Notes under the pieces: model-generated | Told to the model about the DNA's origin: nothing | The model's database searches: none | What the model saw: only the letters and a program-made list of their open reading frames with translations | Shown: one piece after another, positions 1 through 64,000 of the stretch | Numbering within the stretch: position 1 is the first letter of the stretch | Layout of the letters: the number at the start of each line of letters is the position of its first letter | Virus record (IMG/VR): IMGVR_UViG_2974547928_000001 | Span: 1 to 64,000 of that record | Length of the DNA stretch: 64,000 bases | Origin: a virus | Lineage: Duplodnaviria > Caudoviricetes | Direction: 5' to 3' (one strand) | Program-made: the position numbers and the translations under genes

Positions 1-204
1 GTCCCAATAACAGGGGGTGATAGTTTAGTCTCGTTACCGCCCCTGTGTGGAACTATAACGTTACGTTACTATCACTGTTATTTATGATAGCTACTCTCAA
101 CAGTCGCATTGAGTAGCTATCACCTAACGTTATCATTTCTTAATGTAACTATAACTCAACCTTTCAATCGTCCAGCGTTATTATAGTTACCGTTTATTGT
201 TTAG

Positions 205-924
205 CTATGCAACCTTTTCTATCTGTGATCGTTTCGCTAGGGTGCTAACAGTAGTTGATAACGATTCTTGTTCTTCTACTGTTAACGTTTCCCATAGGCG
301 GGCAATGTTTTCTTCTAAGATTTCGGGGTCACTAAAATCTGTTAACATCTCATCAAGAAAATCTTCTCCCGCAATAGTTGCCCCAATGCCGATAATATCA
401 TTTAATAGGGTGGCATCAACAGCGCGGAAACCTTTTTCAATAGCAACCGCCAGTACACCTTTATGATCATCAATCATAGTTATAGTTGCGTTAGGGTACA
501 TTTCACGAATGCGATCAAAGTAGAATCCTTTATATTCCCCATCTTTACAGCGATAAATGCTTAATACTTCATCTAGATCAAAGTATTTATGCAGACGGTC
601 ACGGCTCATTAAAGAGCACGCTTGCTTAGTGCTAGTAATAAGCCCATGTTTACGCAAGAAGTAGTAGTCACTCTTGCTCATTGTTCGTGCGGTGATAACG
701 ATGTTATGCGTACCGTCTAACTTTTGGTAGGCTTTCATAATCTCCGCTAGAGGTAGCAAGCTATCGGTCATAACCTTGTCATGAGTGCAAGCTGTATTGA
801 TATATTTCTGCAAGTCTAGATTGCCGTTAGCGTCAAGGCAAGGCGACACGCGACCAAAGGAATTTATGACCGTACCGTCTAAATCCCATAACATCACATT
901 CTTAACATGTGGGTAACATTTCAT
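205..924 (-). CDS. dmp: Deoxynucleoside-5'-monophosphatase (T5 Dmp, HAD family)
   Basis: HAD motif I WDLDGT, ITAR motif II, IDD motif; first gene of the T5-like pre-early region. Confidence 0.9.
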   Translation of the reverse strand: MKCYPHVKNVMLWDLDGTVINSFGRVSPCLDANGNLDLQKYINTACTHDKVMTDSLLPLAEIMKAYQKLDGTHNIVITARTMSKSDYYFLRKHGLITSTKQACSLMSRDRLHKYFDLDEVLSIYRCKDGEYKGFYFDRIREMYPNATITMIDDHKGVLAVAIEKGFRAVDATLLNDIIGIGATIAGEDFLDEMLTDFSDPEILEENIARLWETLTVEEQESLSTTVSTLAKRSQIEKVA

Positions 925-989
925 TTTAAACCAGCTCCTAATTAAAGGGAAAATATAAAGCCCTATACGGCAAGGGCTTTATTATACAA

Positions 990-1439
990 TTATTTATCAA
1001 GGGGCACAATGTAAATATTAACCATATCGCCTACGGAGTAGGTTGTGCCTAATGCAGTATATTCAACAATATCAAATTTATCTGAGTCGGATAAATCAAT
1101 CACTAACTTAGAGAGAACGTTCTCAAAATTAGACAATTCTTTGCCCCATATTGATTCATGAGCTGTTACTTCAAGGTTAGTAAGCCCATCTGCTAAAATA
1201 TCTAACTCTACGCCAGTGCTAGAATATATGGTTAAATTATTAGTTACAAAAGAATTTTCACTCTTTGAAAACTCGTGAATATCTTCTACCTCTGAGCTAA
1301 TTTCCACTTGCTCATTATGGTAAATTAACAACGGTCTGCCGTACTCATTGACCGATGCGTGGATAGATTCTAACACGATGTTTTTTGCGTGCCATTGTCT
1401 GCCGTTACTGTAAGTTAATACTATATCAACTAAGGTCAT
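990..1439 (-). CDS. Pre-early hypothetical protein
   Basis: 149-aa ORF with AGGAG RBS, co-oriented with dmp. Confidence 0.75.
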   Translation of the reverse strand: MTLVDIVLTYSNGRQWHAKNIVLESIHASVNEYGRPLLIYHNEQVEISSEVEDIHEFSKSENSFVTNNLTIYSSTGVELDILADGLTNLEVTAHESIWGKELSNFENVLSKLVIDLSDSDKFDIVEYTALGTTYSVGDMVNIYIVPLDK

Positions 1440-1514
1440 TTTTTAAACTCCTTAAAGGAATGAAAGGGAAAGTAAAACAACTACTATAAAATAGATTAAA
1501 AACGGTGGCACTTG

Positions 1515-1817
1515 TTAAACCTCAAACATATCGTTACCATCATTATCAACAGCAATAACTTCTGAGCGAATAAGTAACTGCTCTTTGCATTCTGCTACGT
1601 GCTGAATTTTATCAGTGTCGCTTAAATTGTTCCAATCTTCTAGACACATATTAGTATCAATATACACTTCTAGACTATTGCAACTATCAGCATCAAAGAC
1701 GGTAAATTTAAGATATACGCTGATATCGCTTAAATCATCGTTACCGCACTCGGGGCATTTGTCTTGAGTATCTGACAATGCCCCACACTCACAAAGATAA
1801 GATTGTTTGCCTTGCAT
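1515..1817 (-). CDS. Hypothetical protein, N-terminal zinc ribbon
   Basis: CECG...CPECG; C-terminal half resembles 1828..2025. Confidence 0.75.
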   Translation of the reverse strand: MQGKQSYLCECGALSDTQDKCPECGNDDLSDISVYLKFTVFDADSCNSLEVYIDTNMCLEDWNNLSDTDKIQHVAECKEQLLIRSEVIAVDNDGNDMFEV

Positions 1818-1827
1818 ACTATTTACC

Positions 1828-2025
1828 TTATAACTTGTAACCGTCAGAATTTTGAGCTAACCAGCTGATATGCTCATTTAAGCATTCTTTGGCAATCTCA
1901 TAGCCAACGTTATCTTTCTCCTCATCAGATAAGGCTTGCCACTCCTTAACTGTGTAGTCGGTTTCTTCTAAGTGCTCTGCACCTACAAAACCAAAACTTA
2001 CCGCAATAACAACGTTATCACTCAT
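1828..2025 (-). CDS. Small hypothetical protein
   Basis: 65-aa ORF, TAAGG RBS. Confidence 0.7.
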   Translation of the reverse strand: MSDNVVIAVSFGFVGAEHLEETDYTVKEWQALSDEEKDNVGYEIAKECLNEHISWLAQNSDGYKL

Positions 2026-2072
2026 AACTTAGTACCTTATAAAGTGGGCTTCCCTGCCCTGTTTGGTGTCTA

Positions 2073-3791
2073 TTAAAAGAATCGACCGTTAACAACGTTT
2101 AATAACATACGCTGACCATTTTTAAAGGTTACGATATGGCTCTGAGTCCATGAAGTACCGCCGATATTATAGCCCATATCTTTTAAGCCCGAAACGCCAG
2201 CCGTCCAGACGTTATCTAGGATAGACGCCGAATGAGTGTGACCTGTATTCATAGGCATAAACATTTTTGTATAGCCTTTAGCGCTACCGCGCGAGCCGTT
2301 AATTCCGTTGTGACCATGAAAGCCCATAGCAACGCCAGCAACCGTAAAATCTTCGTCAACGCTTAGATAACGAATGTTATCAATATCTAAACCGCCAATG
2401 TTATTTAACGCGTGTTCAAGTGCGTTGAACTCCTTGCCAGCCTTGAGCGCTTCGAACTTAGCTAAGTTTAAGCTATGGTAAGTAATGGCATTAGCTGGAT
2501 CATATCCCACTTTATAGTCGCGGTCTGTTAGCCAGCGCGTTAATGCTAAATCATGGTTAGATTCAACAATTACTAGCGTAGTGTCTTGGTTTTCTGCGAT
2601 TTGCTCTAATACGTTAGCAGTATCTCGCAAATCATCTTCTACGCTACGACCGCCATTTTCACGACCTAGTAACCATTGTTCAAACAAGAAATCAGGGTTA
2701 TTTCGGTTATGGTGGTTACGGCTCATAAAGTCGATTACATCATGAATACATGTATAAACAGGCTTCAATAAACGTGATAGGCTATACGGATAATCCATAT
2801 CCCAACTAATTTCTGCCACTAGAGGATCGACTTTCTCCGCGTGAATATCCCCGTATTGGATAGCCGACACTGGGCGATCTTCATCAACATTAACTAAATC
2901 AATGCTATCTGGAGTAACATAAATAACGTCGTTACCGTCAAAATCATAAAACGCCCCCGTATCATCAACCGACTGAATTTGTCTAACGTGGTGATAGCCG
3001 TCCTCGTCCATAGTAACGATTAAAGCCCCGTATGTATGGAAAGGCTCAACTTTTTGACCTGCTTTTTTACCGCGATAGTTACGTTGCGTTAGTGTACCAG
3101 TACCGAAAATTTGGCGACTATCACAACCTTTAGCAACTGGCAAGGATTCACTATCCTGTTTAACAGTACCAAAAGCACCACTTGCATTAGGTGGCAAGAT
3201 ACCGCCTAATCCCTGAATAGGGAATCTAGCGCTAGGCGTGATATTAGTTTTTGCTAGGAAACAAAACCCGTTATTACCTAAATACACGTTTTCGTTAATT
3301 AACGTAGAGCGTATTTCTTCGGGGTAGCGGTGTTCGAGTCTATCCATCTTCTTAAATTCTGTAAGCGCATAAGTAACGCTATTTGTTAGGATAGGCGCAT
3401 TAAGATAATCAGACAAGCGCTTCAATGCTAACCAGAACGGCTTATTTAAATCAGTGTTATTTTGCGCACTGGTTAATATCCAACAATTACCGTCTAGCGT
3501 TTCCCAACGTTCCCACTCATTGTTAAGAATACCGTCCGAAACTGGGCGTGTATCTTCTTTGATTGCCCTTTCTCGCTTTGTGGCAACTTTTACGGGGCGG
3601 TTTTCCTCGTACCAATCCATTAAATCGGTACTAGATATTTCTCTGCCAGTGTCTTTATGAAACGCGCTAGCCACTTGCTCACATACGCCTAACTTGCTTT
3701 CTAGGATTCGCTTTCCATAGAAATTTAAATCTTGAGCCATTTTTGCTAGGCATTCTTTATGAGCTTTAGACAGCGATTCGATTTTATACAT
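2073..3791 (-). CDS. A1: A1 protein (second-step transfer/host DNA degradation; metallophosphoesterase-like C-terminus)
   Basis: 572 aa; GDIH, ESNHD, HGH and GHTH motifs; position and length as T5 A1. Confidence 0.9.
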   Translation of the reverse strand: MYKIESLSKAHKECLAKMAQDLNFYGKRILESKLGVCEQVASAFHKDTGREISSTDLMDWYEENRPVKVATKRERAIKEDTRPVSDGILNNEWERWETLDGNCWILTSAQNNTDLNKPFWLALKRLSDYLNAPILTNSVTYALTEFKKMDRLEHRYPEEIRSTLINENVYLGNNGFCFLAKTNITPSARFPIQGLGGILPPNASGAFGTVKQDSESLPVAKGCDSRQIFGTGTLTQRNYRGKKAGQKVEPFHTYGALIVTMDEDGYHHVRQIQSVDDTGAFYDFDGNDVIYVTPDSIDLVNVDEDRPVSAIQYGDIHAEKVDPLVAEISWDMDYPYSLSRLLKPVYTCIHDVIDFMSRNHHNRNNPDFLFEQWLLGRENGGRSVEDDLRDTANVLEQIAENQDTTLVIVESNHDLALTRWLTDRDYKVGYDPANAITYHSLNLAKFEALKAGKEFNALEHALNNIGGLDIDNIRYLSVDEDFTVAGVAMGFHGHNGINGSRGSAKGYTKMFMPMNTGHTHSASILDNVWTAGVSGLKDMGYNIGGTSWTQSHIVTFKNGQRMLLNVVNGRFF

Positions 3792-3866
3792 TTATTACAC
3801 TCCTATTTATTAGGGAAATTAACAGCATTGTAGAAAGCCACTATAATTTAATGGCTTTATATAATA

Positions 3867-4046
3867 CTAACTAACACTTAGAACATAAGCCCCATAACCT
3901 GTAAATCCAGCCCCTAGGATAACAAATACCATACCTAGGAGCGCTATATAAGGGCGATTATAGGTATAACCTACACTGACCTGATATAGCCCGTTAATGA
4001 ATGCAACTATCCCACTAATGAACGTAACAAGGGCGCTAGTATCCAT
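3867..4046 (-). CDS. 59-aa two-helix membrane protein between A1 and A2
   Basis: Hand-translated MDTSALVTFISGIVAFINGLY...GAYVLSVS; GAGG RBS; not in the ORF track. Confidence 0.65.
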   Translation of the reverse strand: MDTSALVTFISGIVAFINGLYQVSVGYTYNRPYIALLGMVFVILGAGFTGYGAYVLSVS

Positions 4047-4198
4047 GAATTTACATACCTCACTATTAAGAACACTTTAAAAAGCCCCTTCATACCAAAG
4101 GGGTAGATTAAAGAACTCTATCAAAGTAAGCACGTTTACGAGGTGACGATTTGCTTATTAATACGCCCATACTAGATAGGCGTATTGTATAAGGAAAC

Positions 4199-4648
4199 TT
4201 ATTCTAAGTTATTTAATGCTTTGATAGCATCTTCATCTAAGCCGAAACCTTGCGCGATGATCATCAGGCTATCCATTTTCGCACTTTCTAATGATAACAA
4301 TGGGTTGTTAGTTGCGCTCTTAACTTCGCCCATATCTTCAACTTGTCCTAACTCCTCGATAGTTTTCGCAATAGCGAATACTACGTGAGCTTTACGAATG
4401 CTAGAGCCAGCACCAACTTTGCGTGGTGAAGATGGTTTAACGTACACTTTAGCATTAACTAACTTAGTGCGAACTGAATGAGGTGACGGATTATCAACCA
4501 ATTCACCGATGCGGGTTAAGTTATCCGTGTTATTAGCACGTAAAATCGCATCGGCTTCTGTTTCGCCGTCCTGCGGTACTAAATCAGCTTGATATGCTTC
4601 GACAACGATAGCAGTGTTTTCATCAGTCCAACCGAATTTAATAGACAT
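4199..4648 (-). CDS. A2: A2 DNA-binding protein (second-step transfer)
   Basis: KFGWTDENT, SVRTKL and PRKVGAGSSIRKAH match the T5 A2 pattern. Confidence 0.9.
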   Translation of the reverse strand: MSIKFGWTDENTAIVVEAYQADLVPQDGETEADAILRANNTDNLTRIGELVDNPSPHSVRTKLVNAKVYVKPSSPRKVGAGSSIRKAHVVFAIAKTIEELGQVEDMGEVKSATNNPLLSLESAKMDSLMIIAQGFGLDEDAIKALNNLE

Positions 4649-4799
4649 AATTTTGTAACTCCTAAATAGTTTTTAAAGGGAAATTATAACACACTATTGT
4701 GTTATTAAATAGGGTACTATCTAAAGTGCCCTATAAATTAACACATCAAGTAAGTAAAGCATTCAATGGCAATGAATTCTGTTAGCGTGTTTTTCTAAA

Positions 4800-4857
4800 T
4801 TGTTAAAGAGCGTTGTTTCTATACCGCTTATTATACATCAACCGTTAACCTTGTCAA
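4800..4857 (-). promoter_or_regulatory. Sigma70 promoter followed by boxA
   Basis: TTGACA-16-TATAAT, then CGCTCTTTAACAA at 4812-4800. Confidence 0.8.
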
Positions 4858-4888
4858 GCATTTATTTACTATCTAATTTTAACGGGAT

Positions 4889-4944
4889 TTTTAAAGAGCG
4901 ATCAATCTAGAGCTTATTATAGGTGACTCAATTTTGTTTGTCAA
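4889..4944 (-). promoter_or_regulatory. Sigma70 promoter followed by boxA
   Basis: TTGACA-17-TATAAT, then CGCTCTTTAAAA. Confidence 0.8.
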
Positions 4945-4948
4945 CCAA

Positions 4949-5263
4949 TTATTTAATGTTTGTTGTAATATCACAAACTTTTGTAATGCCTGCTAATACT
5001 GCTAACGCTCTATTTACCTGATAATCATCAAGTAGTAAGTAGTTAGCTTTGTAGTGGTCTAAGATATCGCTTCGAGTACACTCTAGCCCTGTTTGCGCGT
5101 CCTGCCCGTTTTCTATAAAGAATGCAAATGCTAAAGATAATGTTTCTGCATGAGTATTTGCATAATCTATATCTAATATCTCTTTACGGGTTGCCGTAGG
5201 GTATAAATGCTTAATAGCATCATTGGAATCAATAACATCAATTAAATCAAGTTTAAGAGACAT
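4949..5263 (-). CDS. Pre-early hypothetical protein
   Basis: 104-aa ORF, GGAGG RBS. Confidence 0.75.
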   Translation of the reverse strand: MSLKLDLIDVIDSNDAIKHLYPTATRKEILDIDYANTHAETLSLAFAFFIENGQDAQTGLECTRSDILDHYKANYLLLDDYQVNRALAVLAGITKVCDITTNIK

Positions 5264-5266
5264 ATT

Positions 5267-5545
5267 TTACACCTCCGCAATAATTAAGTCACGGGCTTTT
5301 TGAAGCATACAAATGTTATTCCATGCTAGATAAGCCTCTTTAGGGTACGTGCTGACGTTAGGCTTGCCATTATTGAAGAAGTCGCTTAGAATATCTTCAT
5401 ATTCTTTCGCTACTACTTGGTAAGCAGTGCGGGCATCATCTTCATTCATGTAAGCGTCAATTCCTGCTAAGAGAATTTTTGTTTCGTCTGAGCACTCTTG
5501 CTTTGCAAGTAGAAACATAGCTTCAATTAGTGTTAATTCTTTCAT
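5267..5545 (-). CDS. Pre-early hypothetical protein
   Basis: 92-aa ORF downstream of promoter and boxA. Confidence 0.75.
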   Translation of the reverse strand: MKELTLIEAMFLLAKQECSDETKILLAGIDAYMNEDDARTAYQVVAKEYEDILSDFFNNGKPNVSTYPKEAYLAWNNICMLQKARDLIIAEV

Positions 5546-5589
5546 AGTAATTCACCCCGTTAGTGGTGAGTCACCTATAATAAGCCAGA

Positions 5590-5651
5590 TTGTTAAAGAG
5601 CGTTGTTACTTGGTACGCTTTCTATTATCCACATTCTAATTATATTGTCAA
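5590..5651 (-). promoter_or_regulatory. Sigma70 promoter plus boxA; DnaA box overlapping -10
   Basis: TTGACA-16-GATAAT; boxA 5602-5590; TTATCCACA at 5625-5633. Confidence 0.75.
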
Positions 5652-5764
5652 GCGGTTATTTTCGAGAATCTTAAAAGTTTTCTTACTAAAGGCTTTCGCC
5701 TAAACTCCGCGCTCGTACTCGCTAGTAAGAAGCCTACCGATAACCAGTAAACCAGAATGTTAGA

Positions 5765-5851
5765 TTTTTAAAGAGCGGTGTTGCTTGGTACGCTTATAAA
5801 TATACTCTAATAGATAATTAGTGCAAGTATTTATTTGTAAAGAAATGTAAA
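5765..5851 (-). promoter_or_regulatory. Sigma70 promoter plus boxA, with upstream CpxR-consensus box
   Basis: TTGCAC-16-TATATT; boxA 5777-5765; GTAAA-N5-GTAAA at 5837-5851. Confidence 0.65.
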
Positions 5852-5920
5852 GGCTCTTAAAGCTGGTGGATTAATAGAACGTGCGTATGCGTAACACATC
5901 TATTTTAATCTGTCAATACA

Positions 5921-5936
5921 CTGTATATTTATACAG
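5921..5936. promoter_or_regulatory. LexA (SOS) box
   Basis: CTGTATATTTATACAG, perfect CTGT-N8-ACAG with AT spacer. Confidence 0.65.
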
Positions 5937-6098
5937 TATGCCCTAGAACGTCCTAGAATCGACTCTAGGCGATTTTATCTAGAAGCTATACGTTAGTATC
6001 AAAACAAAAAGATCTCGATTTAGCACTTTTTGCTAAACAAAGTTATTGACTTTATGCTACGCGCGTGCGCTCTATATTCATTTATAAGCGATTGCGTC

Positions 6099-6193
6099 TT
6101 TACACTTCTTTACAATTAAACACTTGCGTTAAAATCTAAAAGGGGTATAGTTAATCACATCGAAAGGCAACAACTCGATACGCTCTTTAACAA
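6099..6193 (+). promoter_or_regulatory. Rightward pre-early promoter plus boxA, with upstream CpxR-consensus box
   Basis: TTTAC-N5-TTTAC 6099-6113; TTGCGT-16-TATAGT; CGCTCTTTAACAA 6181-6193. Confidence 0.7.
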
Positions 6194-6212
6194 TTTAATA
6201 AGGTGATTACTC

Positions 6213-7406
6213 ATGACTCCGCTTGATTTAAGCAGTTTAAGAGGGGTTAGCTGGAAAACTACTATCACAAAGCTACTAGGAGATAAACCATCTCAAACTT
6301 TAAATAATGATAAAGTGTTTAGCTTTTGTAGTGATAACCCACTATACCTCGGAAATATTCCCCTTGATTCCATAACAGGGGCAAATATATCTAACAGTCA
6401 AGTAGCTAACAGTATCATTAGCGCGTTTGCTATTCAAGTTTTAGATGCAAAGAATGCTAGTGAAGCCAATGCAATTAACCCCATTGTTATCTACTCACCG
6501 CTTAATCTTCTAACATTCGATTATGATTGGCTAGAAGATATGCCGTCGAATGCTATCGGGGGCGCTAACGTTTTATTATTAGTGCCAGCTCATAGCGGTA
6601 GAAATACTTATGTATCGTACTATTGGGGCAATACAGTAAAATCCCCTAGTAAAATTAGTGACAAAGGAATTAATTTCTTTGCACTAGGCGGTTATATAGG
6701 CACGACAATTTTACAACAACTGGCGCAATTTAGCGGTAATGTAACTGGTGAGCTATCTAGCGCACTGTTTAGAGATCAGCTATCTGCAAGATGGGATAGC
6801 TTAGAATTATCTGATAGCTACCTACGTGATATAGAGTGTAGCTATTATTCAGGCGCATCTAGAGCGTGTAACGTACTGAAAGCGGAATCATTTAATGATC
6901 CCCGTGGTTTATCAGACTTGCATTCTGTGGGTGTACTATTACCAAACAATAACCTGATTTTCCCTAGCTCCGTTGATGAGAGTCTATTACAGGCAAAATC
7001 TATTCCAAATCAATCCGTTACTAAAACAGGAAATAACACAATGAAACTATCACTAGCACAAATTATCGAGCAAAACAAAGATAGCGCAATCCAAGCTGGA
7101 AAGCTAGAAGCTGGGCGCACTGTAAACCAACAATTAGGCGCTGTTATGGCTAAATCCTTGCCTTTGATGGTGCGCGGTTATGCTCAAACTGAGTTAGGGC
7201 ATTTAGTAGTTGCTAACCTTTTCTTATTAGCGGTGCAAAACTTTGCAAACGATAATAAGGTAGCTATGGCGTTAGCTGAAAGTGCTGTAAATTCAGCATC
7301 TTATGAGCTATTACGCGGTTTAGATATCCCTAAACTGATTGACGATGTTGTTAAAGGCGTGCCTAGCGCTCAACTTAGCAACCTATTAACTAAGGGAGAG
7401 GAGTAA
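6213..7406 (+). CDS. Pre-early hypothetical protein, possible internal start at 7041
   Basis: 397-aa ORF, TAAGG RBS; first gene of the rightward block. Confidence 0.8.
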   Translation: MTPLDLSSLRGVSWKTTITKLLGDKPSQTLNNDKVFSFCSDNPLYLGNIPLDSITGANISNSQVANSIISAFAIQVLDAKNASEANAINPIVIYSPLNLLTFDYDWLEDMPSNAIGGANVLLLVPAHSGRNTYVSYYWGNTVKSPSKISDKGINFFALGGYIGTTILQQLAQFSGNVTGELSSALFRDQLSARWDSLELSDSYLRDIECSYYSGASRACNVLKAESFNDPRGLSDLHSVGVLLPNNNLIFPSSVDESLLQAKSIPNQSVTKTGNNTMKLSLAQIIEQNKDSAIQAGKLEAGRTVNQQLGAVMAKSLPLMVRGYAQTELGHLVVANLFLLAVQNFANDNKVAMALAESAVNSASYELLRGLDIPKLIDDVVKGVPSAQLSNLLTKGEE

Positions 7407-7412
7407 AAAATA

Positions 7413-7808
7413 ATGGCACGGTTTACATTAGAGCGCTTTCGTGCTAAGGTAAATCGTGACGGTACGCCATTTTATTTATTGCCTCGCTTATCCCTGACGG
7501 GGCAATTATTTAGTATACTAGAGGGCTACCAGCTAGGAACTATTAAGCGTGAAGAATCCGTCACGGTGATCTATGGTCGAGCGTCTACGGTAGTTAATGA
7601 AAGTATTGTAGCGCACCTATTAGATATCATTGAGTCAATAGGCAATGAAAACGCCATCACATTTGCAACGTTTCAGGGTGAAAGTTTTCCTATTGACAGC
7701 GTTAGAGATATAGAGTATCTTTTCACTTGTGGTAACTTTGTAATCTTACAAAATGGCGCACTAGGTATAAAACTTCGCTTATGGGGCGATATAGGGGGCA
7801 ACGATTGA
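7413..7808 (+). CDS. Hypothetical protein
   Basis: 131-aa ORF, GAGGAG RBS. Confidence 0.75.
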   Translation: MARFTLERFRAKVNRDGTPFYLLPRLSLTGQLFSILEGYQLGTIKREESVTVIYGRASTVVNESIVAHLLDIIESIGNENAITFATFQGESFPIDSVRDIEYLFTCGNFVILQNGALGIKLRLWGDIGGND

Positions 7809-7984
7809 ACAACTAATAAATATATTAGTTAACTTCGCTAAGGGCACTAAGCCCACTTTGTATATAGTAACCATCTTAGGGCTTGTTATATTTTACAAGT
7901 TTATAACCTTTGACTGGTCGCAATATTGGAACTATTAAATTAAACTAGGCGCTAGAATGCGCCTAACAAAATAAGGTGTCTATT

Positions 7985-8533
7985 ATGAAAAATTTAACTA
8001 AGTTATCTTTAACTATGCCTAAATTTGCACGCTATTTATCAGTAGCAGTTAGCAACGGCATTTTATCTTTATCTGGCGCGGAACAAGTAGCCAGCCTTAT
8101 CAATCAATACCCGCAAATCGTGCCACTCAATAAAGATGGGAAAACCCAAGATTTCCCAAGTTTAGACTTTGCACTAAATTGGCGTGAGATTATGGACGTA
8201 GTAGAAAACAACCCTACGGCTATTGACCTAGACGCCTTGATTGCAAGCGTTACTGATACGGCGGTGGCTCACACCATTAAACAGCTAGAAGATGCGGTAG
8301 TAGATGCCAGCGATTGCCTGTCTAAAGAGCGTCAAGCATCTAACACGGTGCATAAAGCACCTAACGTGTTTAGCTGGCTTAACCATGTGTTTATCGCTAA
8401 CGGTTTATTTTGTGCCGATATGCTAGACTTTGAAGAAACTTTTATTTTCTGCATGGTCAGCGGTTGCGAATCCAAGTATGAGGAGAACTGCCAGCTAGAT
8501 GATGCACCTCTTTACCCTGATTTCTTCAAATAA
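7985..8533 (+). CDS. Hypothetical protein, paralog of 8619..9104
   Basis: ATG at 7985 after TAAGG; shared N-terminal motifs. Confidence 0.8.
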   Translation: MKNLTKLSLTMPKFARYLSVAVSNGILSLSGAEQVASLINQYPQIVPLNKDGKTQDFPSLDFALNWREIMDVVENNPTAIDLDALIASVTDTAVAHTIKQLEDAVVDASDCLSKERQASNTVHKAPNVFSWLNHVFIANGLFCADMLDFEETFIFCMVSGCESKYEENCQLDDAPLYPDFFK

Positions 8534-8618
8534 TAGCTTGACAGCAGTCAGTAGTTAGTAGTATATTACTCATTACGGGGCGAATAGGTCGCCCCTACCA
8601 AAATAAGGTGTCTATATT

Positions 8619-9104
8619 ATGTCTAACCCAAAATTTAACCGTTATATTTCTACCGCTGTATCTATGGGCTACTTGTCACAAGCTGGCGCGGATATCATTC
8701 TAGCATTACCAGTCGCACAAGATGCGCCAAGCATTGATTGTGCTTTCAAATTTGCTGATATTGTGGCAAGTATTGAAAGCGGTGATCTGGTTGTAGATGC
8801 TCGTGCCCTGTTTGATAGTGTTCCTCGCGATATCGTTGAACGAGCTTATAAAGCATTAGGGGAAATGGCAAGCGATAACTTATTAAAGCCATTTGATGAA
8901 ATGCTCGTAGTCGCCGAACTAAAAGAAAGCGATAGCCCCGCCCCTGTATTTGCACTACAATTTATTGATGCGGTGTTTACGGGTATCGGTCACTGGAATA
9001 TGTATTGCAAACACTTTCTAGAGGGCTTAGAGCTGTCTGATAACGGTGTAATGCCACTGTATGAAGAATCGGGCGCTGGCGAAGAGCCTATTTCTTTCCA
9101 TTAA
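8619..9104 (+). CDS. Hypothetical protein, paralog of 7985..8533
   Basis: Own TTGACA-17-TATATT promoter; shared motifs. Confidence 0.8.
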   Translation: MSNPKFNRYISTAVSMGYLSQAGADIILALPVAQDAPSIDCAFKFADIVASIESGDLVVDARALFDSVPRDIVERAYKALGEMASDNLLKPFDEMLVVAELKESDSPAPVFALQFIDAVFTGIGHWNMYCKHFLEGLELSDNGVMPLYEESGAGEEPISFH

Positions 9105-9153
9105 TAACACAATCGGCGGTAGCTTTCAAGGGCTACCGCTTTAGAGGTATCTA

Positions 9154-9513
9154 ATGAAACGTTTTTTATTTCCATTGGCGCTATGTCTATTTTCTGCTAG
9201 TGCAATGAGTGACACCAAGCCATTAAATTTAACAGTGTGTAAAGCGACTACTAGCGACAGCACGCAACTAGCCAATGTATACGGCATCAATGGCGCTTTC
9301 GTTGTTGAAACATCTTTTAAAGGTGTGTATCATAAAGATGTGTTTATAGGTGAACAATCGCCTTATGTCTTTGTTGGCAAAAACTCTATGATAGTCGCCG
9401 ACACTAAACGAGTGGACGGCTACGTTAATTTCGAGGGCGCGGAGCTTACTATCATTTCTAAAAATGGTAACACAACCCTACACCTTAAAGACTGCGCGGA
9501 GACTGTATTATGA
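9154..9513 (+). CDS. Secreted/periplasmic protein
   Basis: Sec signal MKRFLFPLALCLFSASAMS; two Cys in the mature part. Confidence 0.75.
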   Translation: MKRFLFPLALCLFSASAMSDTKPLNLTVCKATTSDSTQLANVYGINGAFVVETSFKGVYHKDVFIGEQSPYVFVGKNSMIVADTKRVDGYVNFEGAELTIISKNGNTTLHLKDCAETVL

Positions 9514-9875
9514 GACACTACCAATCATTCCAATTAGCAGTAGTTAATAACGTTGCGGAAATTTCCGCTAGTGCAGACGTTTTTGTTAACAATCCAGCTA
9601 GAGCAGTAACCATGATAGATGGGCTTCTAGACTGCGCTGAGGTAAAACCTAATCATGCACCGCTACGCATGTTAACAGCTATCAGCACCGCCCTAGAAGC
9701 TAACGAGGGCTTAGTAGAAAGTTTTGTGTATACGGTCGATTGCACTGATTATTTATACAGTGTTAAAGTGCTACCATGTGAAGCCCCATTTAATACCATC
9801 ACCATTATTATTAATGTGATGGTACACAAGCCGACTATTAAAAGCGGTGTAGTGCAAGGGGCATATTGTGCATAA
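9510..9875 (+). CDS. Hypothetical protein
   Basis: ATGA overlap with the upstream gene. Confidence 0.7.
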   Translation: MRHYQSFQLAVVNNVAEISASADVFVNNPARAVTMIDGLLDCAEVKPNHAPLRMLTAISTALEANEGLVESFVYTVDCTDYLYSVKVLPCEAPFNTITIIINVMVHKPTIKSGVVQGAYCA

Positions 9876-9944
9876 TATCCCTGATTGGGCTATCTGGGGC
9901 GTGTTTAACGCCATTGGCGTTATTGTTCTGTATGGGGTGTATTA

Positions 9945-10334
9945 ATGATTACTATCGCAAGTTTAACTATCGTATATAATGACGATACAGATCAATTCTG
10001 TATGATTAAGCGCCACAAAGACGGGGAGATAGGCTTTCCCTGTGGTAAGGTCGAGGAGTGGGAAACCATTCAAGATGGGGCTATACGCGAGCTAGAGGAA
10101 GAAACAGGAATCACCTTGCGTGATCTTCACGGCGCACCACAAGAAATAGGTCGCGCTATGATGGACGATTGTCTAGTGTTCGTCTTTGGTGTCAATACGC
10201 GGGGCAATATTAAGCTAATAGAGCGTGAAGAAGGCGTGCCATTCTGGGCTACTCCTGAAGAAATCAGGGATACGCAAGGGCGCTTTGCAGACTTCAACCG
10301 AAAGGCACTAAAAATATTTTACGATAATATGTAA
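9945..10334 (+). CDS. NUDIX hydrolase
   Basis: Nudix box GKVEEWETIQDGAIRELEEETGI. Confidence 0.9.
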   Translation: MITIASLTIVYNDDTDQFCMIKRHKDGEIGFPCGKVEEWETIQDGAIRELEEETGITLRDLHGAPQEIGRAMMDDCLVFVFGVNTRGNIKLIEREEGVPFWATPEEIRDTQGRFADFNRKALKIFYDNM

Positions 10335-10407
10335 ATGGCGCTTGCATTATGTGCTAAGTAGTGTTATCTTATAAGTATTAGGTAACACTACTAACGAGGT
10401 TTACAAT

Positions 10408-10782
10408 ATGGCTATGAGTTTACAAGTGGTTAGGGCTATCCTAGCCGATAAGTTGTCTTTAGAACAAGTGCGAGCGCTTCACGTACTCCCACAATTAGAC
10501 TTACTACGCCGTTTTATAGGCTACCATGTAAGACAGGGCAATATTTCTTTTGATGATGCTCAACGTTATCTAGGGGATAACTACCGATTGATGCTATGGG
10601 AAGTGCGTCAACTAATAGACCGTAGGGGCATTAATGCTTACATGCGTACAGGTACGCGCTCACGTCTGCTAGTGCCCTGTAAACCAGACAGCGTTATTAA
10701 CGCACTATATGCTAAGAGCATTAACGCTATGCGTGAGAAGCGCATCACTGATATAAACATCATGTTAAGTAAATGTTACTAG
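10408..10782 (+). CDS. Basic hypothetical protein
   Basis: GAGG RBS, upstream promoter-like sequence. Confidence 0.7.
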   Translation: MAMSLQVVRAILADKLSLEQVRALHVLPQLDLLRRFIGYHVRQGNISFDDAQRYLGDNYRLMLWEVRQLIDRRGINAYMRTGTRSRLLVPCKPDSVINALYAKSINAMREKRITDINIMLSKCY

Positions 10783-10793
10783 GAGCTAGAAGA

Positions 10794-11033
10794 ATGACGC
10801 GCGAAGATAGAAAAGCGCAACTATTGCGCAATGTGGACGTATTAGAGACTGTCTTAGACCGCACTGTTAACCACCCGTCACGCAATGCAGTTGATCAAAC
10901 GGCTAAGGTGCTTTGCTGTCAATATCTCATGCTAGAGATACTTGATCAGGTTAGTGAATTTCCAGAGCTTAAAGACTCAATTATGCAGGCGGTCGATATT
11001 ACCCGCAAAATGCTATACCCTAACGAATATTGA
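10794..11033 (+). CDS. Hypothetical protein (last pre-early gene)
   Basis: ATG at 10794 after AGGAG. Confidence 0.7.
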   Translation: MTREDRKAQLLRNVDVLETVLDRTVNHPSRNAVDQTAKVLCCQYLMLEILDQVSEFPELKDSIMQAVDITRKMLYPNEY

Positions 11034-11035
11034 TA

Positions 11036-11072
11036 GTAACGCCCTGTGATCATAACGGGGCGTTACTTTTTA
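11036..11072 (+). terminator. Rho-independent terminator ending the pre-early block
   Basis: GTAACGCCC...GGGCGTTAC stem followed by T run. Confidence 0.75.
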
Positions 11073-12950
11073 TTTGCCCCCGCTATTTTAACCCCTATTA
11101 AAGTATTACTCCTACCTGTAAAACCTCTCACAATGCCGTACACGCGCAAATATCCCTATACCAGAATTTAACCCTATACAGTGACCCTGTAATTATATAC
11201 AGTAGTTATAACCTGTGGGTAACTTGTTGATAACTCAAACTGAATCGTTTCAGCGTTATATAGCTAATTATATAACTGTGGATAAGTCTAATTGATAGTG
11301 TTTCTCACTACCAAGCGCGAATTAGACGCATTCAGCTAGAGTAATGATAACCGTTCGTAGGTAGCACAAAATTTGACAAATGAGAATGATTCTCAGTAAC
11401 ACTTCTTCCCTGCGCCTATGTGCGTAATCGACTTCGCTTTTTCAAAAATATTACGTGTGGACTTTTTATTCTGGGAAATCCAAAACGTGTTTTTATTTTT
11501 GCGAGAAAATTTTTCTTCCTCACCCGAAATTCGCGAAACTTGCTTCAAAGCAAATCTCGCGACAACAGGGGGAAGATTCTCAAAGCCACCAGCTGAGCTG
11601 TCTGGCTGGTGGAGAACTGACTAAGAGTGTTAATGTCAGGAATCTTTATAATCAAAATTAGTTTCGGGAATATGATTGCCTAGGTTAAATTTTATGTTGT
11701 AGAATTTATGCGTGGCTGTATTATAGGAGGGTTAAACTAGTAATTGTTAGCTAGAACTGTTTAGCTGAGGATTCGCGAAGCGGAATGGTGGTAATTAATG
11801 CTAGAGAGGCTTAGGAAGGCAGAGAATAGATTGCTGGTGGGCTTTTAGCTAAGGGTGTGTAGGAGCGAGGCTAGAGATAGCTTTGCAGGGGATTTGCAGG
11901 GATTTGCAGATATTTACGTGGGCAGGAAATTATTTGTGGGCATTATGGGGATTCTGGGAGAATTTTACAGACTTTTGCAGGCTTTAGCATTTTTAGTAGT
12001 GGGTATGTTTGTTGGGACAACAGTTGACTGATATTTGGGGTAGGGGTGGGGTTGTTTTGTAGGAACTCGCTCTTAGAGCGAAACCCCCCTGATCTATAAC
12101 CGCCCTGTGCCTAAAAAATTATTTGCAAAACACTAGGGGAAGGCTTGACAAAAATTTACGGGGGTGGCAGCCCGTCTCAAACGTGCCACCGGCAAAATGG
12201 AGACAACTTTCTTATGTCGTAATGACTATAATTATAAAATCATATAGCTACTGATGTGGGCATTTAGTTTATAGCTAGAAGCAATTTACTGCGTGTAGTA
12301 TTTATGAGATTGGTGTCTCATTTTTTAGATTGGTGTCTCATTTTGATGTCTTACACTGGGATTGTCACAAATGTGCTTTAAGCAAGACTGTGACGAATGG
12401 TGAGAATAATAGAATGGCTGGGAATAATAGAATGGTGGTAATTAAGAGTAATGGGAATGAATGGGAGTAATGCCTACTAATATTACTAGAAGGCATTAAG
12501 GGTGGGAATAGAGAGAAAAGTATCTTTTTTATTTACTATTCTAGAAGCTAACTGATATATTTAATTATCTCTAGAAATGGATTGGGAAGTTGTCTAGCGG
12601 AAAATGGGGGAGCAGTTCTGGCGAATAAAACTATGTTACCAAGTCTTTTCATTAATAAATCTTACTATTAAATAACCATCCTACCTCGTTCTTTTTCAGT
12701 AAGACTTTCCCTACGTACTTTTTCAGTAGTTACAACTTCCCCCACCATGTGTTATTGTTTGTTATACTAACTTAAAATACTTAAAACAACTTATAACTTA
12801 TACACACTGTAGTCGGTGGTGTAAAATACGCCCTGTGTGAAGCACCATTCGTCTCCTCCTCCTTAGACCCCCGTCGACGCCTGGTGTTCGTACAGCGTAC
12901 TTACACCCCCTCCAATTAAACTACATTCTTTTATAATATTCCAAATCATG
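11073..12950. other. Non-coding injection-stop-signal (iss)-like region / probable end of terminal repeat
   Basis: ~1.9 kb without credible ORFs between pre-early and early genes; DnaA boxes, direct repeats (TTTGCAG, AGATTGGTGTCTCATTTT x2, GAATAATAGAATGG x2), G-rich strand skew. Confidence 0.75.
11187..11395. promoter_or_regulatory. Cluster of host regulator sites (LexA, DnaA x3, Cra, Fur-like x2-3)
   Basis: CTGTAATTATATACAG; TGTGGGTAA, TGTTGATAA, TGTGGATAA; CTGAATCGTTTCAG; TGAGAATGATTCTCA. Confidence 0.65.
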
Positions 12951-13011
12951 GTTTAATTATAACATACTCTGAAATATTTGTCAACGAGATTTTATTTTCT
13001 AGGGTATGTAA

Positions 13012-13995
13012 TTATTCAATGTTTAAGTACTCGTCCATGATGAGTGACAGTGAATGCGAAGGAAAACTACGAGAGTTAGTACATTCTCTAGTTTCTATTT
13101 TTGGTACGTCTAGGTATACCTTTTTGCATGTGGCTTTGAATACTGGACACTGTACAGACTGTGCATCAAGGTCATTTTCTGTGGCTTGGTCTGTTGCTAT
13201 TCTGAACGCCCATTGCGAAATTGCTTCGGCAATGTGGTAAGTAGTTACTACACTTTCAAAGCCTATAGACCCCTCTAGCGGTACTTCTGAGTATTTCTTA
13301 TTAATAGGTAGAATGGAGTCTATTGGTATATTAAACTCTACTCCACTATTAGGTTTAGCTACCAGATGATCGTCTACCTTATCCGCTAGAGCGTATATAG
13401 CTGCCCATACTGCTTTTGGACATGAGGTGTCTGATGTTGCTACTGGTAACTTCTTAGCTTTAAGAATTACTTGCTTATATACTTCTGCATAGTTATCATT
13501 AGGATAGTCAACCGACGAGTATGGTGGATTAGGTTGGTCTGGCTCCCTAACAGATACCATAAACTCATTTTTGTAGTAGTATATACGATACTGCCTTTTA
13601 TAGGTATGATACTCTAGTGGAACAAATCCTTTATCTAGGTTTATGATAGAGCAAATGAATGGTGCTTCACTTTTAGGGAAGATTGTTTGCTCTAGCTTAC
13701 ATTCAATATCTTCTATAATGTTAATCTTATAGGTTTTAGCAGTTGTACCTACTGAGTCTGTTACCTTTAAGAATGCTAGTGTGTGGGCAGCTATCTGGTG
13801 TACAGATCTCTTAATTTTTCCATCCTTATCAATGGTGCGCTTAGTGAATATAAGTACTAGGGCTTTCTGCCTATCATTCATTTCTGATACTTTCATACCA
13901 TCCAGCATTTGGAACTCGTTCCAGGCTTTTTGGAATAGATGCTCATTGCCTACTACTTTTTCTCTCTGTAAAAACGATGTTATTGGTACTCTCAT
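13012..13995 (-). CDS. Early hypothetical protein
   Basis: 327-aa ORF, AGGAG RBS. Confidence 0.8.
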   Translation of the reverse strand: MRVPITSFLQREKVVGNEHLFQKAWNEFQMLDGMKVSEMNDRQKALVLIFTKRTIDKDGKIKRSVHQIAAHTLAFLKVTDSVGTTAKTYKINIIEDIECKLEQTIFPKSEAPFICSIINLDKGFVPLEYHTYKRQYRIYYYKNEFMVSVREPDQPNPPYSSVDYPNDNYAEVYKQVILKAKKLPVATSDTSCPKAVWAAIYALADKVDDHLVAKPNSGVEFNIPIDSILPINKKYSEVPLEGSIGFESVVTTYHIAEAISQWAFRIATDQATENDLDAQSVQCPVFKATCKKVYLDVPKIETRECTNSRSFPSHSLSLIMDEYLNIE

Positions 13996-14302
13996 TTTAT
14001 TAATTCTCCTATACGATTTATAAATCTTGCTAGCTTCATCTCGTTTGTAAATGAGTATACAAACCCTGCTAGGTCTAGCACATTATATGCCTCTATATAT
14101 GCAATTTTATCCTTCTGTACGCTGTACATAGGGTGTATTTTAGGTACTATATCCTTCTCTGGCTCTGGGTCTACTATATACGATTCGGTGGAAATTAGCT
14201 CCGCTAAATCCACCTCAATGTATAAATCTTTCCAGAATCGTAGATATTAGCTTTTATTCCTTTGAGGAGTACTTCTACCTCTAGTTTTGTAACCTTTATC
14301 AT
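13992..14302 (-). pseudogene. Frameshifted third member of a tandem paralog family
   Basis: ATG at 14302 gives MIKVTKLEVEVLLKGIKANIYDSGK; the -1 frame continues DLYIEVDLAELI; fusion aligns with 14299..14613 and 14759..15088. Confidence 0.6.
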
Positions 14303-14613
14303 TCTACTATATCTCTTAATATTGAAAGAAAATTTGCTAATTCCTTGTCCTTTGTGTAAATACACACAGCGTCTATAACGCTCTGTAACTCATATGCTTC
14401 GTGGTACTCTATGAACTTATCCCCTCCAAAGTAGCGAGTAGTATAGATGCCTACAACGTCTGGGTATACAGATAATATCGTTATTTTATCCTCTGGATTA
14501 ATAATATCTGTAAATGGTACTCTAATGTATAAAGTTCCATCTTTTGCTCTATATAAGGATGCCTTCGCTCCTTTAATATCTAGATTAGTGTCTAGCTTTG
14601 TTACCTCTAACAT
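14299..14613 (-). CDS. Hypothetical protein, paralog family
   Basis: ATG at 14613 after AGGAGG. Confidence 0.75.
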   Translation of the reverse strand: MLEVTKLDTNLDIKGAKASLYRAKDGTLYIRVPFTDIINPEDKITILSVYPDVVGIYTTRYFGGDKFIEYHEAYELQSVIDAVCIYTKDKELANFLSILRDIVE

Positions 14614-14758
14614 TAAGTGAACCTCCTGTATTATGCTCAACTTCAATATATTTACTGAGAACTTCCCCCAACTGTGCTCTCAGCTGTTGAGTATCTTTAT
14701 AAACCCTTGCTGTCTGTGTAAGTTCGTTTAACAGCCGACTATAAATATGTGGTTTCAA

Positions 14759-15088
14759 TCACTTGTCCTTAATAATCTCTTCTAGGAAGTTAGCTACTTC
14801 AATTTGGGTTTTAGAACCTACCTTACGTAAAGTGTCGCAAACTTCTGTAAGATTAAACCCATGAATAAGGAAGTGTTTCTTCTTACTATATGCTCTAGTT
14901 ATATCACGATGCTCTATATCAACCACATGTAGCGTCTTTGTATTATCGAATAAGTTTATACCTAATTCATCTAGGATATCTTGCTTTAGGGAAATATATA
15001 GATCACCCTTGGCACAAACATAAAGTGGTGTTGGTTTTCCAAATACGTAAACTTCTGGATTTACTACTTTAGCTACTTTAATAATCAT
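14759..15088 (-). CDS. Hypothetical protein, paralog family
   Basis: 109-aa ORF, AGGAG RBS. Confidence 0.75.
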   Translation of the reverse strand: MIIKVAKVVNPEVYVFGKPTPLYVCAKGDLYISLKQDILDELGINLFDNTKTLHVVDIEHRDITRAYSKKKHFLIHGFNLTEVCDTLRKVGSKTQIEVANFLEEIIKDK

Positions 15089-15474
15089 TTATTTACTCCT
15101 GTTCCGTTACATTCTGTGCACGTTGTGCTCTGTACTCTGCCACCTGCTAACCCATAAGTGCTGCCATATCCTTTACATCTAGGGCAGGCATTACTAATTG
15201 CTTTAAATGCTATAGGTAAAGTTAATGAGTACCTACTTTTGTCAATTCTAGCTACATTATCTTCACCTATAAAAATTCTAGGTAATTCACTATCCCTAAG
15301 ATCATTAATTGTATTTATAAAGCGTGGCTCTAGTTTAGCTACTATAATATCTACACTATTAACAATCGCAACTGAAAACGTTAATCCACCATCACGTGAC
15401 TTTAATGAGAACTTAAACTTTTCAGAGGTTTCCATAATCTCAAACAGTTCTTTATATTGCTCAAACTTAATCAT
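15085..15474 (-). CDS. Protein with C-terminal DnaJ-type zinc finger
   Basis: CPRCKGYG...CTECNGTG (two CxxCxGxG). Confidence 0.75.
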   Translation of the reverse strand: MIKFEQYKELFEIMETSEKFKFSLKSRDGGLTFSVAIVNSVDIIVAKLEPRFINTINDLRDSELPRIFIGEDNVARIDKSRYSLTLPIAFKAISNACPRCKGYGSTYGLAGGRVQSTTCTECNGTGVNK

Positions 15475-15769
15475 AATTATATACCCCAACCACTGAATTA
15501 AGTTTCTCTAAAGTTTCTTGTAATTCATGGTATAACTCTTCTCCTTCTGGAGTTAAGATAAAGTCTATGCCCCTAATTGTACCGTATCTATCCGCTAATA
15601 CTGCTTCTGTTTCTTGTTGCCCATTTAGGATTAAAAAGATTCCATCTTCATCTATTTCTACAGAAAGAGATCCTATATCTTTAAAATAAATCTTTTTGCT
15701 ATCCTTGTCCTCATATACTGCAATAAATGGCTCTGGGTACGCTCTTGGGAATAGTATTACTCTTTTCAT
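15467..15769 (-). CDS. Hypothetical protein
   Basis: Overlapping operon packing. Confidence 0.7.
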   Translation of the reverse strand: MKRVILFPRAYPEPFIAVYEDKDSKKIYFKDIGSLSVEIDEDGIFLILNGQQETEAVLADRYGTIRGIDFILTPEGEELYHELQETLEKLNSVVGVYNYD

Positions 15770-16281
15770 AATATATTTTCCTCTAATTCAGTTAAGAATT
15801 CATGGATAAAGTTACTTAGTGCTATAACTCTAGAGAATTGTTCATCTACAAATTCATCCGAATCACAGTTAACTACTTCCAGAACTACTAACTTATTAAC
15901 ACAATCTGTTATAGATATTAAAGCAGACTTACCTTCGAATTCTTGATAATTAATGCTAGAGGAGGTAGCTTCTTCATCGTTACCTAATGGAATAACTACA
16001 CCGTAGCTTTTAGTATGGTATGTTACTTTAGCTCTAGCAATGAAATCATCTAGCTTAGTTACTAATAACTTCATTTTATTGTAGAATAAAACTGAAGAGC
16101 GTTCTGGTGATACTTGATTAAGTAAATTGGAATGAAGTACAATTTGTCTGTTGCCATAAGATACTACAAACTTTGCATTAAATGATCCATCAACAGATTC
16201 AGCTAGGAAGCTGGAAGATGCTAAATCCGAGGTATCTTCTGAGTTTAAGAAAACTCGTTTAGTTGTGTGAAAGTCTTTCAT
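15766..16281 (-). CDS. Hypothetical protein
   Basis: 171 aa, AGGAG RBS. Confidence 0.75.
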   Translation of the reverse strand: MKDFHTTKRVFLNSEDTSDLASSSFLAESVDGSFNAKFVVSYGNRQIVLHSNLLNQVSPERSSVLFYNKMKLLVTKLDDFIARAKVTYHTKSYGVVIPLGNDEEATSSSINYQEFEGKSALISITDCVNKLVVLEVVNCDSDEFVDEQFSRVIALSNFIHEFLTELEENIL

Positions 16282-16328
16282 ATTACTCCTAAAATAAGCC
16301 CCGATATGGGGCTTTATCTAACTGGGGA

Positions 16329-16670
16329 TTACTGTTCTAAGTTAGGGCTTTTCAAGTACTGATTCACTGAAGTACATTGATATTCGAATAACTGCTCTGT
16401 GCTATTGGTTATAAGAAACTCATTACCTATCTTCTCTAGCACAGGTCTTTCTACTAGTCTATTGGTAGTAACACAGTTATCATTCAGTAGCGCTTCGCGA
16501 ATTGTATCACGATCTTGCATAGAACTTAGTTGATCTACAGCACAAATGTATCCTGCTATTAGCAGTACAAATACGACTATCCGTAGAAATCTACTTTTAA
16601 TAACAGCCTCTATCCAATCTATAGCAAACCAACACACAAAGAAAACTAGTATGATTAGTGCGACGTACAT
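16329..16670 (-). CDS. Membrane protein
   Basis: Two N-terminal hydrophobic helices. Confidence 0.7.
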   Translation of the reverse strand: MYVALIILVFFVCWFAIDWIEAVIKSRFLRIVVFVLLIAGYICAVDQLSSMQDRDTIREALLNDNCVTTNRLVERPVLEKIGNEFLITNSTEQLFEYQCTSVNQYLKSPNLEQ

Positions 16671-16840
16671 ATAGTGCCCCCTACTTTAGTAATATACTCT
16701 TCCAATTGGTTTAATTTACAACGTTTGCTAGGCATAACATTCAATGTAAGAGTTCCCTTTTCTAACCTTAATGTTTGTATTACTGCGATAGGGAAATGGT
16801 CTAATATCCCTAACTTATCTGATGGCAACTTAATTATCAT
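16655..16840 (-). CDS. Small hypothetical protein
   Basis: 61-aa ORF in operon. Confidence 0.55.
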   Translation of the reverse strand: MIIKLPSDKLGILDHFPIAVIQTLRLEKGTLTLNVMPSKRCKLNQLEEYITKVGGTICTSH

Positions 16841-16924
16841 TTGTTAGTAACCACGCTACAAAGTTGTCCTTATTAGCCCACATTTGTGTTAGTGAGTAAA
16901 CAACAACATATATTTCTACAATAT

Positions 16925-17263
16925 TCATTTATTTTCTCCAGTTCTTTGACCGATTGCAATGTTTGCATCAAATTCAGTACCATTCTTGATGCAGTATGTA
17001 ATGTATTCAAAGTCTACGCAGTTGAAGTCCACTTGCTCTGCTAATATGGCGAGCTTCTCAATTGTTTTAAGGGCTTTCAGCACTGATAGGGTATTCTCTT
17101 CCATGATAGCATCATACAGTCCAGCGGATACTATACTCATCTTGCCAACTAAGACTGTACCTGCTACACTAGACTTATCTAGACAAGACATGAACTCTTG
17201 AGAGCTTAAGTCCTTAAACACTGAGAAAGACTGCTTTATCATATATTTTAAATGTTCTTCCAT
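16925..17263 (-). CDS. Hypothetical protein
   Basis: 112-aa ORF in operon. Confidence 0.7.
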   Translation of the reverse strand: MEEHLKYMIKQSFSVFKDLSSQEFMSCLDKSSVAGTVLVGKMSIVSAGLYDAIMEENTLSVLKALKTIEKLAILAEQVDFNCVDFEYITYCIKNGTEFDANIAIGQRTGENK

Positions 17264-17264
17264 A

Positions 17265-17612
17265 TTAATTTACCCCTATAAGTAATTGTTCTAGTTCATT
17301 AATGTCTGAGTTAATACTAGTAAGCATCTTAGTAAGTGCTTGTAGATTAACGTTTCCGCTTCTCTTGCTTTTATGTTTATTCTTTGAGGTAAGCGCTCTA
17401 ACTTTATAGAGGTATACTAGTCTATTTACTAGGGCTTGCTTAACTGGACTACCTTTAATGATTAAAGAATCAACCAGTAGCATCGCATCAGATTTAATAC
17501 CCTCTAGTTCCTTAGCTGTTTTATTCCTTTCATTGTACCTCTCTTTCATGTTACTTCTGTAAAGCGCTTGTCGTGCTACTGCCTCTTCTAAAGCGTTTAA
17601 TAAAGCTCTCAC
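17265..17612 (-). CDS. Basic coiled-coil hypothetical protein
   Basis: GTG start, AAGGAG RBS, strong promoter at 17645-17673. Confidence 0.75.
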   Translation of the reverse strand: MRALLNALEEAVARQALYRSNMKERYNERNKTAKELEGIKSDAMLLVDSLIIKGSPVKQALVNRLVYLYKVRALTSKNKHKSKRSGNVNLQALTKMLTSINSDINELEQLLIGVN

Positions 17613-17729
17613 TTATTTACTCCTTTTATTCAATTTATAAATATATTATACTAAATAACACGTAAATTGTCAAATAGTATTTTAAACGAGAAAGCCCAGT
17701 GAAACAAAAAATCTCACTGGGCTGATACA

Positions 17730-17981
17730 TCACAGTAGTAGGGTCATTACCCCTAAAAGTATTGGGTGCACAATAGCTACTAATATAGCAATAGTTGCTA
17801 CCCACACACACGGCTGTACTAATGCTGAGTAGAATCCACGAGTTCTATACCTAAGAACGTGACTATATACTACCTTGGAAGTTACATCAGCAACTACCAT
17901 AAACCCTAGTCCTAAGATTAGCAAAAATACACAGCTAATAACTAAAAGCACGGCATTCATAAAACTCCTTATATTAAACAA
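17730..17981 (-). CDS. Membrane protein
   Basis: Two hydrophobic helices. Confidence 0.6.
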   Translation of the reverse strand: MFNIRSFMNAVLLVISCVFLLILGLGFMVVADVTSKVVYSHVLRYRTRGFYSALVQPCVWVATIAILVAIVHPILLGVMTLLL

Positions 17982-18047
17982 ATCAGGAATATTAATAATA
18001 CAAATAAAATAACAGCATGTATGTCATTTCTCATATTGTTAGTAGCC

Positions 18048-18524
18048 CTAGAGGTCTTGTCCCTCTGGTACATACTCCTCTTTCTTTGCATTATAGAAAA
18101 CAACTAAGTTATCTTCTATTTTGTAATAATGATAGGGGAAAGGTACTTTGAATATACCCTTTTCGGTTTCTCGATCTACTAAGGTTCTAGCACACTCAGG
18201 GCATCCGCTACCAGCTAGATGAGCTTTAGGTGTTTGTAGAAATATCCCTTCATGGACATTACAAAATATAGCCACTGGTACGTCCATTCTTTCATATTCT
18301 ACATTATAGTAACCATATACTCTATCGTGTACTTTTAATGCTCGTTGAACAAACCAAGCATTCTTTGCTAGTTGCCTATACCCAACGTCTAGTTGATTTA
18401 TCTTTCTCAGATTAAGGCTACCATCTCGCTTAGTAAACCTAAAGGCAGGGAAATCTAACATCATATCAATAAATGCGTCTTCTCTAGATTCCCTACCTAG
18501 TTTTCTTATCTCATCTTGTGTCAA
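18048..18524 (-). CDS. Zinc-binding DUF723-like protein
   Basis: V.IFCNVH.G.F.QTPKAHL.GSGCPEC motif. Confidence 0.7.
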   Translation of the reverse strand: MTQDEIRKLGRESREDAFIDMMLDFPAFRFTKRDGSLNLRKINQLDVGYRQLAKNAWFVQRALKVHDRVYGYYNVEYERMDVPVAIFCNVHEGIFLQTPKAHLAGSGCPECARTLVDRETEKGIFKVPFPYHYYKIEDNLVVFYNAKKEEYVPEGQDL

Positions 18525-18937
18525 ATTGCTTCCGTATCATTCACACTTGGAATGTGTGCCATCCCTAGAGGTGAGAAAGATCCTGCTGACTTTTCTGGTC
18601 GTTGCTTTGCAATCCATCCCAGAACAGAACCTCTAGAAAAGACTTTGCCAAACTTATTATATAAATCAATAATCCACATTTTAGCATTTGCATGGATACC
18701 GAAAGAATATACTTGAGAAATCTCTTTAGTAGATTCTTCACCTTTACCAAGGTAAAGGGGCGTGACGCCCAATTCTTTCAAAGCTCCGCGCAACGCTTTT
18801 GCTGTAAAGGTAGTCTCATGCACATGGTTAAAGAATGCTATATCTAATGAGCCATCCATATTTATAAATGCTTCTTCAAATAGAGCCGTTGTATTTGTTC
18901 CTTGAACATATCCCTTGGCGATAAGTAAATCTTTCAT
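18521..18937 (-). CDS. Hypothetical protein
   Basis: 138-aa ORF in operon. Confidence 0.7.
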   Translation of the reverse strand: MKDLLIAKGYVQGTNTTALFEEAFINMDGSLDIAFFNHVHETTFTAKALRGALKELGVTPLYLGKGEESTKEISQVYSFGIHANAKMWIIDLYNKFGKVFSRGSVLGWIAKQRPEKSAGSFSPLGMAHIPSVNDTEAI

Positions 18938-18938
18938 A

Positions 18939-19316
18939 TTATAAACGTCTCCATGAGAATTTGCTCGTATCTAGATCTACGGAGGTACTAACCCCTGTGG
19001 ACTTACCAAGGCTATCCTTAAGTTTAAAAGAGACAGTCTGTACTTTAGGGTGGTAACTGTCAGCTAGTGAGGTTCTTACTGCCTCAAACTCTTCTTCGCC
19101 ATCCTTACTAATGATTACGGGTATGTGTAATGGGATTAGTTCTGTACCTGCTCGCCACTCTTCTGTAATATTAAATGCTAGCCTAGTTGCTACCTTAACT
19201 AGATGGAAATGAGCTGTACCTGTTGGCTTTCTCATGCAGGATGGTTCAGATAGCACCCCACCTAGTAAATCTTGTAAAGTTTCTGCTTCTTCATATGTTA
19301 GGTTTAAATTAATCAT
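18939..19316 (-). CDS. Hypothetical protein
   Basis: 125-aa ORF in operon. Confidence 0.7.
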   Translation of the reverse strand: MINLNLTYEEAETLQDLLGGVLSEPSCMRKPTGTAHFHLVKVATRLAFNITEEWRAGTELIPLHIPVIISKDGEEEFEAVRTSLADSYHPKVQTVSFKLKDSLGKSTGVSTSVDLDTSKFSWRRL

Positions 19317-19470
19317 CTAGTTTCTCCAATTCGCTTGTAAACGCATTTGATAGATTTGTTAGGGCTTCTGCTTCATCTTCCTCAATGTCGTATAAAAACA
19401 TTGAGCTTGCCCATACTAGGAATGTTTCTACATCAGATTGGGATAATGTTATTGTAATTTGTTTACTCAT
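19309..19470 (-). CDS. Small acidic protein
   Basis: Likely start MSKQIT at 19470. Confidence 0.6.
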   Translation of the reverse strand: MSKQITITLSQSDVETFLVWASSMFLYDIEEDEAEALTNLSNAFTSELEKLDD

Positions 19471-19651
19471 TATCCATACCCTGATTCGCCATAGCAAACT
19501 TTGCGTTATCCATAGCTTCATTTAAATCCATAAGTGCATGTAATCGTTCAGCGGAAGTGAACTCTGTACCTGATGTACTCATTTCAGCAATAGCAACCAT
19601 TACTAAATCAATGGTTGATTCCTCTAGTTCTAGAGTTACTTTATTAGACAT
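19463..19651 (-). CDS. Small acidic protein
   Basis: AAGGAG RBS. Confidence 0.65.
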   Translation of the reverse strand: MSNKVTLELEESTIDLVMVAIAEMSTSGTEFTSAERLHALMDLNEAMDNAKFAMANQGMDNE

Positions 19652-19931
19652 TATATAATGCTCCTTTAGCTGTAGTTAATATATTATCTTTGTCTAGCAT
19701 TAGTAAGTGCAGGCATTTACCTTCAGCTTCGAAATCCATAGCAAAATTGTCGTACTCTGGTTGGTTTTCCCATACTACTAAACTTCCGTGAGGGTCAACA
19801 CTCCAATGTTTTGCCCATACAGGAACCCGTATGGATAAGACTCCGAAATATGCGGATAGACTATATCCCCCACACTTTAGTATGTACTCCTCAGTGTGGG
19901 GTTTTCCAAAAAGTTTATTTATCAGTCCCAT
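19644..19931 (-). CDS. Hypothetical protein
   Basis: VPVWAKHWSVDPHG..WENQP, a common phage small-protein motif. Confidence 0.7.
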   Translation of the reverse strand: MGLINKLFGKPHTEEYILKCGGYSLSAYFGVLSIRVPVWAKHWSVDPHGSLVVWENQPEYDNFAMDFEAEGKCLHLLMLDKDNILTTAKGALYNV

Positions 19932-20208
19932 CTTGAATCCTTTTAATTCTAGAAATTAGTTGGATTCTATCTGTTTGCTTCATTGGAGTAGTTGCAACAG
20001 CATGGTGAATACGTGCAATTAACATCTCCTCCCGTAAGATCAGATTTTCTTCTGTTTCCAGAATTTTAGCATCTAGGTTCCTGATAGCTTCTTTTGTGTT
20101 ATTGGCGTATCGAAATAGTCTATCTTGAGAACCTTTATAGGCAATACCTAAACCAATATTGCCAAGTATAGAGATTACTAATAACCCTATAACTGACTCT
20201 AAAATCAT
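19915..20208 (-). CDS. Membrane-anchored coiled-coil protein
   Basis: N-terminal TM helix. Confidence 0.7.
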   Translation of the reverse strand: MILESVIGLLVISILGNIGLGIAYKGSQDRLFRYANNTKEAIRNLDAKILETEENLILREEMLIARIHHAVATTPMKQTDRIQLISRIKRIQDGTDK

Positions 20209-20209
20209 A

Positions 20210-20485
20210 TTATTTCCTTTTTTGTAATGAACGCTCTAGTGATGCGATGCGTCGCTCTGCAACTGCTAAGTGTTCTTTAGCAAATCGCTCTTGGCGACGA
20301 GCTTCTGCATGAGCTACAGCGTTTTGAGTTAATTGTTCGTACATAACGTTAAGAGTTGCGATACTCATCTTCATAAACTGAGAATGGAACTCTGCGATAT
20401 CCATGCCCATTAGGATAAGTAAAGTGTTACACATCTCTTTCTTATCTAATTTTAAATCTTGCATAGCTGAACTTAGTTTTTTCAT
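20210..20485 (-). CDS. Hypothetical protein
   Basis: GAGG RBS, promoter upstream. Confidence 0.75.
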   Translation of the reverse strand: MKKLSSAMQDLKLDKKEMCNTLLILMGMDIAEFHSQFMKMSIATLNVMYEQLTQNAVAHAEARRQERFAKEHLAVAERRIASLERSLQKRK

Positions 20486-20543
20486 AATTATTCCTCATTT
20501 CAATTTATAAACATATTATATCAAGAATATCGCAACTTTGCAA

Positions 20544-20744
20544 CTACTTTTCTAAAGGAATATATGTATATGTATAATAAGTATTTGGTGTACCTTTCAA
20601 GTTCTTTTCACGTTCGTAATCTTCCGCTTCCATATCTGATATCCAGTCTTTGGCTTCTTTTTCAGTATGGAAAGTATTTACCCAGGTACTTGTACCCCAC
20701 CCCAGTTCATAGCAATTAACTACTACTTTATGCCTCTTTTCCAT
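20544..20744 (-). CDS. Small hypothetical protein
   Basis: AAGGA RBS. Confidence 0.65.
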   Translation of the reverse strand: MEKRHKVVVNCYELGWGTSTWVNTFHTEKEAKDWISDMEAEDYEREKNLKGTPNTYYTYTYIPLEK

Positions 20745-20896
20745 GTTTGATCCTTTTTAGGTGTACACAAATAAACTGTATATGCTACATCAATATCTTT
20801 AATAGCTTTTTCTAGTTCCGCTATACTGGCGTACCAATTAATCCAGGAAGGAGCACCTAACGGTCTAATCTTAACCCCAAATTTACTACGCATAAA

Positions 20897-21709
20897 TTAC
20901 TCCTTAGTAGGTACTAAGAAATCTGTAAAAGTACCATCTGCATTAGCTCTAGTTACGGTTAAATTACCGTCTTTCCATCCGCAACCAGTATCTAGATATA
21001 CTCTATTACTGATGTTTAGTCTATCAGCACTATAGGTATGACCATGAATGGTGTAGTCTACCCCCGCAATTTTAGGGAAGTACTCACCCCTATCAAATCC
21101 CTTACGTACTGTACGATCCCATAGCATGGTCAATACTAACTCTCTATGCAACAAAGGATCATTAATAGCTTCTGTAAGCATCTGAACAATACCATCCCAA
21201 TCTGCTGGGATATCAATATAGTCTTGGGTAGCGTAGTCTCTCCAGAATTTAAAGAACTTAGGGATACCTGCATGGCTTACCCCAAATCTAAGATTCCCAT
21301 ATGTAACTGTTTTAGTTAGTGGTAAGCTAGTTAATTTTCTTAAAAGTATTGGGTCAAAACCATTGCTATCTGGGTCTGGGTAATCTAAAGACCAAGTACC
21401 GCCGTTGCCCATCCAATTTACATAGTCATCCACAACTGGAAAGAAGTCATGGTTTCCCATCACTGGGTGGAACCATCTCTCACCAATAAGCATTACAACT
21501 CTAGCGCTATTTGGACCTCGGTCAATAAGATCTCCTACTGAAACTAGGAAATCTTTATCAAAGTCAAAGTCTGCTTTATGCAACGCTTTCATTAAGTGAT
21601 CGTAGTGACCATGAATGTCACCAACGAAGAATAGTTTTGCATCTGGTGGCACATCCAAGGTATCATTATGTTTGATACCTATAAAGTTTTGTGTATTAAC
21701 TTGTTGCAT
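20897..21709 (-). CDS. Ser/Thr protein phosphatase (calcineurin-like metallophosphoesterase)
   Basis: GDIHG, VGDLIDRGP, GNHD, HAG, HGHT, DTG motifs. Confidence 0.92.
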   Translation of the reverse strand: MQQVNTQNFIGIKHNDTLDVPPDAKLFFVGDIHGHYDHLMKALHKADFDFDKDFLVSVGDLIDRGPNSARVVMLIGERWFHPVMGNHDFFPVVDDYVNWMGNGGTWSLDYPDPDSNGFDPILLRKLTSLPLTKTVTYGNLRFGVSHAGIPKFFKFWRDYATQDYIDIPADWDGIVQMLTEAINDPLLHRELVLTMLWDRTVRKGFDRGEYFPKIAGVDYTIHGHTYSADRLNISNRVYLDTGCGWKDGNLTVTRANADGTFTDFLVPTKE

Positions 21710-21724
21710 AGAGCGTCTCCCGCT

Positions 21725-22138
21725 TCATAGGTTGTTAAATGCTTCTAATAGCTCAGTCATTGACTTTACAGTAATAGAGCTGAACTCTAAATCTTTGCCA
21801 AACATTGTTTTAAGTGCATCAATGTAAGGTTGTTTTAGTCTACCAGTAGGTACTTCAACTTTAGTAAACTTTCCTTTAACTTTAGCGCAATCCTCAACAG
21901 CTTCTAGTGTAGGTAAAGGTAGCTTTTCAATAGTAAGATCTGCACCAATACGCTCACTAATATAGTTTGAGATATCTCTGCGTGTTCTTTTCTTACTTGC
22001 CACTGTTTTAGTACCTCTATTAAGTTTGCGGTCTATTTTACTCTGTAATTTTTCGGGTTCGTGTTTTAAATAATTATCTAATTCTGACGGGCTAATGCGT
22101 AGAAACTCGCACATTTGCTCGTAGTAGCGACTGGACAT
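21725..22138 (-). CDS. Hypothetical protein next to the lysis genes
   Basis: AGGAG RBS, own promoter. Confidence 0.8.
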   Translation of the reverse strand: MSSRYYEQMCEFLRISPSELDNYLKHEPEKLQSKIDRKLNRGTKTVASKKRTRRDISNYISERIGADLTIEKLPLPTLEAVEDCAKVKGKFTKVEVPTGRLKQPYIDALKTMFGKDLEFSSITVKSMTELLEAFNNL

Positions 22139-22495
22139 TCTTTTGATCTCCTATCTCGCAATTTATACATATATTATACTAAAATTTTAGTAAGTTGGCA
22201 AGTACATTTTTTAACGCATTCACCACATTTGGTGTACTCTATGAATGATCATACCTAATAGACCTGATATAACGACCAGTATTAAGCAGGTTTCTACGCT
22301 TAGTCCTACATGGATTGCTATGCTAGTGCTCATTCCTAGAGCTATAGCGAGTAGCATTGATATCACTAATACTAAAGACTTAGGCACTTAATACCCCCAT
22401 AAGTAAAATCACTGGAAACGTTATCAAAATAAACCAAATCATAGCTTTGGTATCTGTGCTCATTGAATTGTACCAACCAATAAGTTTAGTTTTCA

Positions 22496-22687
22496 TTATT
22501 CGATCTCCACTACCATAGTATCTTCAATCTCTGCGTCACTTCTAGCAAGATCAAACACATCTGCATCTATAACGCCGAGGTCTTCCGACATCCTTTGCGC
22601 TTCTTCTAGACTCTCTGCGTCAACCTCAATATGACATGTACCTCTAACGTAGCCAGAGAAGTAGTGACTAATACGGAACTTCTTCAT
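22496..22687 (-). CDS. Small hypothetical protein
   Basis: AAGGA RBS, own promoter. Confidence 0.65.
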   Translation of the reverse strand: MKKFRISHYFSGYVRGTCHIEVDAESLEEAQRMSEDLGVIDADVFDLARSDAEIEDTMVVEIE

Positions 22688-22791
22688 AAAATAATCCTTT
22701 CTTATCAATTTATATAAATATTATATCAAAAATCGTAGTATTTGTCAACTAAAAAGAAAAGGGAACTACCTTTCGATAGTTCCCTTTATTA

Positions 22792-23298
22792 TTATCTAGT
22801 TGATCCCACTAACTCTGCATCACCTATTGGTAGGTCATAATCTATAGTGTAGTTACCTTCTGGGAATACGTATCCTTGTATTAGTCCGGTTTTGAATGCT
22901 TTTACGCATACCATATCGCTTTGATTACCACCTAATACTAATAATAACCCACTTGAGGTTTTACCTACTACATACCCAACATGACCGTTACCGTTAGGGT
23001 ACTTAAACACTACTATACACCCAAAAGCTGGCTTACTCAATCTGGTTCCATAACCTAGCCAGTACTGAGAACTAGCTTTATTGTATTGACTGGTGCTGGT
23101 AGTAGGTAGCCCTGCTCTGGTTAGCGTACCGCCAACAAACCCAGAGCACCATGGTATAGTTGTTGGACTGCCCATTAGACCACTCATCTTAAAGTCTTTC
23201 CACAGTTTATCTACCTCAGCACCACCATCTTTAGTTGCTTCATGTATCCCTAGTAGTTTATACCCCTCAACTAACCAAGGTAATCCTCTCGTCTCCAT
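22792..23298 (-). CDS. Endolysin, CHAP/NlpC-P60 type (TIGR02594-like)
   Basis: PWCSGFV catalytic Cys, GHVG His, LGGNQ; directly after holin; ATG at 23298 with AGGAG. Confidence 0.85.
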   Translation of the reverse strand: METRGLPWLVEGYKLLGIHEATKDGGAEVDKLWKDFKMSGLMGSPTTIPWCSGFVGGTLTRAGLPTTSTSQYNKASSQYWLGYGTRLSKPAFGCIVVFKYPNGNGHVGYVVGKTSSGLLLVLGGNQSDMVCVKAFKTGLIQGYVFPEGNYTIDYDLPIGDAELVGSTR

Positions 23299-23306
23299 AA
23301 TATCTC

Positions 23307-23963
23307 CTATAGAGCCCTGCCTAAGGCTCTCGCAGGTGTTGAGCACACTCTATATAGGTAATTTTCTAGATCACCCATATGTGCATCATCTGCTGGTATC
23401 TCTCTCCAGGCTATACCAATGTAGCCTGAGTATATATTATCTAAATTAAAGAATGGGCATGTGTATACGTAGCTGAACTCAACGTTCTTAAATGCCGGTA
23501 TATCTGATCCCTTAAAATAGACCCTTTCTTCGGGGGATGAAACTACATAGTTTATCCCAGCCAACTGCTCCATATATAGGTTGCTAGTCTTATCAACTGG
23601 CTTGAGTTCATAATCCTCTTTAGGTAAAGGTATCGCACTTTCCCAATAGATTATCTTCTGATAGTCATTAACAGCGGTAGGTTCGTATTTGTAAACAAAC
23701 ACCGCATCAGCTCTAGTTTGCAAATATAGTGCTTGAGCCTTTTCCGTAGCAACTTCTGGAAATTTAGCTTCCCTTAGTAGCTGTTGTTCAGCGATTATCT
23801 TTGAAGAAGAGAAGTTTGACATATACTCCCCTATATCGGCATGGTACTCTACTAGGATAAATATAAGAGTACCCATCAACAACGTGGCACTATTACGTAA
23901 CAAATCCTTTGGATTACTAATTTGACTAAATAGGAGCGTTAGCAGTTTTATTAAATTGTCCAC
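23307..23963 (-). CDS. Holin (T4 T/T5 type)
   Basis: 218 aa, single N-terminal TM, YTCPFFNLDNIYSGYI periplasmic domain. Confidence 0.88.
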   Translation of the reverse strand: MDNLIKLLTLLFSQISNPKDLLRNSATLLMGTLIFILVEYHADIGEYMSNFSSSKIIAEQQLLREAKFPEVATEKAQALYLQTRADAVFVYKYEPTAVNDYQKIIYWESAIPLPKEDYELKPVDKTSNLYMEQLAGINYVVSSPEERVYFKGSDIPAFKNVEFSYVYTCPFFNLDNIYSGYIGIAWREIPADDAHMGDLENYLYRVCSTPARALGRAL

Positions 23964-24122
23964 AAATTTCTCACCTCCTGATAATACTATTATACCAGAA
24001 GCGCACGCATTTTACAAGTAAATATTATAATTCTGCCCTAACATATTATCATACAATTGTCAAGTATATTTTCTATTTCCAACAAAAAAGCCACCTTGAA
24101 GTATCAGGGTGGCTTTATACAA

Positions 24123-24713
24123 CTAATTAGATTCCATGTATTCTTTGATGGCTGCCTGTCTATACTTAGATAACTTATCTAAGCGAGTAGATAAGTCCTC
24201 TCCTGAGAAATACACGTCATCTTTATAAGTAAAGATTCTTTGCTCAACTTCTTCTTTACTCATAAATGGAACTACAAAATAGTCCATTAATGCTGACATA
24301 ATCTGATCTAGGTTAGCAATAGCTGCGTGATTGTTATTACCAGTTCCGTATGTTCCTCCAGTTGAGGTATGTAACATTACATAGGATACTGGATATACAA
24401 CCCATTCATGACATGCTAAGAAAATAAATGCATGACCTGAGCAAGCTGAGCCTTGCAAGTGACCAACAACAGTAGCACTAGATGATGCAATAGCATTACA
24501 CAACTGCATAGTAGTACTAAGATCACCCCCAGGTCCGTTGATATACAGATTAATAACGTCTGCTTCGGTAGCCATACTAAGTACAGTAATTAGATCTCTA
24601 TAGTTAGAGGGATCACCAATAGGCTCATCCATATGATAATTATACACCGTGGAACCTACCTGTGCGGTAAGTACTGGTTGTTTTAGGGAAATAACTCCAT
24701 CTTCTTCAAACAT
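24123..24713 (-). CDS. ClpP-like protease
   Basis: LYINGPGG, ACS catalytic Ser, MLH His. Confidence 0.85.
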   Translation of the reverse strand: MFEEDGVISLKQPVLTAQVGSTVYNYHMDEPIGDPSNYRDLITVLSMATEADVINLYINGPGGDLSTTMQLCNAIASSSATVVGHLQGSACSGHAFIFLACHEWVVYPVSYVMLHTSTGGTYGTGNNNHAAIANLDQIMSALMDYFVVPFMSKEEVEQRIFTYKDDVYFSGEDLSTRLDKLSKYRQAAIKEYMESN

Positions 24714-24714
24714 A

Positions 24715-25461
24715 TTAGCGCTCCTCTAGTAAGCTATCTACAAATCGTAAAGGCAGGGTTGGATACAGTTCTGTTGATAAGGTAAAGGCTAACTTATCTA
24801 ACCCCTCAAATGTATTATCAATTTTAATATCATAGTAATCTAGTTTCTGGGCACTAGGATGGTTTGTACTTTTGGTAGCAAACTTTTTAACACTACTAAC
24901 TATCTGTACTATCTCTCCACCACTACTTTTAACGTATTCAATTTCATTAGGAAAACGAACATCAGTGATAATTATTACATCTGAGCAGGCTGAGCTTATC
25001 TTTTGGTCTACTAAATTAAGCCACAGGTCTGTGTCCACTCTATCTCTACCAAGTTCTGTACCAGTTAGCTGTAATAACTCACGTGGTGATAAATAAAACG
25101 AGTAGACTGCATCTGGAAGGATATTAGGCTCCCCGAATTTAGGCAGTAGATCGTTATGTATCCACTCAGAGACGCAGTACGGGAAGTCACCGTAGCTTCC
25201 AATACCAATCTCGTCCCAGTAGTCACTAGCATCTATAAGGCTCTGCTCAGTAAAGCACATATGAATTCTTTCTTCTTTATAGTCCCTATTTTGCATATAC
25301 TCAATAGGTATACCGGAAAGTTTTGATGCCAAAGCATAGAGTGCATCACCAAAGCCTATACGGTCAACTTGAAAGTGTACACTCTCTCCTGCCCCTTTTA
25401 AAAGTTGAGCTACTGTGTCTTTCCCAACACCAGCATCACCGGTAAGTCCTAGTAAAATCAT
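24715..25461 (-). CDS. dnk: Deoxynucleoside monophosphate kinase
   Basis: GDAGVGKDT P-loop, PRELLQLTGTE, ITDVRFPNE. Confidence 0.92.
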   Translation of the reverse strand: MILLGLTGDAGVGKDTVAQLLKGAGESVHFQVDRIGFGDALYALASKLSGIPIEYMQNRDYKEERIHMCFTEQSLIDASDYWDEIGIGSYGDFPYCVSEWIHNDLLPKFGEPNILPDAVYSFYLSPRELLQLTGTELGRDRVDTDLWLNLVDQKISSACSDVIIITDVRFPNEIEYVKSSGGEIVQIVSSVKKFATKSTNHPSAQKLDYYDIKIDNTFEGLDKLAFTLSTELYPTLPLRFVDSLLEER

Positions 25462-25769
25462 TTACAATTTTCCCCTTTATTATTTGTATAGTAACATAGC
25501 GTATTATTAATATCTTTTAAATATCTTACATAGTCTCTTGTGCATTTGGAGTAGTCAATATACTCAGAATAAGGTATAGCTATATACGCCTTCCCATCCA
25601 CGACCTGAATAGATAAGTTATGTACTGAACAACTTTCCACAGGCTTAGGTAAGGCTATAATAGGCTTAGATACTTCTATAATCTTAGGTGGCGGTATATA
25701 TGGTTCGCTAGCACAGCCTACAAGACCTAGCACAATTATTGACAAGAGTCCTCGTCTCCAGTTAGACAT
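25458..25769 (-). CDS. Outer-membrane spanin (o-spanin)
   Basis: Lipobox LVGC, Pro-rich, overlaps i-spanin. Confidence 0.75.
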   Translation of the reverse strand: MSNWRRGLLSIIVLGLVGCASEPYIPPPKIIEVSKPIIALPKPVESCSVHNLSIQVVDGKAYIAIPYSEYIDYSKCTRDYVRYLKDINNTLCYYTNNKGENCK

Positions 25770-26143
25770 GATATCTCCTTTCCGGTTTGATTTACAGCTC
25801 GTTCTATAGCTTTTGCCGCTAAAGTTGGTTTAGCAATAAGTATATGTTCTCTTCCCCTAGCAGACTCTATTTTAGATGATTCCGCTTCGCGAATTGTCTG
25901 TGATGTCTGCCTATGTATTACTATATTATTAATATCACCAGCCATGACATCCATTCTAGTATGTAACTCAGATAACGAGGATTGTAGGTCTCTATTATCT
26001 TTTGTAAGCATCAACGCCTGGCTTTCCAGTGCATTAATCGTTTTGTTTTGGTAATACATAACTTGAATAAGTCCAAAACCTATAATAAGCACGGCTATAG
26101 TGGGTGCTATATTTCTTTTTAAAAAATCAATTAGTATTCCCAC
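25736..26143 (-). CDS. Inner-membrane spanin (i-spanin)
   Basis: N-terminal TM plus coiled coil, C-terminal Cys. Confidence 0.75.
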   Translation of the reverse strand: MGILIDFLKRNIAPTIAVLIIGFGLIQVMYYQNKTINALESQALMLTKDNRDLQSSLSELHTRMDVMAGDINNIVIHRQTSQTIREAESSKIESARGREHILIAKPTLAAKAIERAVNQTGKEISCLTGDEDSCQ

Positions 26144-26552
26144 TTATAACTCCTTTACGCATAAGAAACATCTCTATTTCCTTGTGCATACGAACAGCAT
26201 TACTCTCTAGAAAATTTAAGATGGCAGTCTGCTTGTATACCGGTGGGTTAATATATACTACATGCTGTGATCCTACATTCGGTACTACAACTACTATTGG
26301 GGCTACGTCAACTAAATTAGATAGGGTTTCTGGAGCTTCTGAAATGGGATTTATGCCTATCAAGTTTATAAGTGTATTACCCTGAATTTCATACCAATTA
26401 TCCAAATACTTAATATAAGCAGTTGCTGGATCTATATATTGACTGTCTGCATCTAATAGGAACCGGTCGCTTTTTCTCTCCCAAATCCTATCCGACTTAC
26501 CAAACCTATGTTGTAAGTCGTAAAAGTCCATGTACTCAGATAATATCTTCAT
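26127..26552 (-). CDS. Hypothetical protein
   Basis: 141-aa ORF in operon. Confidence 0.7.
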   Translation of the reverse strand: MKILSEYMDFYDLQHRFGKSDRIWERKSDRFLLDADSQYIDPATAYIKYLDNWYEIQGNTLINLIGINPISEAPETLSNLVDVAPIVVVVPNVGSQHVVYINPPVYKQTAILNFLESNAVRMHKEIEMFLMRKGVISGNTN

Positions 26553-26832
26553 AAGAACAAATCCCTCTTAAAGTGTCACTAAGCACGTACGAGAACATCC
26601 CTAGTATGGCTCCGGCACAGTATACCTGTAATTTAAACATTAAATATGGCTTTATAATCTTAGTCTCCTCATACTCACGTATACTAAGCATAGTCTTACG
26701 ATTACGTTTCCATGAATTGTACAACCAATAACGTATACATATAACGTCCTTTGCTGAAAGGCTTCTGAATACTACATACGTATTAAATAATCCTACAAGT
26801 GCCCAGAGCATTATTAATAAATAAATAATCAT
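26536..26832 (-). CDS. Membrane protein
   Basis: GGAGG RBS, hydrophobic N-terminus. Confidence 0.7.
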   Translation of the reverse strand: MIIYLLIMLWALVGLFNTYVVFRSLSAKDVICIRYWLYNSWKRNRKTMLSIREYEETKIIKPYLMFKLQVYCAGAILGMFSYVLSDTLRGICSYEDII

Positions 26833-27005
26833 AATAATCCTCCTTTATTATATAGATATTATACTATAATTATGCCACGAGGTCAATAAAAATTTTTATA
26901 TTGTAAGTATTTCCCCGCGCCTTGCCAGTAAGTCAATATCGCAGAATTAATTTGTTACGTGTACAAAAAAGGGATCGCATTTCTGCAATCCCTTATATGT
27001 GAATT

Positions 27006-27278
27006 CTACGGTCTATTAATAATCTGAATAGTTTTACCATCCTCATTTAGAAGATACGCGCTTACTTCTCGGTAAATTACAATGTCCCCATCACCTGTTC
27101 TAATAACTGCGGATACATTTTCTATACCAGTTATAGATCTACCTTTTAAGATTTCAGGTCTACTCCCTAAAGGGATATACGTAGTGGTTTCAAATATACG
27201 ATATTGACCCTCTACTGCTGTGTTAAGCTTCGCCTCTTCATCTGAGAAACAACGAACTAACTTTAATACAAATTCCAT
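27006..27278 (-). CDS. Hypothetical protein
   Basis: AYLLNEDGKTI motif. Confidence 0.7.
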   Translation of the reverse strand: MEFVLKLVRCFSDEEAKLNTAVEGQYRIFETTTYIPLGSRPEILKGRSITGIENVSAVIRTGDGDIVIYREVSAYLLNEDGKTIQIINRP

Positions 27279-27546
27279 AATTACTATTCCTATTTATTAC
27301 TATTAGTAGTATTGTAGGTAAGCCACCTACTTGGCATTCTAGCTTTTGCTAGTAATTGGATTTATAGATTATATGATCTATTCATAAGCTCAGTATACGA
27401 GCATTGCTTAGGTCTGGCAAGTATAGTCTCATTGAGTTTATTAACAATATTATCGATATCTTGTTTAGTTAGCTCAATCTTTCTTGCTCTATCAATTAGT
27501 TCCTCTATTGTCATCAGTTAAGTACCTTTGGATATTCTATTGTGTT

Positions 27547-27624
27547 TGGGGTGACGGACGGGATTCGAACCCGCGTATTCCTGAATCACAATCAGGGGCA
27601 TTATCCAACTATGCTACCGACACA
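27547..27624 (-). tRNA. tRNA-His(GUG)
   Basis: Cloverleaf, C73, encoded CCA, U at -1. Confidence 0.9.
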
Positions 27625-27682
27625 TTTAAGAACCCTACTATAAGATTCTTAAATGTAGACGATAGCGTCTACAATATTAACT

Positions 27683-27757
27683 TGGTGCACCCTGTTGGTA
27701 ACGATCCAACCTCTCAGGCTCTTCAGGCTAGTGCTAATCCATCTCAGCTAAAGGTGC
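27683..27757 (-). tRNA. tRNA-Phe(GAA), atypical
   Basis: Loop CU-GAA-GA; T-loop AUCGUUA; mismatched anticodon stem; CCA. Confidence 0.8.
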
Positions 27758-27767
27758 TTTACTTATA

Positions 27768-28160
27768 CTAACGAATATCAATATCTGGAATAATTACAGA
27801 TGGTTTGAACACAACACGATAATGGTACTTACTTACGGATACTGGGTCAACCTGTTCCATGAAGAAAGTAACGTTATCGGATAAACCTAGCAGGTGCTTT
27901 TTATACTGATTATTACCTACCTTGCAAACTACGCCTAGAACATGCTCAGTACTGGTGTTGTCTCGAGTACACAAACCCTCAATTGTTAACATGTAATCAC
28001 CAGTAATGCCATTATAAAATACAATTCTTCGTTGTACTTCAAAGTTATCCGAGGACTTACTCAGGTTATGGGATGCTACGTCAGAGTCAGCAGGACACCC
28101 AGTTAATAACATTACTGATGATAGTACAATTGCCGACATAATTGCTTTTAAGCGTTTCAT
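27768..28160 (-). CDS. Conserved phage lipoprotein
   Basis: Lipobox LTGC; RRIVFYNGIT...LGLSDNVT. Confidence 0.8.
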   Translation of the reverse strand: MKRLKAIMSAIVLSSVMLLTGCPADSDVASHNLSKSSDNFEVQRRIVFYNGITGDYMLTIEGLCTRDNTSTEHVLGVVCKVGNNQYKKHLLGLSDNVTFFMEQVDPVSVSKYHYRVVFKPSVIIPDIDIR

Positions 28161-28163
28161 TTA

Positions 28164-28619
28164 TTAAAAGACCTCTAGTTCTTCGTTAAAATTGGTGGAG
28201 ATATCTTTACTACTAGTTAGTAGGTTGACTGGTAACTTGTACACCTTAGATAGGAATTCCTGTATTAAACCAGTATCACAGATTTGTTGCTCATGGTCGG
28301 TAAATTCTTCACCATCTAGCATATAAGTTGTATCCTTAAATGCTTCTGGTACTACTAATGGTAAGAACTCATAATCATGAAATGGTAATTCTGATACATT
28401 AATTCCAGTAGGGGTAATACCCTTTGACATCCAGTGCTTAATTAGATCACCGACTGTGTACCCCTCACCATCATAGCAAAATGCTGAGGGTGTCATAGTA
28501 ACGTCTAGTTCTGGGTGGGTAGGGCTTACTACTTTCCAACCCTCTTCCATAGTACACCCACAATCATCGCAATCCCAGTTATCTATAAGATGCGTTACTT
28601 TCACTTCTAGCTTTTTCAT
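28164..28619 (-). CDS. Hypothetical protein
   Basis: 151 aa, DCDDCG motif. Confidence 0.7.
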   Translation of the reverse strand: MKKLEVKVTHLIDNWDCDDCGCTMEEGWKVVSPTHPELDVTMTPSAFCYDGEGYTVGDLIKHWMSKGITPTGINVSELPFHDYEFLPLVVPEAFKDTTYMLDGEEFTDHEQQICDTGLIQEFLSKVYKLPVNLLTSSKDISTNFNEELEVF

Positions 28620-28642
28620 ATCGCTATTCTCTTTAATTAATT

Positions 28643-28735
28643 TGGAGGAGGAAAGGGGATTCGAACCCCTGGAACCTATCGCTAGATCCGTCTGATTTCA
28701 AGTCAGGTGCAATAATCCATCTCTGCCATTCCTCC
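28643..28735 (-). tRNA. tRNA-Ser(UGA)
   Basis: Long variable arm, CCA. Confidence 0.92.
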
Positions 28736-28741
28736 TTAATT

Positions 28742-28818
28742 TGGTCTCTGATGTAGGATTTGAACCTACGACCCCTCCGCCCCAAACGGAGTGCTCTACC
28801 AGCCTGAGCTAATCAGAG
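28742..28818 (-). tRNA. tRNA-Pro(UGG)
   Basis: C1-G72, cloverleaf, CCA. Confidence 0.93.
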
Positions 28819-29022
28819 TAATTCCCCTAGTTCAATATGTGCAAGTTCTAGTCGGTCTCCGCGTTCCCAATCGTCACACTGCCCATCTACTTTTTCATAA
28901 ATAAAATCTTGACGTTCTTGGCTAGTCATGCTTTGTAATTTATCAAACTCTTCGCTGGTTAGCCACACCTCAGATGTTACTTCAATAACTTCTGTTCCGT
29001 ACACTTTATATTTATTTAACAT
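28813..29022 (-). CDS. Small acidic protein; stop inside tRNA-Pro
   Basis: AGGA RBS; TGA at 28815-28813. Confidence 0.65.
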   Translation of the reverse strand: MLNKYKVYGTEVIEVTSEVWLTSEEFDKLQSMTSQERQDFIYEKVDGQCDDWERGDRLELAHIELGELL

Positions 29023-29041
29023 ATTGAATTTCCTAATTAAT

Positions 29042-29116
29042 TGGCGGTACTACGGGGAATCGAACCCCGATCTTCGGTGCGACAGACCACTATAATTGCC
29101 ATTATACTATAGTACC
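29042..29116 (-). tRNA. tRNA-Asp(GUC)
   Basis: Loop CU-GUC-GC, G73, CCA. Confidence 0.9.
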
Positions 29117-29121
29117 AAAAA

Positions 29122-29335
29122 ATGTATTTAAGAATCAAGCCCCTTCATCAAGACAATGCTTGAACAAGTCCTACAAACGTAGGTGCTGTAATTTATAGTG
29201 TGATCATGACTCACATTTAATATACAGGCTTCATCGTCGGTTTAGTAGTTTTTTCTAGAATTACTAGTTAAACCTTTCGTTATCTTAAGTCCAATACCTA
29301 AACTGAACGATATAGGGCTTGATTCTTAAATACAT
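29122..29335 (-). ncRNA. Putative structured RNA closed by a perfect 21-bp terminal stem
   Basis: ATGTATTTAAGAATCAAGCCC / GGGCTTGATTCTTAAATACAT; no ORF; directly after promoter 29358-29386. Confidence 0.6.
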
Positions 29336-29426
29336 CTTTTCCCAATTTCTGATAAATATTATATCAAGAAATTGGGATTTTTGCAAATACAATTTTAATC
29401 TTCTTTATTAACATAGTTAATAAAAG

Positions 29427-29522
29427 TGGAGGAAGAAGTGGGATTTGAACCCACACACCGACTTTCATCAGCTACTGACTGTTTAGCAAACAGTTCCCTT
29501 ACCAGATTAGGGTTATTCTTCC
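29427..29522 (-). tRNA. tRNA-Ser(GCU)
   Basis: Long variable arm, CCA. Confidence 0.9.
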
Positions 29523-29530
29523 GTATTAAT

Positions 29531-29605
29531 TGGCAGGGAGTACAGGGCTCGAACCTGTGATGCCAGTGTCAAAGACTGGAGTGCTACCAACTACACCAAC
29601 TCCCT
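29531..29605 (-). tRNA. tRNA-Gln(UUG)
   Basis: Loop CU-UUG-AC, G73, CCA. Confidence 0.9.
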
Positions 29606-29782
29606 CTTAGTACTCCAAGACTTATTAGTGGCTGAACTGACCGCCTTAGAGTACGTACTCTTTATATCTTCCGTTGGGGAATACCCTGTTAGTATATTTG
29701 CTACGATAGCAGAGTATACTACCGCTGATAATACACATAGCACAGTAAGAATACTAATTAAAATAGCCCCTGAAATACTCAT
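29591..29782 (-). CDS. Small membrane protein; stop inside tRNA-Gln
   Basis: N-terminal TM helix. Confidence 0.6.
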   Translation of the reverse strand: MSISGAILISILTVLCVLSAVVYSAIVANILTGYSPTEDIKSTYSKAVSSATNKSWSTKRELV

Positions 29783-29798
29783 AATTGCCCTTAAATAT

Positions 29799-30191
29799 TT
29801 ACCATACCTTTACTTTATTATCTAGCACAGATGGGTCTGAGAAATATTCGTTAGCCTTACAGGAGTAGAATTTGTCAAACTCAAAGGCGTCTTTATCCTC
29901 CCATAAGTGCTTCAGCAGGCTAGAATGGACTACCATATCGTCTCCTCTAATAGCGATATATAATACCTCCCCACCGTATTCTAGAGTATACATGGATACT
30001 TCTTTATCTACTTCTTCATAGAATTTTAACTGAGACGCTAATTCTTTTAATTTTAAGAGCTGAGCATCAAATCCTGCGTTTGGTTTACGTTTATGCGCTT
30101 CTTCTAGTAGTGGATACATACACTCTGCTAATTCTAACGCTGCTTTACTCATTTTATTGATGGACTGTTTAGCTCCTAGATAATCTGGCAT
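29799..30191 (-). CDS. Hypothetical protein
   Basis: GAGG RBS. Confidence 0.75.
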   Translation of the reverse strand: MPDYLGAKQSINKMSKAALELAECMYPLLEEAHKRKPNAGFDAQLLKLKELASQLKFYEEVDKEVSMYTLEYGGEVLYIAIRGDDMVVHSSLLKHLWEDKDAFEFDKFYSCKANEYFSDPSVLDNKVKVW

Positions 30192-30221
30192 AATATACCT
30201 CTTCTTGTTTAAGTTATAATT

Positions 30222-30298
30222 TGGTGCCCCTTGCTGGGTTCGAACCAGCGACCTACCGATTATGAGTCGGGTGCTCTACTCTTCTGAGCTAAAGGGGC
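30222..30298 (-). tRNA. tRNA(CAU), probably Ile2 (lysidine type)
   Basis: C4-G69 and C5-G68 TilS determinants; resembles enterobacterial ileX. Confidence 0.85.
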
Positions 30299-30671
30299 TA
30301 ATTTTAATAATATCCTGCAACATGCTTACAGTAAAGTAATCACTAGAACCAGAATGCATAGATACAAATAACACATAGTGAGGGTCGTATAAAACACCTG
30401 GAGTAGCTACTAAAATCATTTGGTACAGGTAGTTGAAAAATTCTAAAGACTCTTCACTAGTGGTACCATTAATCAACTCAATAGCATTATGCACGGTTAG
30501 TGTGGCATTACTATTCTTCAACTTATACAGTACCATTTCTTTTGTACTATCACTACATGCTTCTAGGTATTCCTCTGGAGTTTGAGTGAATTCAAAGTCC
30601 CATCCCTTCATCATTGCAATTTCTGTAATAACGTGATAAAAGAAAGCACCTACGTGTTTTTTGGTTTTCAT
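30276..30671 (-). CDS. Hypothetical protein; stop inside tRNA-Ile2
   Basis: 131 aa, AGGA RBS. Confidence 0.7.
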   Translation of the reverse strand: MKTKKHVGAFFYHVITEIAMMKGWDFEFTQTPEEYLEACSDSTKEMVLYKLKNSNATLTVHNAIELINGTTSEESLEFFNYLYQMILVATPGVLYDPHYVLFVSMHSGSSDYFTVSMLQDIIKISPFSSEE

Positions 30672-30689
30672 TAGCTATTTCCTATTGTT

Positions 30690-30766
30690 TGGTGGGGCAT
30701 GTAGGATTCGAACCTACGACATTCAGATTAAGAGTCTGCTACTCTAACCAACTGAGTTAATACCCC
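30690..30766 (-). tRNA. tRNA-Lys(CUU)
   Basis: Cloverleaf, CCA. Confidence 0.93.
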
Positions 30767-30772
30767 GTAATT

Positions 30773-30849
30773 TGGTGGGATGTCGGAGACTCGAACTCCG
30801 AACCTATCGCTTAAAAGGCGAGTGCTCTAACCAATTGAGCTAACACCCC
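30773..30849 (-). tRNA. tRNA-Lys(UUU)
   Basis: Cloverleaf, CCA. Confidence 0.93.
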
Positions 30850-30855
30850 GTTATA

Positions 30856-31377
30856 TTATCTATAAGTGTCTAATAATACTTTCTTAAACATAAGGAGTTC
30901 AGTATCGGACATATCGTCCAAATCTTTTGGGGACTGCATACCGCCATGATTAAACTTCTTACATAATTTAGCACCAGCGTTATCGGGATCACCTACCCAA
31001 ACAAATTTAAATGTTTGGTGATTATTAAGTAATCTCAATAAAGGCTTACTCATACTTGATCCTAGAACGGATACTGCATTTAACCCTACACTTTGTAAAG
31101 CTGTGGCTCTAAACACTGCTTCCGTAACAAATATTAAGGTATCTGCTGGGTTAACTGTATCCAAGCCCCAAAGTGCTGGTTCTGAACTCCAAGTAAAATA
31201 TCTTGAACCACTAGGAGTATCACCCTTCTTTGGTGCGTCTGGAGTGTACTGCTGAAATCCCACAAGTCTACCATCTGTTGCAAATAAGGGAAAGGTAGCT
31301 TTGTTATTATCTAGGTCTAACCAAACTTTGTGTTGATTAGTTACTTTCTTCTGTTTAAGAACATCTAAAACATTCAT
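30856..31377 (-). CDS. Small TOPRIM/primase-like protein
   Basis: FPL...GRLVGFQ, FVTE, GDPDNAG (DxD), KDLDD. Confidence 0.75.
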   Translation of the reverse strand: MNVLDVLKQKKVTNQHKVWLDLDNNKATFPLFATDGRLVGFQQYTPDAPKKGDTPSGSRYFTWSSEPALWGLDTVNPADTLIFVTEAVFRATALQSVGLNAVSVLGSSMSKPLLRLLNNHQTFKFVWVGDPDNAGAKLCKKFNHGGMQSPKDLDDMSDTELLMFKKVLLDTYR

Positions 31378-31463
31378 TTGAAAAGCTCCCTAACTTCAAT
31401 TTATAAATATATTATATTATAAAATAAGGAACTTTGCAAGTAAATTTTTAAATAATTAGCAAA

Positions 31464-31760
31464 CTAGACATATATCTTTTCTCCTACACCTACTATCTTT
31501 ATCTCAATAGCTACTAAGTAGTCAAAATAAGCTGCGCTCCAGAAGTTAGCAAACTTATGCATTGTGCCATCATCTAATGGCAGAAGAATTTCCCAATCAA
31601 TGCACTCTTCTTCAGCTTTTAATATTAGCTCTACAGCTTTACGACACTGGTCTAGGTTAGTCCACTCATATGGTAGCTCATCAGTAGCTTTATACTCTTC
31701 CAGGGAGCTACCTATCATGTACTCTAGCACTATCTTAAAACGAAGATCACTCATCGTCAA
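31464..31760 (-). CDS. Hypothetical protein
   Basis: 98-aa ORF. Confidence 0.7.
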   Translation of the reverse strand: MTMSDLRFKIVLEYMIGSSLEEYKATDELPYEWTNLDQCRKAVELILKAEEECIDWEILLPLDDGTMHKFANFWSAAYFDYLVAIEIKIVGVGEKIYV

Positions 31761-31929
31761 TAATCTCCCAATCTATTACTGTACAATCTAATGTTGAGGC
31801 TATAGTATCTAAAAGACTATAAACCTCACCCATCTCATACATAGATACTACACCTGGGGTTATTTTAGTAACTACTCTACCATCGCTATACTGGATAGTT
31901 ACTTTTAGCCTGCCTGTCATGGATATCAT
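31747..31929 (-). CDS. Small hypothetical protein
   Basis: Operon packing. Confidence 0.6.
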   Translation of the reverse strand: MISMTGRLKVTIQYSDGRVVTKITPGVVSMYEMGEVYSLLDTIASTLDCTVIDWEIIDDE

Positions 31930-32096
31930 TTCTTAATCCAGTCGAACTGCTCAGGATCGCCTAACCAACGACAGTAGTAAGAGTCTCCTGCATCAAAACC
32001 AATCGCATTGCACTTACACATCCAGAACTCTCCTCGGTATGTAAAGTGATGTTGGTCACCACACTTCTTACATCGTAAAATCTTATCAACTTTCAT
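31926..32096 (-). CDS. Small Cys-rich zinc-binding protein
   Basis: Hand-translated MKVDKILRCKKCGD...MCKCNAIGFDAG; AAGGA RBS. Confidence 0.6.
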   Translation of the reverse strand: MKVDKILRCKKCGDQHHFTYRGEFWMCKCNAIGFDAGDSYYCRWLGDPEQFDWIKK

Positions 32097-32115
32097 ACTG
32101 TTGTTCCTTTAAATT

Positions 32116-32191
32116 TGGCAGAGGTTGTAGGAATCGAACCCACATCGCAAGGTTTTGGAGACCTGCATAATAGCCATTATACTAAACCCCT
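32116..32191 (-). tRNA. tRNA-Trp(CCA)
   Basis: A1-U72, G73, loop CU-CCA-AA. Confidence 0.92.
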
Positions 32192-32502
32192 TTAATATCT
32201 TCTAGATGTTCCATAACGCATTCAATTACATTTTCTACTGGCAACGTCCCAAATTCGCTAGATAACGCACGGCGTAGTACAGCGAACTCTTCTTTAGATA
32301 GCATTGTAATTGTTGCTGAAATATCCCTTAGGTAGATTCCCTCATTGGTACCAAAGTAGATTTCTTCATCTGGTACAACATCAAGATTATCTATAGCTAG
32401 CATGGCTTCTTTGATATCTGATGCATCATCTAGTAATAACATTCCATCAATATCAAACTCATCCGCATAATTAGCACTCATAACAACAACGGCATATTTC
32501 AT
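32182..32502 (-). CDS. Acidic hypothetical protein; stop inside tRNA-Trp
   Basis: ANYADEFD...YFGTNE motif; own promoter. Confidence 0.75.
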   Translation of the reverse strand: MKYAVVVMSANYADEFDIDGMLLLDDASDIKEAMLAIDNLDVVPDEEIYFGTNEGIYLRDISATITMLSKEEFAVLRRALSSEFGTLPVENVIECVMEHLEDIKGV

Positions 32503-32577
32503 AATTAATTCCTTATCTTTAATTTATAAATATATTATATAATAAATTTAGGAACTTAGCAAGTGAATTTTTAAATT

Positions 32578-32653
32578 TGGTGCCAGCAATAGGAATTGAA
32601 CCCATGACCTGACGCTTACAAGGCGACTGCTCTACCTACTGAGCTATACTGGC
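32578..32653 (-). tRNA. tRNA-Thr(UGU)
   Basis: Cloverleaf, CCA. Confidence 0.92.
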
Positions 32654-32658
32654 AAAAT

Positions 32659-32781
32659 TGATGGTCACTAGGGATTTGAACCCTATCAGTAGGTGCGGAA
32701 TTACGGGGAACCACCTAACCTGGGAATCGAACCCAGACCTACCCTTTCCCTACCTTGGATTACGCCACATCCACGATGACC
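32659..32781 (-). ncRNA. tRNA-like RNA with acceptor-type stem and two T-arms
   Basis: GGUCAU/GUGACC stem; CUGGGUUCGAUUCCCAG and UAGGGUUCAAAUCCCUA; ends AUCA; no anticodon arm. Confidence 0.7.
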
Positions 32782-32786
32782 TTAAA

Positions 32787-33002
32787 CTATTTATAGTACT
32801 CTAGGATAGTATCCTTTACTATTTCAAATAACTCTGTGTCTTTTTCCGATACTACTAAATACTTCCTTACTTCGTTTTTTCCTACACTACGCCTAAATGA
32901 CTTGATTTTATCAATAAGGTGATTCAAAATAACTAAATCATCCTCGCTAAGAGCAGATACAATATCGCTGTTACTTAGTACTAGGAATTTATTGTTTTGC
33001 AT
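32787..33002 (-). CDS. Small hypothetical protein
   Basis: Start MQNNKF after TAAGG. Confidence 0.65.
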   Translation of the reverse strand: MQNNKFLVLSNSDIVSALSEDDLVILNHLIDKIKSFRRSVGKNEVRKYLVVSEKDTELFEIVKDTILEYYK

Positions 33003-33020
33003 ATAAGTTACCTTAATAAT

Positions 33021-33112
33021 TGGCAGAAGAAGTGGGAGTCGAACCCACAAGGCGTCTTTTGACACTCAGCTACTTTCCAAGCAGTTCCCGTCTCCAATCG
33101 GTTTGTTCTTCT
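33021..33112 (-). tRNA. tRNA-Ser(GGA)
   Basis: Long variable arm, G73, CCA. Confidence 0.85.
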
Positions 33113-33119
33113 ATAAATT

Positions 33120-33197
33120 TGGTGGGACTAGGGAGAGTCGAACTCCCAAGATACTAACACCTAAGGCTAGCGCGTATACCAATTCCGCCATAGTCCC
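33120..33197 (-). tRNA. tRNA-Leu(UAG), short variable region
   Basis: Loop CU-UAG-GU, CCA. Confidence 0.88.
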
Positions 33198-33202
33198 AAA
33201 TT

Positions 33203-33279
33203 TGGTGCCGAGGGCGGGGGTCGAACCCGCAGAACCTGCGTTTTAAGCACAGTACGTATGCCTATTCCGTCACCTCGGC
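33203..33279 (-). tRNA. tRNA-Leu(UAA), short variable region
   Basis: Loop CU-UAA-AA, CCA. Confidence 0.88.
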
Positions 33280-33536
33280 TATTTAATCTCTACTTCATTC
33301 CCCTCTGAATCCTCCCATACCTCTGGTTTACCATCAGCAAAATGAACTGAGTGTCTGCAGGGCAAGTAGATGAGTGCTCCCTTACCAGCTCCGTGATATA
33401 GTAGATCCTCTACTCGTTCCTCTCCACATACTTTGCACATGCCTTTTGGCTGCGTGAATACTTGTGGTTTAAGGCTACCATTAAATAGCTCTTCAACTAC
33501 TTTCCTAGCCCTTTCTTTCAATTCCTCATCATGCAT
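33279..33536 (-). CDS. Zinc-binding hypothetical protein
   Basis: Start MHDEE after AAGGA; CKVCG...PCRH. Confidence 0.65.
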   Translation of the reverse strand: MHDEELKERARKVVEELFNGSLKPQVFTQPKGMCKVCGEERVEDLLYHGAGKGALIYLPCRHSVHFADGKPEVWEDSEGNEVEIK

Positions 33537-33549
33537 AGTATGTTCCTTA

Positions 33550-33727
33550 TAGTTGATTAAAGCTATGTGTATATAGGCTTCACTTTGCGAGGAGATAAGC
33601 CTAACCTTTATGCTATATTGGGTCGCCAAACCCTCAGGGAGAACCACTTCCCATCTACTCACACATTTAGAGTCACATTCTTCTTGGCGGCTAGTTCTAG
33701 CGTTTATACACATACTTTAATCAACTA
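33550..33727 (-). ncRNA. Putative structured RNA closed by a ~23-bp terminal stem
   Basis: TAGTTGATTAAAG(C)TATGTGTATA / TATACACATACTTTAATCAACTA with internal hairpins. Confidence 0.55.
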
Positions 33728-33737
33728 AGTTAATTAA

Positions 33738-33874
33738 ATGTGGGTTCCCCTCTTCTCCCACTTAGTTAGTCAGACCGTTTAATGAGGCTAGCATGCCAAT
33801 TAAGGCGTCGGTTGGGACTTGCTAGTAAGTCTACCAACCCCGTTGTGCTTCATATAAGGTGACTATTCCTACAC
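33738..33874 (-). ncRNA. Putative ~135-nt structured RNA with complementary loops
   Basis: TAGTCA/TGACTA and GGTTGG-GACTT/AAGTC-CCAACC; loops CTAGCA and TGCTAG are complementary. Confidence 0.45.
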
Positions 33875-34228
33875 TCTACACGGTTGTTCTTTAAACCAAT
33901 TGATTTTTAAGCCAGTAGACTCAGTATATAATCTCTCTAGCTCTTTAAGCTCGTAGATAGGGTTTTCTGTTTCTAAATCCCATAAAAAGTCACTAAAGGA
34001 GTTCCAAGACTCAGCATCCATTACAGGAACACTTATCTCACTCCCGAACGTGCTAGAATCATGAACATCAACCCTACCACAGCAGTAATATGTTTCATAC
34101 TCTTTTCGTGTATAAAACGTTCCTGGGTTAACTGTGGACTCTACTTCTACCTCTGTAAATGGTACGTTATTATCTTCATACCACCCTACATTAACCACAC
34201 CCATCCAGTTTAAAAAGTATGTGCACAA
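33869..34228 (-). CDS. Hypothetical protein
   Basis: ORF in operon; start uncertain. Confidence 0.7.
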   Translation of the reverse strand: MCTYFLNWMGVVNVGWYEDNNVPFTEVEVESTVNPGTFYTRKEYETYYCCGRVDVHDSSTFGSEISVPVMDAESWNSFSDFLWDLETENPIYELKELERLYTESTGLKINWFKEQPCRV

Positions 34229-34461
34229 TCTAATGCCTCCAATCTATTCGATAGGTTCTTTACTTTTTCAAATTCGGAATCTGAAAGTGCGTGCCCCTCA
34301 ATAGCACATGAGGTTCTAGCATTCTCCATTATACTATCTGTATCGGGATACGCCCACACTGAATAAGTCTTGCCACTACACGTGGCGGCTCTGCCTATGA
34401 ATATGTATCCTTTATTTAGGAGAAAGCTATCCAAAGCTTTTGAACTCGATAATTTCATCAT
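34210..34461 (-). CDS. Hypothetical protein
   Basis: 83-aa ORF. Confidence 0.6.
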   Translation of the reverse strand: MMKLSSSKALDSFLLNKGYIFIGRAATCSGKTYSVWAYPDTDSIMENARTSCAIEGHALSDSEFEKVKNLSNRLEALDCAHTF

Positions 34462-34479
34462 AGCTAACTACTCTTTAAT

Positions 34480-34558
34480 TGGGGGAGATTGAGGGATTCG
34501 AACCCTCCTGGTATCCTCGGTGCAAGCGAGGTGAACACCCCAAGCATTCCCAATCCCC
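34480..34558 (-). tRNA. tRNA-Ala(UGC)
   Basis: G3-U70 pair; unusual C73; atypical D arm. Confidence 0.85.
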
Positions 34559-34564
34559 GTAAGT

Positions 34565-34641
34565 TGGTACACCCAACGGGATTCGAACCCGTGTTGCTTG
34601 CGTGAAAGGCAAGTGTCCTGACCTGGCTAGACGATAGGTGC
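34565..34641 (-). tRNA. tRNA-Glu(UUC)
   Basis: Loop CU-UUC-AC, CCA. Confidence 0.92.
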
Positions 34642-34648
34642 ATTAAAT

Positions 34649-34999
34649 TTATAGATATATGCTTACTAGATGTGCTACATCTTGCGATAGATTTTCTTCT
34701 GATTGTTTAAGATCTAAAGAGAATCTTCTAGAGATTCTAAGTATTTTCTCTGTAATATCTGAGATTGCTAATCTACGAATTTCAGCATACTGCTCTTCAT
34801 CGTACAAGTAATCAAAGTGGCTTTCTGGGAAATGTAGCTCATAAAGTTTACCACACGTAGTGCATTGACCGTTTATCCAAATTTCACAGCACCCGTCACA
34901 TCCATCTCCTTGATATAAGTAAGTATTGCCACCACAGTTTTCGCATATACACTGATGTTTTTCGTCTTTCTTAGCTCTAATTATTGCAGTAAGATTCAT
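34649..34999 (-). CDS. Cys-rich zinc-binding protein
   Basis: CENCG...CTTCG; own promoter. Confidence 0.7.
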   Translation of the reverse strand: MNLTAIIRAKKDEKHQCICENCGGNTYLYQGDGCDGCCEIWINGQCTTCGKLYELHFPESHFDYLYDEEQYAEIRRLAISDITEKILRISRRFSLDLKQSEENLSQDVAHLVSIYL

Positions 35000-35067
35000 T
35001 ACTTAATTCCTCATTTCAATTTATAGATATATTATAATTGAAATTCAGCGTTTTGGCAAGTAAATTT

Positions 35068-35550
35068 TTAAAATTTATATACGTTATCAAAGTTATGGAT
35101 AGCTACTTCCTTTACCCTTACCTCATCAAGTAGTTCTTTACACAGGTACTCTTCCTTATCTACTATAACTAGGCTTCTACGTATAGCTCTATTTGGTAGT
35201 TCAAATACTATAACGTTATCTGTTTCTAGAACCAAAGGCATTTGCGCAATATGAGCCTTGCAACGGGTTCTACAATACTCCGGAGAGTCCGACCAACCCA
35301 ATACCCACTCACCGTTAGGTGCTCGATATTTAGATACAAGAACTGAGGGCTTTGGTATGGAATAGTCACCTAGCCTTGGCTTTAACACAATATAGGCTTT
35401 ACCTATAGCCATTCTGGATGGGTCGGTTATACACTTAGCCTGTGGTACTTGGTATAAACTAATTAACTGACATCTACCAATATAATGCTCATCATGATCT
35501 GATGGACTATATACATAACCAGGTTGTAAAAAGTAATAGTAATCTTTCAT
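35068..35550 (-). CDS. Hypothetical protein
   Basis: PGYVYS..D.DEHYI...L..LY motif. Confidence 0.7.
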   Translation of the reverse strand: MKDYYYFLQPGYVYSPSDHDEHYIGRCQLISLYQVPQAKCITDPSRMAIGKAYIVLKPRLGDYSIPKPSVLVSKYRAPNGEWVLGWSDSPEYCRTRCKAHIAQMPLVLETDNVIVFELPNRAIRRSLVIVDKEEYLCKELLDEVRVKEVAIHNFDNVYKF

Positions 35551-35567
35551 AATACTGCCCTAAAAAT

Positions 35568-35643
35568 TGGCGCGGGCGGAGGGACTCGAACCCTCGCTGT
35601 ACGGGTTGGAAGCCCGACCGAATAGCCACTATCTTACGCACGC
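35568..35643 (-). tRNA. tRNA-Gly(UCC)
   Basis: GCG acceptor, loop CU-UCC-AA, CCA. Confidence 0.88.
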
Positions 35644-35918
35644 TTAAATAATTTTTTAATTCGTTCCCAAAAGGTTGGTTTTTTATTGCCAGTAGTAATA
35701 CTAGCTAATAGTTCTCTAGCTTTGGAGCAGTCAAGTCCAATATCTAACGGTTCAGGCTTTTTCTCAACCAATGTAAACTGTACCCCTTTGCGTTTAAGAT
35801 CATCTAAAGATACTGACTTATTGTCACAATCGTAGACAAACTGAATTCCTGTCTTTCTAGCTGTATAAAATTTATTTACTCTTCTTTTAACACATGGATG
35901 GTCTGTTACTAAAAACAT
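35634..35918 (-). CDS. Basic hypothetical protein; stop inside tRNA-Gly
   Basis: C-terminal amphipathic FWERIKKLF. Confidence 0.7.
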   Translation of the reverse strand: MFLVTDHPCVKRRVNKFYTARKTGIQFVYDCDNKSVSLDDLKRKGVQFTLVEKKPEPLDIGLDCSKARELLASITTGNKKPTFWERIKKLFKRA

Positions 35919-35919
35919 T

Positions 35920-36267
35920 TTATGCCCTATTTTGTATTAGTAGTACTCCGTAGTTACTAAGACTCTGCTTTGCTAACATCATCTTATCTACTGCGGAGGG
36001 GTTGTGGGAGTGAACGTACACCTCTCTTAGGTTTGGTAGTTCTCCACTATGGAGGAGCTCTTCTACAAGATTTAATACATCATTCCCTTCCTTATCTTCG
36101 CCTAGATCATTATCTAGTGAGATATGGGTAATATTATCACTACAGCCATCTAAAGCTGATAGTGCTTCGCTAAAGGTTTTCGCCCAAATAACCTTTTTAA
36201 ATACGTCTGTATCAGTAAAGTCTTTTGGGTCTCTTAAATCATCCAACCATAATAATAGTGGAAACAT
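35920..36267 (-). CDS. Cyclic-phosphate-processing receiver-domain-like protein
   Basis: LWLDDLR, ISLDNDLG, GNDVL, VHSHNP motifs. Confidence 0.75.
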   Translation of the reverse strand: MFPLLLWLDDLRDPKDFTDTDVFKKVIWAKTFSEALSALDGCSDNITHISLDNDLGEDKEGNDVLNLVEELLHSGELPNLREVYVHSHNPSAVDKMMLAKQSLSNYGVLLIQNRA

Positions 36268-36284
36268 ACTGTTACCTCAGTAAT

Positions 36285-36361
36285 TGGTAGCGAGTGCAGG
36301 AATCGAACCTACCTAAGCTGGCTTATGAGACCAGAGAGTTCCCCAGAACTTCTAACTCGCA
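36285..36361 (-). tRNA. tRNA-Met(CAU), probably initiator
   Basis: Unpaired U1xU72, CCA. Confidence 0.82.
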
Positions 36362-36367
36362 ATTAAT

Positions 36368-36452
36368 TGGCGGGTAGTGCAGGATTCGAACCTGCGTTGT
36401 TCTTTCGAACATGGATTAACAGTCCACCGCCAAACCGCTTGGCTAACTACCC
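36368..36452 (-). tRNA. tRNA-Asn(GUU) with long variable arm
   Basis: Loop CU-GUU-AA, G73; extra arm UGUUC-GAAA-GAACA. Confidence 0.88.
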
Positions 36453-36794
36453 TATAATCTGTATTAGAGGAACGTGTCCTTCAAAATAATAATCTTTTTG
36501 CGCTGTCATAACTTCTACACGATTGGCGTAGACTAGGAATGCGTCTTTATCCCCGATAAGCTCTGGACTCCATTGGTTCTCTAGACCATAACATGAGCAG
36601 TGACTACCGTGAACTTCATAATAAAGACCTGTTAAATTATCTTTAAAATATACTTCTGCGTACCCCTCATACTGTGGTTGGTTATATACTGCGTATATAA
36701 TAGTGATGTTTTCAAGAGAGCCCACTGGTAACTCAAATTGATCTTCTACATCACGAACATCTTTAAAATCACCTGCAAATATATTATCTAACAT
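36447..36794 (-). CDS. Conserved phage hypothetical protein; stop inside tRNA-Asn
   Basis: YEG.A...YEVHGSHCSCYGLENQW.PE motif. Confidence 0.8.
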   Translation of the reverse strand: MLDNIFAGDFKDVRDVEDQFELPVGSLENITIIYAVYNQPQYEGYAEVYFKDNLTGLYYEVHGSHCSCYGLENQWSPELIGDKDAFLVYANRVEVMTAQKDYYFEGHVPLIQIIG

Positions 36795-36817
36795 TGCTAG
36801 CTCCTAAATAAATTAAA

Positions 36818-36893
36818 TGGTACTTCGAACTGGGATCGAACCAGTGACCTCTCAGTTATCAGCCGAGTGCTCTACCTACTGAGCTATCGAAGT
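36818..36893 (-). tRNA. tRNA-Ile(GAU)
   Basis: Cloverleaf, CCA. Confidence 0.92.
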
Positions 36894-37061
36894 ATAAAAG
36901 CAACTTTGGGTGTTTCAGGGTTACTCGTTTGCACACACTACTATTAACCCTTGTTCGTATTAATGAGTGTGCCTAAGAGCGTACTCGTTGCTTTATGTAC
37001 TAGTAATACTTAGAGTATATGAATTTTGAAAGCCCTGCCGACTATATAGTATTACTAAATT

Positions 37062-37139
37062 TGGCATCGTAGAAGGGACTTGAACCCTCAGAGACCTACC
37101 TTGAAAGGGTAGTGACTTTACCAATTTGTCCACTACGAT
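37062..37139 (-). tRNA. Second tRNA-Glu(UUC)
   Basis: Loop CU-UUC-AA, G73, CCA. Confidence 0.88.
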
Positions 37140-37216
37140 ATAATACATTGTCGGGGAGTGCACAGAATGAAACTATTACTTCATTGATTGTGGACTTTAT
37201 TCCCCGACTTACAAGT

Positions 37217-37301
37217 TGGTGCAGGATCGTGGACTCGAACCACGGAACCCCGAGGGGTGGAGATTTACAGTCTCCTGTCATTGCCGCTAGACTAATCCTG
37301 C
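37217..37301 (-). tRNA. tRNA-Tyr(GUA)
   Basis: Long variable arm, CCA. Confidence 0.92.
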
Positions 37302-37306
37302 ATAAA

Positions 37307-37565
37307 AATAAATAAAGAATCTACTTTTGCGACTTACAAGTTGCCCGTAGTAGTAACCAGCTACTAAGATAGTATAGTTTACCTGATCGCCCCCTGAATA
37401 GTTACCTTTCGGTTAGGAATTCCCTCTGCCTTAATTTACAGAGAACCATAGCTGGTGTGGAATTGGTTTGTCCTATTACTATTAGGCTCTCCCGCAGTGC
37501 TCTTGTAAACACCCGTAACTTCGCAGTGACTTTTACTATCTCCAAAAGTAGATTTTTTATTTATT
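37307..37565 (-). ncRNA. Putative pseudoknotted RNA closed by a 23-bp terminal stem
   Basis: Arms 37307-37329 and 37543-37565 (1 mismatch); crossing helices; GAAA tetraloop; promoter 37590-37618. Confidence 0.6.
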
Positions 37566-37637
37566 CTTCCCTTAAACTTTATAATAGATATTATATTATA
37601 AATTTGAGCGTTTAGCAAGTAAAATTATAATATTTTA

Positions 37638-37714
37638 TGGTACGCCCTACAGGATTCGAACCTGTGACCCACAGCTTAGAAGGCTGTTGCTCTATCCAAC
37701 TGAGCTAAGGGCGC
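37638..37714 (-). tRNA. tRNA-Arg(UCU)
   Basis: argU-like cloverleaf, CCA. Confidence 0.94.
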
Positions 37715-37715
37715 A

Positions 37716-38470
37716 TCGTGTAGGGCAGATTAAAGAGATGCCCCAGCTCTACGGTTCCCTAAGGTAGTAGGGAATTACTAATGGGTTTTGGCTTTCTTCG
37801 TGTATAGTGCCTGCGATGCTTAATATATAAGCCCCAGTTATCTTGTTCTTATTAATATACTCCCGTAAACACTCTCATATATTAACAGTGTTACAACATA
37901 AGTGAGTTCGACACACCCATTTCGGGATTACACTACCACTTTCTCCAACATCCCATCATAGGCAGGGTGTCATGACTTATCCCTTACATGCCTAGGAAGC
38001 GTATGGGTTCCGCTATTAATGTTGGTGCCCCATGAAGTAGTATATCCCGAAATGGGAAGTGATCAGCTTCACATTTCCTAATTTAGTATTAGGGACTCAG
38101 TATAGTAGTTCGCGACCTAATATACTTATTCGTTGTTTTCTTTTGGTACCTTATTATCTGTTACTGGGAGTTGAACCCAGACGAGTAGATTTCGTTGCCA
38201 CTTTTATGCAGATAACTTAACGGATTTGCACCGCGATCCTCTGTCTACGCCTCTTGTACCAAGATACTTACCTTCTTCTGCATTAAACCGTAGTAAAATG
38301 CAAGGGTAGAGTTTACGGGGTGGTTAAGAGCCAAATTATACACTATGATAGTGAAACCCACAGATTCTATTCGTAATTAGCACAATGTACTTATATTACC
38401 AGCATAGTCTGCCTGCTGTACCCTGAAATCGTACTCTTAGAATTATTAATAATCCGTGTTCCGATTTAAT
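37716..38470 (-). ncRNA. Putative large (~750 nt) structured ncRNA
   Basis: No ORF of 60 aa or more; promoter 38477-38505; nested long-range helices; two T-loop hairpins. Confidence 0.62.
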
Positions 38471-38519
38471 ATAAATATTATATCAAAGTTTTTAGCATTT
38501 AGCAACTAAAAGTTTTCAG

Positions 38520-38804
38520 TTATTTGCTTTCGCATGTTAGGTGACGAACTTCTGATGCACCGAACCAATAACTATCACGACCATAAATAGTAGATCCTGG
38601 AGATATGCCACGGCGTGCAAAATATTCAGTCTCCCCAGTGACTCTAGAAACTCTTGATTTATCAAAGGTTAGTTTTTGATTATGACCACGATAGTCTATG
38701 TAACCAAAACAACGTACTGGTGTTGTTTCAGGTGGTACGTAACCAGTACAAGCGGCTACTGCTAGTGATAACGCAACCACTACACCTGCCAATAGTTTGT
38801 TCAT
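38520..38804 (-). CDS. Cor-like lipoprotein (possible superinfection exclusion)
   Basis: Lipobox VAAC, second Cys 13 residues later, size like Cor. Confidence 0.55.
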   Translation of the reverse strand: MNKLLAGVVVALSLAVAACTGYVPPETTPVRCFGYIDYRGHNQKLTFDKSRVSRVTGETEYFARRGISPGSTIYGRDSYWFGASEVRHLTCESK

Positions 38805-38805
38805 A

Positions 38806-39234
38806 TTAGTTCATCTCCATAAAGTCTTCAATAGCCTGTTTTGCGATCTTACCATCATACTGACCATTATAGTATTCTTTTAGAAACTTCATATGCGTTC
38901 CTAACGTGTCACCTGTAGAGTCAACAAGTACTTCTAGTAGATCATCGTATGTTAACTGTGATGGTAGAATCATATCATAAAGTTTCTGCTGTAAAGCAGG
39001 CATCTTGATTTCCGTGTCAATTTTACGTTCTCTAGCCTTAACTTTAGACTTTTCTAGGGCGCTGATTTGAGCTTTTGCGTACTTAATTAGCTGATCGTGC
39101 GATACAACTTCACCAAACTGGTACTGAAGTTCTGCTACCGCTGTGGATACAACTGTAACCCATTCTGTATCTTTTCTTAATCGTGCCTGTGCAATCTCAG
39201 CTCGAAGAAAGTCTAGCATATTTTCATCTTTCAT
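38806..39234 (-). CDS. YqeY/GatB-like tRNA-binding domain protein
   Basis: LPSQLT, G..MKFLKE.Y.GQYDGK.A motif. Confidence 0.7.
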   Translation of the reverse strand: MKDENMLDFLRAEIAQARLRKDTEWVTVVSTAVAELQYQFGEVVSHDQLIKYAKAQISALEKSKVKARERKIDTEIKMPALQQKLYDMILPSQLTYDDLLEVLVDSTGDTLGTHMKFLKEYYNGQYDGKIAKQAIEDFMEMN

Positions 39235-40085
39235 TATTTTGCTCCAAATTTAAGTGTTCTATGTAGTACTGGTGCTTCGTCAGTATTGCCTTGAGTCATC
39301 TTACCCTCACTAACAAAATACTTAGTTATTAGTGTATTGATCATTCGAAGTCCCAGAGTGTTTTCTTCATACTGATCTTTAACAATAGGTACTAACGTAT
39401 CTATTACCGATTGCTTATCTACATCTGGAAAAATACTTAAGTATTTGTCAAGTAAGGTGCTCTCTGTTAAGAAATTCAGCATACTAGGTAATGAGATTTT
39501 AGTAGTATTATAGATTAGTCCAACACGACCTAAGAATTCAGTTTTAATTCCCATATCGCGTAGCTTATCTAATGTTAGATTTTCAGCACCATTGAATGCC
39601 CCAGCAAATACATATAAAACATTATTTGTTGGTACTTCTACATACTTACCATAATCACCAAATACAGAAGTAGTCTCTGATTCTAGAATCTTCAAGAATT
39701 CATTCTGAACCCCATTTGTACTTTCATGAGCCAGCTCACTATTAGTATTACCAGAGATGAACAGTTTATCAAATTCGTCCACAAATACTATTGTTGGTTT
39801 ACCAGCCCGCTCTCTAAGAGGACTTAGTGCTTTTGATAAACTGTTTCCAGATACCCCTTCTTTAGTTAGCTGAGCTGCGTTAATTTCAAGGAAACCAACT
39901 TTTGCTATAGCTGCCAGTGCTTGAATAAGGAAGGATTTTCCAGACCCCGAGGCACCAGATAACATAAAGTGTGGTCGTAGCTCGCCCTTAGATACTTTAA
40001 ATATCTCAACAATTCTAGAAAGCTCCCTATATAAATCTTCCTGCTCTGGTACAGGGGCAAACTGCTTTTCCTTAGACATGAACAT
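39234..40085 (-). CDS. ClpX/HslU-like AAA+ ATPase
   Basis: GASGSGKS, VFVDEFDK, GVQNEFLKILE, AGAF, EFLGR. Confidence 0.85.
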   Translation of the reverse strand: MFMSKEKQFAPVPEQEDLYRELSRIVEIFKVSKGELRPHFMLSGASGSGKSFLIQALAAIAKVGFLEINAAQLTKEGVSGNSLSKALSPLRERAGKPTIVFVDEFDKLFISGNTNSELAHESTNGVQNEFLKILESETTSVFGDYGKYVEVPTNNVLYVFAGAFNGAENLTLDKLRDMGIKTEFLGRVGLIYNTTKISLPSMLNFLTESTLLDKYLSIFPDVDKQSVIDTLVPIVKDQYEENTLGLRMINTLITKYFVSEGKMTQGNTDEAPVLHRTLKFGAK

Positions 40086-40091
40086 GTCTCC

Positions 40092-40523
40092 TTAAAGTGA
40101 ATAAAATTTGTGCCCGCCTATCTGTTTTAAATAGGTTAGCTTACTATGGTATCCTAAAGGTTTACCGCTATGGAAAAAGAGTGCTTCTGGTACTACAGGT
40201 TTTACCCACTTTCCAAAGTAGTAATAAGATAGCGCTACCTTTTGGGATCTCTCCCACATATCAGGTTCTTTAATAGGATACTTACTTCTAGTCCATGCAA
40301 ACTGATGTGGTTGGTATATGATTTCACACGCAGTGTCCTTTTTAAACACTGGACTATGAACCCTATTAAATGTTACTTCTGCTACTGCGTATAATCCATC
40401 CAGTGGCTCTGCTCTAGCCTCATAGTAAATATTCTCTGTTAAACAATGGACTTCTTCATTTACTAGACCAGGAGCATTAAATAGTAATGTCCCTATAAAA
40501 AATGCTATATTTGTTGTTAGCAT
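40092..40523 (-). CDS. Cell wall hydrolase (SleB family)
   Basis: CL..NIYYEARAE, AVAEV..NRV, QFAW, IGGHKFY; start at 40523 after GGAGG. Confidence 0.88.
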   Translation of the reverse strand: MLTTNIAFFIGTLLFNAPGLVNEEVHCLTENIYYEARAEPLDGLYAVAEVTFNRVHSPVFKKDTACEIIYQPHQFAWTRSKYPIKEPDMWERSQKVALSYYYFGKWVKPVVPEALFFHSGKPLGYHSKLTYLKQIGGHKFYSL

Positions 40524-40590
40524 TGTACCCTCCTCTACTAAAGGCGTTCCCTTAGTAGAGGGGACTCTAAAGAATCCCCTAAATGCTAAA

Positions 40591-40881
40591 TTATAATCCG
40601 TAAGATTCAGCAACGCGCAACATAGTTGCATTACTTGTATCAATTGACGGAACTGCACGAGCCAAGAATTTGTAAATCTTAGTTAATCCAGAAAAACGAT
40701 CACTAACCTGAGTAATAGTTACTGTTCTACGCTCTTTTGGGTGTTTACTACCTAGCATTGCTCGGTCTGTACGACGCTTTAATGCTTTTAAATTTTGCAG
40801 ATGCTGTGTAAAATGGGCTTGCTCTTCTACCGACATATCCGCCATTACTTGTTCGATTTCTTGTTTAGTTAACTCTTCCAT
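40591..40881 (-). CDS. Hypothetical protein
   Basis: GAGG RBS, own promoter. Confidence 0.75.
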   Translation of the reverse strand: MEELTKQEIEQVMADMSVEEQAHFTQHLQNLKALKRRTDRAMLGSKHPKERRTVTITQVSDRFSGLTKIYKFLARAVPSIDTSNATMLRVAESYGL

Positions 40882-40943
40882 ATTTTAAGTCCTCTGTTTG
40901 TTTAATTTATAAATATTATACGTTAATTTAAGCGCTATGTCAA

Positions 40944-41702
40944 TTACAATTTTTCAATAATTAAGTGATTGAAGATTGTTTCGTTTAGGCTATCAAACAA
41001 TGCATCGTGCCAGTTTGGTACAAAGGATAGTTTAGCCATAAAGTCAGAAGATACTTTAGTTGCTAGTTCTCGCATAATAAAACTAGATGCTGAATTAGCA
41101 CCAGCCTCCGCTTCTTTTTCTAGAGAGAAATATTCACTATCTTCCATATTAGCTCGTGCTAATGCCTTTAAAGTTCTAGAGCTACCAACTTCGTTAAAGT
41201 GGTAAGGCATGCAATCAACTTTAGGGAATTCAGAAGCCATAAATGCTTCGTAAATAACCATATCGAAGTCCGGTCCGTTGCCTACTGCGTGAATCTTACC
41301 GTACTCGCTACGAGCTTCGGCTACCTGTTTAATAAATGTACTAATAAGGTATTCTAGATCATGCGTTTCTGTTGTGACAGTTACTACATCACCCATAGTA
41401 CCATTGTACATAAGCATACCAACTGGTTCTTCTAAAGTCCATCCCAAGGTTTGTGCGTCACGCACAGGCTCGGAAATCATGTCACTATCTAACCACCATT
41501 CTAATGTCTCGAAACCTACATGATAACCACGAAGCGTTTGTAAGTGTGCAGGCAGACGAACATATAATGTAGCCATCTCCCCAGTAGGTGTCATTAGCAC
41601 GAATGCAAAGGACGTCATGTTTACAATTTTACCATCTAAGGATGCGTCTTTTGGACGTGATAATGTTTCAATATCTAAACCTAATAGTGTTAGTTGTTTC
41701 AT
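40944..41702 (-). CDS. DEDDh 3'-5' exonuclease-like protein
   Basis: LDIETL, GNGPDFD, HDALFD. Confidence 0.78.
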   Translation of the reverse strand: MKQLTLLGLDIETLSRPKDASLDGKIVNMTSFAFVLMTPTGEMATLYVRLPAHLQTLRGYHVGFETLEWWLDSDMISEPVRDAQTLGWTLEEPVGMLMYNGTMGDVVTVTTETHDLEYLISTFIKQVAEARSEYGKIHAVGNGPDFDMVIYEAFMASEFPKVDCMPYHFNEVGSSRTLKALARANMEDSEYFSLEKEAEAGANSASSFIMRELATKVSSDFMAKLSFVPNWHDALFDSLNETIFNHLIIEKL

Positions 41703-41741
41703 TAATGCTCCTAAGTTAATGTAAGAAATCTATCAAAGCCA

Positions 41742-41927
41742 TCACTTTGATAGATCCCCTAGAGGATCTACTTTATTGTCTAGCTCATAATGGTAGGCTT
41801 CATCTACCATATCTTCATACTCGTCCCAACAATCTAAAATATTGGGACGTTCTCTAGCGTAGTCTTTTAGAGAGCGGTGTGCACCGCCCTTGTTAAAGTC
41901 ATGCTTTGCTACCAGATTTCTTTCCAC
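41742..41927 (-). CDS. Small conserved phage protein
   Basis: NLVAKHDFNKGGAH motif. Confidence 0.65.
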   Translation of the reverse strand: MERNLVAKHDFNKGGAHRSLKDYARERPNILDCWDEYEDMVDEAYHYELDNKVDPLGDLSK

Positions 41928-42249
41928 GACGTGTTCCTTTCTTTTTGCGATCTTCTAAGGCATTTTCCTTAGAGATTTCCCAAATCTCTTTATTTGGGGA
42001 GTCCTTAGATGAAGAAGAAAACTCTGTTTTAGCACCAGTAGCATCGTACACCCAGTGCTTTTTAGCAGGGAAGTTACCTTTAACTTTAGGAGCTTTACGG
42101 ATAGCCCCTTCTTTAGGGGCGTTAGCCGTTTGGGCATCGTTCTCATGCTTCTTCATATGGCGTGCGATACGCTGTTCACGGCGTTTTTGCGTTGCCAGAA
42201 CTTTAGCATCTACTTTAACTTCTACGTTCGCTTGTGGTTTCTTAGCCAT
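41899..42249 (-). CDS. Basic hypothetical protein
   Basis: AAGGA RBS; RIARH.KKH.ND.Q motif. Confidence 0.75.
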   Translation of the reverse strand: MAKKPQANVEVKVDAKVLATQKRREQRIARHMKKHENDAQTANAPKEGAIRKAPKVKGNFPAKKHWVYDATGAKTEFSSSSKDSPNKEIWEISKENALEDRKKKGTRRGKKSGSKA

Positions 42250-42382
42250 TATTTAGTTTCCTTTTAGTTGTTTGGAGACCTATCTGCAAATAGGTCATTA
42301 AAATACATTTGATTGTTAACTCAATTTATAAGATATATTATACGTTCTTTTTAGAAGTTTTGCAACTAAAATTTTAAATTAT

Positions 42383-42868
42383 TTACATTCGCAGATCTAG
42401 TTCTCTATCTGAGATTCGGATTTGAGTAAGCTCATCAGCTTCTTCATTTCCTTGTATGCCAGAGTGACCTTTTACATGAGTTAAGGTTACTGTAATACTG
42501 TTATTATTAAAGTACTGCTGTAGCTCTCTGTCTATTAATTCCCATAGATCTTGGTTAGCTACAGGCTCTCCACTTGCTTTCTTCCAACCTTTACGTTTCC
42601 ACCCAGGTAACCACTTTGTTATGGCGTCAATAGAGAACTTTGAGTCTGTTAGGATCTCACATTTCTTCTTATGCTTATTCACAAACCTTAAAGCTTCTAG
42701 TATGGCTTGCATCTCCATCCGAATATTGGTTGTGATTTCTTCGGCATAGTTTGATTTTGTGCCTACTTTATGACCAAGGGCATCATATACTACAAATGCC
42801 CATGCCCCTACTCCAGGGTTTCCGTGACATCCCCCATCTGTATATATTTCTAACATTTGTATCTCCAT
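42383..42868 (-). CDS. rnh: Ribonuclease HI
   Basis: YTDGGC.GNPG, TN.RME, TDS, HVKGHSG..GNE.AD. Confidence 0.95.
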   Translation of the reverse strand: MEIQMLEIYTDGGCHGNPGVGAWAFVVYDALGHKVGTKSNYAEEITTNIRMEMQAILEALRFVNKHKKKCEILTDSKFSIDAITKWLPGWKRKGWKKASGEPVANQDLWELIDRELQQYFNNNSITVTLTHVKGHSGIQGNEEADELTQIRISDRELDLRM

Positions 42869-42954
42869 TTATTTAGTAAATATTATCTCAAATATTCTAC
42901 AAGATGTCAACTAAAATATTTGAGATAATAGCCCTTTCGGGCTATTATAATAGT

Positions 42955-43824
42955 TTAGACTGTAAATGGATGTCTAATTGCTGGCTGTGGTACATAATTA
43001 ACTACTTGAAAATCTTCAATAGTTGCTCTATACAGTACATCATCTAGGGTTTGAATTCTATCGGATATTACTAATCCAGGCTGGATATCAGAGGGTGTTC
43101 TAGATAACTGCTCCATAATTGTAGGAATTTGGTTCTCATAGATATGGGCATTGGTTATCTTATGATACGCTTTTCCTGCCTTAATGCCCGTTACTCTACT
43201 CATAATGTCTAACAATGTATAACATTGCACAGTGTTAAATGCTAATCCTAGAGGTACGTCACAGCTTCGCTGGTATGAAGTTAAGAATAATCGATCTCCT
43301 AGAATAGAGAAGTTATGGGTATGCATACATGGGCGTAGGCATCCTTGGTCGAATTCTCCTGGGTTCCAGAAGGTAATTATTTCCCCTCTATCGTCTATGC
43401 CTTCTTTTAGGTTATTATATACTTTTATCAGTTGGTCTGTAGTCTTATAATCTGGAGCTAAGGCTGGGTCGATAGACCTCCATTCACGTCCTTGAACACC
43501 ATAGACCCTACCCATGTCTCCGTGACCTTTACGGTTAGGATTTGCTAACCATGCCTGATTTTCATTAGCATTAGCGTGCCAAGTGTTACACCCTATTTCT
43601 GCAAACTGATCGGCATTACTGTACCCACGTAGGTACCCTAGCAATTCAGCGATAGCTGCATTGGGGTACATCTTACGTGTCGTTAATAAAGGAAACTCTC
43701 CTGCGCCTACATCGTATTCTAGAGACGCGTCTATAACAGTTTTACAGCGAACCCCCGTTCGCTTGTTTTCTACCCATTCTCCAGAATCTATAATTCTCTG
43801 CGCTAATTCTAGGTACTGTTTCAT
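42955..43824 (-). CDS. thyA: Thymidylate synthase
   Basis: FPLLTTRK, LRPC, YQRSCDVPLG, HIY. Confidence 0.96.
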   Translation of the reverse strand: MKQYLELAQRIIDSGEWVENKRTGVRCKTVIDASLEYDVGAGEFPLLTTRKMYPNAAIAELLGYLRGYSNADQFAEIGCNTWHANANENQAWLANPNRKGHGDMGRVYGVQGREWRSIDPALAPDYKTTDQLIKVYNNLKEGIDDRGEIITFWNPGEFDQGCLRPCMHTHNFSILGDRLFLTSYQRSCDVPLGLAFNTVQCYTLLDIMSRVTGIKAGKAYHKITNAHIYENQIPTIMEQLSRTPSDIQPGLVISDRIQTLDDVLYRATIEDFQVVNYVPQPAIRHPFTV

Positions 43825-44363
43825 TATTGCATCTCCATTATCATTGATGTGAATTCTGTGTCTACCTCAACTATGGTACGTCTATGCGCTAGGTTATCAA
43901 AGATAAGGTTTAACTGAGCCATATCTAGATATGTATCAGCTTTCATAGGCTCATAGGACAAGGTTCTAGGGTTAACCATAGATAGGTGCATAACTGATAT
44001 ATACATCTTATCTACCAGCTCTACCATACACGTAAGGATGGTATTGAGAATAAATGCCCCACCAATAACAGATACTTTACCGTCTAGAGAGGTTAGTATG
44101 TCATACAACATTTTTGCATTTTCTTTTGGGGAAAGTCCACGCCCTAAATCTATGATTTTTAATACTGCTACTTCTTTAAGCCTGTCAACTACTGCCTTGG
44201 GAAGTGAATTAAATGTGGTGCTACCCATAGCTATGTAGTCAGGATTTTCAGACTTAAGACCTTTCCAGAATGTCTCTAACTCTTTGGGAATACTGCCCCA
44301 AGGCAGCTTCCCGTTTAATCCGAACTCCCCTGCACTACCTACTGCAAAGTGTAATGAAATCAA
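43824..44363 (-). CDS. frd: Dihydrofolate reductase
   Basis: G..GKLPW, MGSTTF.SLP, VIGG, ADTY. Confidence 0.88.
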   Translation of the reverse strand: MISLHFAVGSAGEFGLNGKLPWGSIPKELETFWKGLKSENPDYIAMGSTTFNSLPKAVVDRLKEVAVLKIIDLGRGLSPKENAKMLYDILTSLDGKVSVIGGAFILNTILTCMVELVDKMYISVMHLSMVNPRTLSYEPMKADTYLDMAQLNLIFDNLAHRRTIVEVDTEFTSMIMEMQ

Positions 44364-45463
44364 AGTAAGAAATCCCCCAATTCAGACAATTCTTCGTCGG
44401 ATGCAGCTACTGTTTGAGCTACACGATATTTATCTACACTAGCTTCTTGTGGTGCTACTTGGAAGTGCCCAGTGTCAAGATAATCATTCATGAATAGGAG
44501 TGGGTCTTCTTTTACGTGGTTCATAGAAGAGGGGATACTAATCCCAATAAGACCAAATGCTAAGCCCCCAATATAGTCTAGGTACGCTTGTAGTCTTTCT
44601 GCGTCTAACTTAGGTAGTGTTACTCCCCCACGGAAGATATAGTTACCCCACTCTTTTTCACGATTTAATACGTCTAGCAATACTGCTGGTGCCTCTTCAA
44701 AGGCTTTGTTTACCATCCAATCTGGTAATTGCTTGACCAAGATGTCAATTACAGCTTTACTCATTTTAGTGTGTAGAGCTTCATCTCTAGCAATCAACTT
44801 CAAGTTGCTAGCAATACCAGGGAGAATGTCTTCTTCTGCTAAGGCAAACGTACACGCGAATGACGCATAGAACTGGATTGCTTCTAAAGCGTAGATTCTA
44901 ACATAAGCGCGTAAGATTGTTGATCGTAGTTCATCAATTAAGGCTGGACTTCTATCACCTAGCTGGAACTTGAGGGATAGTACATTTAGCTCATCAAAGA
45001 ATTTAATAGTATCTTCAATACGCCCTAATGCAGTAAAGTCACGCATGATGTTTGCAATATAATCTTCTGGTAGTGGTACTACGTTTTGGATAATATTAGA
45101 ATACGCACGACTGTGGATCTCTTCAAAGATCGACCACCACTTAATCATAGACTCTAGTTCTGGTCTAGACACTAATGGTGCTAATACTTGCTCAGGGGCT
45201 CTAGATACAAAGGTATCTGTCATTGTTTGCCATGACAAGTTGTCTAACGTGATTCGTTGGAAGTTAGGATGAATTGTATTCCACTGCTTTCTATCGTTAG
45301 ACATTAACACTTCTGTTTCAATCCAATACTGAGATCTTTGAAGCAAGGTTAGCTCATTTAATTGTGGGTGTGCCATCTGAATATAATCAGATAGACCTAG
45401 CTCTTCCCCTAGGAATAGTGTTGGGTCATTAGGATTTTTTGATAGGTTTAGTAATGTTGACAT
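44360..45463 (-). CDS. nrdB: Ribonucleotide reductase class Ia beta subunit
   Basis: EEIHSRAY, LEAIQFYASF, IARDEALH. Confidence 0.95.
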   Translation of the reverse strand: MSTLLNLSKNPNDPTLFLGEELGLSDYIQMAHPQLNELTLLQRSQYWIETEVLMSNDRKQWNTIHPNFQRITLDNLSWQTMTDTFVSRAPEQVLAPLVSRPELESMIKWWSIFEEIHSRAYSNIIQNVVPLPEDYIANIMRDFTALGRIEDTIKFFDELNVLSLKFQLGDRSPALIDELRSTILRAYVRIYALEAIQFYASFACTFALAEEDILPGIASNLKLIARDEALHTKMSKAVIDILVKQLPDWMVNKAFEEAPAVLLDVLNREKEWGNYIFRGGVTLPKLDAERLQAYLDYIGGLAFGLIGISIPSSMNHVKEDPLLFMNDYLDTGHFQVAPQEASVDKYRVAQTVAASDEELSELGDFLL

Positions 45464-45473
45464 TTAATACTCC

Positions 45474-45827
45474 TTAATTACCGTAAAATGCTAACTCTGC
45501 TCTACGTAATTCACGTTCTGCTTCTTTGATCTTATCGACTGCCTTATCAATTAAATCTGGGAACTCTATTACTAGCTCTTGTAGAGTTAATGGATTTGAT
45601 TCTATAGGGTAGCCGTTGGTCGGATTCCCACAAATAGCACATATAGGGACAAACTTAGCACTACCTCCCTCATATGAGTGTGCTAACATCTGTACATCCA
45701 CTTCCCCTTCATGCTTACATAATCTATTCAATTTATAGAGCTCATCATGTAGTCTGATTCGCTCTTTATCATTCGCATCGAGGGCTTTACGTACTTCCTC
45801 AAATTTTACCGTTAGTTCGTCTTGCAT
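45474..45827 (-). CDS. Coiled-coil plus zinc-finger protein, paralog 3
   Basis: CKH...CAICG...PDL. Confidence 0.75.
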   Translation of the reverse strand: MQDELTVKFEEVRKALDANDKERIRLHDELYKLNRLCKHEGEVDVQMLAHSYEGGSAKFVPICAICGNPTNGYPIESNPLTLQELVIEFPDLIDKAVDKIKEAERELRRAELAFYGN

Positions 45828-46134
45828 AGGTATTTTCCTTATTTAATACGTGGGATCTTAGTAAGCTTAGTGCATCCTCTACTAGATCTGGTCTGTTACG
45901 AAGTAGGTCAGAGATTCCATGGTATTGTGTGTAAAAGCCACAGGTTAGACACTTAACAGAGAAGCTTTCTACTTCACCTCCTGCTAGTAGTGAGTATCCC
46001 TCAAAACTTAAGGAAACTTCTTCACCCCCAGAGTGAGTGCAGTTGTCCCTAATATGTTCTGCTTCATTATTTAACTCACGAATCTCTTTCTCTAGTTCGT
46101 CGATTCTATCATTTATCTCTTCTAATCTTCGCAT
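45799..46134 (-). CDS. Coiled-coil plus zinc-finger protein, paralog 2
   Basis: CTH...CLTCG...RPDL. Confidence 0.75.
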   Translation of the reverse strand: MRRLEEINDRIDELEKEIRELNNEAEHIRDNCTHSGGEEVSLSFEGYSLLAGGEVESFSVKCLTCGFYTQYHGISDLLRNRPDLVEDALSLLRSHVLNKENTYARRTNGKI

Positions 46135-46141
46135 TATATAA

Positions 46142-46441
46142 CTAACCTCTATCTGCTAAGTGAGATTTTAGTAGGTCTACTGCCCTATTCGCTAAATCAG
46201 GGCGATCCTCTACTAGTTCACAGATATCATAGAATACGGCTTCGTGACCACAATCTAAGCATTGTACATAAAATCTGGCACGTAGTCTATTAGACCCTGA
46301 CTCTAAATAAGTTGCAATGCGTAATTGCTCTGACTTATCATGTGGGCAAGCCAGCCTCATATTACGCGCTTTAGTCTTTAGTGCTTTTATCTCTTGCTCT
46401 AATTCGTCAATTCTGCCATTTACTTCTTCAATAGTATACAT
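46142..46441 (-). CDS. Coiled-coil plus zinc-finger protein, paralog 1
   Basis: CPH...CLDCG...RPDL; own promoter 46471-46499. Confidence 0.75.
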   Translation of the reverse strand: MYTIEEVNGRIDELEQEIKALKTKARNMRLACPHDKSEQLRIATYLESGSNRLRARFYVQCLDCGHEAVFYDICELVEDRPDLANRAVDLLKSHLADRG

Positions 46442-46508
46442 AGTTTAATCTCCCATTAAGATATACATATATTATATAATAATGGGAGTCCTTCGTCAAA
46501 TAAAATAA

Positions 46509-48869
46509 TTAAATAGAACAGCCACCACTAGAACAGCCTTGTTGGTGTACTGAACCGCCATTATCATCATCAAACCAGGCATAGTAAATAGACTTCAACC
46601 CATACTTATATGCCAATAGTACGTTTTTAAGCACTGCTGCCATTGGTATTTTGCCATCTGGATAATCCGAGAATCTGTAATATTCGTTGAAGCTCATAGC
46701 CTGATTGAAGAACTTCTGCGCTACCGCATTAAACTTAACCCATTCTTCCTTAGGAACGTTGAACGCAGTAATATAGTTCTTACTAATAGTAATGTCAGTG
46801 GCTCCTGGAGCTACACATTTAACTTTACTAGTACCACTACCTTTAACAGTTACTAAAGCCCTAATAGGGTCTAGGCTGTTAGTGGATCCTGTAACTACTG
46901 AGCTGGACTCTCCAGGCATTTGAGCAGATAATACACTATTGCGCATACCATACTTAAGAATATCTGAGCGTAACTCTTCCCAGTCTAATTCTAAGCCTAC
47001 TGATACTAATTCGTCTACAGTTTTCTTATAAGTATCTATTACTAAAACACCCTTAGCAGGTAAAGTATATTTGAACCAATCTGCTGCACCGCGTTCTTTT
47101 GCCAGACGTACTGAAGCTTTGTGTAAGAAGTAAGCATGCTTCTCCATTTCTCTATGTAGCCAGTTTCTTGCTTCCTCACCTACATATTGAAGTCCTAGCT
47201 CTGCCATGGCACCAGCTGCGTTCATAACACCAATACCCACGTTTCTACGTTTCTTAGCAGTTATAGCCATTTGAGGGAACGCGTAGTCTTGAATATCAAT
47301 GATAGTGTCCACAAACTTAAGCACTAGGTAACAAACCGATTCCCACTCTTCTAGAGTTCTGACTTTGCCTAAAGTGATTCCTGCTAAGTTACATAAGGAT
47401 ACTTCACCCTGCTCTCCAGGCTTAATATCCTCATTAGTGTTATACAGATCCATGATATGCTCAAACCAATAGGTTGGTTGGTTAATTTCAACACAAAGGT
47501 TAGTCATGGTGATAGGTTCGTCAAAGTTAGAATGAGCATTTGTATTATCTACAAACTGTAAATAAACTCTACCTACTTCCATACGAATTTTTAATGCATG
47601 ATTTAATACTTCCATAGCACTAATAGTAGGACATAAAGGAACTGAGTGTCCATCTCGTGTTCTTCTGGTCTTAGTAGATAGACGCTTTTCTGCTGCTTCA
47701 TATGCTTTTACAAACGTACTTAGATCCTTACTATAGAATGCCTCGTATACTTCTGGTGCATATAGATAGGACATTAATGTTATATCTTGTTTCTTCAGTG
47801 CCCTTTCTAGTAAAAACCCATTTACTTGAAGGGTATAGTCAATCTTATCTAGTCGACTCTCTGCATCCGAACGTTGAGACTTGCCTGACAAGATGGACAT
47901 TACTTCCGGGTCAAACATGGCAATATTAGTATTCATTGAACCGCCACGTGATTGTTGCGTATTACTAGCACAACTAGCAAATGCATGACGTAAATAAGGT
48001 ATCTTGCCCATATGGTAGAATGATCCATTGCGAACAGGATCTGCTACAGATCTAGTAGTTAGCTTATGCCCAATACCTGCTCTAGCTGCTACCATCTTAA
48101 ATACAACGTGCTCTGAAGCATCTAGGGAATCTAATGTATCACCTGCCTCTACTAAACAGCAAGATGCAAAACCGTTGTCACCAGAACGTAATCCGATCAT
48201 AGGTGGTGTTGGTACGTTAATCTTGAATGTGCTGAATGCGTCGTACAGTGCAATGATTTGTTCAATAGACCAGTCATCTGTCTGACCCATTGCCATTGCC
48301 ATGCCCATATACATAAACTGTGGGGTTTCGTAGATTTCTTCTAACTCTACATTACGTCGTGCGTACTTATCAAAGAATTGTTTAAGTCCACCGTATGTAA
48401 AGTCTTCATCTCTGGAATGATTAATAGCTTCTTCTAACTGATCCCACTCGCTATCAGTAAACCATGTAATCTTCTGCCACGCTCCTGCTTCTGCTAGATA
48501 ATCAGCCCACTGGCGGAGCCCTGGTGGTTGGAATCTATCTGACTGGAATACCTGCTTACGCATTTTAGCAAGTAATAACTGTTTTGCAACATCATCATAT
48601 TCAGGCTCTGATACAATCAAACTATCTGCTGCACTGATTAGCATATCCTGTAGTTCATCAGTATAGATATACTCTCGTGCTTCTGTTCTTAGTACCATTT
48701 TTACTAGTCTAGAATAGAGATCCTCTTTTCCTTTACATGCCCAAGATGCCCATCCCAGCAATTTACTACCGTCAAATTCTTCGATAGAGCCATCACGCTT
48801 TCTAACGTTTTTAATATTATATAGTTGTGTTTGAGGTTGTTCAGGCTTTAAAAATCTTGTTAAGTCCAT
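46509..48869 (-). CDS. nrdA: Ribonucleotide reductase class Ia alpha subunit
   Basis: ATP-cone (VRKRDG), ASCC, NLCVEI, C-terminal CSSGGC. Confidence 0.96.
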   Translation of the reverse strand: MDLTRFLKPEQPQTQLYNIKNVRKRDGSIEEFDGSKLLGWASWACKGKEDLYSRLVKMVLRTEAREYIYTDELQDMLISAADSLIVSEPEYDDVAKQLLLAKMRKQVFQSDRFQPPGLRQWADYLAEAGAWQKITWFTDSEWDQLEEAINHSRDEDFTYGGLKQFFDKYARRNVELEEIYETPQFMYMGMAMAMGQTDDWSIEQIIALYDAFSTFKINVPTPPMIGLRSGDNGFASCCLVEAGDTLDSLDASEHVVFKMVAARAGIGHKLTTRSVADPVRNGSFYHMGKIPYLRHAFASCASNTQQSRGGSMNTNIAMFDPEVMSILSGKSQRSDAESRLDKIDYTLQVNGFLLERALKKQDITLMSYLYAPEVYEAFYSKDLSTFVKAYEAAEKRLSTKTRRTRDGHSVPLCPTISAMEVLNHALKIRMEVGRVYLQFVDNTNAHSNFDEPITMTNLCVEINQPTYWFEHIMDLYNTNEDIKPGEQGEVSLCNLAGITLGKVRTLEEWESVCYLVLKFVDTIIDIQDYAFPQMAITAKKRRNVGIGVMNAAGAMAELGLQYVGEEARNWLHREMEKHAYFLHKASVRLAKERGAADWFKYTLPAKGVLVIDTYKKTVDELVSVGLELDWEELRSDILKYGMRNSVLSAQMPGESSSVVTGSTNSLDPIRALVTVKGSGTSKVKCVAPGATDITISKNYITAFNVPKEEWVKFNAVAQKFFNQAMSFNEYYRFSDYPDGKIPMAAVLKNVLLAYKYGLKSIYYAWFDDDNGGSVHQQGCSSGGCSI

Positions 48870-48929
48870 AAGTTCTCCTTAGTAACTTTAGAGGTAAAAA
48901 ATGCCGAACACTAGGCTCGGCATTTTATA

Positions 48930-49136
48930 TTAAACGTCTTTTCTTTTTGCGATGATACTATGTAACGTATCTACTAGCTGTCGTACAGTAGCCGATGGGT
49001 ATGCTAATACTATCTTTGCTGCTAACGCGTGGGTATCCATGTCAAATGGGAAGAAAGCAATTACCTTGTTCCACTTATTTAAGATAACCTCAGTTCTGGG
49101 ATGCATTACTGTGCCAATCGCAATAACGTTAGACAT
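48930..49136 (-). CDS. Small hypothetical protein
   Basis: Coupled to the phoH stop. Confidence 0.65.
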   Translation of the reverse strand: MSNVIAIGTVMHPRTEVILNKWNKVIAFFPFDMDTHALAAKIVLAYPSATVRQLVDTLHSIIAKRKDV

Positions 49137-49864
49137 TACATTAATCCTTCTTCTTTAAATATTTTAACGAATTGAGCTGATTCAGAAGACCTTACGTTAT
49201 CTACTAGCTCAATATGTGTAAATGGAACTGCACTACCATACTTATCTTTAAGACGCATTAGCATGGCTAAGCCAGAATCTTTCTTATTGATGTCTACCTG
49301 GGCAATATCTCCACAGATAACTAGTCTACAATCTAAACCTACCCTGGTTACTATCGCTTTCATGGCTTCTACGCCAATATTCTGTGCTTCATCAACTATA
49401 ACAAATGCGTTATTAAATGTGCGACCTCTAGCATGCTCTACTGCTAGGTAGTCTATCTTACCTGATCTTATGCAATACTTATAATAAGTCTCTCCTGCGT
49501 ACCATGAGATACCGTCTGCGATAGGAACTAACCATGGTTCTAGTTTTTCTTCTAGTGTACCAGGTAACATACCTAAGGACTTACCTAGTGGCTCATTGGG
49601 GCGAATTAAAATAAGTTTATCGAAATCAGAAGATTTACCCTTTAAAAGTTCTATAGCTGCCAATACTGATGGAATGAACGTCTTGCCTGTTCCTGGGTCT
49701 CCAGTAGCTACTGTAATAGTATTATTCTTTATTTTATTAATATAAGACTTTTGCTCCTCGTTACGTGGTTTTAGTACCTTACTAGATGCTGGTAAACCAA
49801 TATCGTGGATGTTGTCCGTATTAACAGGGTTTCTCTTACTTGACTTCTTGCTCTTTTTAGCCAT
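49136..49864 (-). CDS. phoH: PhoH-like ATPase
   Basis: GDPGTGKT, LG.LPG, RGRTF, DEAQN, GD..Q. Confidence 0.95.
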   Translation of the reverse strand: MAKKSKKSSKRNPVNTDNIHDIGLPASSKVLKPRNEEQKSYINKIKNNTITVATGDPGTGKTFIPSVLAAIELLKGKSSDFDKLILIRPNEPLGKSLGMLPGTLEEKLEPWLVPIADGISWYAGETYYKYCIRSGKIDYLAVEHARGRTFNNAFVIVDEAQNIGVEAMKAIVTRVGLDCRLVICGDIAQVDINKKDSGLAMLMRLKDKYGSAVPFTHIELVDNVRSSESAQFVKIFKEEGLM

Positions 49865-50008
49865 GCATTACCTCTCCGTTTAAGGTCTCGAATCCATAAA
49901 TTAGGATTGAGGTTCTCCCATTTACTTAATATTATATAACATTTACATATAAATTGCAAGTACAATTTTTAAAACTACCTGAAAGATCGAATCCTTTCTT
50001 TTATTATA

Positions 50009-50036
50009 ACGCGCGTACGCGCATACGTGCGTATAT
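50009..50036. repeat. 28-nt alternating purine-pyrimidine tract between divergent promoters
   Basis: ACGCGCGTACGCGCATACGTGCGTATAT. Confidence 0.8.
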
Positions 50037-50164
50037 CATATAATTTTCAGCTTGTCAAATAAAATTTTGTTAATATTTTGTTATCGCTGGAAGAATAAAT
50101 AAATTTTAGTTGACATAGACGCACAGATTTGGTATAATGTATCAATATATTGGAGGAAAAAATA

Positions 50165-52030
50165 ATGACTGAAAAACTAAAGAGTATGATGAACAACTCT
50201 AGGGATATAATCTCTAATACAGCTGAGGATGATCTACGTTTTAATAACGCTAATAAACCGTCTGAACGTTTAGCAACCCAACGTGACATGTTAGCTGGCG
50301 AGGTATGTAAAGCTTTACTAGAAGAAATGTTACCAGAGGATATTCTAGAGGCGCATAATTCTGGTGATATTCATTTCCATGATGCAGATTACTCAGCTAT
50401 GGGGTATACTAACTGCTGTCTAGTAGATTTAGAGGGTATGTTGAAAGAGGGTATGCGTGTTGGTAATGCTGACATTACAACCCCTAAGTCACTAGATACT
50501 GCGGTAGCTGTAACAGCGCAGATCTTAGCTCAGGTGTCAAGCCATCAGTACGGAGGAACATCTATTGATAGAATTGACGAGATCTATGCCCCCTATGTAA
50601 AAGCATCGTATAATAAAGCACTGTCATTCGCAATGAAGTGGTTAAAAGGTGATGTAGCTAAATCTGCTGTAATGGCGACTGAGATGGTAGAAAAAGAAGT
50701 TAAAGATGCTATGCAGAGTTTAGAGTATGAGATTAATACCCTATTTAATTCTAATGGTCAGAGCCCCTTTGTTACTCTAGGGTTTGGTCTAGGTACCTCT
50801 TGGGAAGCTAGAATGATCCAGAAAGCTATCTTAACCACTAGAATGACTGGACTAGGTAAAGGTGGGCATACTGCTATATTTCCTAAGCTGGTATATGTAC
50901 TTAAACCTGGACTTAATATGAAGCCTGGTGACCCTAACTACGATATTAAGAAGTTAGCAATCAAGTGTACCAGTGAACGTATGTATCCTGATTATATATC
51001 TTATGATAAGGTTGTTGAAGTTACTGGGGATTACAAAGTAAGTATGGGATGTAGAAGTTTCCTATCCGCTAATAAAGATGGTGAAACGGCTGGTCGTAAC
51101 AACTTAGGGGTAGTTAGTATAAACTTGCCTAGAATTGCTATTGAATCAGAAGGCAATATTGATACTTTCTTCGATATTCTAGAGGAAAGAGTTGAATTAG
51201 CAATTAACGCTTGCTACTGGCGAATGGATCACCTGAAAAAGGTAAGAGCGGAAGCTGCTCCTATCCTATATATGTCAGGTGCGTTTGGAATGAGACTGAA
51301 CGCAAAGGATTTGGTATTTGACCATTTCAAGGATCGTGCGTCTATCTCTGTAGGATATATTGGTTGTCATGAAATGTTACAGGCTATGTTTGGTAAAGAT
51401 GTCGATACCATGAGTTATGAGTGTATTGAGTTTGTAAAGCAAGTTCTTTTATATATAAGGGAAGCATGTGATATTGAAAAGGCTAATACTGGTATTGGCT
51501 TTAGTTTGTATGCAACCCCTAGTGAATCACTATGTAATCGTTTCAACCAATTAGATGCTAACAAGTTCCCTGAGTATTCTTGGCTATTCGAGAAAGGTTA
51601 CTATACTAACTCACATCATTTAGATGTTGCTAGAAAGGTGGCTCCTGATGTCAAATTCGATTATGAATCTAACTTTACTTCTATTGCTAGCGGTGGTTGC
51701 ATTGCTTATGTAGAATTACCTGATATGAAGAGATTCTTGGATGCTCTAGAATGGGTAATTGATTATGCTGCTAGTAAAGTGCACTACTTCGGCATTAACA
51801 CCCCCGTTGATACCTGTAGCGAATGTGGGTTTATTGGCGAAGCCATAGCCAGTGAGAATGGGTTTGAATGCCCATCCTGTGGTAACCATGATACAAATAC
51901 CCTTGAAATTACTCGTAGAGTGTGTGGGTACTTGGGTAACCCTGGTGCTAGACCGTTTAACCCAGGTAAGCAGCATGAAGTTATGGGTAGAGTTAAGCAC
52001 GCAGACGTGCGTAGTGGTAAAATAAAGTAA
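50165..52030 (+). CDS. nrdD: Anaerobic ribonucleoside-triphosphate reductase
   Basis: NCC, MGCRS, YYTNS, CxxC..CxxC, RRVCGYLG glycyl-radical loop; ATG at 50165. Confidence 0.96.
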   Translation: MTEKLKSMMNNSRDIISNTAEDDLRFNNANKPSERLATQRDMLAGEVCKALLEEMLPEDILEAHNSGDIHFHDADYSAMGYTNCCLVDLEGMLKEGMRVGNADITTPKSLDTAVAVTAQILAQVSSHQYGGTSIDRIDEIYAPYVKASYNKALSFAMKWLKGDVAKSAVMATEMVEKEVKDAMQSLEYEINTLFNSNGQSPFVTLGFGLGTSWEARMIQKAILTTRMTGLGKGGHTAIFPKLVYVLKPGLNMKPGDPNYDIKKLAIKCTSERMYPDYISYDKVVEVTGDYKVSMGCRSFLSANKDGETAGRNNLGVVSINLPRIAIESEGNIDTFFDILEERVELAINACYWRMDHLKKVRAEAAPILYMSGAFGMRLNAKDLVFDHFKDRASISVGYIGCHEMLQAMFGKDVDTMSYECIEFVKQVLLYIREACDIEKANTGIGFSLYATPSESLCNRFNQLDANKFPEYSWLFEKGYYTNSHHLDVARKVAPDVKFDYESNFTSIASGGCIAYVELPDMKRFLDALEWVIDYAASKVHYFGINTPVDTCSECGFIGEAIASENGFECPSCGNHDTNTLEITRRVCGYLGNPGARPFNPGKQHEVMGRVKHADVRSGKIK

Positions 52031-52101
52031 AATTTTATTTGACTAGTAGTGGGAATATTGCTATAATATTCCCATATTGTTAATTAATAGAGGAAATTAA
52101 T

Positions 52102-52740
52102 ATGTACTTAGTAAAGATTATTGATGGTGTGCAGATGGGTTATGTTGCTGATGGCAACTGGATTGATGCAGGGATTGGTAAAGTAGATCTGCTTTACGTG
52201 CTCAAATGCATCCATAAAGAATACCCAATGCTATTTACCCCTAGAGTATCTAAGACTTTAACAGAAAGTATGTTTGTGGCGGACGGTATTCTAGCAAATA
52301 TGCTGGTAGAGATGATATTAACTCCAGGGTTTAGGATTATCAACTCGTTAATTTTTGCATGTACTGGTCATATACTTGCATACGATGAGGCATCTATTGA
52401 CTTTTCCTTACGTAGTATTGTTGAATGCGACGGTAGTGAGGTACTAAAAGATGAAAACCTCTTAAACATTGTTGGTCGCGGGTTACTAGCGGGTCTTACT
52501 AATGAAGATTGCCCAGCAATGCGACGTTTTAAAAATGAAGTGCTTTTGAATGCCCTTGAGTATGTATCAGAGACTTACGGGGAAGATTCTGATCTATATA
52601 AAGAAATGGTAGGTATTTGCATCAGTAGCGCAAATTCTAGTGCATTCCACGTTGAACTTAAAGACTCAACATTGGACGAGATTCTTGGGTTTGCTATTGA
52701 TAATGGTCTAATCGGTACCTTACGTGTTGTACGCCGTTAG
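52102..52740 (+). CDS. Hypothetical protein
   Basis: 212 aa, own promoter, GAGG RBS. Confidence 0.75.
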   Translation: MYLVKIIDGVQMGYVADGNWIDAGIGKVDLLYVLKCIHKEYPMLFTPRVSKTLTESMFVADGILANMLVEMILTPGFRIINSLIFACTGHILAYDEASIDFSLRSIVECDGSEVLKDENLLNIVGRGLLAGLTNEDCPAMRRFKNEVLLNALEYVSETYGEDSDLYKEMVGICISSANSSAFHVELKDSTLDEILGFAIDNGLIGTLRVVRR

Positions 52741-52799
52741 TCGATGCGATTTTATAAAGTATTCTTGACAAATTTTTAAATATTTGATATAATATTTAT

Positions 52800-53490
52800 A
52801 TCGAGTGAGGGGAGGGATCCCCGATCTCTAAGGGTATTCCTAGAGTGCCCTTAGAGATACTCGATAGAGTACGGTTCGTTGGGTCTCTTATTATATTGAG
52901 GTAGATTTCTGCCTTAGTCGGAGACTTTTGTCTCCGATGACTATGAACCTGTAACATTATTCGTATTATGACAATTCAAAGCTAACAGAGTAGGTGCGGT
53001 GTGATCCCGCGTGCGGTACATATGGCATTCGATGCCTTAATCAGAGATGTATGCCCTACTGCCTCGAGCCTGAAAAAAGTCGGATATTGAACTTAGTAAC
53101 TACGGCGCTTAATGCCTCCTCGGAGGAAAGGGGTCCCGAGCCACGTATGCCTTAGCGGGTTATCTGATATCGTGGGGCGGTTATTATGATTCAACTGGCT
53201 GTTAGCATTCGTAACCTTGCCGCATTAGGGTTTTGAAGTAATACAATGAATGGTGATATAAGTTTATAGCTTCGGAGTAATTCTCTATTTTGAGAAAACG
53301 TCTGTACTAGCAGTGAACATAATGAAACTTAAAGAAACGATGCCAAGATGGGGCTTACGTGAACCACTCTCCCTAGCACGATGACGTAAGAGGTAATTAT
53401 GGAATCTGTTTATTACTAACTAGAAGTTGCAGGAGTAAGATAAGGGGAACCCGAGCACTTGTGCCACCGGAAGCCTTAGCCGTGAAAAAT
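52800..53490 (+). ncRNA. Putative large (~690 nt) structured ncRNA upstream of the origin-binding protein gene
   Basis: TTGACA-17-TATAAT at 52765-52793; no ORF; nested helices with many G-U pairs on the + strand. Confidence 0.65.
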
Positions 53491-53560
53491 GCAATTGACA
53501 AGTGGTAGTTCTATATAGTATAATTGTATCTAAAATTTATAACAAAGGAGTTATAGTAGC

Positions 53561-56338
53561 ATGTTCACTATTTTAAAGGGACATGAGGGCTATCGTCTGA
53601 ATAAAGCCACTGGTGAATATGAAAAGGATACAGATTTAGTATTCTGTAAACGATTCAATAAAGAGCATCCAGAGGGCAAGCCAGCATCTATGGCTATTCA
53701 GTATAATGTTGTTGATGAAGTATATCCAGAAGACCTAGTCGAGATGGAGGCACTTTTACACACCCTCACTAGTAATCCGTACTTATTAGCCGTTAGAGGT
53801 AAATGTACTGGTTCTAAGAATGCTATTTATAGACGTAGAGTAAACTTTGATTTAACAGAGCGAAGCCATGTAGTAGCTATTGACGTGGATGACTTCCCCT
53901 TGCCCGAATATATTGATCGTTTTGATTTAGTAGGTCAAGCAAAGTTTGCTATAAAGATGCTTAATAGTATAAGTGAAGATATGTTTCCATTAGATGCAGG
54001 TTTTATTGTGCATGCATCATCATCTGCTGGTATAAAGCCAGGGATTCGTATTCACTTAATTCTAGAAAGTAATATTCCAGTTACACAAGGTCAGTTGAAA
54101 TTTATATTTTCGACTGTCAACGAATCGTCACGCCAAAAATATGGTTCCGACCTTATTGACTTAGCGTACTATTCAGCAGTACAGCCACATTACTTCGCTG
54201 ATCCTATCTTTGAGGACGGCATGGTAGATCCTTTCCTAGAGCGTAGAATTCCAAGATTGGTGCGTGTTGAGGGTTCGAAGATTAATCTCCCACATAATGC
54301 ACCAGACTATGAGTCAACTCGTGGTGAATTTAAAGAGGAATTCTTGTCATTATTAGATTCTATTAAAGGAAAAAAATCTACATCAGAAAAAATTGAAGAT
54401 ACTATCAGAGAGCTTGAAGAAGCAGAAGATGGAGTATATCTTCGTATTATTCCTAAACTCTACCACAGAGCATTAGAAGAGGGTGTTGATCTAGCTTGGC
54501 TAGAGAGAGAAATTCGCCCATATCTTGAGGAGTACGTTAGTACTAAAGACAACCGACGTTCGGTTCAAGATTACTTTAATAATGGTAGACGTCAAGCATT
54601 AAAAGCATTCGTTAACAATTCAGCTAGAAAAATCCCTGAAGGTAACCTAAAGGGAGTGCCTTTGTACGCCTTGAAAACTGATAGCAACGAGGCGGAAAAG
54701 TACTTAAAACTTCGGGAAATCCCACCACCTAATAGTATGACGTTTGTTAAAGCATCTTTAGGTACAGGTAAGACAACTGCAATTATTAATTGGCTTAATA
54801 AAGGATTAGTTAAAGGCGGGTTTCTAGCAGTAACGAACACACGCTCACTAGTAGCATCCAACGCAGCTAAATTCGGTGCTGGTCAATATTGTAAGACAGC
54901 GGACATGTTGAACTTTAAACGTGGTGGTATAGATAGAATGTCAACTACTATTCACTCTATACATAAGTTCGCAACATTCACCGATAGAGTTAACTTCGTG
55001 TTTATTGATGAAGCAGACGCTGTTATGAATGACCTATTATTTGCACCAGTTGTAAAGCAACGTAGGGCATGTATCGAAACATTACGAGAGTTATTATTAG
55101 CTGCGGATTACGTTGTACTGTCAGATGGAGATATTAGCGCAGAAACGATTGAGGCTTATGGTGCCCTAATTGGCTTCGCCAAACCTATTTATTATTACAA
55201 TCACCATAGAAGAATGCTAGAGGGTGCTCAAGTATACGAATTTCCTGACGAGAAATCTATATGGACAGCATTGCAGACATCTTTAGAGATGGGTGAGAAA
55301 TCTATTCTAGTATCAGACTCCGGTCCCGCCCAGTTAGCCGAAAAGGGCATAGCCCTACGAGCGGCAACAGGGGCGAATGTTAAGGAAGTCCACTCCTCAT
55401 CTACAGAGGATCCTGATATTAGAAGAATTCTTGACTTAACGAATCAAGAGTTAATTGACCAAGGAATTGATGCTTTATTATGTAGTCCATCGGTAACTAG
55501 TGGTGTTGACTTTAACTACTTCGATAATGTATTTGTAATAACTAATACAGCTAATCATTCCCCAAATATGAGAATGCAGGCTATTAGACGTGATCGTGGA
55601 GCAATGTCTATCTATATGTATACAAACCCTGGGGTTGCAGGATTCGTTGCGGGTTCCGAACAGTATAATGCTGACGAGGGATGGATTGATAGAAGTCAAC
55701 AACTATACGCTAGACGTAGAGAAATAGAGAGTAAGAATTATCAATCAACATTAAGATTTTATTTATTAGATCAAGGTGCTACTATTGATATCTTCACTGA
55801 AAGTTGGGGAGGTATAGAGAGTGCTAGTACTGAGTACTTTAACCAACGTGTTGATGCTATTCTAGCGTCTACTCCCGATTACACTCCATTGCGTCATAAT
55901 GATGCTTACTCTGAAAAAATGTTGTTACTTCAATACTTCAAGTTAGATAATATTAATGAACTAACTAGAGAGCTAGTAGAGCAGTACGTTACAGAGAAAC
56001 CACATGAAAGAGCAGGGTTCTTCCATAAGGTTCAGGATATATTTTGGGAACCAATAACTAGATGCTCAGAAAAGACAATCTTCCCATTCGTAGAAGCTAT
56101 GAAATCTCATAAACGTGAATTCTTTATTAGAACAGGTAATAGTGCTTCTCCTAAGTATGCTAGAATGTACCTAACAATGATGGGTATTGGTAAAGATATG
56201 GATACTACTAATATCGTAGACTGGTACAGAACCTACTGCAGGATAGAGGGCATTCAGTTACCTGTGGCATTTATGACTATCGAAGAGAAGCAGAAGTACT
56301 ACGAGGGTATTGCTGATTTGGAGCTTGGGGATGAGTAG
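53561..56338 (+). CDS. obp: Replication origin-binding protein (primase-like N-terminus plus UL9-like SF2 helicase)
   Basis: 925 aa; DVD...HASSS...H; KASLGTGKTT; FIDEAD; SPSVTSGVDF; QAIRR. Confidence 0.9.
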   Translation: MFTILKGHEGYRLNKATGEYEKDTDLVFCKRFNKEHPEGKPASMAIQYNVVDEVYPEDLVEMEALLHTLTSNPYLLAVRGKCTGSKNAIYRRRVNFDLTERSHVVAIDVDDFPLPEYIDRFDLVGQAKFAIKMLNSISEDMFPLDAGFIVHASSSAGIKPGIRIHLILESNIPVTQGQLKFIFSTVNESSRQKYGSDLIDLAYYSAVQPHYFADPIFEDGMVDPFLERRIPRLVRVEGSKINLPHNAPDYESTRGEFKEEFLSLLDSIKGKKSTSEKIEDTIRELEEAEDGVYLRIIPKLYHRALEEGVDLAWLEREIRPYLEEYVSTKDNRRSVQDYFNNGRRQALKAFVNNSARKIPEGNLKGVPLYALKTDSNEAEKYLKLREIPPPNSMTFVKASLGTGKTTAIINWLNKGLVKGGFLAVTNTRSLVASNAAKFGAGQYCKTADMLNFKRGGIDRMSTTIHSIHKFATFTDRVNFVFIDEADAVMNDLLFAPVVKQRRACIETLRELLLAADYVVLSDGDISAETIEAYGALIGFAKPIYYYNHHRRMLEGAQVYEFPDEKSIWTALQTSLEMGEKSILVSDSGPAQLAEKGIALRAATGANVKEVHSSSTEDPDIRRILDLTNQELIDQGIDALLCSPSVTSGVDFNYFDNVFVITNTANHSPNMRMQAIRRDRGAMSIYMYTNPGVAGFVAGSEQYNADEGWIDRSQQLYARRREIESKNYQSTLRFYLLDQGATIDIFTESWGGIESASTEYFNQRVDAILASTPDYTPLRHNDAYSEKMLLLQYFKLDNINELTRELVEQYVTEKPHERAGFFHKVQDIFWEPITRCSEKTIFPFVEAMKSHKREFFIRTGNSASPKYARMYLTMMGIGKDMDTTNIVDWYRTYCRIEGIQLPVAFMTIEEKQKYYEGIADLELGDE

Positions 56339-56579
56339 ATGGAAAAAGGTTTATGCAAAACCGCCTACTAAAAAATATATTGAGGAAAAAGATGAACGCC
56401 CTATTTGTAGGGTCGTTCCACCAGCCTTGATGCTGCTCCCCGATCCAATTTCCTGGTTGGAGCATCGCCGTTCGGTTAGATTGCAGAAGATGATAACATT
56501 AGTTCTAGAGAAGCGGTATAAAGAACTATCGGAAATACATGAAAATTCTATTTGCAAAGATCCTTATAAAGTAATATAA
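56331..56579 (+). CDS. Hypothetical protein
   Basis: Overlaps the obp stop. Confidence 0.65.
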   Translation: MSRWKKVYAKPPTKKYIEEKDERPICRVVPPALMLLPDPISWLEHRRSVRLQKMITLVLEKRYKELSEIHENSICKDPYKVI

Positions 56580-56611
56580 TATATTTAAATTCTGAATAAG
56601 GAATAAATTAA

Positions 56612-56956
56612 ATGATATTTGCAGGGTTAGCTAGACAATGTACTCACTATTGTGGCAGACCCAACTATTATGCAGGAGTAGGGAAGGATTTATCAGTGTT
56701 AGGTAATCCTTTTCATATGGAGCATTCTCTAGATAGAGATAGAGTGTGTGACGAATATGAGAACTACTTCTTTAGATCATTAGAACTAGATCCTGAGTTT
56801 GCTACAGCAGTAGATACTATTATAGAAGATTATAGAAACTCTAATGGAAAGCATATAGTTCTTGGGTGTTTCTGCAAACCAAAGAAAAGGTGCCACTGCG
56901 ATACAATAGTGAACTATGTTAAATCCGTTGTTGATGGAGAGTCAGTTAATGGCTAG
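56612..56956 (+). CDS. DUF4326-like protein
   Basis: YCGR...S.LGNPF...LGCFCKP..CHCD. Confidence 0.8.
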   Translation: MIFAGLARQCTHYCGRPNYYAGVGKDLSVLGNPFHMEHSLDRDRVCDEYENYFFRSLELDPEFATAVDTIIEDYRNSNGKHIVLGCFCKPKKRCHCDTIVNYVKSVVDGESVNG

Positions 56957-57668
56957 ATCAAGAAAACACGCACATATGATTCCAGATTCTCTGTTTAAAG
57001 AAGCTATTGAATGGCTAGAGAATGGTGGTACAAAAGTAGGTGCTAGAGATATTTTAGGAAGATCAGGTATAAAAGTTAGCTCAAATCCTCAAATGGAAAA
57101 ACTAATTGAGGAATGGCAGGCTAACAAAGAACTTGACAAACGCATGCGTGCACAGAAACGTGGTAAGCCAATTGATGGCATAGAGGCTACAGATATTATT
57201 GAGCGCAGTCTTAACGGTCAATCATTAGCTGAGATCGCAAGCGCAGTATATAGGTCTTCTAGTAAGGTTAAAGAGTTTTTGGAGAGCGTAGGAGCAGACC
57301 TGAGATCGGCTCAATCGGCTCCGCCAGATAAGCCCTTTGAACTTAATCCACCACTGGTTCCAGAGGCAGCAATGTCTTTTGAGTTTGAGGTTGGTGAAAA
57401 GGTATGGGTATCAGCCTACCAATGTTTCGGGGAAATAATGAAGAAGATTAATGATGATGTTTATCGTGTCTATCTTCTAGACGAAGGAACACAACAATAC
57501 GTTCACCAAAACGCGTGGAATTTAGGTAGCTTAAAGCATCTACATAAGTTTGGCATTGACCAAGCAAAAGTAGGATTTAAGTGGACAAAAGAAGATGCGT
57601 ACCCTCTTCTTAGCTCAGCATTAGAGAAAGCTAAGAAGCAAGCTAATGATGATAAGAAAAGGAAGTAG
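56949..57668 (+). CDS. D2: D2 DNA-binding protein
   Basis: T5 synteny; AIEWLENGGTK motif, HTH-like segment. Confidence 0.8.
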   Translation: MARSRKHAHMIPDSLFKEAIEWLENGGTKVGARDILGRSGIKVSSNPQMEKLIEEWQANKELDKRMRAQKRGKPIDGIEATDIIERSLNGQSLAEIASAVYRSSSKVKEFLESVGADLRSAQSAPPDKPFELNPPLVPEAAMSFEFEVGEKVWVSAYQCFGEIMKKINDDVYRVYLLDEGTQQYVHQNAWNLGSLKHLHKFGIDQAKVGFKWTKEDAYPLLSSALEKAKKQANDDKKRK

Positions 57669-57670
57669 TT

Positions 57671-57862
57671 ATGTTAGATTTAGTAGTTGGCTTGATACTA
57701 TCTATAGTAGCATTTATATCTTTTCAGGTAGCTGACGATTCTAGGCTAGAAGTAATTAATGGAAGGGGTACAGGGATAAAAGTACTCCTTTATTTCATAT
57801 TAGGATGTGCTTGTACAGGTGTAAGCGCTTACATACTATTCTCACACTTAGGGGTATTATAA
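57671..57862 (+). CDS. Small membrane protein
   Basis: Two hydrophobic helices. Confidence 0.6.
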   Translation: MLDLVVGLILSIVAFISFQVADDSRLEVINGRGTGIKVLLYFILGCACTGVSAYILFSHLGVL

Positions 57863-57929
57863 TGAAATTCTTAATATTAGGTATAATGGCTGTTGTAGTA
57901 GCAATAGCTTTCTGGATAGTGGGGAGAGT

Positions 57930-58160
57930 ATGATTAAGAAAGTAAGCCTACTATTTGCTGTTAAATTAGCAGAAAAGAACAATAGCTGTGTAGAGGTAGC
58001 CAGACCAGATTTGCAAGACACAGAACTAAAATCATTTATTACTATTTACCCGGATGGTACATTTACAGAAACAGTAATGAACTACTCAGATCTAGAAACT
58101 ACACCACGCGAATCAATTTATGAGTTAGACTTACGTTCACAAGACTGGGTTTTAATTTAA
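57930..58160 (+). CDS. Hypothetical protein
   Basis: GGAG RBS. Confidence 0.65.
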   Translation: MIKKVSLLFAVKLAEKNNSCVEVARPDLQDTELKSFITIYPDGTFTETVMNYSDLETTPRESIYELDLRSQDWVLI

Positions 58161-58233
58161 AATTGTATTTGCCAAACCACTAAATATTAGATATAATATT
58201 CATATCAATTAAACAAAAGAGGATATAAAAATT

Positions 58234-58680
58234 ATGGCATTTGAATGGACTGATGAAGCTTTTGCAATGATCGCTGATAAATACGATGAAGCATTAGAGG
58301 CTATGGTAGCAACACACCGCGAAAATAACCCAAGCGATGAATCAACTGATGATGAGCTGAAAGGAAAGTATACTACAGAAGCTCTAGCAGAAGCAGTTGA
58401 AGGCACTGATGCAACAGTAGCAGGCGCTCGTATGAAATTGGCAAAGGCTGGTCGCTACTTCAAGAAACCAGAAGGCGCTAAGAAAACTGCTAAGACAGCA
58501 TCTACGTCTAAAGGTGGTGGTCGTACTTCTAAGGCAGAAGCACAGGCAGCCTTGATCTCAGTATTAACTGGAAAATTAGGTATTGACGAAGCATCTCTTG
58601 AGATGGATCAGTTTGAAAAATTAACTGGTAAATTCGCTCAGCACTTAGCTGATGTATTAAATACAGTAAACGTTGCGTAA
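58234..58680 (+). CDS. D3: D3 DNA-binding protein
   Basis: WTDE, RMKL.KAG.Y.KK, SKAEAQA.L, KLTGK.A.HLA. Confidence 0.8.
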   Translation: MAFEWTDEAFAMIADKYDEALEAMVATHRENNPSDESTDDELKGKYTTEALAEAVEGTDATVAGARMKLAKAGRYFKKPEGAKKTAKTASTSKGGGRTSKAEAQAALISVLTGKLGIDEASLEMDQFEKLTGKFAQHLADVLNTVNVA

Positions 58681-58694
58681 TTAACTAGGGAGAG

Positions 58695-59030
58695 TTGTAT
58701 ATGATTAATCCAGTAATCCGTTTTGAGAAATCGGAAGCCAATAAGAAAGAGAAAATCTTAGAAGCATTGTCTAAGTTTGGTGATGCTTTTGTTTTCTATC
58801 GAAAAATTAAGGCTAAAGGTACTACGCATTTTGCTTGTACTGCTGATTTCTCTACCCCTTACGTAGCTCATAAGTTAGCTATTAGCAAGCCTATGAAAGT
58901 AGGGGAAGATGAGATTCTTGTGTTTAACTGGGCACAAGATCAATTCCGAGTACTGCCTGTCTCACATATCTTTAAAGTGGAACATCTCGGAACTGCCGTT
59001 AACAACGCTCGTGTCTCAACTAAACTCTGA
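58695..59030 (+). CDS. Conserved T5-like hypothetical protein
   Basis: YRK.KAKGTT..ACT.DF.TPY motif; synteny. Confidence 0.75.
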   Translation: MYMINPVIRFEKSEANKKEKILEALSKFGDAFVFYRKIKAKGTTHFACTADFSTPYVAHKLAISKPMKVGEDEILVFNWAQDQFRVLPVSHIFKVEHLGTAVNNARVSTKL

Positions 59031-59349
59031 GGGAGAATTTCTTCAGGATATTAGTGGAAATACTGACCTAATTGATCATATTCTCTGGGAAAAGTACGGT
59101 GAACAAGTTAGGTTCACCGTATCCGAGTTTTTAGGCAATACGTATTTCGGAATTAGATACTGGTATCTAGATCTAGAAGATGTGTGGAGACCAACCTCTA
59201 GAGGGTTCAGTATACCTTTTACGTTAGATTCCACAACCAGATTATTCAAAGCATTAGCCACTTGTCTTAGTAAGGCAGAACTATTACAAGAGGTATTAGA
59301 GCACGTTGATAACATTGAGATAAAGGAAGTAGAAAAAGCCGAGGATTAA
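59011..59349 (+). CDS. PC4-like ssDNA-binding/transcriptional regulator
   Basis: VRFTVSEF.G..Y.GIRYWY...W.P...G.SIP; start uncertain. Confidence 0.75.
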   Translation: MSQLNSEGEFLQDISGNTDLIDHILWEKYGEQVRFTVSEFLGNTYFGIRYWYLDLEDVWRPTSRGFSIPFTLDSTTRLFKALATCLSKAELLQEVLEHVDNIEIKEVEKAED

Positions 59350-59429
59350 GCATCTTCGGCTTTTATTTTACTTGACATTTACTAAGTATTTTGATATAAT
59401 TATTTTATAAATAAATTAGGAGTAATTAT

Positions 59430-60062
59430 ATGAAAGTATACACAGGTATAGGGAGTCGCAAAGCTCCTATACATAAGCAAAGAGAAGCACGATATCTAGC
59501 CTACATACTAAATGTTATTCTAGGATTAAAGCTTCGTAGTGGCAGGGCTGAAGGTATGGATTATGCTTTTCAGCAAGGTGCTAGCACAGGAGGCAGAGTC
59601 CCATATTCGGCTTTACCTTACAAAGACTGTGCTGAGATATTTCTTCCTAATATTAACTTTGGAAAAGAATTTGGCGATCAAGAGCTTTGCAAGCCCGTTC
59701 CTAAGTATGGTTTATTAAGAGAGAAACTAGAAGCACTTGTATACGTTCATCATAAGTATGGGGATACTTTAAAGGGCTTTGCTCTAGACGCTCACTGTAG
59801 AAACATGCAACAAGTTCTAGGATATAACTTAGATGATCTCACGGATTTTGTAGTTTATTGGGCACCGGAGGATAAGTTTGGGATGGCTAAAGGTGGTACA
59901 GCCACAGCAGTTTCAGTAGCTATGTCTTATGATATCCCAGTATTCAATATGTTATATGACGATTGGGCTGACAATTTATTCCATACTTTAATCTATCACG
60001 GAGTGCCAGAAGCAGAAACTGCATTTCAAATGTTTAAAGCAGGGAAAGGAGGAGAATATTAA
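59430..60062 (+). CDS. DprA/SLOG-family nucleotide-binding protein
   Basis: YTGIGSR, LRSG.AEG.D.AF, RN..QVLG, GGTA. Confidence 0.78.
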   Translation: MKVYTGIGSRKAPIHKQREARYLAYILNVILGLKLRSGRAEGMDYAFQQGASTGGRVPYSALPYKDCAEIFLPNINFGKEFGDQELCKPVPKYGLLREKLEALVYVHHKYGDTLKGFALDAHCRNMQQVLGYNLDDLTDFVVYWAPEDKFGMAKGGTATAVSVAMSYDIPVFNMLYDDWADNLFHTLIYHGVPEAETAFQMFKAGKGGEY

Positions 60063-61060
60063 TGCATAATACCAAGCAGTTTATTAAAGAATGCCAAGAA
60101 GCGTACTATGCTGGACACCCTTTAATTTCTAACGAAGAGTACGATGCTATAGTAGCTAATTACCCTGAGCTAGAAGAAGAGATTGGTAATAAAGGAGATA
60201 TTAAAATATTATTCCCTGTCTATAGCCTACAGAAGTTTTATCCTGGTCGAGGGGATAAGTCTCCTGTTCTAAAAGATGCAGTAGAAAGTCCTAAGCTAGA
60301 TGGGTGCGCAGTAACGCATGTGTATTTACAGGGCAAGTATGCTTACTCAACTACACGTGGCAACGGTAAGATGGGTAAAGACTGCTCTCATACAGCAGGG
60401 AAGTTAGTAATGCCAAACCTATACTATGCGTTTGATGGAGAACTACCAGATATTATTCAAATTCGTGGTGAGGTAGTACCAACTAAGAAAGTTGAAAATA
60501 TCCGTAACTATGCTAGTGGTGCAGTTAACCTAAAGTCCTCAGATGAATTCCTAGAACGTAAGGAAGAGGGTGGGTTAATGTTTGTTGCATATGGCATCAA
60601 TTGCAGTGAACGTCCAGAAGGCTTATCGCAGGACTTTAGATCTGATATGTTCTTTTTAGAGCAGTTAGGCTTCCATACTGTGCTTACAGTAGAAGTTCAA
60701 ATGATGGCTTGTTCAGGGGAAATCTTAACTGATGGAACAGTATTTCGTGAAAATGATAATACCGTGTACTGGCAAGCAGGATTTACTAACAAGTTCCCTA
60801 AAGGTGCATACGCAGAGAAAGAAGACGAAGAAGGAGAAGTAACTACATTACTAGAGGTTAAGTGGCAGACTGGTAAATCTGGTAAAGTAACTCCAGTAGG
60901 TTGGTTTGAGCCAGTTATTATTGATGATGCAAAAATTGAGAAAGCAACATTAAATAATATTGATTATATTAATGCCTTAGATCTAGAAATCGGTTGTCAG
61001 ATTCAGGTCATTCGTGCAGGTGGAGTTATTCCTAAGATTGTTGGGAGAGTGTATGAGTAA
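60062..61060 (+). CDS. ligA: NAD-dependent DNA ligase, adenylation subunit A
   Basis: AYY, KLDG, TRG.G, RGEV, RN.ASG, TDG, ATLNN, RAG.VIP. Confidence 0.95.
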   Translation: MHNTKQFIKECQEAYYAGHPLISNEEYDAIVANYPELEEEIGNKGDIKILFPVYSLQKFYPGRGDKSPVLKDAVESPKLDGCAVTHVYLQGKYAYSTTRGNGKMGKDCSHTAGKLVMPNLYYAFDGELPDIIQIRGEVVPTKKVENIRNYASGAVNLKSSDEFLERKEEGGLMFVAYGINCSERPEGLSQDFRSDMFFLEQLGFHTVLTVEVQMMACSGEILTDGTVFRENDNTVYWQAGFTNKFPKGAYAEKEDEEGEVTTLLEVKWQTGKSGKVTPVGWFEPVIIDDAKIEKATLNNIDYINALDLEIGCQIQVIRAGGVIPKIVGRVYE

Positions 61061-61670
61061 GCACTATCTAACAGGAACACATGTTACCGATACCTATGTA
61101 GCGTTCTTTGGTGAAGAGTCTATATTTAGTAACTTCCACTTCTGCAAGCGTGGGGTAGAGTACCTGGGTGATACATACCCCTCTTCGGAACATGCGTATG
61201 TATCAGCTAAGGCGCTGTATTTTGGGGATATGACTACACATACTAAGGTGATGGGCGCATCCACAGCATTACACCCTGCTGAGATAAAAAAGCTAGGTAG
61301 GGTAATTGGGGGATTTGACAAGGAATCCTGGGATAACGTAAAGTATGGTATTATGAAAGATATACTAATCTCTAAGTTTACCAGAGATCAGGATTTACAG
61401 GACGAGCTATTATCACTGTCTAGGAGCAGACTATTTGTTGAGGCAAATCCCTTCGACTCTGAGTGGGGTTGTGGACTTTCATTAGGCTCCGCGGATTTAG
61501 GAACTCCATCAAAGCATAAAGGAAGAAACTTACTAGGTAGGCTACTAAATAGCGTGGCTCTGTCACTATATATCAAAAGAAAGGAGCAGGAGGGTCGTCA
61601 GGAGGAGAGCTTGGCTATTTTTCGCAGGGATTACCCTATATATGCTTTAGATAATATAATAACATCTTGA
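61053..61670 (+). CDS. NADAR (YbiA-like) ADP-ribosylhydrolase
   Basis: FSNF, SEH...KA..F.D, KKLGR, KF, EANP.D..WG.G, G.NLLG. Confidence 0.9.
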   Translation: MSKHYLTGTHVTDTYVAFFGEESIFSNFHFCKRGVEYLGDTYPSSEHAYVSAKALYFGDMTTHTKVMGASTALHPAEIKKLGRVIGGFDKESWDNVKYGIMKDILISKFTRDQDLQDELLSLSRSRLFVEANPFDSEWGCGLSLGSADLGTPSKHKGRNLLGRLLNSVALSLYIKRKEQEGRQEESLAIFRRDYPIYALDNIITS

Positions 61671-61855
61671 TATTCAGGTTATCTCAACCCCAGATTTTAA
61701 AATCTACTTGACGTACACATAGATTTTATGTATAATAGTTATATTGTTCGGAAACGAAAGATTTATTGAGTAGACGCTTAGCAAGTTAATTAAATTTTTA
61801 CTTGCTAAACATCAAAATTATTGATATAATATTTACATAAAGTCGGAAAGAGGAA

Positions 61856-62614
61856 ATGCAAATGAAAATAATTGCACCAGAGTATTGTCCAGAGTGCGGT
61901 TCAAAATTGGAGCTAGTGAATGCTCAACTGTTCTGTCGGAACACTAATAACTGCCCTGCTCAAAACTCTAAGTCTCTAGAACACTTTTGTAAGAAGATGA
62001 AACTTAAAGGATTCGGTGAGAAGACTTTAGAAAAGTTAAATCTTTCTGGTATTCCAGAGCTATTTGCTCTAGATAAGGAAACTCTAGTATCAAACTTTGG
62101 AGACAAAGTAGGTACAAAACTGGATGCAGAATTGGATAAGTTAAAGGGATTTGTGTCAATGGCACAATTACTTGCTTCTTTATCCATCCCATTAATTGGA
62201 GATGTAGCATCTGAGAAAGCTACCCTCGGCGTTACTGAATTAGCTAATGCTAGTTTAGGCGGTAAGGCTGGGGAGAACCTAGAGTCTTGGAAATGTTCTG
62301 AAACAGGTAAAGAGATTATGGCTCTTCCTTGGAAATTTACATCTACTTCTGGTAATACAGCGGTAGCTTCCAAGACATTAGGTATTGCAGTAAGCATCAC
62401 TGGTTCTTTAAATGATTTCAAGAATCGAAATGATGCAAAGGCTTATCTTGAGAACCTAGGATTCACAGTTAAGTCAAGTGTAACAAAAGAAGTCAAATAT
62501 TTGATATGTGAAGATGAGAGTAAACGTACTTCTTCTTCTTTTCTTAAAGCCCAGAACAATGGTATCGAGATAGGTACTATTGAAAACTTAATAAGTAAGT
62601 ATACAAAGGAATAA
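61856..62614 (+). CDS. ligB: NAD-dependent DNA ligase, subunit B (Zn finger, HhH, BRCT)
   Basis: CPECGS...FC....CPAQ, LSIPLIG, ITG...R, SSVTK. Confidence 0.93.
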
Positions 62615-62618
62615 AATA

Positions 62619-63386
62619 ATGAGTCAAGCAAAATTAACGTGGAACGAAGCAAATACAGATATCTTAGTAGCAAAAGCAAACGCACTTGGTGTTGATGAAG
62701 TATCACAAGAACAAGTTGTTGTTATCGCTGGCGAAATGGCAGAAGAAACAGAACGTGCAGTAACAGCTCGTCAAATCAGTTCTAAACTGCGTAAATTAGG
62801 CTACAAAGTTCAGTTAGCAGTTGATGCTAAAGAAAGTCCATGGACTCCTGAAATGGAAGCTGAGTTAGTTGATTATCTGAATGCAAACGAAGGTGAAAAA
62901 ACCTACCGTGAAATCGCAGCAGCTATCGCTGGTGGCAAGTTCAACTATCGCCAAGTACAGGGTAAAGTATTAGCTCTGCAATTAACTGAAAAAGTTAAGC
63001 CAACAGAAGCTACTAAAGCTCCTCGTAAGTTCACACCAGAAGAAGAAGATCAAATCGTTGCTTTAGCTTCGGCTGGTAAGTTCCTAGAAGAAATTGCAGA
63101 AACTTTAGGTAAGACTGTTGCTCAAATCCGTGGTAAAACACTGAGCTTAGTTAAAGAAGGTCGCTTAGATGCTCAGCCATCACAGCGTGACCATAAAGAA
63201 AAAGTTTCAGTTGACATGTTTGACGGTTTAGATGTTGAAAATATGACCGTTGCAGAGTTAGCAGAAAAATTAGGTAAGAACGAACGTGGTATTCGTAGTA
63301 CTCTTACTCGTCGTGGACGTGACTGTGTTGACCACAAAGGTGCAGCTCGCCGTGCTAAGTTAGACGCTAAAGAAGCTAATAAATAA
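62619..63386 (+). CDS. D5: D5 DNA-binding transcription regulator
   Basis: 255 aa, repeated HTH-like units, LTRRG..C.D..G; follows ligB. Confidence 0.88.
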   Translation: MSQAKLTWNEANTDILVAKANALGVDEVSQEQVVVIAGEMAEETERAVTARQISSKLRKLGYKVQLAVDAKESPWTPEMEAELVDYLNANEGEKTYREIAAAIAGGKFNYRQVQGKVLALQLTEKVKPTEATKAPRKFTPEEEDQIVALASAGKFLEEIAETLGKTVAQIRGKTLSLVKEGRLDAQPSQRDHKEKVSVDMFDGLDVENMTVAELAEKLGKNERGIRSTLTRRGRDCVDHKGAARRAKLDAKEANK

Positions 63387-63409
63387 TAGCTTTTAGTAAT
63401 TATCACCTT

Positions 63410-63446
63410 AAGGGAGGAGGGCTTTGCTCTCCTCCCTTTTCTTTTA
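63410..63446 (+). terminator. Rho-independent terminator after D5
   Basis: GGGAGGAGGGC-TTT-GCTCTCCTCCC followed by T run. Confidence 0.8.
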
Positions 63447-63484
63447 TATGGAAGGCGCACTAAATTGCGAATAAGAGGGAGAAT

Positions 63485-64000
63485 ATGTATAACGTACAAG
63501 CAATAGTGTTGAAGCAACTACTAACTACTGACAACAAAGCAGTAGCTATGGATGCTATATCACGTTTACATAAAAAATACTTTAATGATTCTTTCTCTTC
63601 TATATTTGCCGCCATACAGAATTATCAGCAGAAACATGGGGATGTTCCAAACCTAGATACGTTAGCATTAAGTACAAATAGAAGTGTGAGACTGTCCCAA
63701 GCGCTTGCAGTCTTGAACTTGACACAAGTACCTGATGTTCCTATCCAGGAATCTATAACATATTTAGTTAATGAGTTTACTCAAGATTTGACTCTAGATC
63801 TTATAGAGGAGAATGTTCTCAAAGATATTACTCAGTTGGATAGTGGTGAAATTATTGAAAGGGTTAATTCCCTTGCAGGCATTATAGAGGACGAAGTAGG
63901 AACTGCGTCTGCGATAGAAACAGCCTCAAGCTTTATTCTATTTCCAGAACATGGATCTGGCAATATTTTTGTACCATTTGGTATAAGTGATTTCTTCGAT
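63485..64000 (+). CDS. D6: DnaB-like replicative helicase (T5 D6), N-terminal part, truncated by window end
   Basis: MYNVQAIVLKQLL... reading frame appears open to the window end; T5 synteny after D5. Confidence 0.75.
   Translation, partial: MYNVQAIVLKQLLTTDNKAVAMDAISRLHKKYFNDSFSSIFAAIQNYQQKHGDVPNLDTLALSTNRSVRLSQALAVLNLTQVPDVPIQESITYLVNEFTQDLTLDLIEENVLKDITQLDSGEIIERVNSLAGIIEDEVGTASAIETASSFILFPEHGSGNIFVPFGISDFFD

Follow-up and report, generated by a model that had tools for sequence, protein, structure and literature searches.

A conserved non-coding core in a Proteus phage, homologous to the T5 injection stop signal, as a candidate landing pad for host DNA-binding proteins

In a T5-like phage of Proteus, the rightward pre-early operon is followed by a gene-free stretch that, as judged by alignment, is the Novosibvirus version of the T5 non-coding core IRD'-spacer-IRC', together with the first of the repeats downstream of it. 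The stretch is a real, conserved element; as to its mechanism, which we infer, we give somewhat better than even chances to the injection-stop core being a landing pad for resident host DNA-binding proteins, which would help to hold or insulate the end of the DNA transferred in the first step. T5 stops after about 8% of its DNA has been injected, for a reason that has been open since the 1960s, and in the literature searched on this stop DnaA is the only host factor proposed. An SOS-box-type palindrome, its arms constant across phages that range from those of Proteus to those of Vibrio and Aeromonas, points to another host protein as a candidate, one that is easily tested. Whereas the DnaA boxes are published, this family-wide LexA-type palindrome is nowhere called a LexA site in the literature searched; older T5 papers, outside that scope, may already name the likeness. 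According to the initial annotation, LexA, Cra and Fur sites are not known to have been described at the T5 injection stop, and these are indeed absent from Davison (bioRxiv 10.1101/866236) and from the literature searched. One paper mentioning both LexA and phage T5 (PMC12345140) was set aside: it concerns a protein with kinase and shutoff domains, and its LexA passages are not on the T5 injection-stop region.

The window (the whole stretch of 64,000 nucleotides analysed) belongs to a Proteus T5-like phage of the genus Novosibvirus, whose whole genome is 104,410 bp and whose relatives are Demerecviridae, Novosibvirus. The gene-free stretch is the non-coding DNA after the rightward pre-early operon, with dmp, A1 (phrog_1745, E 3.6e-184) and A2 (phrog_1725) encoded upstream, and the virus record has one copy of the injection-stop region. 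Of two sequencing runs consulted for the extent of the terminal repeat, one consists of Logan contigs and gives flat depth, and the raw-read run of that study contains none of this phage. The operon ends on the plus strand in a terminator hairpin at 11035-11067 (13 pairs, 7 of them G-C, then the T run TTTTTATTTGC), which also appears in the alignment of relatives. The motif array was said to lie right after the last pre-early terminator and to have no gene downstream to regulate, and both statements hold: it begins 120 bp past the hairpin, and no conserved gene was found, the ORFs within 11393-11661 being stop-cut or split in at least one relative. The small ORFs across 11393-12496 were considered as genes and rejected: every one of them meets a stop, is split or finds only a partial match in one or more of the five relatives.

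For the T5 injection stop region, Davison cites Heusterspreute et al. 1987. The T5 injection stop signal itself is Repeat Region 3, an IRD'-spacer-IRC' arrangement with DnaA boxes and palindrome D (Davison, bioRxiv 10.1101/866236). The initial annotation had called the stretch a T5-type injection-stop region, an identification borne out both by the upstream genes and by the alignment, in which the module is homologous to that of T5, palindrome and AGTGTTTCTCACT included. T5 and the window share their location after the rightward pre-early operon and, in T5 inside the annotated injection stop signal, the same order of parts: a palindrome, a pair of DnaA boxes, a spacer of ~40 bp, the later DnaA box or box pair, AGTGTTTCTCACT, and then Fur-like and GTGCG..CGAC-type repeats. 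In both, this non-coding DNA is better kept than the genes nearby. The sequence AGTGTTTCTCACT, at 11297-11309 on the plus strand, is the conserved end of IRC'; it is common to T5, DT57C and one of the two arms of Klebsiella phage Spivey, and recurs with one change in Ob_P.

The Proteus-phage version differs from T5 in several respects. Where the T5 core has two pairs of DnaA or DnaA* boxes, those of a pair 3 bp apart, the first pair here has a gap of 2 bp, and the second consists of one good box and a degenerate partner. The spacer carries a Cra-type palindrome in place of the TTGTCAAG of enteric phages. T5 has many Fur-like units, this genus only one or two. An AT-rich imperfect palindrome, TTATATAGCTAATTATATAA, also lies in the spacer of the Proteus phage, at 11256-11275, and belongs to a direct repeat family. 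Downstream, alignment reveals a single repeat unit of ~43-46 bp at 11317-11362 on the plus strand, present in about two copies in PM135 and in three in Phage 1 and PL1; it is followed at 11396-11470, on the same strand, by a nearly invariant block (72 of 75 columns) in which GTGCGTAATCGAC, at 11420-11432, resembles the GTGCGAATCCGAC repeats of T5. The inverted partner IRC-spacer-IRD with DnaA boxes, sought further left, is not present; what remains near 5921 is the palindrome with a portion of the outer arm and no DnaA boxes. In this the window resembles Davison's 'Type 4' phages, and some T5-like phages are indeed without IRC and IRD (Davison, bioRxiv 10.1101/866236).

All motifs named in the initial annotation are found between 11187 and 11395, a weak Fur-like unit near 11345 (inside the repeat unit) included. 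They are rare elsewhere in the genome: arithmetic from motif counts over the whole 104,410 bp gives an expectation, per 209 bp, of 0.006 LexA-type, 0.096 DnaA-type, 0.002 Cra-type and 0.006 Fur-type sites. Among six Novosibvirus phages, 111 of 121 columns of the module at 11187-11307 are invariant, as against 65/92 and 40/73 in its flanks. Motif columns are no better kept within the genus than those between motifs (68/72 versus 43/49), so that conservation at this depth belongs to the whole block and not to the motifs in particular. The initial annotation had also proposed aligning the region across the family. Eight modules, taken from phages that cover six host genera, were aligned, and 25 of the 161 window positions proved invariant: the CTGT and ATACAG of the LexA-type palindrome account for ten, so that ten of its 16 positions never vary, and most of the others fall in DnaA boxes.

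This palindrome, CTGTAATTATATACAG, at 11187-11202, is the counterpart of T5 palindrome D beside IRD', and all 16 of its columns are invariant in the six Novosibvirus phages. The form CTGT-N8-ACAG occurs three times in the genome (5921, 11187 and 66977). Across 71 T5-like loci (1,192,375 bases) the strict form has 91 sites, 80 of them within 45 bp of a DnaA-like box, counts to be read with the relatedness of the phages in mind and with some loci being the two terminal repeats of one genome, so that sites are not independent. At least one palindrome-DnaA module is present in 38 of 42 T5-like contigs of at least 85 kb, and two in 21; in two large contigs with the full 10 kb upstream of A1, none was found. 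Two boxes of the same form stand directly upstream of lexA in P. mirabilis. Like these host SOS operators, the phage site is a CTGT-N8-ACAG palindrome with an AT-rich middle; unlike them, this candidate LexA site has no gene to repress. No promoter-like site of the kind that goes with a LexA operator was found overlapping the palindrome at 11187, which is therefore not an ordinary operator. The second palindrome, CTGTATATTTATACAG, at 5921-5936, lies in the divergent pre-early intergenic region, and its PM135 counterpart keeps both arms. No DnaA-like box was found within 170 bp of it; with the boxes lost there, a joint DnaA-LexA complex cannot be obligatory.

The DnaA boxes next to the palindrome all lie on the minus strand. 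The first, TGTGGGTAA at 11214-11222, has one mismatch to TTATCCACA, the consensus as read on the other strand, and is a perfect TGTGGATAA in four of the five relatives. After the 2-bp gap comes TGTTGATAA (TTATCAACA on the other strand) at 11225-11233, a box of Davison's DnaA* variant. Beyond the spacer, at 11277-11285, stands a perfect TGTGGATAA; in the place where a fourth box would be expected, after 'gtc', is the degenerate TAATTGATA. Perfect boxes number two in the genome (5625 and 11277). Boxes with at most one mismatch number 48, three of them in a 72-bp span of the array (Poisson P of three or more in 209 bp ~1e-4). The chromosome offers a precedent in oriC and datA, clusters of DnaA boxes that act without being promoters. 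There, as in the window, the boxes are closely spaced and have sites for other DNA-binding proteins among them. The window differs in giving no hint of a replication start. The origins of T5 are central (Davison, bioRxiv 10.1101/866236). That DnaA boxes are known from the T5 region, as the initial annotation stated, is correct: they are published for T5-like phages, and DnaA binding at the paired boxes has already been proposed in print (Davison, bioRxiv 10.1101/866236).

On the landing-pad reading, host proteins already in the cell when the phage DNA enters would occupy the core: DnaA the paired boxes, a LexA dimer the palindrome abutting them, Fur, less certainly, the TGAGAA-N3-TTCTCA unit, and Cra, in this genus, the spacer palindrome. 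The resulting protein-DNA complex would occupy the part of the first-step DNA that enters last, helping to keep that end in place or insulated until transfer is restarted by A1 and A2. It is a classical observation that the T5 pause needs no phage protein synthesis, and a complex of host proteins holding the first-step end would fit it. The reading offers no account of how proteins on DNA that has already entered would halt further entry.

The least secure occupants are Cra and Fur, and we put it at not far below an even chance that the Cra-type and Fur-type matches are look-alikes arisen by chance in a conserved, AT-rich element with other real ligands. The Cra/FruR-type palindrome, CTGAATCGTTTCAG, at 11240-11253 in the spacer, has TGAA, CG and TTCA at every high-information position of the Cra motif given in PMC5888115, and the core TGAA-N-CG-N-TTCA occurs once in the 104,410 bp; such precision argues against chance, as does the Cra protein of P. 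mirabilis, which is 83% identical to that of E. coli and identical over the first 105 aligned residues, its DNA-binding end. Literature searches on Cra in Proteus gave nothing of use. At the same time, the site is absent outside the genus, and 38 contigs (632,791 bases) contain no other perfect core. It is no better kept than its surroundings and, unlike Cra operators of Enterobacterales, does not lie in the promoter of a carbon-metabolism gene, all of which favours chance, as does the fact that the initial annotation had many regulators to choose among.

For Fur the evidence is divided in the same way. The box TGATAGTGTTTCTCA proposed at 11293-11307 overlaps, and gives way to, a different conserved element, the AGTGTTTCTCACT end of IRC'. 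The palindrome TGAGAATGATTCTCA at 11381-11395 belongs to a family-wide Fur-like repeat of T5-type injection-stop regions; it is a weakened copy, with two mismatches in the window and three in the five relatives, all of which have C at its ninth base (window 11389) and so match Fur more poorly. With at most two mismatches, the Fur 7-1-7 form has three sites in the genome, one of them in the array; with at most three, 16 and two. Over 38 contigs, Fur-like sites are 6.6x enriched within 500 bp of modules (98 of 159 sites in 9.3% of the bases), which speaks for the landing-pad reading. Against chance stands the wider family, in which the homologous units of other genera are nearer the Fur form, those of Vibrio and Aeromonas phages coming within one mismatch of 7-1-7. 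The earlier interpretation thus keeps its T5-type identity and its known DnaA boxes, loses the Fur reading of 11293-11307, and has its Cra-type site restricted to one genus.

An alternative for the core as a whole is that phage proteins (an A2 dimer, an A1-A2 nuclease, or terminase near the genome end) act at its palindromes and repeats, whose likeness to host operators would be incidental or mimicry. Second-step transfer depends on A1 and A2, the latter a dimer that binds DNA, and cutting at a palindrome by an A1-A2 nuclease has been proposed (Davison, bioRxiv 10.1101/866236). In the A2 model, residues 1-72 form a confidently predicted helical domain at the N-terminus, like the DNA-binding domains of Myb, homeodomain proteins and GcrA. 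The palindromes and repeats would also stand close to the genome's right end, should the region be inside the terminal repeat. The structural matches to A2 are weak, however (Z under 8; the best 6.2, rmsd 1.9 over 49 residues), and say nothing of its target sequence; searches with A2 found no family in the Pfam copy used, no sequence relative of solved structure and, at E 0.001 or better, no Foldseek match. A2 is only 24-44% identical across phages whose palindrome arms stay unchanged over six host genera, a pattern easier to reconcile with a host protein that does not change than with a phage protein that co-evolves. Moreover, the palindrome is the type of box found upstream of the host's lexA, and the adjoining boxes match the host DnaA consensus. 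We consider phage-protein sites unlikely for these reasons.

Distinctly unlikely, in our estimate, is that the sites act in transcription and not in injection, with LexA, DnaA and Fur forming roadblocks behind the terminator that would keep host RNA polymerase leaving the pre-early operon from running on, or controlling unannotated non-coding transcripts. The start of the array 120 bp after the terminator would suit such a role, as would the two T5 palindromes, which stand innermost in the repeat arms that bracket the rightward operon. All five relatives retain a perfect sigma-70 promoter (12984-12956, minus strand) that is directed into the non-coding DNA, and the genome's other perfect DnaA box, at 5625, has bases in common with the -10 of a promoter-like site for the A2/A1 operon. 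On the other side, no promoter-like site was found overlapping 11187-11395, and an Rfam scan of 10500-13500 (E up to 1) matched no family.

A stronger version of the landing pad, in which DnaA, LexA and Fur, joined by Cra in Proteus phages, would form a composite clamp, so that host proteins would create the pause itself and check it against the state of the host (DNA damage via LexA cleavage, iron via Fur, carbon flux via Cra), seems to us quite improbable. Of the anchor, checkpoint and decoy ideas raised in the initial annotation, the weakest, and a very improbable one, is a decoy that titrates host repressors and so derepresses the regulons for SOS, iron and carbon. Sites this close to consensus would be bound tightly and would multiply with replication, but the first-step DNA brings in just one or two of them for each regulator, and T5 pre-early functions degrade, early in infection, the host DNA that carries those regulons (Davison, bioRxiv 10.1101/866236).

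For the landing-pad reading, the Proteus-phage version of the core amounts to a natural experiment. The LexA-type site and three DnaA boxes have been kept, a Cra-type site has been gained, the Fur-like array has been nearly lost, and the DnaA boxes of the partner arm have been lost altogether, which together rank the parts of the core by their dispensability.

The non-coding motif array at 11187–11395 is built like the injection stop signal of phage T5 (NC_005859), annotated at 9140–10149 of the T5 left terminal repeat. Read in the same direction as the window, the T5 signal consists, in order, of a 16-base CTGT-N8-ACAG palindrome, TAGGATAACC, a pair of DnaA-type boxes, a spacer of about 40 bases, a second box pair, AGTGTTTCTCACT, repeats on a AAATGAGAATCATT base, and GTGCAAATCCGAC or GTGCGAATCCGAC repeats; the order of parts is identical in the window. 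The main text of the Davison preprint (bioRxiv 10.1101/866236) describes the T5 element as IRD′-spacer-IRC′ with DnaA boxes and lettered palindromes, and suggests that membrane-bound DnaA brings about the stop. LexA, Cra and FruR are absent from that main text by word search, ‘fur’ appears there only within other words, and neither ‘LexA box’ nor ‘SOS box’ occurs in the T5-related papers of the library searched; one examined paper that mentions both phage T5 and LexA has no bearing on this region.

The surroundings match this identity. The left 11 kb carry minus-strand homologues of T5 pre-early proteins, namely a deoxynucleotidase-like protein (205–924), A1 (2073–3791; phrog_1745, E 3.6e-184) and A2 (4199–4648; phrog_1725), together with a rightward operon (6213–11033, plus direction), and a terminator hairpin (11035–11067) lies upstream of the array. 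The closest database relatives of 10700–13100, which is single-copy in the 104,410-bp record, are eight Proteus phage records with 80–90% identity; all five of these that were examined are classified as Demerecviridae, Novosibvirus. The initial annotation held that no gene lies downstream of the array, and this is upheld by comparison of the small ORFs with five relatives: no conserved gene was found between 11068 and 13011. Each small ORF is either interrupted by a stop codon or divided in one or more of these phages, and VTCCBPA139 disrupts every one between 11393 and 11661. Immediately before the terminator, 9945–11033 is an accessory insertion of three genes (a Nudix-like 129-aa protein and two of unknown function, of 124 and 86 aa) that are absent at the equivalent place in the related phages RP7 and PM135, whose similarity begins at about 11029.

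All motif coordinates of the initial annotation were confirmed on the sequence, and motifs were counted over the whole 104,410-bp genome. The LexA-type palindrome CTGT-N8-ACAG occurs three times (5921, 11187 and 66977), once in the array (11187–11202); the perfect DnaA box twice (5625 and 11277), again once in the array (11277–11285); and DnaA boxes with at most one mismatch 48 times, three of them in the array inside 72 bp (11214–11222, 11225–11233 and 11277–11285). The Cra core TGAA-N-CG-N-TTCA is found only in the array (11240–11253), which also holds one of three Fur 7-1-7 sites with at most two mismatches and two of 16 with at most three. From these counts, 0.006 LexA-type, 0.096 DnaA-type, 0.002 Cra-type and 0.006 Fur-type sites are expected per 209 bp, figures that cover the named motifs only, the regulators having been freely chosen in the initial annotation. 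The other perfect DnaA box (5625–5633) overlaps the −10 of a minus-strand promoter-like site (5624–5651, 11/12 match) facing the A2 and A1 operon.

For the family survey, an A1 protein alignment was followed by examination of 71 loci on 58 viral contigs. These loci (1,192,375 bases) contain 91 strict CTGT-N8-ACAG palindromes, a count that overlooks decayed copies such as the second DT57C arm (CTGG in one arm). For 80 of the 91, a box that departs from TTATCCACA at no more than one base is found within 45 bp. The sites do not count as independent events, since they share ancestry and some of the loci represent both repeats of one genome. Counted per contig upstream of A1 only, at least one palindrome–DnaA module is present in 38 of the 42 contigs that are 85 kb or longer, and two in 21, while one of the 16 smaller contigs has a module. 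Two of the four large contigs without a module had only 2756 and 4138 bases upstream of A1 examined; the others (150 kb and 128 kb) show none in 10 kb upstream of A1, and their A1 proteins are 37% and 31% identical. When eight modules from phages of Proteus, Escherichia (T5, DT57C), Klebsiella, Obesumbacterium, Vibrio and Aeromonas were aligned, 25 of 161 window positions were invariant: ten make up CTGT and ATACAG of the palindrome, and five fall within the second DnaA box, in its core. The spacer is not conserved. Since the modules were selected by the strict palindrome, the arm invariance is partly built in, and the weight for palindrome conservation rests on the survey figures.

Within Novosibvirus, an alignment of six phages has 111 of 121 columns invariant in the module (11187–11307), against 65 of 92 in 11068–11159, 40 of 73 in 11308–11380 and 72 of 75 in 11396–11470. 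Inside the module, 68 of 72 named-motif columns and 43 of 49 columns between motifs are invariant; as read from this alignment, constraint falls on the whole block, and a single genus cannot show which of its parts are important. In four of five relatives the first DnaA box (11214–11222) has the perfect form. In 100-bp bins, conservation of the non-coding DNA peaks at 11130–11630 and 12030–12230 (identity 0.91–0.97); a neighbouring protein (9510–9875) is just 64–73% identical. A second LexA-type palindrome, CTGTATATTTATACAG (5921–5936), is located in the intergenic region between the divergent pre-early genes and retains part of the outer arm sequence. It has no DnaA-like box within 170 bp, and in its PM135 counterpart both arms are intact and the middle differs; the palindrome therefore outlasts the DnaA boxes.

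We propose that resident host proteins would load onto the array during entry: DnaA and LexA, with Fur a less certain member and Cra a possible one in this genus. The protein–DNA complex would contribute to holding or insulating the first-step DNA end until A1 and A2 act. In Proteus mirabilis ATCC 29906, lexA is preceded by two boxes with the form of the LexA-type palindrome, CTGTATATACTCACAG and CTGTATAAACAAACAG. Alternatively, the palindromes and repeats may be sites for phage proteins. A2, the most-suspected phage binder, is only 24–44% identical among the same phages while the palindrome arms are fixed. In its structure model (mean pLDDT 78.7), residues 1–72 bear a weak likeness to DNA-binding domains of the Myb, homeodomain and GcrA types (best Z 6.2), which is compatible with a DNA-binding protein and uninformative on its target sequence.

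The array might instead be a transcriptional roadblock or contain operators of unannotated transcripts. A perfect sigma-70 promoter (12956–12984, minus strand; TTGACA, 17 bp, TG-TATAAT) lies just past the stop of gene 13012–13995 and faces left, into the gene-free region, with both hexamers intact in all five relatives. The same strand carries a hairpin resembling a terminator (12175–12158), and an unannotated transcript of roughly 0.8 kb may be encoded here.

Chance is a further rival for the Cra and Fur parts. The published Cra motif, given in PMC5888115 as ctgaAtCGaTtcag or alternatively gcTGAAtCGaTTCAgc, is matched by the window's ACTGAATCGTTTCAGC at all upper-case positions. Across 38 T5-like contigs (632,791 bases), the only perfect Cra core is the PM135 copy of this site, which is restricted to Novosibvirus, enteric phages having TTGTCAAG in that spacer. 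Seven named Proteus species possess a full-length Cra homologue; that of P. mirabilis shares 83% identity with E. coli Cra, the first 105 aligned residues being the same, so the site is potentially readable by the host. We rate Cra binding to the candidate site in vitro at somewhat below an even chance.

The Fur-like sequences are present as the initial annotation described, but two resolve otherwise: 11293–11307 is the AGTGTTTCTCACT end of IRC′, and the weak site near 11345 falls inside a repeat of variable copy number with a ..AATGATAACC.TTCG.. core, similar to the AATGATAATGATTCGCA units of DT57C. The unit at 11317–11362 is single-copy here, with about two copies in PM135 and three in Phage 1 and PL1. 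At the 11381 palindrome (11381–11395), the ninth base (11389) is C in all five relatives, and its perfect 7-1-7 symmetry is therefore a private change of this window. Family-wide, 98 of 159 Fur-like sites with at most two mismatches lie within 500 bp of modules (9.3% of bases) versus 14.8 expected, as do 24 of 57 with one mismatch versus 5.3 expected. The units of Vibrio and Aeromonas phages are nearly perfect. Novosibvirus retains only a TGAGAA-N3-TTCTCA unit and the weak unit of the variable repeat; should T5 depend on a Fur array, Novosibvirus can largely do without one. The least likely of the rivals is that the array is a decoy.

Additional repeats were observed. A perfect inverted repeat of 8 bp, GTCTAATT / AATTAGAC (11286–11293 and 11321–11328), flanks the conserved AGTGTTTCTCACT block, and four GGATTTGCAG repeats form two pairs at 11883–11990, their core TGCAAATCC being common to the T5 GTGCAAATCCGAC repeats on the opposite strand. 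Inside the first gene, a Logan contig of the probable source run breaks and rejoins at 327–457 with several short low-depth variants, a pattern resembling what a collapsed terminal repeat, or strain variants, would leave in an assembly graph. The sequence TATAACCGCCCTGT (12095–12108), present in T5 just past the left terminal repeat end (L007, about 4912–4925), could aid in placing the repeat boundary here.

Follow-up and report, generated by a model that had tools for sequence, protein, structure and literature searches.

What does the seemingly gene-free DNA ahead of a phage tRNA cluster encode? In the 64,000-nucleotide stretch of viral DNA analysed here (the window), a sigma-70 promoter on the minus strand (38505-38477) is followed by ~755 ORF-poor bases that run up to tRNA-Arg (37714). 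An earlier note made from the sequence had proposed a promoter-led, non-coding and highly structured RNA of ~700 nt heading the tRNA cluster, and this was borne out, with the RNA lying on the minus strand. The note left family membership to a search, rightly, and the search led to T5 RNAX. The stretch very probably encodes a folded non-coding RNA of ~700 bases, the Novosibvirus version of RNAX, a large stable RNA of T5-like phages (Demerecviridae). This locus is one more RNAX member, not the discovery of a new kind.

RNAX is already annotated in T5 GenBank records, where both T5 and DT57C carry an rnaX feature of type misc_RNA described as "stable RNA with unknown functions". The 'stable RNA' status of T5 RNAX comes from these GenBank notes. 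Rfam holds no family for RNAX, and our literature search, which covered sources other than old scans and subscription journals, found no paper describing it; early T5 work from the Ksenzenko group may do so. What is new is that the family extends to phages of Proteus and Providencia in a rearranged form, whose link to T5 is invisible to blastn. The comparisons also define a universal, covariation-supported RNAX core of roughly 110-150 nt, and show that a tRNA look-alike, a kissing hairpin and large domains have been moved or swapped between RNAX lineages. The features discussed below are listed in Table 1.

Table 1. Positions in the window of the RNAX element, its parts and its flanks
Feature	Positions	Strand	Evidence or remarks
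Sigma-70 type promoter TTGCTA-17-TGaTATAAT	38477..38505	-	10/12 matches, TG extension; consensus match
Conserved RNA body, ~690 nt, window-type RNAX homologue	37781..38470	-	alignments
5' hairpin AAAUCG...CGAUUU	38426..38467	-	6 pairs in 7/7 sequences; one A-U to G-U change; 0 compensatory
M1 hairpin CAGCA-GGCAGACUA-UGCUG	38400..38418	-	family-wide loop; one pair A-U in 5 sequences, G-C in 2
Hairpin GUAAU...AUUAC	38373..38399	-	4/5 outer pairs changed on both sides, Novosibvirus vs Priunavirus
M2 block AUAGAAUCUGUGGGUUU, includes TGGGTTT	38354..38370	-	T5-type counterpart AGA(A/G)UCNGUGRGUU
M3 block CCCGUAAACUCU	38308..38319	-	found in 12/19 representatives
Lineage-specific insertion, ~385 nt, between M3 and core	37929..38307	-	M3-to-M4 spacing 28-402 nt among lineages
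Subdomain closed by UUGGUAC/GUACCAA, two T-loop hairpins	38143..38262	-	
Second T-loop-like hairpin CGG-UGCAAAU-CCG	38221..38233	-	identical in 4/7 window-type sequences; no covariation
T-arm-like hairpin CUGGG-UUCAACU-CCCAG	38164..38180	-	T-arm consensus; stem covaries
13-bp helix, 5' strand CCCAUUUCGGGAU	38044..38056	-	partner 37916-37928; invariant in 7/7 sequences
Helix CCAACAUU / GAUGUUGG and enclosed part	37945..38025	-	compensatory changes
Family-wide 3' core	37781..37920	-	T5-type HMM match, covariation, folding
Closing helix (AUGGGU/ACCCAU)	37915-37920/37781-37786	-	covariation
Core junction GUGUCGAA	37907-37914	-	
Helix X, long, bulged	37893-37906/37832-37846	-	covariation
Apical AU-rich hairpin at helix X tip, 34 nt	37852-37885	-	
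Hairpin H	37818-37832	-	100% paired
Hairpin P-z	37809-37816/37790-37799	-	
Variable spacer with hairpin 37755-37774, outside conserved RNA	37715..37780	-	relatives' alignments
tRNA-Arg(tct)	37638..37714	-	first of 23 minus-strand tRNA genes (ARAGORN)

Promoter, boundaries and neighbours of the element

The proposed start at a TTGCTA-17-TATAAT site agrees with the site found, and transcription probably begins near 38470. All seven window-type sequences agree exactly in the -10 box and in the first 9 transcribed bases, and Priunavirus has TTGACA or TTGCCA-17-TATAAT at the same place. A sigma-70 promoter of its own directly upstream is a trait of T5-type RNAX that the window element shares, judged by consensus match. 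The number of promoter-like sites as such did not exceed expectation (5 against 5.0). No terminator-like site was found between the element and tRNA-Arg, which makes their co-transcription probable; a second promoter comes after tRNA-Arg in the window. The RNA had been taken to end at tRNA-Arg +1. Instead, conservation stops after ...GAAAGCCAAAACCCAT at 37781, beyond which lies a variable 66-nt spacer. This spacer carries a 17-nt duplication in VTCCBPA139 and a ~415-nt insertion with a 110-aa ORF in RP7 and PM135, and in Priunavirus it is replaced by two CDS ahead of tRNA-Arg.

On its upstream side the element has a phrog_1460 (T5.081-like) gene and on its downstream side the tRNA cluster, all of them on one strand. 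The window gene at 38806-39234 (minus strand) matches phrog_1460 (E=1.8e-29), and a tblastn search with its protein retrieved 103 phage records, the place in DT57C being the T5.081 homologue just upstream of rnaX. RNAX of T5 and DT57C likewise lies after the phrog_1460/T5.081 gene and before tRNA-Arg(UCU), with an early promoter of its own; in T5 (AY543070), rnaX spans 40848-41566, flanked by T5.081 and tRNA-Arg and preceded by promoter P16-17. An extra 94-aa ORF (38520-38804) separates the phrog_1460 gene from the element in the window and is missing from close relatives. We considered the 142-aa neighbour protein as YqeY-like, the leads being a PHROG label, the AAS21 annotation and one weak homologue with PF09424, and rejected this assignment. 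Searches with the protein gave no Pfam hits, nothing near the cut-offs in NCBIfam and one unrelated match among PDB sequences (E=0.027), and its single-sequence AlphaFold model was unusable (pLDDT 52.9).

The description of the stretch as ORF-free was accurate in that only short ORFs occur inside 37716-38470, the longest being 53 aa on the plus and 38 aa on the minus strand. Translation as small ORFs, which the earlier note had named as an objection to its own reading, was checked by ORF conservation, and no ORF conserved between genera was found in the element. Metatranscriptome contigs from four RNA-library runs (X5, X8 and X9 from the same study, and X18) cover the element, and 20 of the 24 listed runs contain part of the stretch. 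In X5 and X8 the coverage extends with equal evenness over the flanking genes and is therefore not a sign of element transcription; the contigs of X9 and X18 are fragmentary.

A 3' core in common with T5 RNAX

Homology and structure were tested by nhmmer and by direct pair counts, with blastn giving no link between the window and T5 forms of RNAX. An HMM of 15 T5-type rows alone had a sole significant match in the 64-kb window, at 37917-37807 on the minus strand (E=1.8e-8), and its next matches were tRNA T-arms (E>=0.057). The window and T5-type RNAX have colinear blocks; M3, GUGUSGAA, helix X, hairpin H, the UCGC-hairpin and the AAACC tail are common to both, as is an AU-rich hairpin with the loop UUUACGRGAG. 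In the core, a short closing helix encloses the junction, helix X and two hairpins.

We gathered 34 IMG/VR loci, removed one that looked like a chance match (L034), and performed the core counts on 19 sequences. Paired cells made up 88.8% of 627, compared to 74.6% in shuffles (none of 500 reached the observed value) and 29-39% when the partners were slid, and 22 of 35 pairs had changed on both sides. Helix X was 98.7% paired with compensatory changes at 8 of its 12 pairs, and the four central pairs of the closing helix, two of which occur in three pair types, were 100% paired. The window element has the compensatory change in the closing helix, helix X and hairpin H that marks T5-type RNAX. 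Many G-U pairs in helix X and in the acceptor-like stem provided evidence of the strand. For the window core, the MFE structure equals the centroid and reproduces the consensus, and single-sequence folding z-scores are modest. On this comparative evidence we regard the homology of the window element to RNAX as established: the window form is a rearranged, divergent relative of T5 RNAX, of a type common to Novosibvirus and Priunavirus.

The two forms differ in several modules. In T5-type RNAX the tip of helix X carries a tRNA look-alike with a cloverleaf fold, whereas the window has the 34-nt AU-rich hairpin there; in T5-type RNAs the same hairpin, with the loop UUUACGAGAG, sits at the 3' end. 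T5-type RNAs also have a ~330-nt 3' domain after the AAACC tail, which the window form lacks, its conservation ending at 37781. In contrast, the ~385-nt insertion between M3 and the core is not found in the T5 form, and the window keeps a 5' domain (M1, M2) missing from T5 and DT57C. The cloverleaf is also absent from GSW6 and the Stitch-like locus, indicating that it is not universal in the RNAX family. ARAGORN called the full cloverleaf of T5-type relatives a tRNA, but made no such call in the window element. At eight T5-type loci the calls were act, aga, tag, tca, act and cga, with no call in two; the anticodon of the look-alike is therefore not conserved, which argues that RNAX is not a decoder. 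Neither ARAGORN nor Rfam RF00005 (E<=10) found a tRNA inside 37716-38470. Compared to the T5 cloverleaf, the only tRNA-like module of the window is the T-arm-like hairpin inside the insertion, which fits the T-arm consensus and covaries like a T-arm.

A 21-mer search of IMG/VR for window-type homologues returned only PSTCR5, PM135 and PR1. In a metagenome scan, the window-type pattern matched no loci and the family-wide pattern matched 11, all T5-type.

Lineage-specific parts and long-range pairings

The 5' half and the insertion were compared in two genera, effectively three lineages, and in the seven window-type sequences 25 of the 153 pairs predicted by RNAalifold had changed on both sides. 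The M1 hairpin also occurs in My1, DU_PP_V and AAS21. An nhmmer profile of the insertion gave nothing below E ~0.9 against T5-type loci, with only T-arm likeness at E about 1-3, and blastn of the insertion against T5-type domains gave only weak colinear bits (E 0.5-2). The two T-loop hairpins reported for the 38143-38262 subdomain were found within it (Table 1). The 3' strand that closes this subdomain varies in relatives only to G-U pairs (GUACUAA, GUAUCAA), and in PL1 the entire subdomain is swapped for a shorter Priunavirus-like version. The T-arm-like hairpin has four different stems (CTGGG/CCCAG, CTAGG/CCTAG, TACGG/CCGTA and GAGG/CCTC) with one loop, UUCRANU; the second T-loop-like hairpin is missing in PL1, PSTCR5 and PR1. 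The CCAACAUU/GAUGUUGG helix shows compensatory changes, some of them between Proteus phages with as much as 95-98% identity. Its column pair 473/545 is UA in three sequences, CG in two and AU and GU in one each, and column pair 474/544 is AU in four and GC in one, with two other cells.

The sequence features of the earlier note (word pairs, promoter-like site, tRNA-Arg and T-loop hairpins) were all present as described, including six complementary word pairs that it read as nested helices. By our own estimate, which is not a tool result, ~17 chance 7-mer complements are expected in 755 nt; only the 13-mer and, marginally, the 9-mer complement exceed chance, and 6-7-mer pairs are expected. The MFE z-score was moderate, at -2.53 on the minus and -2.11 on the plus strand, with none of 20 shuffles as stable on each. 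The verdict that the fold is more than chance comes from the comparative evidence, not from the single sequence.

Judged by these alignments, one of the six helices has compensatory support, one is a probable pseudoknot-type loop contact, one is conserved and invariant, and three are unsupported or contradicted. The doubt raised in advance, that compensatory changes might be missing, is answered for CCAACAT/ATGTTGG, which has them, and stands for the last three. The proposed outer helix GGCAGA/TCTGCC was rejected, as its partner is not conserved, TCTGCC being not found in the close relative RP7 and absent in PR1. In GTGTATA/TATACAC, RP7 and PL1 differ in the 3' word but keep the 5' word. For TGGGTTT/AAACCCA, TGGGTTT is missing in Priunavirus, and the AAACCCAU tail covaries with AUGGGU at 37920-37915 instead. 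UGGGUUU/AAACCCA pairing of M2 with the tail could still form in Novosibvirus, and T5 and DT57C keep the tail though they lack M2. The 13-bp helix (37916-37928/38044-38056) is 100% complementary and conserved, but shows no variation and hence no covariation support; it shares the bases AUGGG with the closing helix, with which it therefore competes.

A fully nested arrangement of the helices does not hold up. The complementarity of CCCGTAAAC/GTTTACGGG is confirmed (12 nt at 92%), but its nested position is not, as it crosses the covariation-supported helix X and can therefore only be a pseudoknot or loop contact. The alignments suggest that it is probably a real contact of this pseudoknot type. 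The loop at 37862-37870 is complementary to M3 (-17.2 kcal/mol, with none of 300 shuffles as good). Of the 12 sequences that have a real M3, 7 show this M3-loop contact strongly; the contact is weak in Priunavirus and in three Epseptimavirus-type sequences. Pairings of M3 with the segment before M4, and of M2 with M3, were tried and rejected, with no covariation seen by eye.

Alternative readings and a possible role

GOLLD and ROOL are described as giant RNAs that phages and prophages carry, frequently close to tRNA islands (PMC12286853). The earlier note had likened the element to them, and the likeness stands for the comparable size, the phage origin and the position at a tRNA cluster, but not for membership. 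The Rfam covariance-model check that it had suggested (Rfam 15, gathering score) gave 21 matches, all tRNA, with no family on the element. At E<=10 on both strands there were four matches, and the sole one in the element was an opposite-strand S15 leader scoring 22.1 against a cut-off of 42.2 bits. No Rfam model of GOLLD, ROOL, OLE, RNase P, tmRNA or group I or II introns matched the element at E<=10, ARAGORN found no tmRNA, and the blocks of the element match T5 RNAX, not GOLLD or ROOL, so that it is extremely improbable that the element belongs to either family. In this description, GOLLD resembles RNAX as a giant structured phage RNA beside tRNA genes with a conserved and a variable part, and ROOL as an RNA of ~600-700 nt from phages and prophages, often near tRNA islands, with predicted pseudoknots, no protein partner known to that account and a non-essential status (PMC12286853). 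The covariance models of GOLLD and ROOL do not match the window RNA, and the sequence blocks of GOLLD are unrelated to its own. ROOL is known from other hosts.

T-arm-like hairpins, and 6-7-mer complements of the kind expected by chance, could also be left by decayed tRNA genes and spacer as non-functional debris, and AY587007 does mark the T5 counterpart as a tRNA pseudogene, with other annotators giving tRNA-OTHER, Sec, Ser or Arg. We consider this very unlikely, since blocks are kept from the transcription start across genera only ~70% identical, compensatory covariation is found in many helices, 521 phage records retain the core, and the element comes with a conserved promoter of its own. 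Another reading is that it acts in cis as the leader of the tRNA operon, a platform for processing or antitermination that has no further function once it is cut off. This would explain why tRNA-Arg follows it directly in the window, T5 and DT57C, without an intervening terminator. This adjacency is however not conserved: two CDS intervene in Priunavirus and the 110-aa ORF in RP7 and PM135, and a CDS comes after the element in rutana, Kpn24-P2 and GSW6. The second promoter after tRNA-Arg, and a conserved fold of ~700 nt that far exceeds the need of known leaders, also make a leader unlikely. It is hardly credible that the region encodes small proteins such as the 38-aa and 53-aa ORFs annotated by RP7. 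Although three hypothetical proteins are annotated in RP7 across the matching region and the window has ORFs of 20-53 aa, the ORFs of PSTCR5 and PR1 differ, and long ones are only antisense and mutually unlike (106 and 140 aa vs 49, 92 and 49 aa). Indels are not multiples of three, and changes preserve base pairs, not codons.

Transcription of the element would start at its own sigma-70 promoter on the minus strand and probably continue through tRNA-Arg, and an RNase P cut at the 5' end of the tRNA would then release the RNA. With low confidence, we suggest that RNAX may act in trans as a folded scaffold whose tRNA-like or T-loop elements engage tRNA-binding factors. Candidate partners would be host defence nucleases directed at tRNAs, enzymes of tRNA maturation or the phrog_1460 protein encoded next to it. 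Such a scaffold would fit the location in a dispensable tRNA and anti-defence island. A T5 tRNA has been shown to neutralise the PARIS defence (PMC11464382). It is conceivable, though doubtful, that RNAX forms a third, undescribed giant-RNA class of phage tRNA islands beside GOLLD and ROOL. It would then be a modular scaffold with a compact four-helix core and interchangeable modules (tRNA look-alike or T-loop hairpins, an M3-contacting kissing hairpin, and lineage-specific domains at differing places), working through homo-oligomeric assembly or by mimicking the tRNA elbow and thereby titrating host tRNA-directed defence nucleases or tRNA enzymes. If so, the window form would be a natural 'permuted' variant that reveals the essential modules. 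The RNAX lineages offer structural biology a natural variant set, GOLLD/ROOL-like in size and genomic context, and point phage biology to an RNA, not a protein, as a candidate player in the dispensable tRNA region. The T5 st0 record is without the core motif, and its similarity to the wild type starts only inside T5.081. This deletion of the RNA in a mutant record suggests that RNAX is dispensable in the laboratory.

The element and its annotated counterpart in T5

The window derives from a T5-like Proteus phage whose nearest records are Novosibvirus (Demerecviridae). Its 23 tRNA genes (ARAGORN) all lie on the minus strand, spanning 27547-37714, and the ORF-poor element (37716-38470) is directly upstream of tRNA-Arg(tct). 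The start proposed in the earlier note was confirmed as a promoter-like site, and no terminator-like sites were found between it and tRNA-Arg; promoter-like sites are not enriched (5 versus 5.0 in shuffles). A second such site, close in sequence to the first, directly follows tRNA-Arg, so the tRNA cluster is seemingly split into several promoter-headed units, the same pattern as the repeated early promoters annotated in T5 records. The claim that the stretch is ORF-free also held, the largest ORFs being only 53 aa (plus) and 38 aa (minus). No conserved ORF runs across the element (window, at most 53 aa; Priunavirus phages PSTCR5, 106 and 140 aa antisense, and PR1, 49, 92 and 49 aa). Next to it, GenBank relatives and three RNA-library assemblies skip 38515-38830. 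This indel (38516-38829) holds a 94-aa ORF with a lipoprotein-like N-terminus, for which no PHROG or Pfam match was found and tblastn against 50,697 phage records found nothing; the equivalent position in Priunavirus is taken by an unrelated ORF, also of 94 aa.

To place the element, the whole window was searched against Rfam 15 at gathering score, giving 21 matches, every one tRNA. At E<=10, region 37500-38700 gave four matches, of which the sole one inside the element was an archaeal S15 leader on the opposite strand (22.1 bits versus a cut-off of 42.2). Since no such match was obtained, the element is not GOLLD, ROOL, OLE, RNase P, tmRNA or a self-splicing intron as these are modelled. The resemblance to GOLLD and ROOL seen earlier thus extends to size and setting and not to family membership; these two RNAs, of comparable size and setting, form RNA-only cages of unknown function (PMC12286853).

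The upstream gene matches phrog_1460, labelled 'tRNA amidotransferase', and tblastn with its protein retrieved 103 phage records. In DT57C, the slot between the homologue of this upstream gene (T5.081) and tRNA-Arg(UCU) is annotated as misc_RNA rnaX, a 636-nt 'stable RNA with unknown functions'; in T5 (AY543070), rnaX occupies 40848-41566 with promoter P16-17 upstream, and another T5 record treats the tRNA look-alike inside rnaX as a tRNA pseudogene. blastn with DT57C rnaX retrieved 521 phage records (Salmonella 264, Escherichia 133, Klebsiella 81, others), in which the look-alike is variously labelled tRNA-OTHER, -Sec, -Ser or -Arg. In some Epseptimavirus records, such as NC_111751.1 and PP926508.1, the match overlaps or adjoins an annotated HNH or homing endonuclease gene, so mobile endonuclease genes may target the RNAX locus.

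Because blastn gave no link between the window element and the 521 rnaX records, homology was tested directly by colinear blocks and a T5-type profile. Colinear blocks common to the element and T5-type sequences were found (see table). A core profile HMM built solely from 15 T5-type sequences gave one significant hit across the 64-kb window, at 37917-37807 (minus strand, E=1.8e-8), the next hits being T-arms of true tRNAs at E of at least 0.057. The family question left to a search is therefore answered by search and comparison: the element belongs with T5 RNAX and is no new kind of element. RNAX of T5 and DT57C is already annotated, and the window contributes a rearranged variant, found in two further genera, that helps define the universal core. 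A literature search, whose scope excluded old scans and subscription journals, found no papers on RNAX.

Features of the element and its surroundings (window coordinates)
Feature	Position	Strand	Description
Upstream gene	38806-39234	-	
94-aa ORF	38520-38804	-	
Promoter-like site	38505-38477	-	TTGCTA-17-TATAAT with TG extension; consensus match
M1 hairpin			CAGCRGGCNKACUAYGCUG; common block
M2			AGARUCNGUGRGUU; common block
M3			CGUAAACUCU; common block
Core run			GUGUSGAA-N-UCACUUAUGU-NN-UAACACUG; common block
AAGAA block			AAGAA-NNN-GAUAACUG; common block
GCUUAU hairpin			GCUUAU...AUAAGC; common block
UCGC			followed by hairpin; common block
Tail			AAAACC; common block
Closing helix			joins bases just before GUGUCGAA to tail; four central pairs 100% paired
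Helix X	37906-37893 with 37846-37832	-	98.7% paired; 8 of 12 pairs compensatory
Hairpin H	37832-37818	-	100% paired
T-arm-like hairpin	38180-38164	-	
T-arm stem CTGGG/CCCAG			window, Proteus phage 1, RP7
T-arm stem CTAGG/CCTAG			VTCCBPA139
T-arm stem TACGG/CCGTA			PL1
T-arm stem GAGG/CCTC			both Priunavirus phages
tRNA-Arg(tct)	37638-37714	-	ARAGORN; first of cluster in transcription order
Second promoter-like site	37590-37623	-	TTGCTA-17-TATAAT

Covariation and the shared 3' core

Taken alone, the element's sequence is only mildly unusual (MFE z-score -2.53 on the minus and -2.11 on the plus strand; 0/20 shuffles equally stable). The element is structured, with the minus strand as the RNA strand. 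RNAalifold gave 106 pairs with 24 changed on both sides for four sequences, and 153 pairs with 25 changed on both sides for seven, and single-sided substitutions yield G-U pairs on the minus strand. The helix CCAACAUU/GAUGUUGG (38025-38018 with 37952-37945) shows both-sided changes even among Proteus phages 95-98% identical, and the stem of the T-arm-like hairpin comes in four versions while its loop, UUCRANU, stays the same.

The core was examined in an alignment of four window-type and 15 T5-type sequences (n=19). These were drawn from 47 fetched sequences grouped in 17 clusters; L034, an apparent chance match, was dropped and three blastn loci were added. Pairs were counted for a structure that we specified. 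Of 627 cells, 88.8% were paired, compared with 74.6% in shuffles (0/500 reached the observed value) and 29-39% with slid partners; 22 of 35 pairs changed on both sides versus 12.4 in shuffles. One closing-helix column is G-C in 13 sequences, U-A in four and A-U in two, and another is U-A in 13, G-C in four and C-G in two, so that the window type reads AUGGG/CCCAU, most T5 types GUGG/CCAC and My1 UACGG/CCGUA. By eye, the hairpin after UCGC also covaries (GGCAG/CUGCC, GACAG/CUGUC, GCUAGG/CCUAGC, GCUG/CAGC; window GGC/GCC). The 3' 145 nt of the window element fold into exactly the named core structure, with the MFE equal to the centroid.

The earlier note had drawn six nested helices from complementary words, all of which are present in place; we estimate that complements of 6-7 nt would arise by chance in a 755-nt stretch. 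CCAACAU/AUGUUGG is borne out by compensatory changes. GUGUAUA/UAUACAC is contradicted, as its 3' word is altered in RP7 and PL1 while the opposite strand is not, and GGCAGA/UCUGCC lacks support: GGCAGA is the conserved M1 loop, and TCTGCC was not found in RP7 and has no equivalent in PR1, My1 or AAS21. UGGGUUU/AAACCCA is doubtful, given that TGGGTTT is absent in Priunavirus, that T5 and DT57C keep the tail without M2, and that the tail covaries with AUGGGU. The putative 13-bp helix is perfectly conserved, with zero variation, and would compete with the closing helix for AUGGG. For CCCGUAAAC/GUUUACGGG, the contact is probably real, but as a nested helix it fails because it crosses helix X.

Rearrangements between the window and T5 forms

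T5 types have a cloverleaf at the helix X tip, where the window instead has an AU-rich hairpin of 34 nt (37885-37852; loop GAGAGUGUUUACGGGAG) and GSW6 and a Stitch-like phage have yet another hairpin. The cloverleaf is not a conserved decoder, because ARAGORN anticodons differ among eight T5-type loci (act, aga, tag, tca, act, cga; no call in two). The window loop is nearly the same as that at the extreme 3' end of T5-type RNAX, AAGAGUUUUUACGAGAG, and from this likeness the AU-rich module appears to have changed place between types. The loop is also complementary to M3, at -17.2 kcal/mol in the window (0/300 shuffled loops as good) and -9.8 to -11.0 kcal/mol in My1, DU_PP_V, L023, L013 and L014 (0-3/300 as good), with one C-G to U-A exchange between the window and My1 groups. 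The pairing is weak in both Priunavirus phages, L022, L030 and L015; seven of the 12 sequences that have a true M3 pair strongly (the M3 calls in L018 and L027 are spurious). As it crosses helix X in the window, this is a pseudoknot-type loop contact.

M3 lies 28-402 nt from the core among lineages, and the window has the largest insertion, ~385 nt (38307-37929), whose profile gave nothing significant against T5-type loci beyond T-arm likeness. M1 and M2 are present in the window type, My1 and AAS21 but absent from T5 and DT57C, and T5 types continue for ~330 nt after the tail, which the window type does not. Both T-loop-like hairpins reported for subdomain 38262-38143 are present. UUGGUAC pairs with GUACCAA to close the subdomain, and the only changes in the 3' strand among relatives are ones that give G-U pairs; the subdomain contains GUAGA/UCUAC, invariant across relatives, and its folding energy is unremarkable (z = -0.72). 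In Proteus phage vB_PMC-PL1 (L064, ~520-600), otherwise ~98% identical to the window, the whole subdomain is replaced by a shorter Priunavirus-like version keeping only the T-arm hairpin, a swap suggestive of inter-genus recombination within the RNA gene.

blastn with the element retrieved only 12 phage records, eight from Proteus phages (94.7-97.9% identity) and four from two Providencia Priunavirus phages (~70%, middle of the element). Priunavirus has a same-size unannotated gap after a promoter with an identical -10 box, then two CDS, then tRNA-Arg. RP7 and PM135 keep the element intact to ...GAAAGCCAAAACCCAT, with an extra hairpin and a ~377-nt insert around that point, and VTCCBPA139 has a 17-nt duplication at the conserved 3' end. 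The conserved RNA therefore stops at 37781, not at tRNA-Arg +1 as first proposed, and 37780-37715 is a variable spacer. The RP7 (L003) insert, 1726-2102, lies just past the conserved end and holds an ORF (1767-2099, 110 aa, no known family), as does that of PM135 (L006); the extra hairpin sits in the loop of P-z, a part of the core, and resembles that of PSTCR5.

Expression and possible function

Part of the stretch is present in 20 of 24 listed public runs. The four RNA-library runs examined are assemblies, and in two of them the full 9 kb, element and flanking genes alike, is evenly covered by a contig from a relative; these relatives, like GenBank Proteus phages, lack 38516-38829. The RNAX core is missing from the record of the T5 st0 deletion mutant, in which similarity to wild type resumes only inside T5.081; this indicates that RNAX is dispensable for laboratory growth. 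T5 tRNA-region deletions are described as non-essential and the tested deletion variants as sensitive to PARIS defence (PMC11464382). Our best guess, held with low confidence, is that RNAX acts in trans as a scaffold, its tRNA-elbow-like portions engaging factors that bind tRNA. For the upstream protein, labelled 'tRNA amidotransferase / YqeY-like', one weak homologue carries PF09424; the label was otherwise not confirmed, with no Pfam hit, no NCBIfam match near cut-off, a single unrelated hit among PDB sequences (E=0.027) and a poor single-sequence structure model.

Annotated between the tRNA genes in T5 records are five other small 'stable RNAs' (RNAI, RNA1, RNA2H, RNAIV, rna2), located at 30397-33086 in T5 st0 (L017, AY692264). 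Their counterparts may lie in ORF-poor gaps of 0.6-1.3 kb, several of which occur in the window tRNA region (e.g. 30849-32116 and 33279-34480).

Follow-up and report, generated by a model that had tools for sequence, protein, structure and literature searches.

The T5-like Proteus phage genome examined here, of which 64,000 nucleotides (the window) were analysed, most probably encodes, 5' of the gene for its origin-binding-type helicase (obp), a three-domain folded RNA of about 460 nt (52800-53260). It would be transcribed rightward from the consensus promoter P1 by the host RNA polymerase and would represent the Novosibvirus form of an undescribed RNA common to enterobacterial T5-like phages, a reading given a probability of about 0.85 to 0.9. 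That the element is a multi-domain, strand-specific and promoter-driven non-coding RNA is supported by the fold statistics, the extreme conservation, the lack of any conserved peptide, and an architecture and a hairpin common to six other lineages. The element is present in a single copy at 51% of the 104,410-bp record, in an interval (52741-53560) whose longest ORF on either strand is no more than 53 aa, and its GC content is 0.45-0.46 against 0.38-0.40 in the flanks. The gene that follows is matched by Pfam Herpes_ori_bp (E 1.8e-6) and is UL9-like; it also matches PHROG 3712 'replication origin binding' over its full length and is 65.5% identical to the obp of T5. The features are collected in Table 1.

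Table 1. Predicted features of the RNA locus (window coordinates; probabilities are mean pair probabilities of helices).
Feature	Position	Strand	Description
Promoter P1	52765-52793	+	sigma-70 consensus TTGACA-17-TATAAT matched 12/12, TG extension
P1 -35 hexamer	52765-52770	+	TTGACA
P1 -10 hexamer	52788-52793	+	TATAAT, TG-extended
Domain 1	52800-52865	+	5'-terminal three-way junction
Domain 1 closing helix	52800-52806/52859-52865	+	ATCGAGT/ACTCGAT, probability 0.95
Domain 1 hairpin	52809-52822	+	GGGGA/TCCCC, probability 0.99
Domain 1 16-bp hairpin	52824-52858	+	two U-G pairs, probability 0.98
Domain 2	52873-52949	+	closing helix GGTTCGT/ATGAACC, probability 0.97
Domain 2 hairpins	52897-52916, 52917-52938	+	enclosed by closing helix
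Domain 3	52950-53260	+	about 300 nt, multi-helix, closed by CATTATTC-GTATTAT / GTAATAC-GAATGGTG
Domain 3 inner helix	52981-52988/53199-53206	+	GCTAACAG/CTGTTAGC, probability 0.79
Conserved hairpin	53141-53175	+	outer stem CCACG-TAT / ATA-(T)-CGTGG
Hairpin inner part	53151-53158	+	invariant CTTAGCGG; inner stem GCCT/GGGT, loop TAGC
Spacer, RNA core to obp	53261-53494	+	not stabler than shuffles; varies more
Small hairpin	53281-53296	+	TTCTC-TATTTT-GAGAA, 3' of domain 3; in MFE
Promoter P2	53495-53524	+	directly 5' of obp; consensus 12/12
obp	53561-56338	+	925-aa origin-binding-type SF2 helicase, T5 D2 homologue

P1 bears out the claim, made in an earlier note on this DNA, of a consensus promoter whose predicted start coincides with the first helix; its sequence places the likely transcription start near 52800. 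T5 records annotate a promoter of the same type in the same place (T5P32, and another without a name). On the - strand, the best promoter-like sites near the element reach 9/12, which is the level of shuffled sequence. In a promoter scan of relatives, which reported sites scoring at least 10/12 only, P2 had no counterpart in T5, Epseptimavirus-type or Klebsiella-phage relatives, and a P2-like site was found in L030 (10/12, at -97). The sole terminator-like site within 51500-54500 lies upstream of the element (52049-52075), and the interval from the RNA to obp showed neither an intrinsic terminator nor a defined 3' end, so that the obp transcript would carry the RNA at its 5' end. Within the spacer, 53442-53483 is a diverged second copy of the stretch 53127-53156 (repeat families D4 and D6), and this second copy of the motif region adjoins P2.

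The fold statistics define both the extent and the strand of the element. On the + strand the core 52800-53260 reaches -161.3 kcal/mol (z = -3.99) against -118.7 kcal/mol (z = -2.27) on the - strand, with 30 shuffles each, whereas 53261-53560 folds no better than chance on either strand (z +0.83 on the + strand, +0.29 on the - strand). The extent of about 690 nt proposed earlier is thus retained for the core and given up for the remainder. Over 52800-53490 the -215.6 kcal/mol of the + strand (z -2.95) was equalled by none of 20 shuffles and the -167.7 kcal/mol of the - strand (z -0.68) by 4 of 20, a genuine strand asymmetry; the earlier note had argued for RNA from mismatches that are repeatedly G-U on the + strand. 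Nearly all helices named in that note are present in the partition-function folding of 52800-53262, from which the mean pair probabilities were taken, but AGTAGG/CCTACT is absent from the MFE structure. The helices of domain 3 appear in both the MFE and the centroid structures; its closing helix CATTATTC/GAATGGTG is present in the MFE structure, and pair probabilities are 0.59 for GTATTA/TAATAC and 0.26 for TTCAAA/TTTGAA.

Within domain 3, the outer-stem helix CCACG/CGTGG has a thermodynamic probability of only 0.08, yet it is supported by comparison across lineages. In seven lineages the invariant CUUAGCGG hairpin follows one design with differing outer stems, namely an inner stem NNCU/GGNN with the loop UAGC, a contiguous outer stem and an asymmetric internal loop on the 3' side, which in the window is TATCTG. 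The sequence CTTAGCGG occurs once in the 64 kb, both strands considered. A covariance model of the hairpin, R1, built with the window sequence left out, found a single match in the whole window at 53137-53181 (E 0.14; E 0.0018 when restricted to the intergenic region). Re-alignment with R1 gave 73% pairing at the level of cells, a value lowered by register errors, and 60% of cells paired in the outer stem, because the length of the 3' loop differs among lineages; the outer stem was therefore judged from constrained folds of each sequence. A second model, R2, from five T5-register sequences, was dropped, being dominated by primary sequence and misaligning the Epseptimavirus hairpins.

Comparable gaps occur beyond the Proteus phages. 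An ORF-free gap of about 600-860 nt lies 5' of obp in T5, KpGranit and the Vibrio phages Hades, D233 and PG07, with differing upstream neighbour genes. Synteny, architecture and one hairpin link the window RNA to an undescribed RNA 5' of obp/D2 in T5, Epseptimavirus, Sugarlandvirus, Priunavirus and two uncultivated T5-like lineages. These counterparts have the same locus and orientation, a strong early promoter at the 5' end and no terminator before obp. They also begin with a hairpin, which is followed by a small second domain and by a closed domain of 300-330 nt bearing the CUUAGCGG hairpin at 63-65%. A domain-closing helix spanning 301-332 nt was obtained for seven of the eight RNAs folded, or six of seven lineages, with sequences that all differ: the span is 301 nt in the window, with the motif at 0.65, and 312-332 nt in six other RNAs (motif at 0.63-0.65). 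The Klebsiella RNA is the exception, its MFE differing from this geometry. Among 120 shuffles of the window RNA, two had the closing-helix geometry, by limits chosen after the data had been viewed. A long 5'-terminal hairpin at the place matching domain 1 is seen in consensus folds of three groups (T5-type, Epseptimavirus-type and Klebsiella) and in single-sequence folds of PR1, PSTCR5, Eps_L009, L030 and L031; it is absent from the single-sequence MFE of T5 and Kp. In the 12 Vibrio-type and other distant loci R1 found no hairpin, and the fold z-scores of these gaps are mixed and only weakly better than chance, PG07 excepted; the claim does not extend to them.

Homology to these counterparts, one of the weak points of the reading, is argued from synteny, architecture and one hairpin. 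Searches with blastn (word size 7) against other genera returned the promoter only or nothing. A T5-group nhmmer profile matched 29 nt only (window 52783-52811, E 0.83), a piece that takes in the -10 hexamer and the opening bases of the predicted transcript, and a Priunavirus profile had no match in the region. Neither half of the invariant 5' block of the T5 group, GATACGGAACAGTTNGGCTGCCCCAT, was matched in the window with up to two mismatches allowed; the partial match ACGGTTCGTTGGG, on the 5' side of domain 2, is closer to CCGGTTCGTGGGG of Providencia phages and also resembles ACGGAACAGTTAGG of the T5 group. The window RNA is therefore regarded as a divergent relative rather than a typical member of the T5 group. 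It further differs from the counterparts in having a three-way junction in place of a plain 5' hairpin, and an extra spacer of about 300 nt with its own 12/12 promoter and the diverged second copy of the motif region.

The covariation across T5-like phages that the earlier note had proposed to look for is strong in the T5-group alignment. Across its 15 sequences, canonical pairing amounts to 96.6% over 61 pairs, of which 29 have double changes; the covariation includes G-U intermediates. Shuffles gave 14.0 +/- 2.1 (0 of 500 reaching 29), and slid partners pair at 36-47%. Pairing of the T5 invariant AACAGTT with AACTGTT was set aside as coincidence, as it is not kept in Klebsiella-phage and L030 sequences whereas the long-range helix covaries.

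Coding potential was rejected as an explanation, since no peptide is kept between lineages: no conserved peptide linking the region to seven related regions was found, tblastn giving four trivial matches of 7-16 aa. The RP7 record annotates three small CDS on the - strand here, which are probably spurious. Known RNA families were likewise not recognised. The search against Rfam 15, another check proposed earlier, gave 21 matches in the window, all to tRNAs elsewhere; for the element no family reached its threshold (best weak match 22.7 bits against 48.6), among them GOLLD, ROOL, RNase P, group I/II introns, 6S and tmRNA, and the T5 and Vibrio Hades counterparts had no family match either. The element is unannotated in the T5 records that were checked. 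No description of the RNA was found in the accessible literature, and the supplements of one catalogue (PMC10690425) may list fragments of it. The suggestion of a new large ncRNA class stands to the extent that nothing like the element is in Rfam 15 and no printed description was found. One local likeness was pursued, in that GGAGGAAAGGGGTCCCGAGCC followed by GCCTTAGCGG looks like P4, a conserved region in the RNase P RNA of bacteria. An RNase P identity was rejected, as the GGAAAG part is not kept in the Providencia and T5 versions and no RNase P model was found at E <=10.

In Novosibvirus genomes no other stretch of the surrounding 12.8 kb is as well conserved as the core. When the window is aligned with RP7 and PM135, the bins of the RNA contain 1 and 5 variable columns per 300 nt, compared with 30-58 in most gene bins. 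Eight genomes vary at 24 sites, 7 in 52800-53250 and 17 in 53251-53560. Two of the seven core sites are paired and keep pairing: 52911 G>A in domain 2 turns a G-U into an A-U pair, and at 53241 A>G in domain 3 the pair is kept. Site 53228 lies within a pair formed by the window sequence only, and the one variable site of domain 1, 52814, is in a loop. Relatives of the RNA found by sequence search are Proteus phages only and about 98% identical; the phage collection contains only eight of them for the RNA, and likewise for the upstream 212-aa protein. A search of IMG/VR for more distant Novosibvirus-like relatives gave one, L008, a metagenome scan gave eight obp loci, none of them close, and a search of genome contigs gave none.

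Part of this near-invariance could come from a recently exchanged segment, given that the low-diversity block passes the RNA and reaches into obp, up to about 54840. Taken to its end, this would make the region a functionless leftover spacer, its fold and conservation being the product of chance and a recent recombination sweep, and the fact that this version has only relatives of about 98% identity would fit. Such a reading is already disfavoured and highly improbable: conservation has a sharp edge at the gap start (31 variable columns in the bin before, 1 after), the fold has a z of about -4, the architecture and hairpin are common to lineages without detectable sequence similarity, and the T5 group covaries strongly.

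Conservation is near-total even at predicted loops, which would also be expected if the region acted only as DNA, that is, as an origin, a single-strand initiation signal or a protein-binding region with an incidental transcript. The - strand core also beats chance (z -2.27), the region adjoins the initiator gene, and the second motif-region copy abuts P2. Against this very unlikely alternative stand the large energy asymmetry toward the transcribed strand with its repeated G-U pairs, the consensus promoter, which in each enterobacterial lineage is positioned precisely at the first helix, the G-U intermediates of the T5-group covariation, and the transcription of the region in T5. Sequence alone does not tell folded + strand DNA from RNA.

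Transcription in T5 was followed through public sequencing runs. The T5 stretch is present in 20 listed runs from nine studies, 13 of them recorded as RNA. In run X10 the upstream contig stops at 1933, a short way beyond the annotated terminator, and what follows is adapter; a separate contig of 529 nt (2046-2574) consists of the leader and the first 74 nt of obp. This RNA-library piece thus starts after the promoter, about 36 nt downstream of the expected T5 start site, and continues into obp. Contig depth in X10 was similar for the leader (18.1) and for obp pieces (24 and 8.6), which speaks against a separately accumulating RNA, depth being a poor measure. One contig of run X5 crosses both promoter and terminator, indicating that DNA carry-over or read-through occurs in such libraries. 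The raw reads of run X24 contained nothing of the stretch and so do not bear on the question.

These contigs bear on an alternative in which the RNA would serve as a structured 5' leader for post-transcriptional control of obp (D2), through translation, stability or elongation, and might bind D2 or another factor. Leaders of plasmid rep genes control expression after transcription, and those of plasmid initiators (the IncB/IncI-alpha repZ pseudoknot, the R1 repA control region) are alike in placing a structured RNA 5' of the initiator on the same transcript. No terminator separates the RNA from obp, the annotated T5 promoter is the only one before obp, the library contig spans the leader into obp, and the adjacency of RNA and obp is constant while upstream genes differ. 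In addition, RNAalifold of the T5 group predicts that the obp Shine-Dalgarno region (columns 550-556) pairs with a 5' segment (columns 89-95; 97% paired); however, this pairing has a double change in one of its seven pairs and was not recovered in sub-group folds. The leader alternative nevertheless seems unlikely, as the 12/12 promoter P2 and about 300 nt of unstructured, faster-evolving spacer lie between core and obp, and the distance from domain 3 to obp ranges from about 70 to about 300 nt. Plasmid initiator leaders are much shorter and act at the ribosome-binding site with an antisense RNA, whereas the core here lies 70-300 nt from the start codon with no antisense partner seen, and its 460 nt of ornate structure far exceeds, to our knowledge, what any rep leader uses. 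The earlier statement that the element is not just a leader, drawn from P2, is weaker than it was put: P2 was found at 12/12 in this lineage only, no terminator lies between the RNA and obp, and the T5 contig runs from leader to obp.

The T5 stretch also occurs in several RIP-seq libraries, a point that would favour a trans-acting non-coding RNA, possibly cut from the 5' end of the obp transcript, that would work elsewhere, for instance by sequestering a host protein or a defence system in the manner of a decoy or sponge, or as an RNA-only assembly. The RIP-seq contigs hold neighbouring genes too, so that no enrichment is indicated. Size and complexity are within the range of orphan large RNAs; the 16-bp hairpin and the 5' junction could be read as processing sites, and a repeated putative binding motif is hinted at by GCCTTA, with four + strand copies in 691 nt where 0.17 are expected (P 3e-5), and by CTTAG, with five copies in the same 691 nt against 0.92. 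This, too, is an improbable account: no terminator or defined 3' end was found, extended complementarity elsewhere in the window is lacking (the best being 14 nt, same-sense, E 0.09), and the strict adjacency to obp would be left without explanation. An antisense target within the window was rejected, none having been found. Large ornate RNAs of phages and bacteria are the subject of a cryo-EM preprint (10.1101/2024.12.08.627333). The window RNA is similar to GOLLD, ROOL, OLE and HEARO in its several hundred nucleotides, many helices, long-range closing helices and phage-borne occurrence; it differs in its fixed position before one gene and, so far, in being confined to enterobacterial Demerecviridae.

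The preferred reading of function, held tentatively and at somewhat less than even odds, is that of a cis-acting transcript of a replication-origin and initiator module. The ORF-free region would lie at or adjoin the still unmapped phage origin, whose firing would be aided by the folded RNA and by the strong early transcription that crosses the region. The aid could consist in an opening of the DNA, in an RNA-DNA hybrid or primer left behind, or in a platform for the D2 helicase beside its own gene. A bolder and rather doubtful version would make the RNA the working part of an RNA-dependent T5-like origin, recognised by the UL9-like D2 or kept hybridised to the DNA, where it would start the first round of synthesis. 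According to one account (PMC3632103), T5 D2 amber mutants make no DNA and initiation of T5 replication is 'poorly understood'. The element lies 3 kb from the cumulative GC-skew minimum (about 50 kb), which coincides with a switch in gene orientation, so that no origin is needed to explain the minimum. The first replication origin of T5 is said to lie near the genome centre. Iterons, taken as at least three initiator-binding repeats beside an AT-rich stretch, were not found, all nine direct-repeat families in 52600-53700 having two copies.

Two kinds of known system offer partial parallels to the preferred cis-acting reading. ColE1 RNA II is the precursor of a plasmid replication primer, and its fold determines its function; it forms a persistent RNA-DNA hybrid at the origin that RNase H cuts to prime DNA synthesis, and its regulator is an antisense RNA from a promoter on the opposite strand. 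It is similarly a promoter-driven RNA of several hundred nucleotides with multiple stem-loops, made just upstream of replication functions; unlike it, the window RNA comes from a lytic phage that encodes a UL9-like initiator of its own, and it has no Rfam match at E up to 10 and - strand promoter-like sites of 9/12 at best. At the T7 primary origin and the T4 oriF/oriG R-loop origins, a transcript or transcription starts DNA synthesis. The strong promoter and the gene-poor stretch near replication genes are shared with these promoter-dependent origins, for which we know of no large conserved RNA fold, whereas the fold is the main conserved feature here and an origin role is putative.

An RNA placed before an essential initiator helicase gene is a concrete candidate for the T5 origin or for control of initiation, and it would add a large structured family, missing from Rfam 15 and from the annotations checked, to the few known from phages. 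If true, an RNA-dependent origin would introduce an origin RNA of a new class, in a lytic phage, and would show where the T5 origin, long unmapped, is situated. T5 itself is a classic among model phages. Its relatives find wide use against Salmonella, Klebsiella, Proteus and E. coli, and a cis element required for replication would be of practical interest in phage engineering. As a minor observation, the small hairpin 3' of domain 3 is rich in pyrimidines on its 5' arm and in purines on its 3' arm, and analogous hairpins are seen by eye in T5 (CTATTC..GAATAG), L030 (CTTTCC..GGAAAG) and PR1 (TTCTTT..AAAGAA).

The window belongs to a T5-like Proteus siphovirus. The ORF-free interval before the origin-binding protein gene obp (52741-53560, 820 bp) aligns over its full length at 98.2-98.7% identity to eight Novosibvirus (Demerecviridae) records, all from Proteus phages, and beyond these a search of phage records matched only a single Fusobacterium phage, over 57 nt that resemble a promoter. 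The element is present in a single copy about 51% along the 104,410-bp record, has a GC content of 0.45-0.46 versus 0.38-0.40 in its surroundings, and no ORF longer than 53 aa is found within the interval. The window Obp shares 65.5% identity with the T5 protein, whose gene is taken here to be D2 because of its size and UL9 similarity. One study (PMC3632103) describes D2 as an SF2 helicase of bipolar action, without which amber mutants fail to synthesise DNA, and terms T5 replication 'poorly understood'.

Features of the obp locus in the window and its relatives, with the outer stems of the conserved hairpin and the spans of the closing helix
Feature	Coordinates	Sequence or size	Remark
nrdD	50150-52030		upstream of element
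Gene without family	52102-52740	212 aa	immediately upstream of interval
P1, sigma-70 promoter, TG-extended	52765-52793		12/12 consensus match
P2, sigma-70 promoter	53495-53524		12/12 consensus match
obp	53561-56338	925 aa	downstream of element; Pfam Herpes_ori_bp and PHROG 'replication origin binding'
T5 gap		617 bp	annotated early promoter, no other feature
KpGranit gap		598 bp	
Vibrio phage Hades gap	L005 3164-4000	837 bp	
Vibrio phage PG07 gap	L007 3236-3871	636 bp	
Vibrio phage D233, equivalent stretch			holds only 30-55-aa hypothetical CDS
Outer stem, window		CCACGUAU	
Outer stem, T5		AUAGAAUC	closing-helix span 331 nt
Outer stem, Epseptimavirus type		GCAAAUCU	closing-helix span 332 nt
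Outer stem, PR1 (Providencia phage)		CACCU	closing-helix span 312 nt, as in PSTCR5
Outer stem, locus L030		GUGCGGGU	closing-helix span 325 nt
Outer stem, locus L031		AUACGGG	closing-helix span 319 nt
Outer stem, KpGranit		CCACAUGG	

An earlier note had proposed a structured RNA of ~690 nt here, with mismatches that are repeatedly G-U on the + strand. A strand asymmetry was indeed found, in that 52800-53490 folds at -215.6 kcal/mol on the + strand versus -167.7 on the - strand (z -2.95 vs -0.68). The length was overestimated: excess stability is confined to 52800-53260 (z -3.99 on +, -2.27 on -), the last 300 nt before obp being as stable as shuffled sequence (z +0.83), so that the element is better described as a core of ~460 nt followed by a spacer. 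The helices that had been listed lie where stated, most with high pair probability when 52800-53262 was folded alone (0.95, 0.99, 0.98, 0.97, 0.79 and 0.59 for the stronger ones); TTCAAA/TTTGAA (0.26) and CCACG/CGTGG (0.08) were weak, and AGTAGG/CCTACT was absent from the MFE structure. The only terminator-like site in 51500-54500 lies outside the element, at 52049-52075.

Among eight genomes, 7 sites vary in 52800-53250 versus 17 in 53251-53560. Two of the core variants, at 52911 (G-U to A-U) and 53241 (A-U to G-U), preserve predicted pairs, that at 53228 falls in a pair formable by the window alone, and the others are unpaired in the MFE structure. When the window was aligned with Proteus phages RP7 and PM135 over 12.8 kb and divided into 300-nt bins, the two bins over the core held 1 and 5 variable columns, the preceding bin 31 and most gene bins 30-58; conservation rises abruptly where the gap begins. 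Low diversity runs on into obp (10-25 variable columns per bin to ~54840), and therefore recent exchange of a low-diversity segment may contribute to the conservation. That the conserved element has no function is very improbable. Elsewhere in this alignment, in the bins at 46741-47340, 56641-56940, 57541-58140 and 59341-59640, 170-365 columns per 300 window positions are variable or gapped, far above the 30-58 typical of gene bins; these bins probably represent gene cassettes that were inserted or replaced.

Covariation across T5-like phages, proposed as a check in the earlier note, was found in the T5 group. An alignment of 15 sequences (T5-type, Epseptimavirus-type, KpGranit and two uncultivated lineages) was folded by RNAalifold into 61 pairs, long-range helices included, with 96.6% of cells canonical and 29 pairs doubly changed. 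Shuffling of 3' partners gave 14.0 +/- 2.1 doubly changed pairs and reached 29 in 0 of 500 trials, and slid partners gave 36-47% pairing; because the sequences are related, such controls overstate independence, although the changes arose in no fewer than five lineages. The RNA of the T5 group is genuine. The Rfam search, also proposed, returned no family in Rfam 15 for the window RNA, the T5 region or the Hades region. In three T5-group phages (loci L012, L032 and L041) unrelated sequence replaces the usual promoter and 5' hairpin (alignment columns 25-90), after which the common sequence resumes, and the usual promoter block recurs ~100 nt further upstream; the arrangement suggests that the 5' end of the RNA has undergone mosaic exchange.

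The window RNA is called here a divergent relative of the T5-group RNA, because the 26-mer invariant in the T5 group has no match in the window. Three links connect the two, namely place and promoter, which are the same, one hairpin, and architecture. Of 18 cluster representatives, 7 carry the 8-mer CTTAGCGG of the hairpin, which occurs exactly once across both strands of the 64-kb window, at 53151-53158 (1.18 expected). A common design is found in 7 of 7 lineages, with inner stem NNCU/GGNN capped by a UAGC loop, an outer stem (5-9 bp) stacked directly on it and an asymmetric internal loop (5-9 nt) on the 3' side, and the outer stems differ in all seven. A covariance model of the hairpin, trained on nine sequences with the window left out, gave one match in the whole window (53137-53181, 13.3 bits, E 0.14) and, with filters disabled and the search confined to the syntenic gap, E 0.0018. 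All 12 enterobacterial loci searched with it have the site, of which nine are the training set and three near-identical to those; all 12 other loci (Vibrio-type, L036, L048, L055) gave no hairpin, and the gaps of Vibrio phages PG07 and Hades likewise show no CUUAGCGG hairpin. Single-sequence MFE folds share a long closing helix, spanning 301 nt in the window; the hairpin lies at 0.63-0.65 of this span in 7 of 7 RNAs with the architecture, whose closing helices are unrelated in sequence, and the Klebsiella-phage MFE fold departs from it. When the window RNA was shuffled 120 times, only 2 of the shuffles showed the closing-helix geometry, within limits chosen after seeing the data. Furthermore, Providencia phages bridge the window and the T5 group in patches such as CCGGTTCGTGGGG against ACGGTTCGTTGGG and CTCGAGCCCACC..GCTTAGCGG against CCCGAGCCACG..GCCTTAGCGG.

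Obp matched 908 phage records by tblastn, and an ORF-free gap precedes obp in every record opened. Obp-based scans yielded 47 viral and 8 metagenome loci and none among genome contigs. The obp-upstream regions of the viral loci and opened phage records form 14 sequence clusters, and sequence methods found no connection between the window RNA and any other cluster. Folding is strong for the PG07 gap on either strand (z -3.5, -2.8) and weak for Hades and L045. A strong promoter is also present in the gap of the distant Vibrio phages PG07 and Hades.

The promoter is the sole annotation in the gap of T5 records AY587007 and AY543070, and seven of the eight Proteus phage records carry nothing under the interval. 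RP7 has three hypothetical CDS of 34-53 aa on the - strand inside the RNA region (L001 6056-6217, 6353-6454 and 6657-6761); they have no counterpart in other Novosibvirus records, no peptide is conserved across lineages, and they are probably spurious. No description of the RNA was found in the literature, where a 2023 catalogue of short candidate viral RNAs (PMC10690425) could hold fragments in its supplements.

The T5 stretch was present in 20 of 24 sequencing runs listed (13 recorded as RNA; nine studies among the 20), and four runs were examined further (X10, X1, X5 and X24), of which X24 contained nothing on the stretch. In RIP-seq run X10, the upstream-operon contig (depth 108.8) stops at 1933 of the T5 locus (L028 1908-1933), slightly beyond the annotated rho-independent terminator, with adapter sequence behind, which fits a real RNA 3' end. 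A separate 529-nt contig spans 2046-2574 (predicted start ~2010, obp start 2501) and fits a transcript that starts after the promoter and runs on into obp, contigs carrying no strand, ends or level. Run X1 gave a single long contig across everything, and in X5 one contig extends over both promoter and terminator, which shows that such libraries also contain read-through or DNA. A transcript running into obp might be a leader that regulates it, a reading that is rather doubtful: P2 and an unstructured, faster-evolving 300-nt spacer separate the core from obp in the window phage, and the core-to-obp distance differs among lineages.

The RNA is tentatively read as an origin-associated, cis-acting transcript, with a probability of about 0.4. 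A cis role is favoured by the adjacency to obp, unbroken although upstream neighbours change, by the absence of a terminator between RNA and obp, and by the ORF-free gap kept before obp across a gene-dense phage family. A trans-acting or processed RNA is unlikely. The replication link is supported by no more than three features: the identity of the neighbouring gene, the position near the centre of the genome, and a minimum of the GC skew 3 kb off. Gene orientation accounts for the skew equally well, flipping from - to + at 49865-50149, a divergent promoter region 3 kb upstream of the RNA, with the cumulative minimum in the same 2-kb bin. No iterons were found at the element, which counts against a classical origin, and an element acting as DNA only is improbable.

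GCCTTA occurs four times on the + strand of the 691-nt region (52911, 53034, 53149, 53473; 0.17 expected, Poisson P 3e-5) and is absent from its - strand; CTTAG occurs five times versus 0.92 expected. The motif, somewhat over-represented in the equivalent RNAs of six other lineages (12 in sum vs 3.4 expected), could be a repeated binding motif. The stretch before the CUUAGCGG hairpin (53127-53156, AAAGGGGTCCCGAGC...CGTATGCCTTAGC) has a diverged second copy ~315 nt downstream at 53442-53483 (CTTAGCCG; direct-repeat families D4 and D6), which stops 12 nt short of the P2 -35 box and does not form the same hairpin. Elsewhere in the window, ARAGORN places 23 clustered tRNA genes at 27547-37714 (- strand), of which Rfam recovers 21; a large tRNA cluster is typical of T5-like phages.
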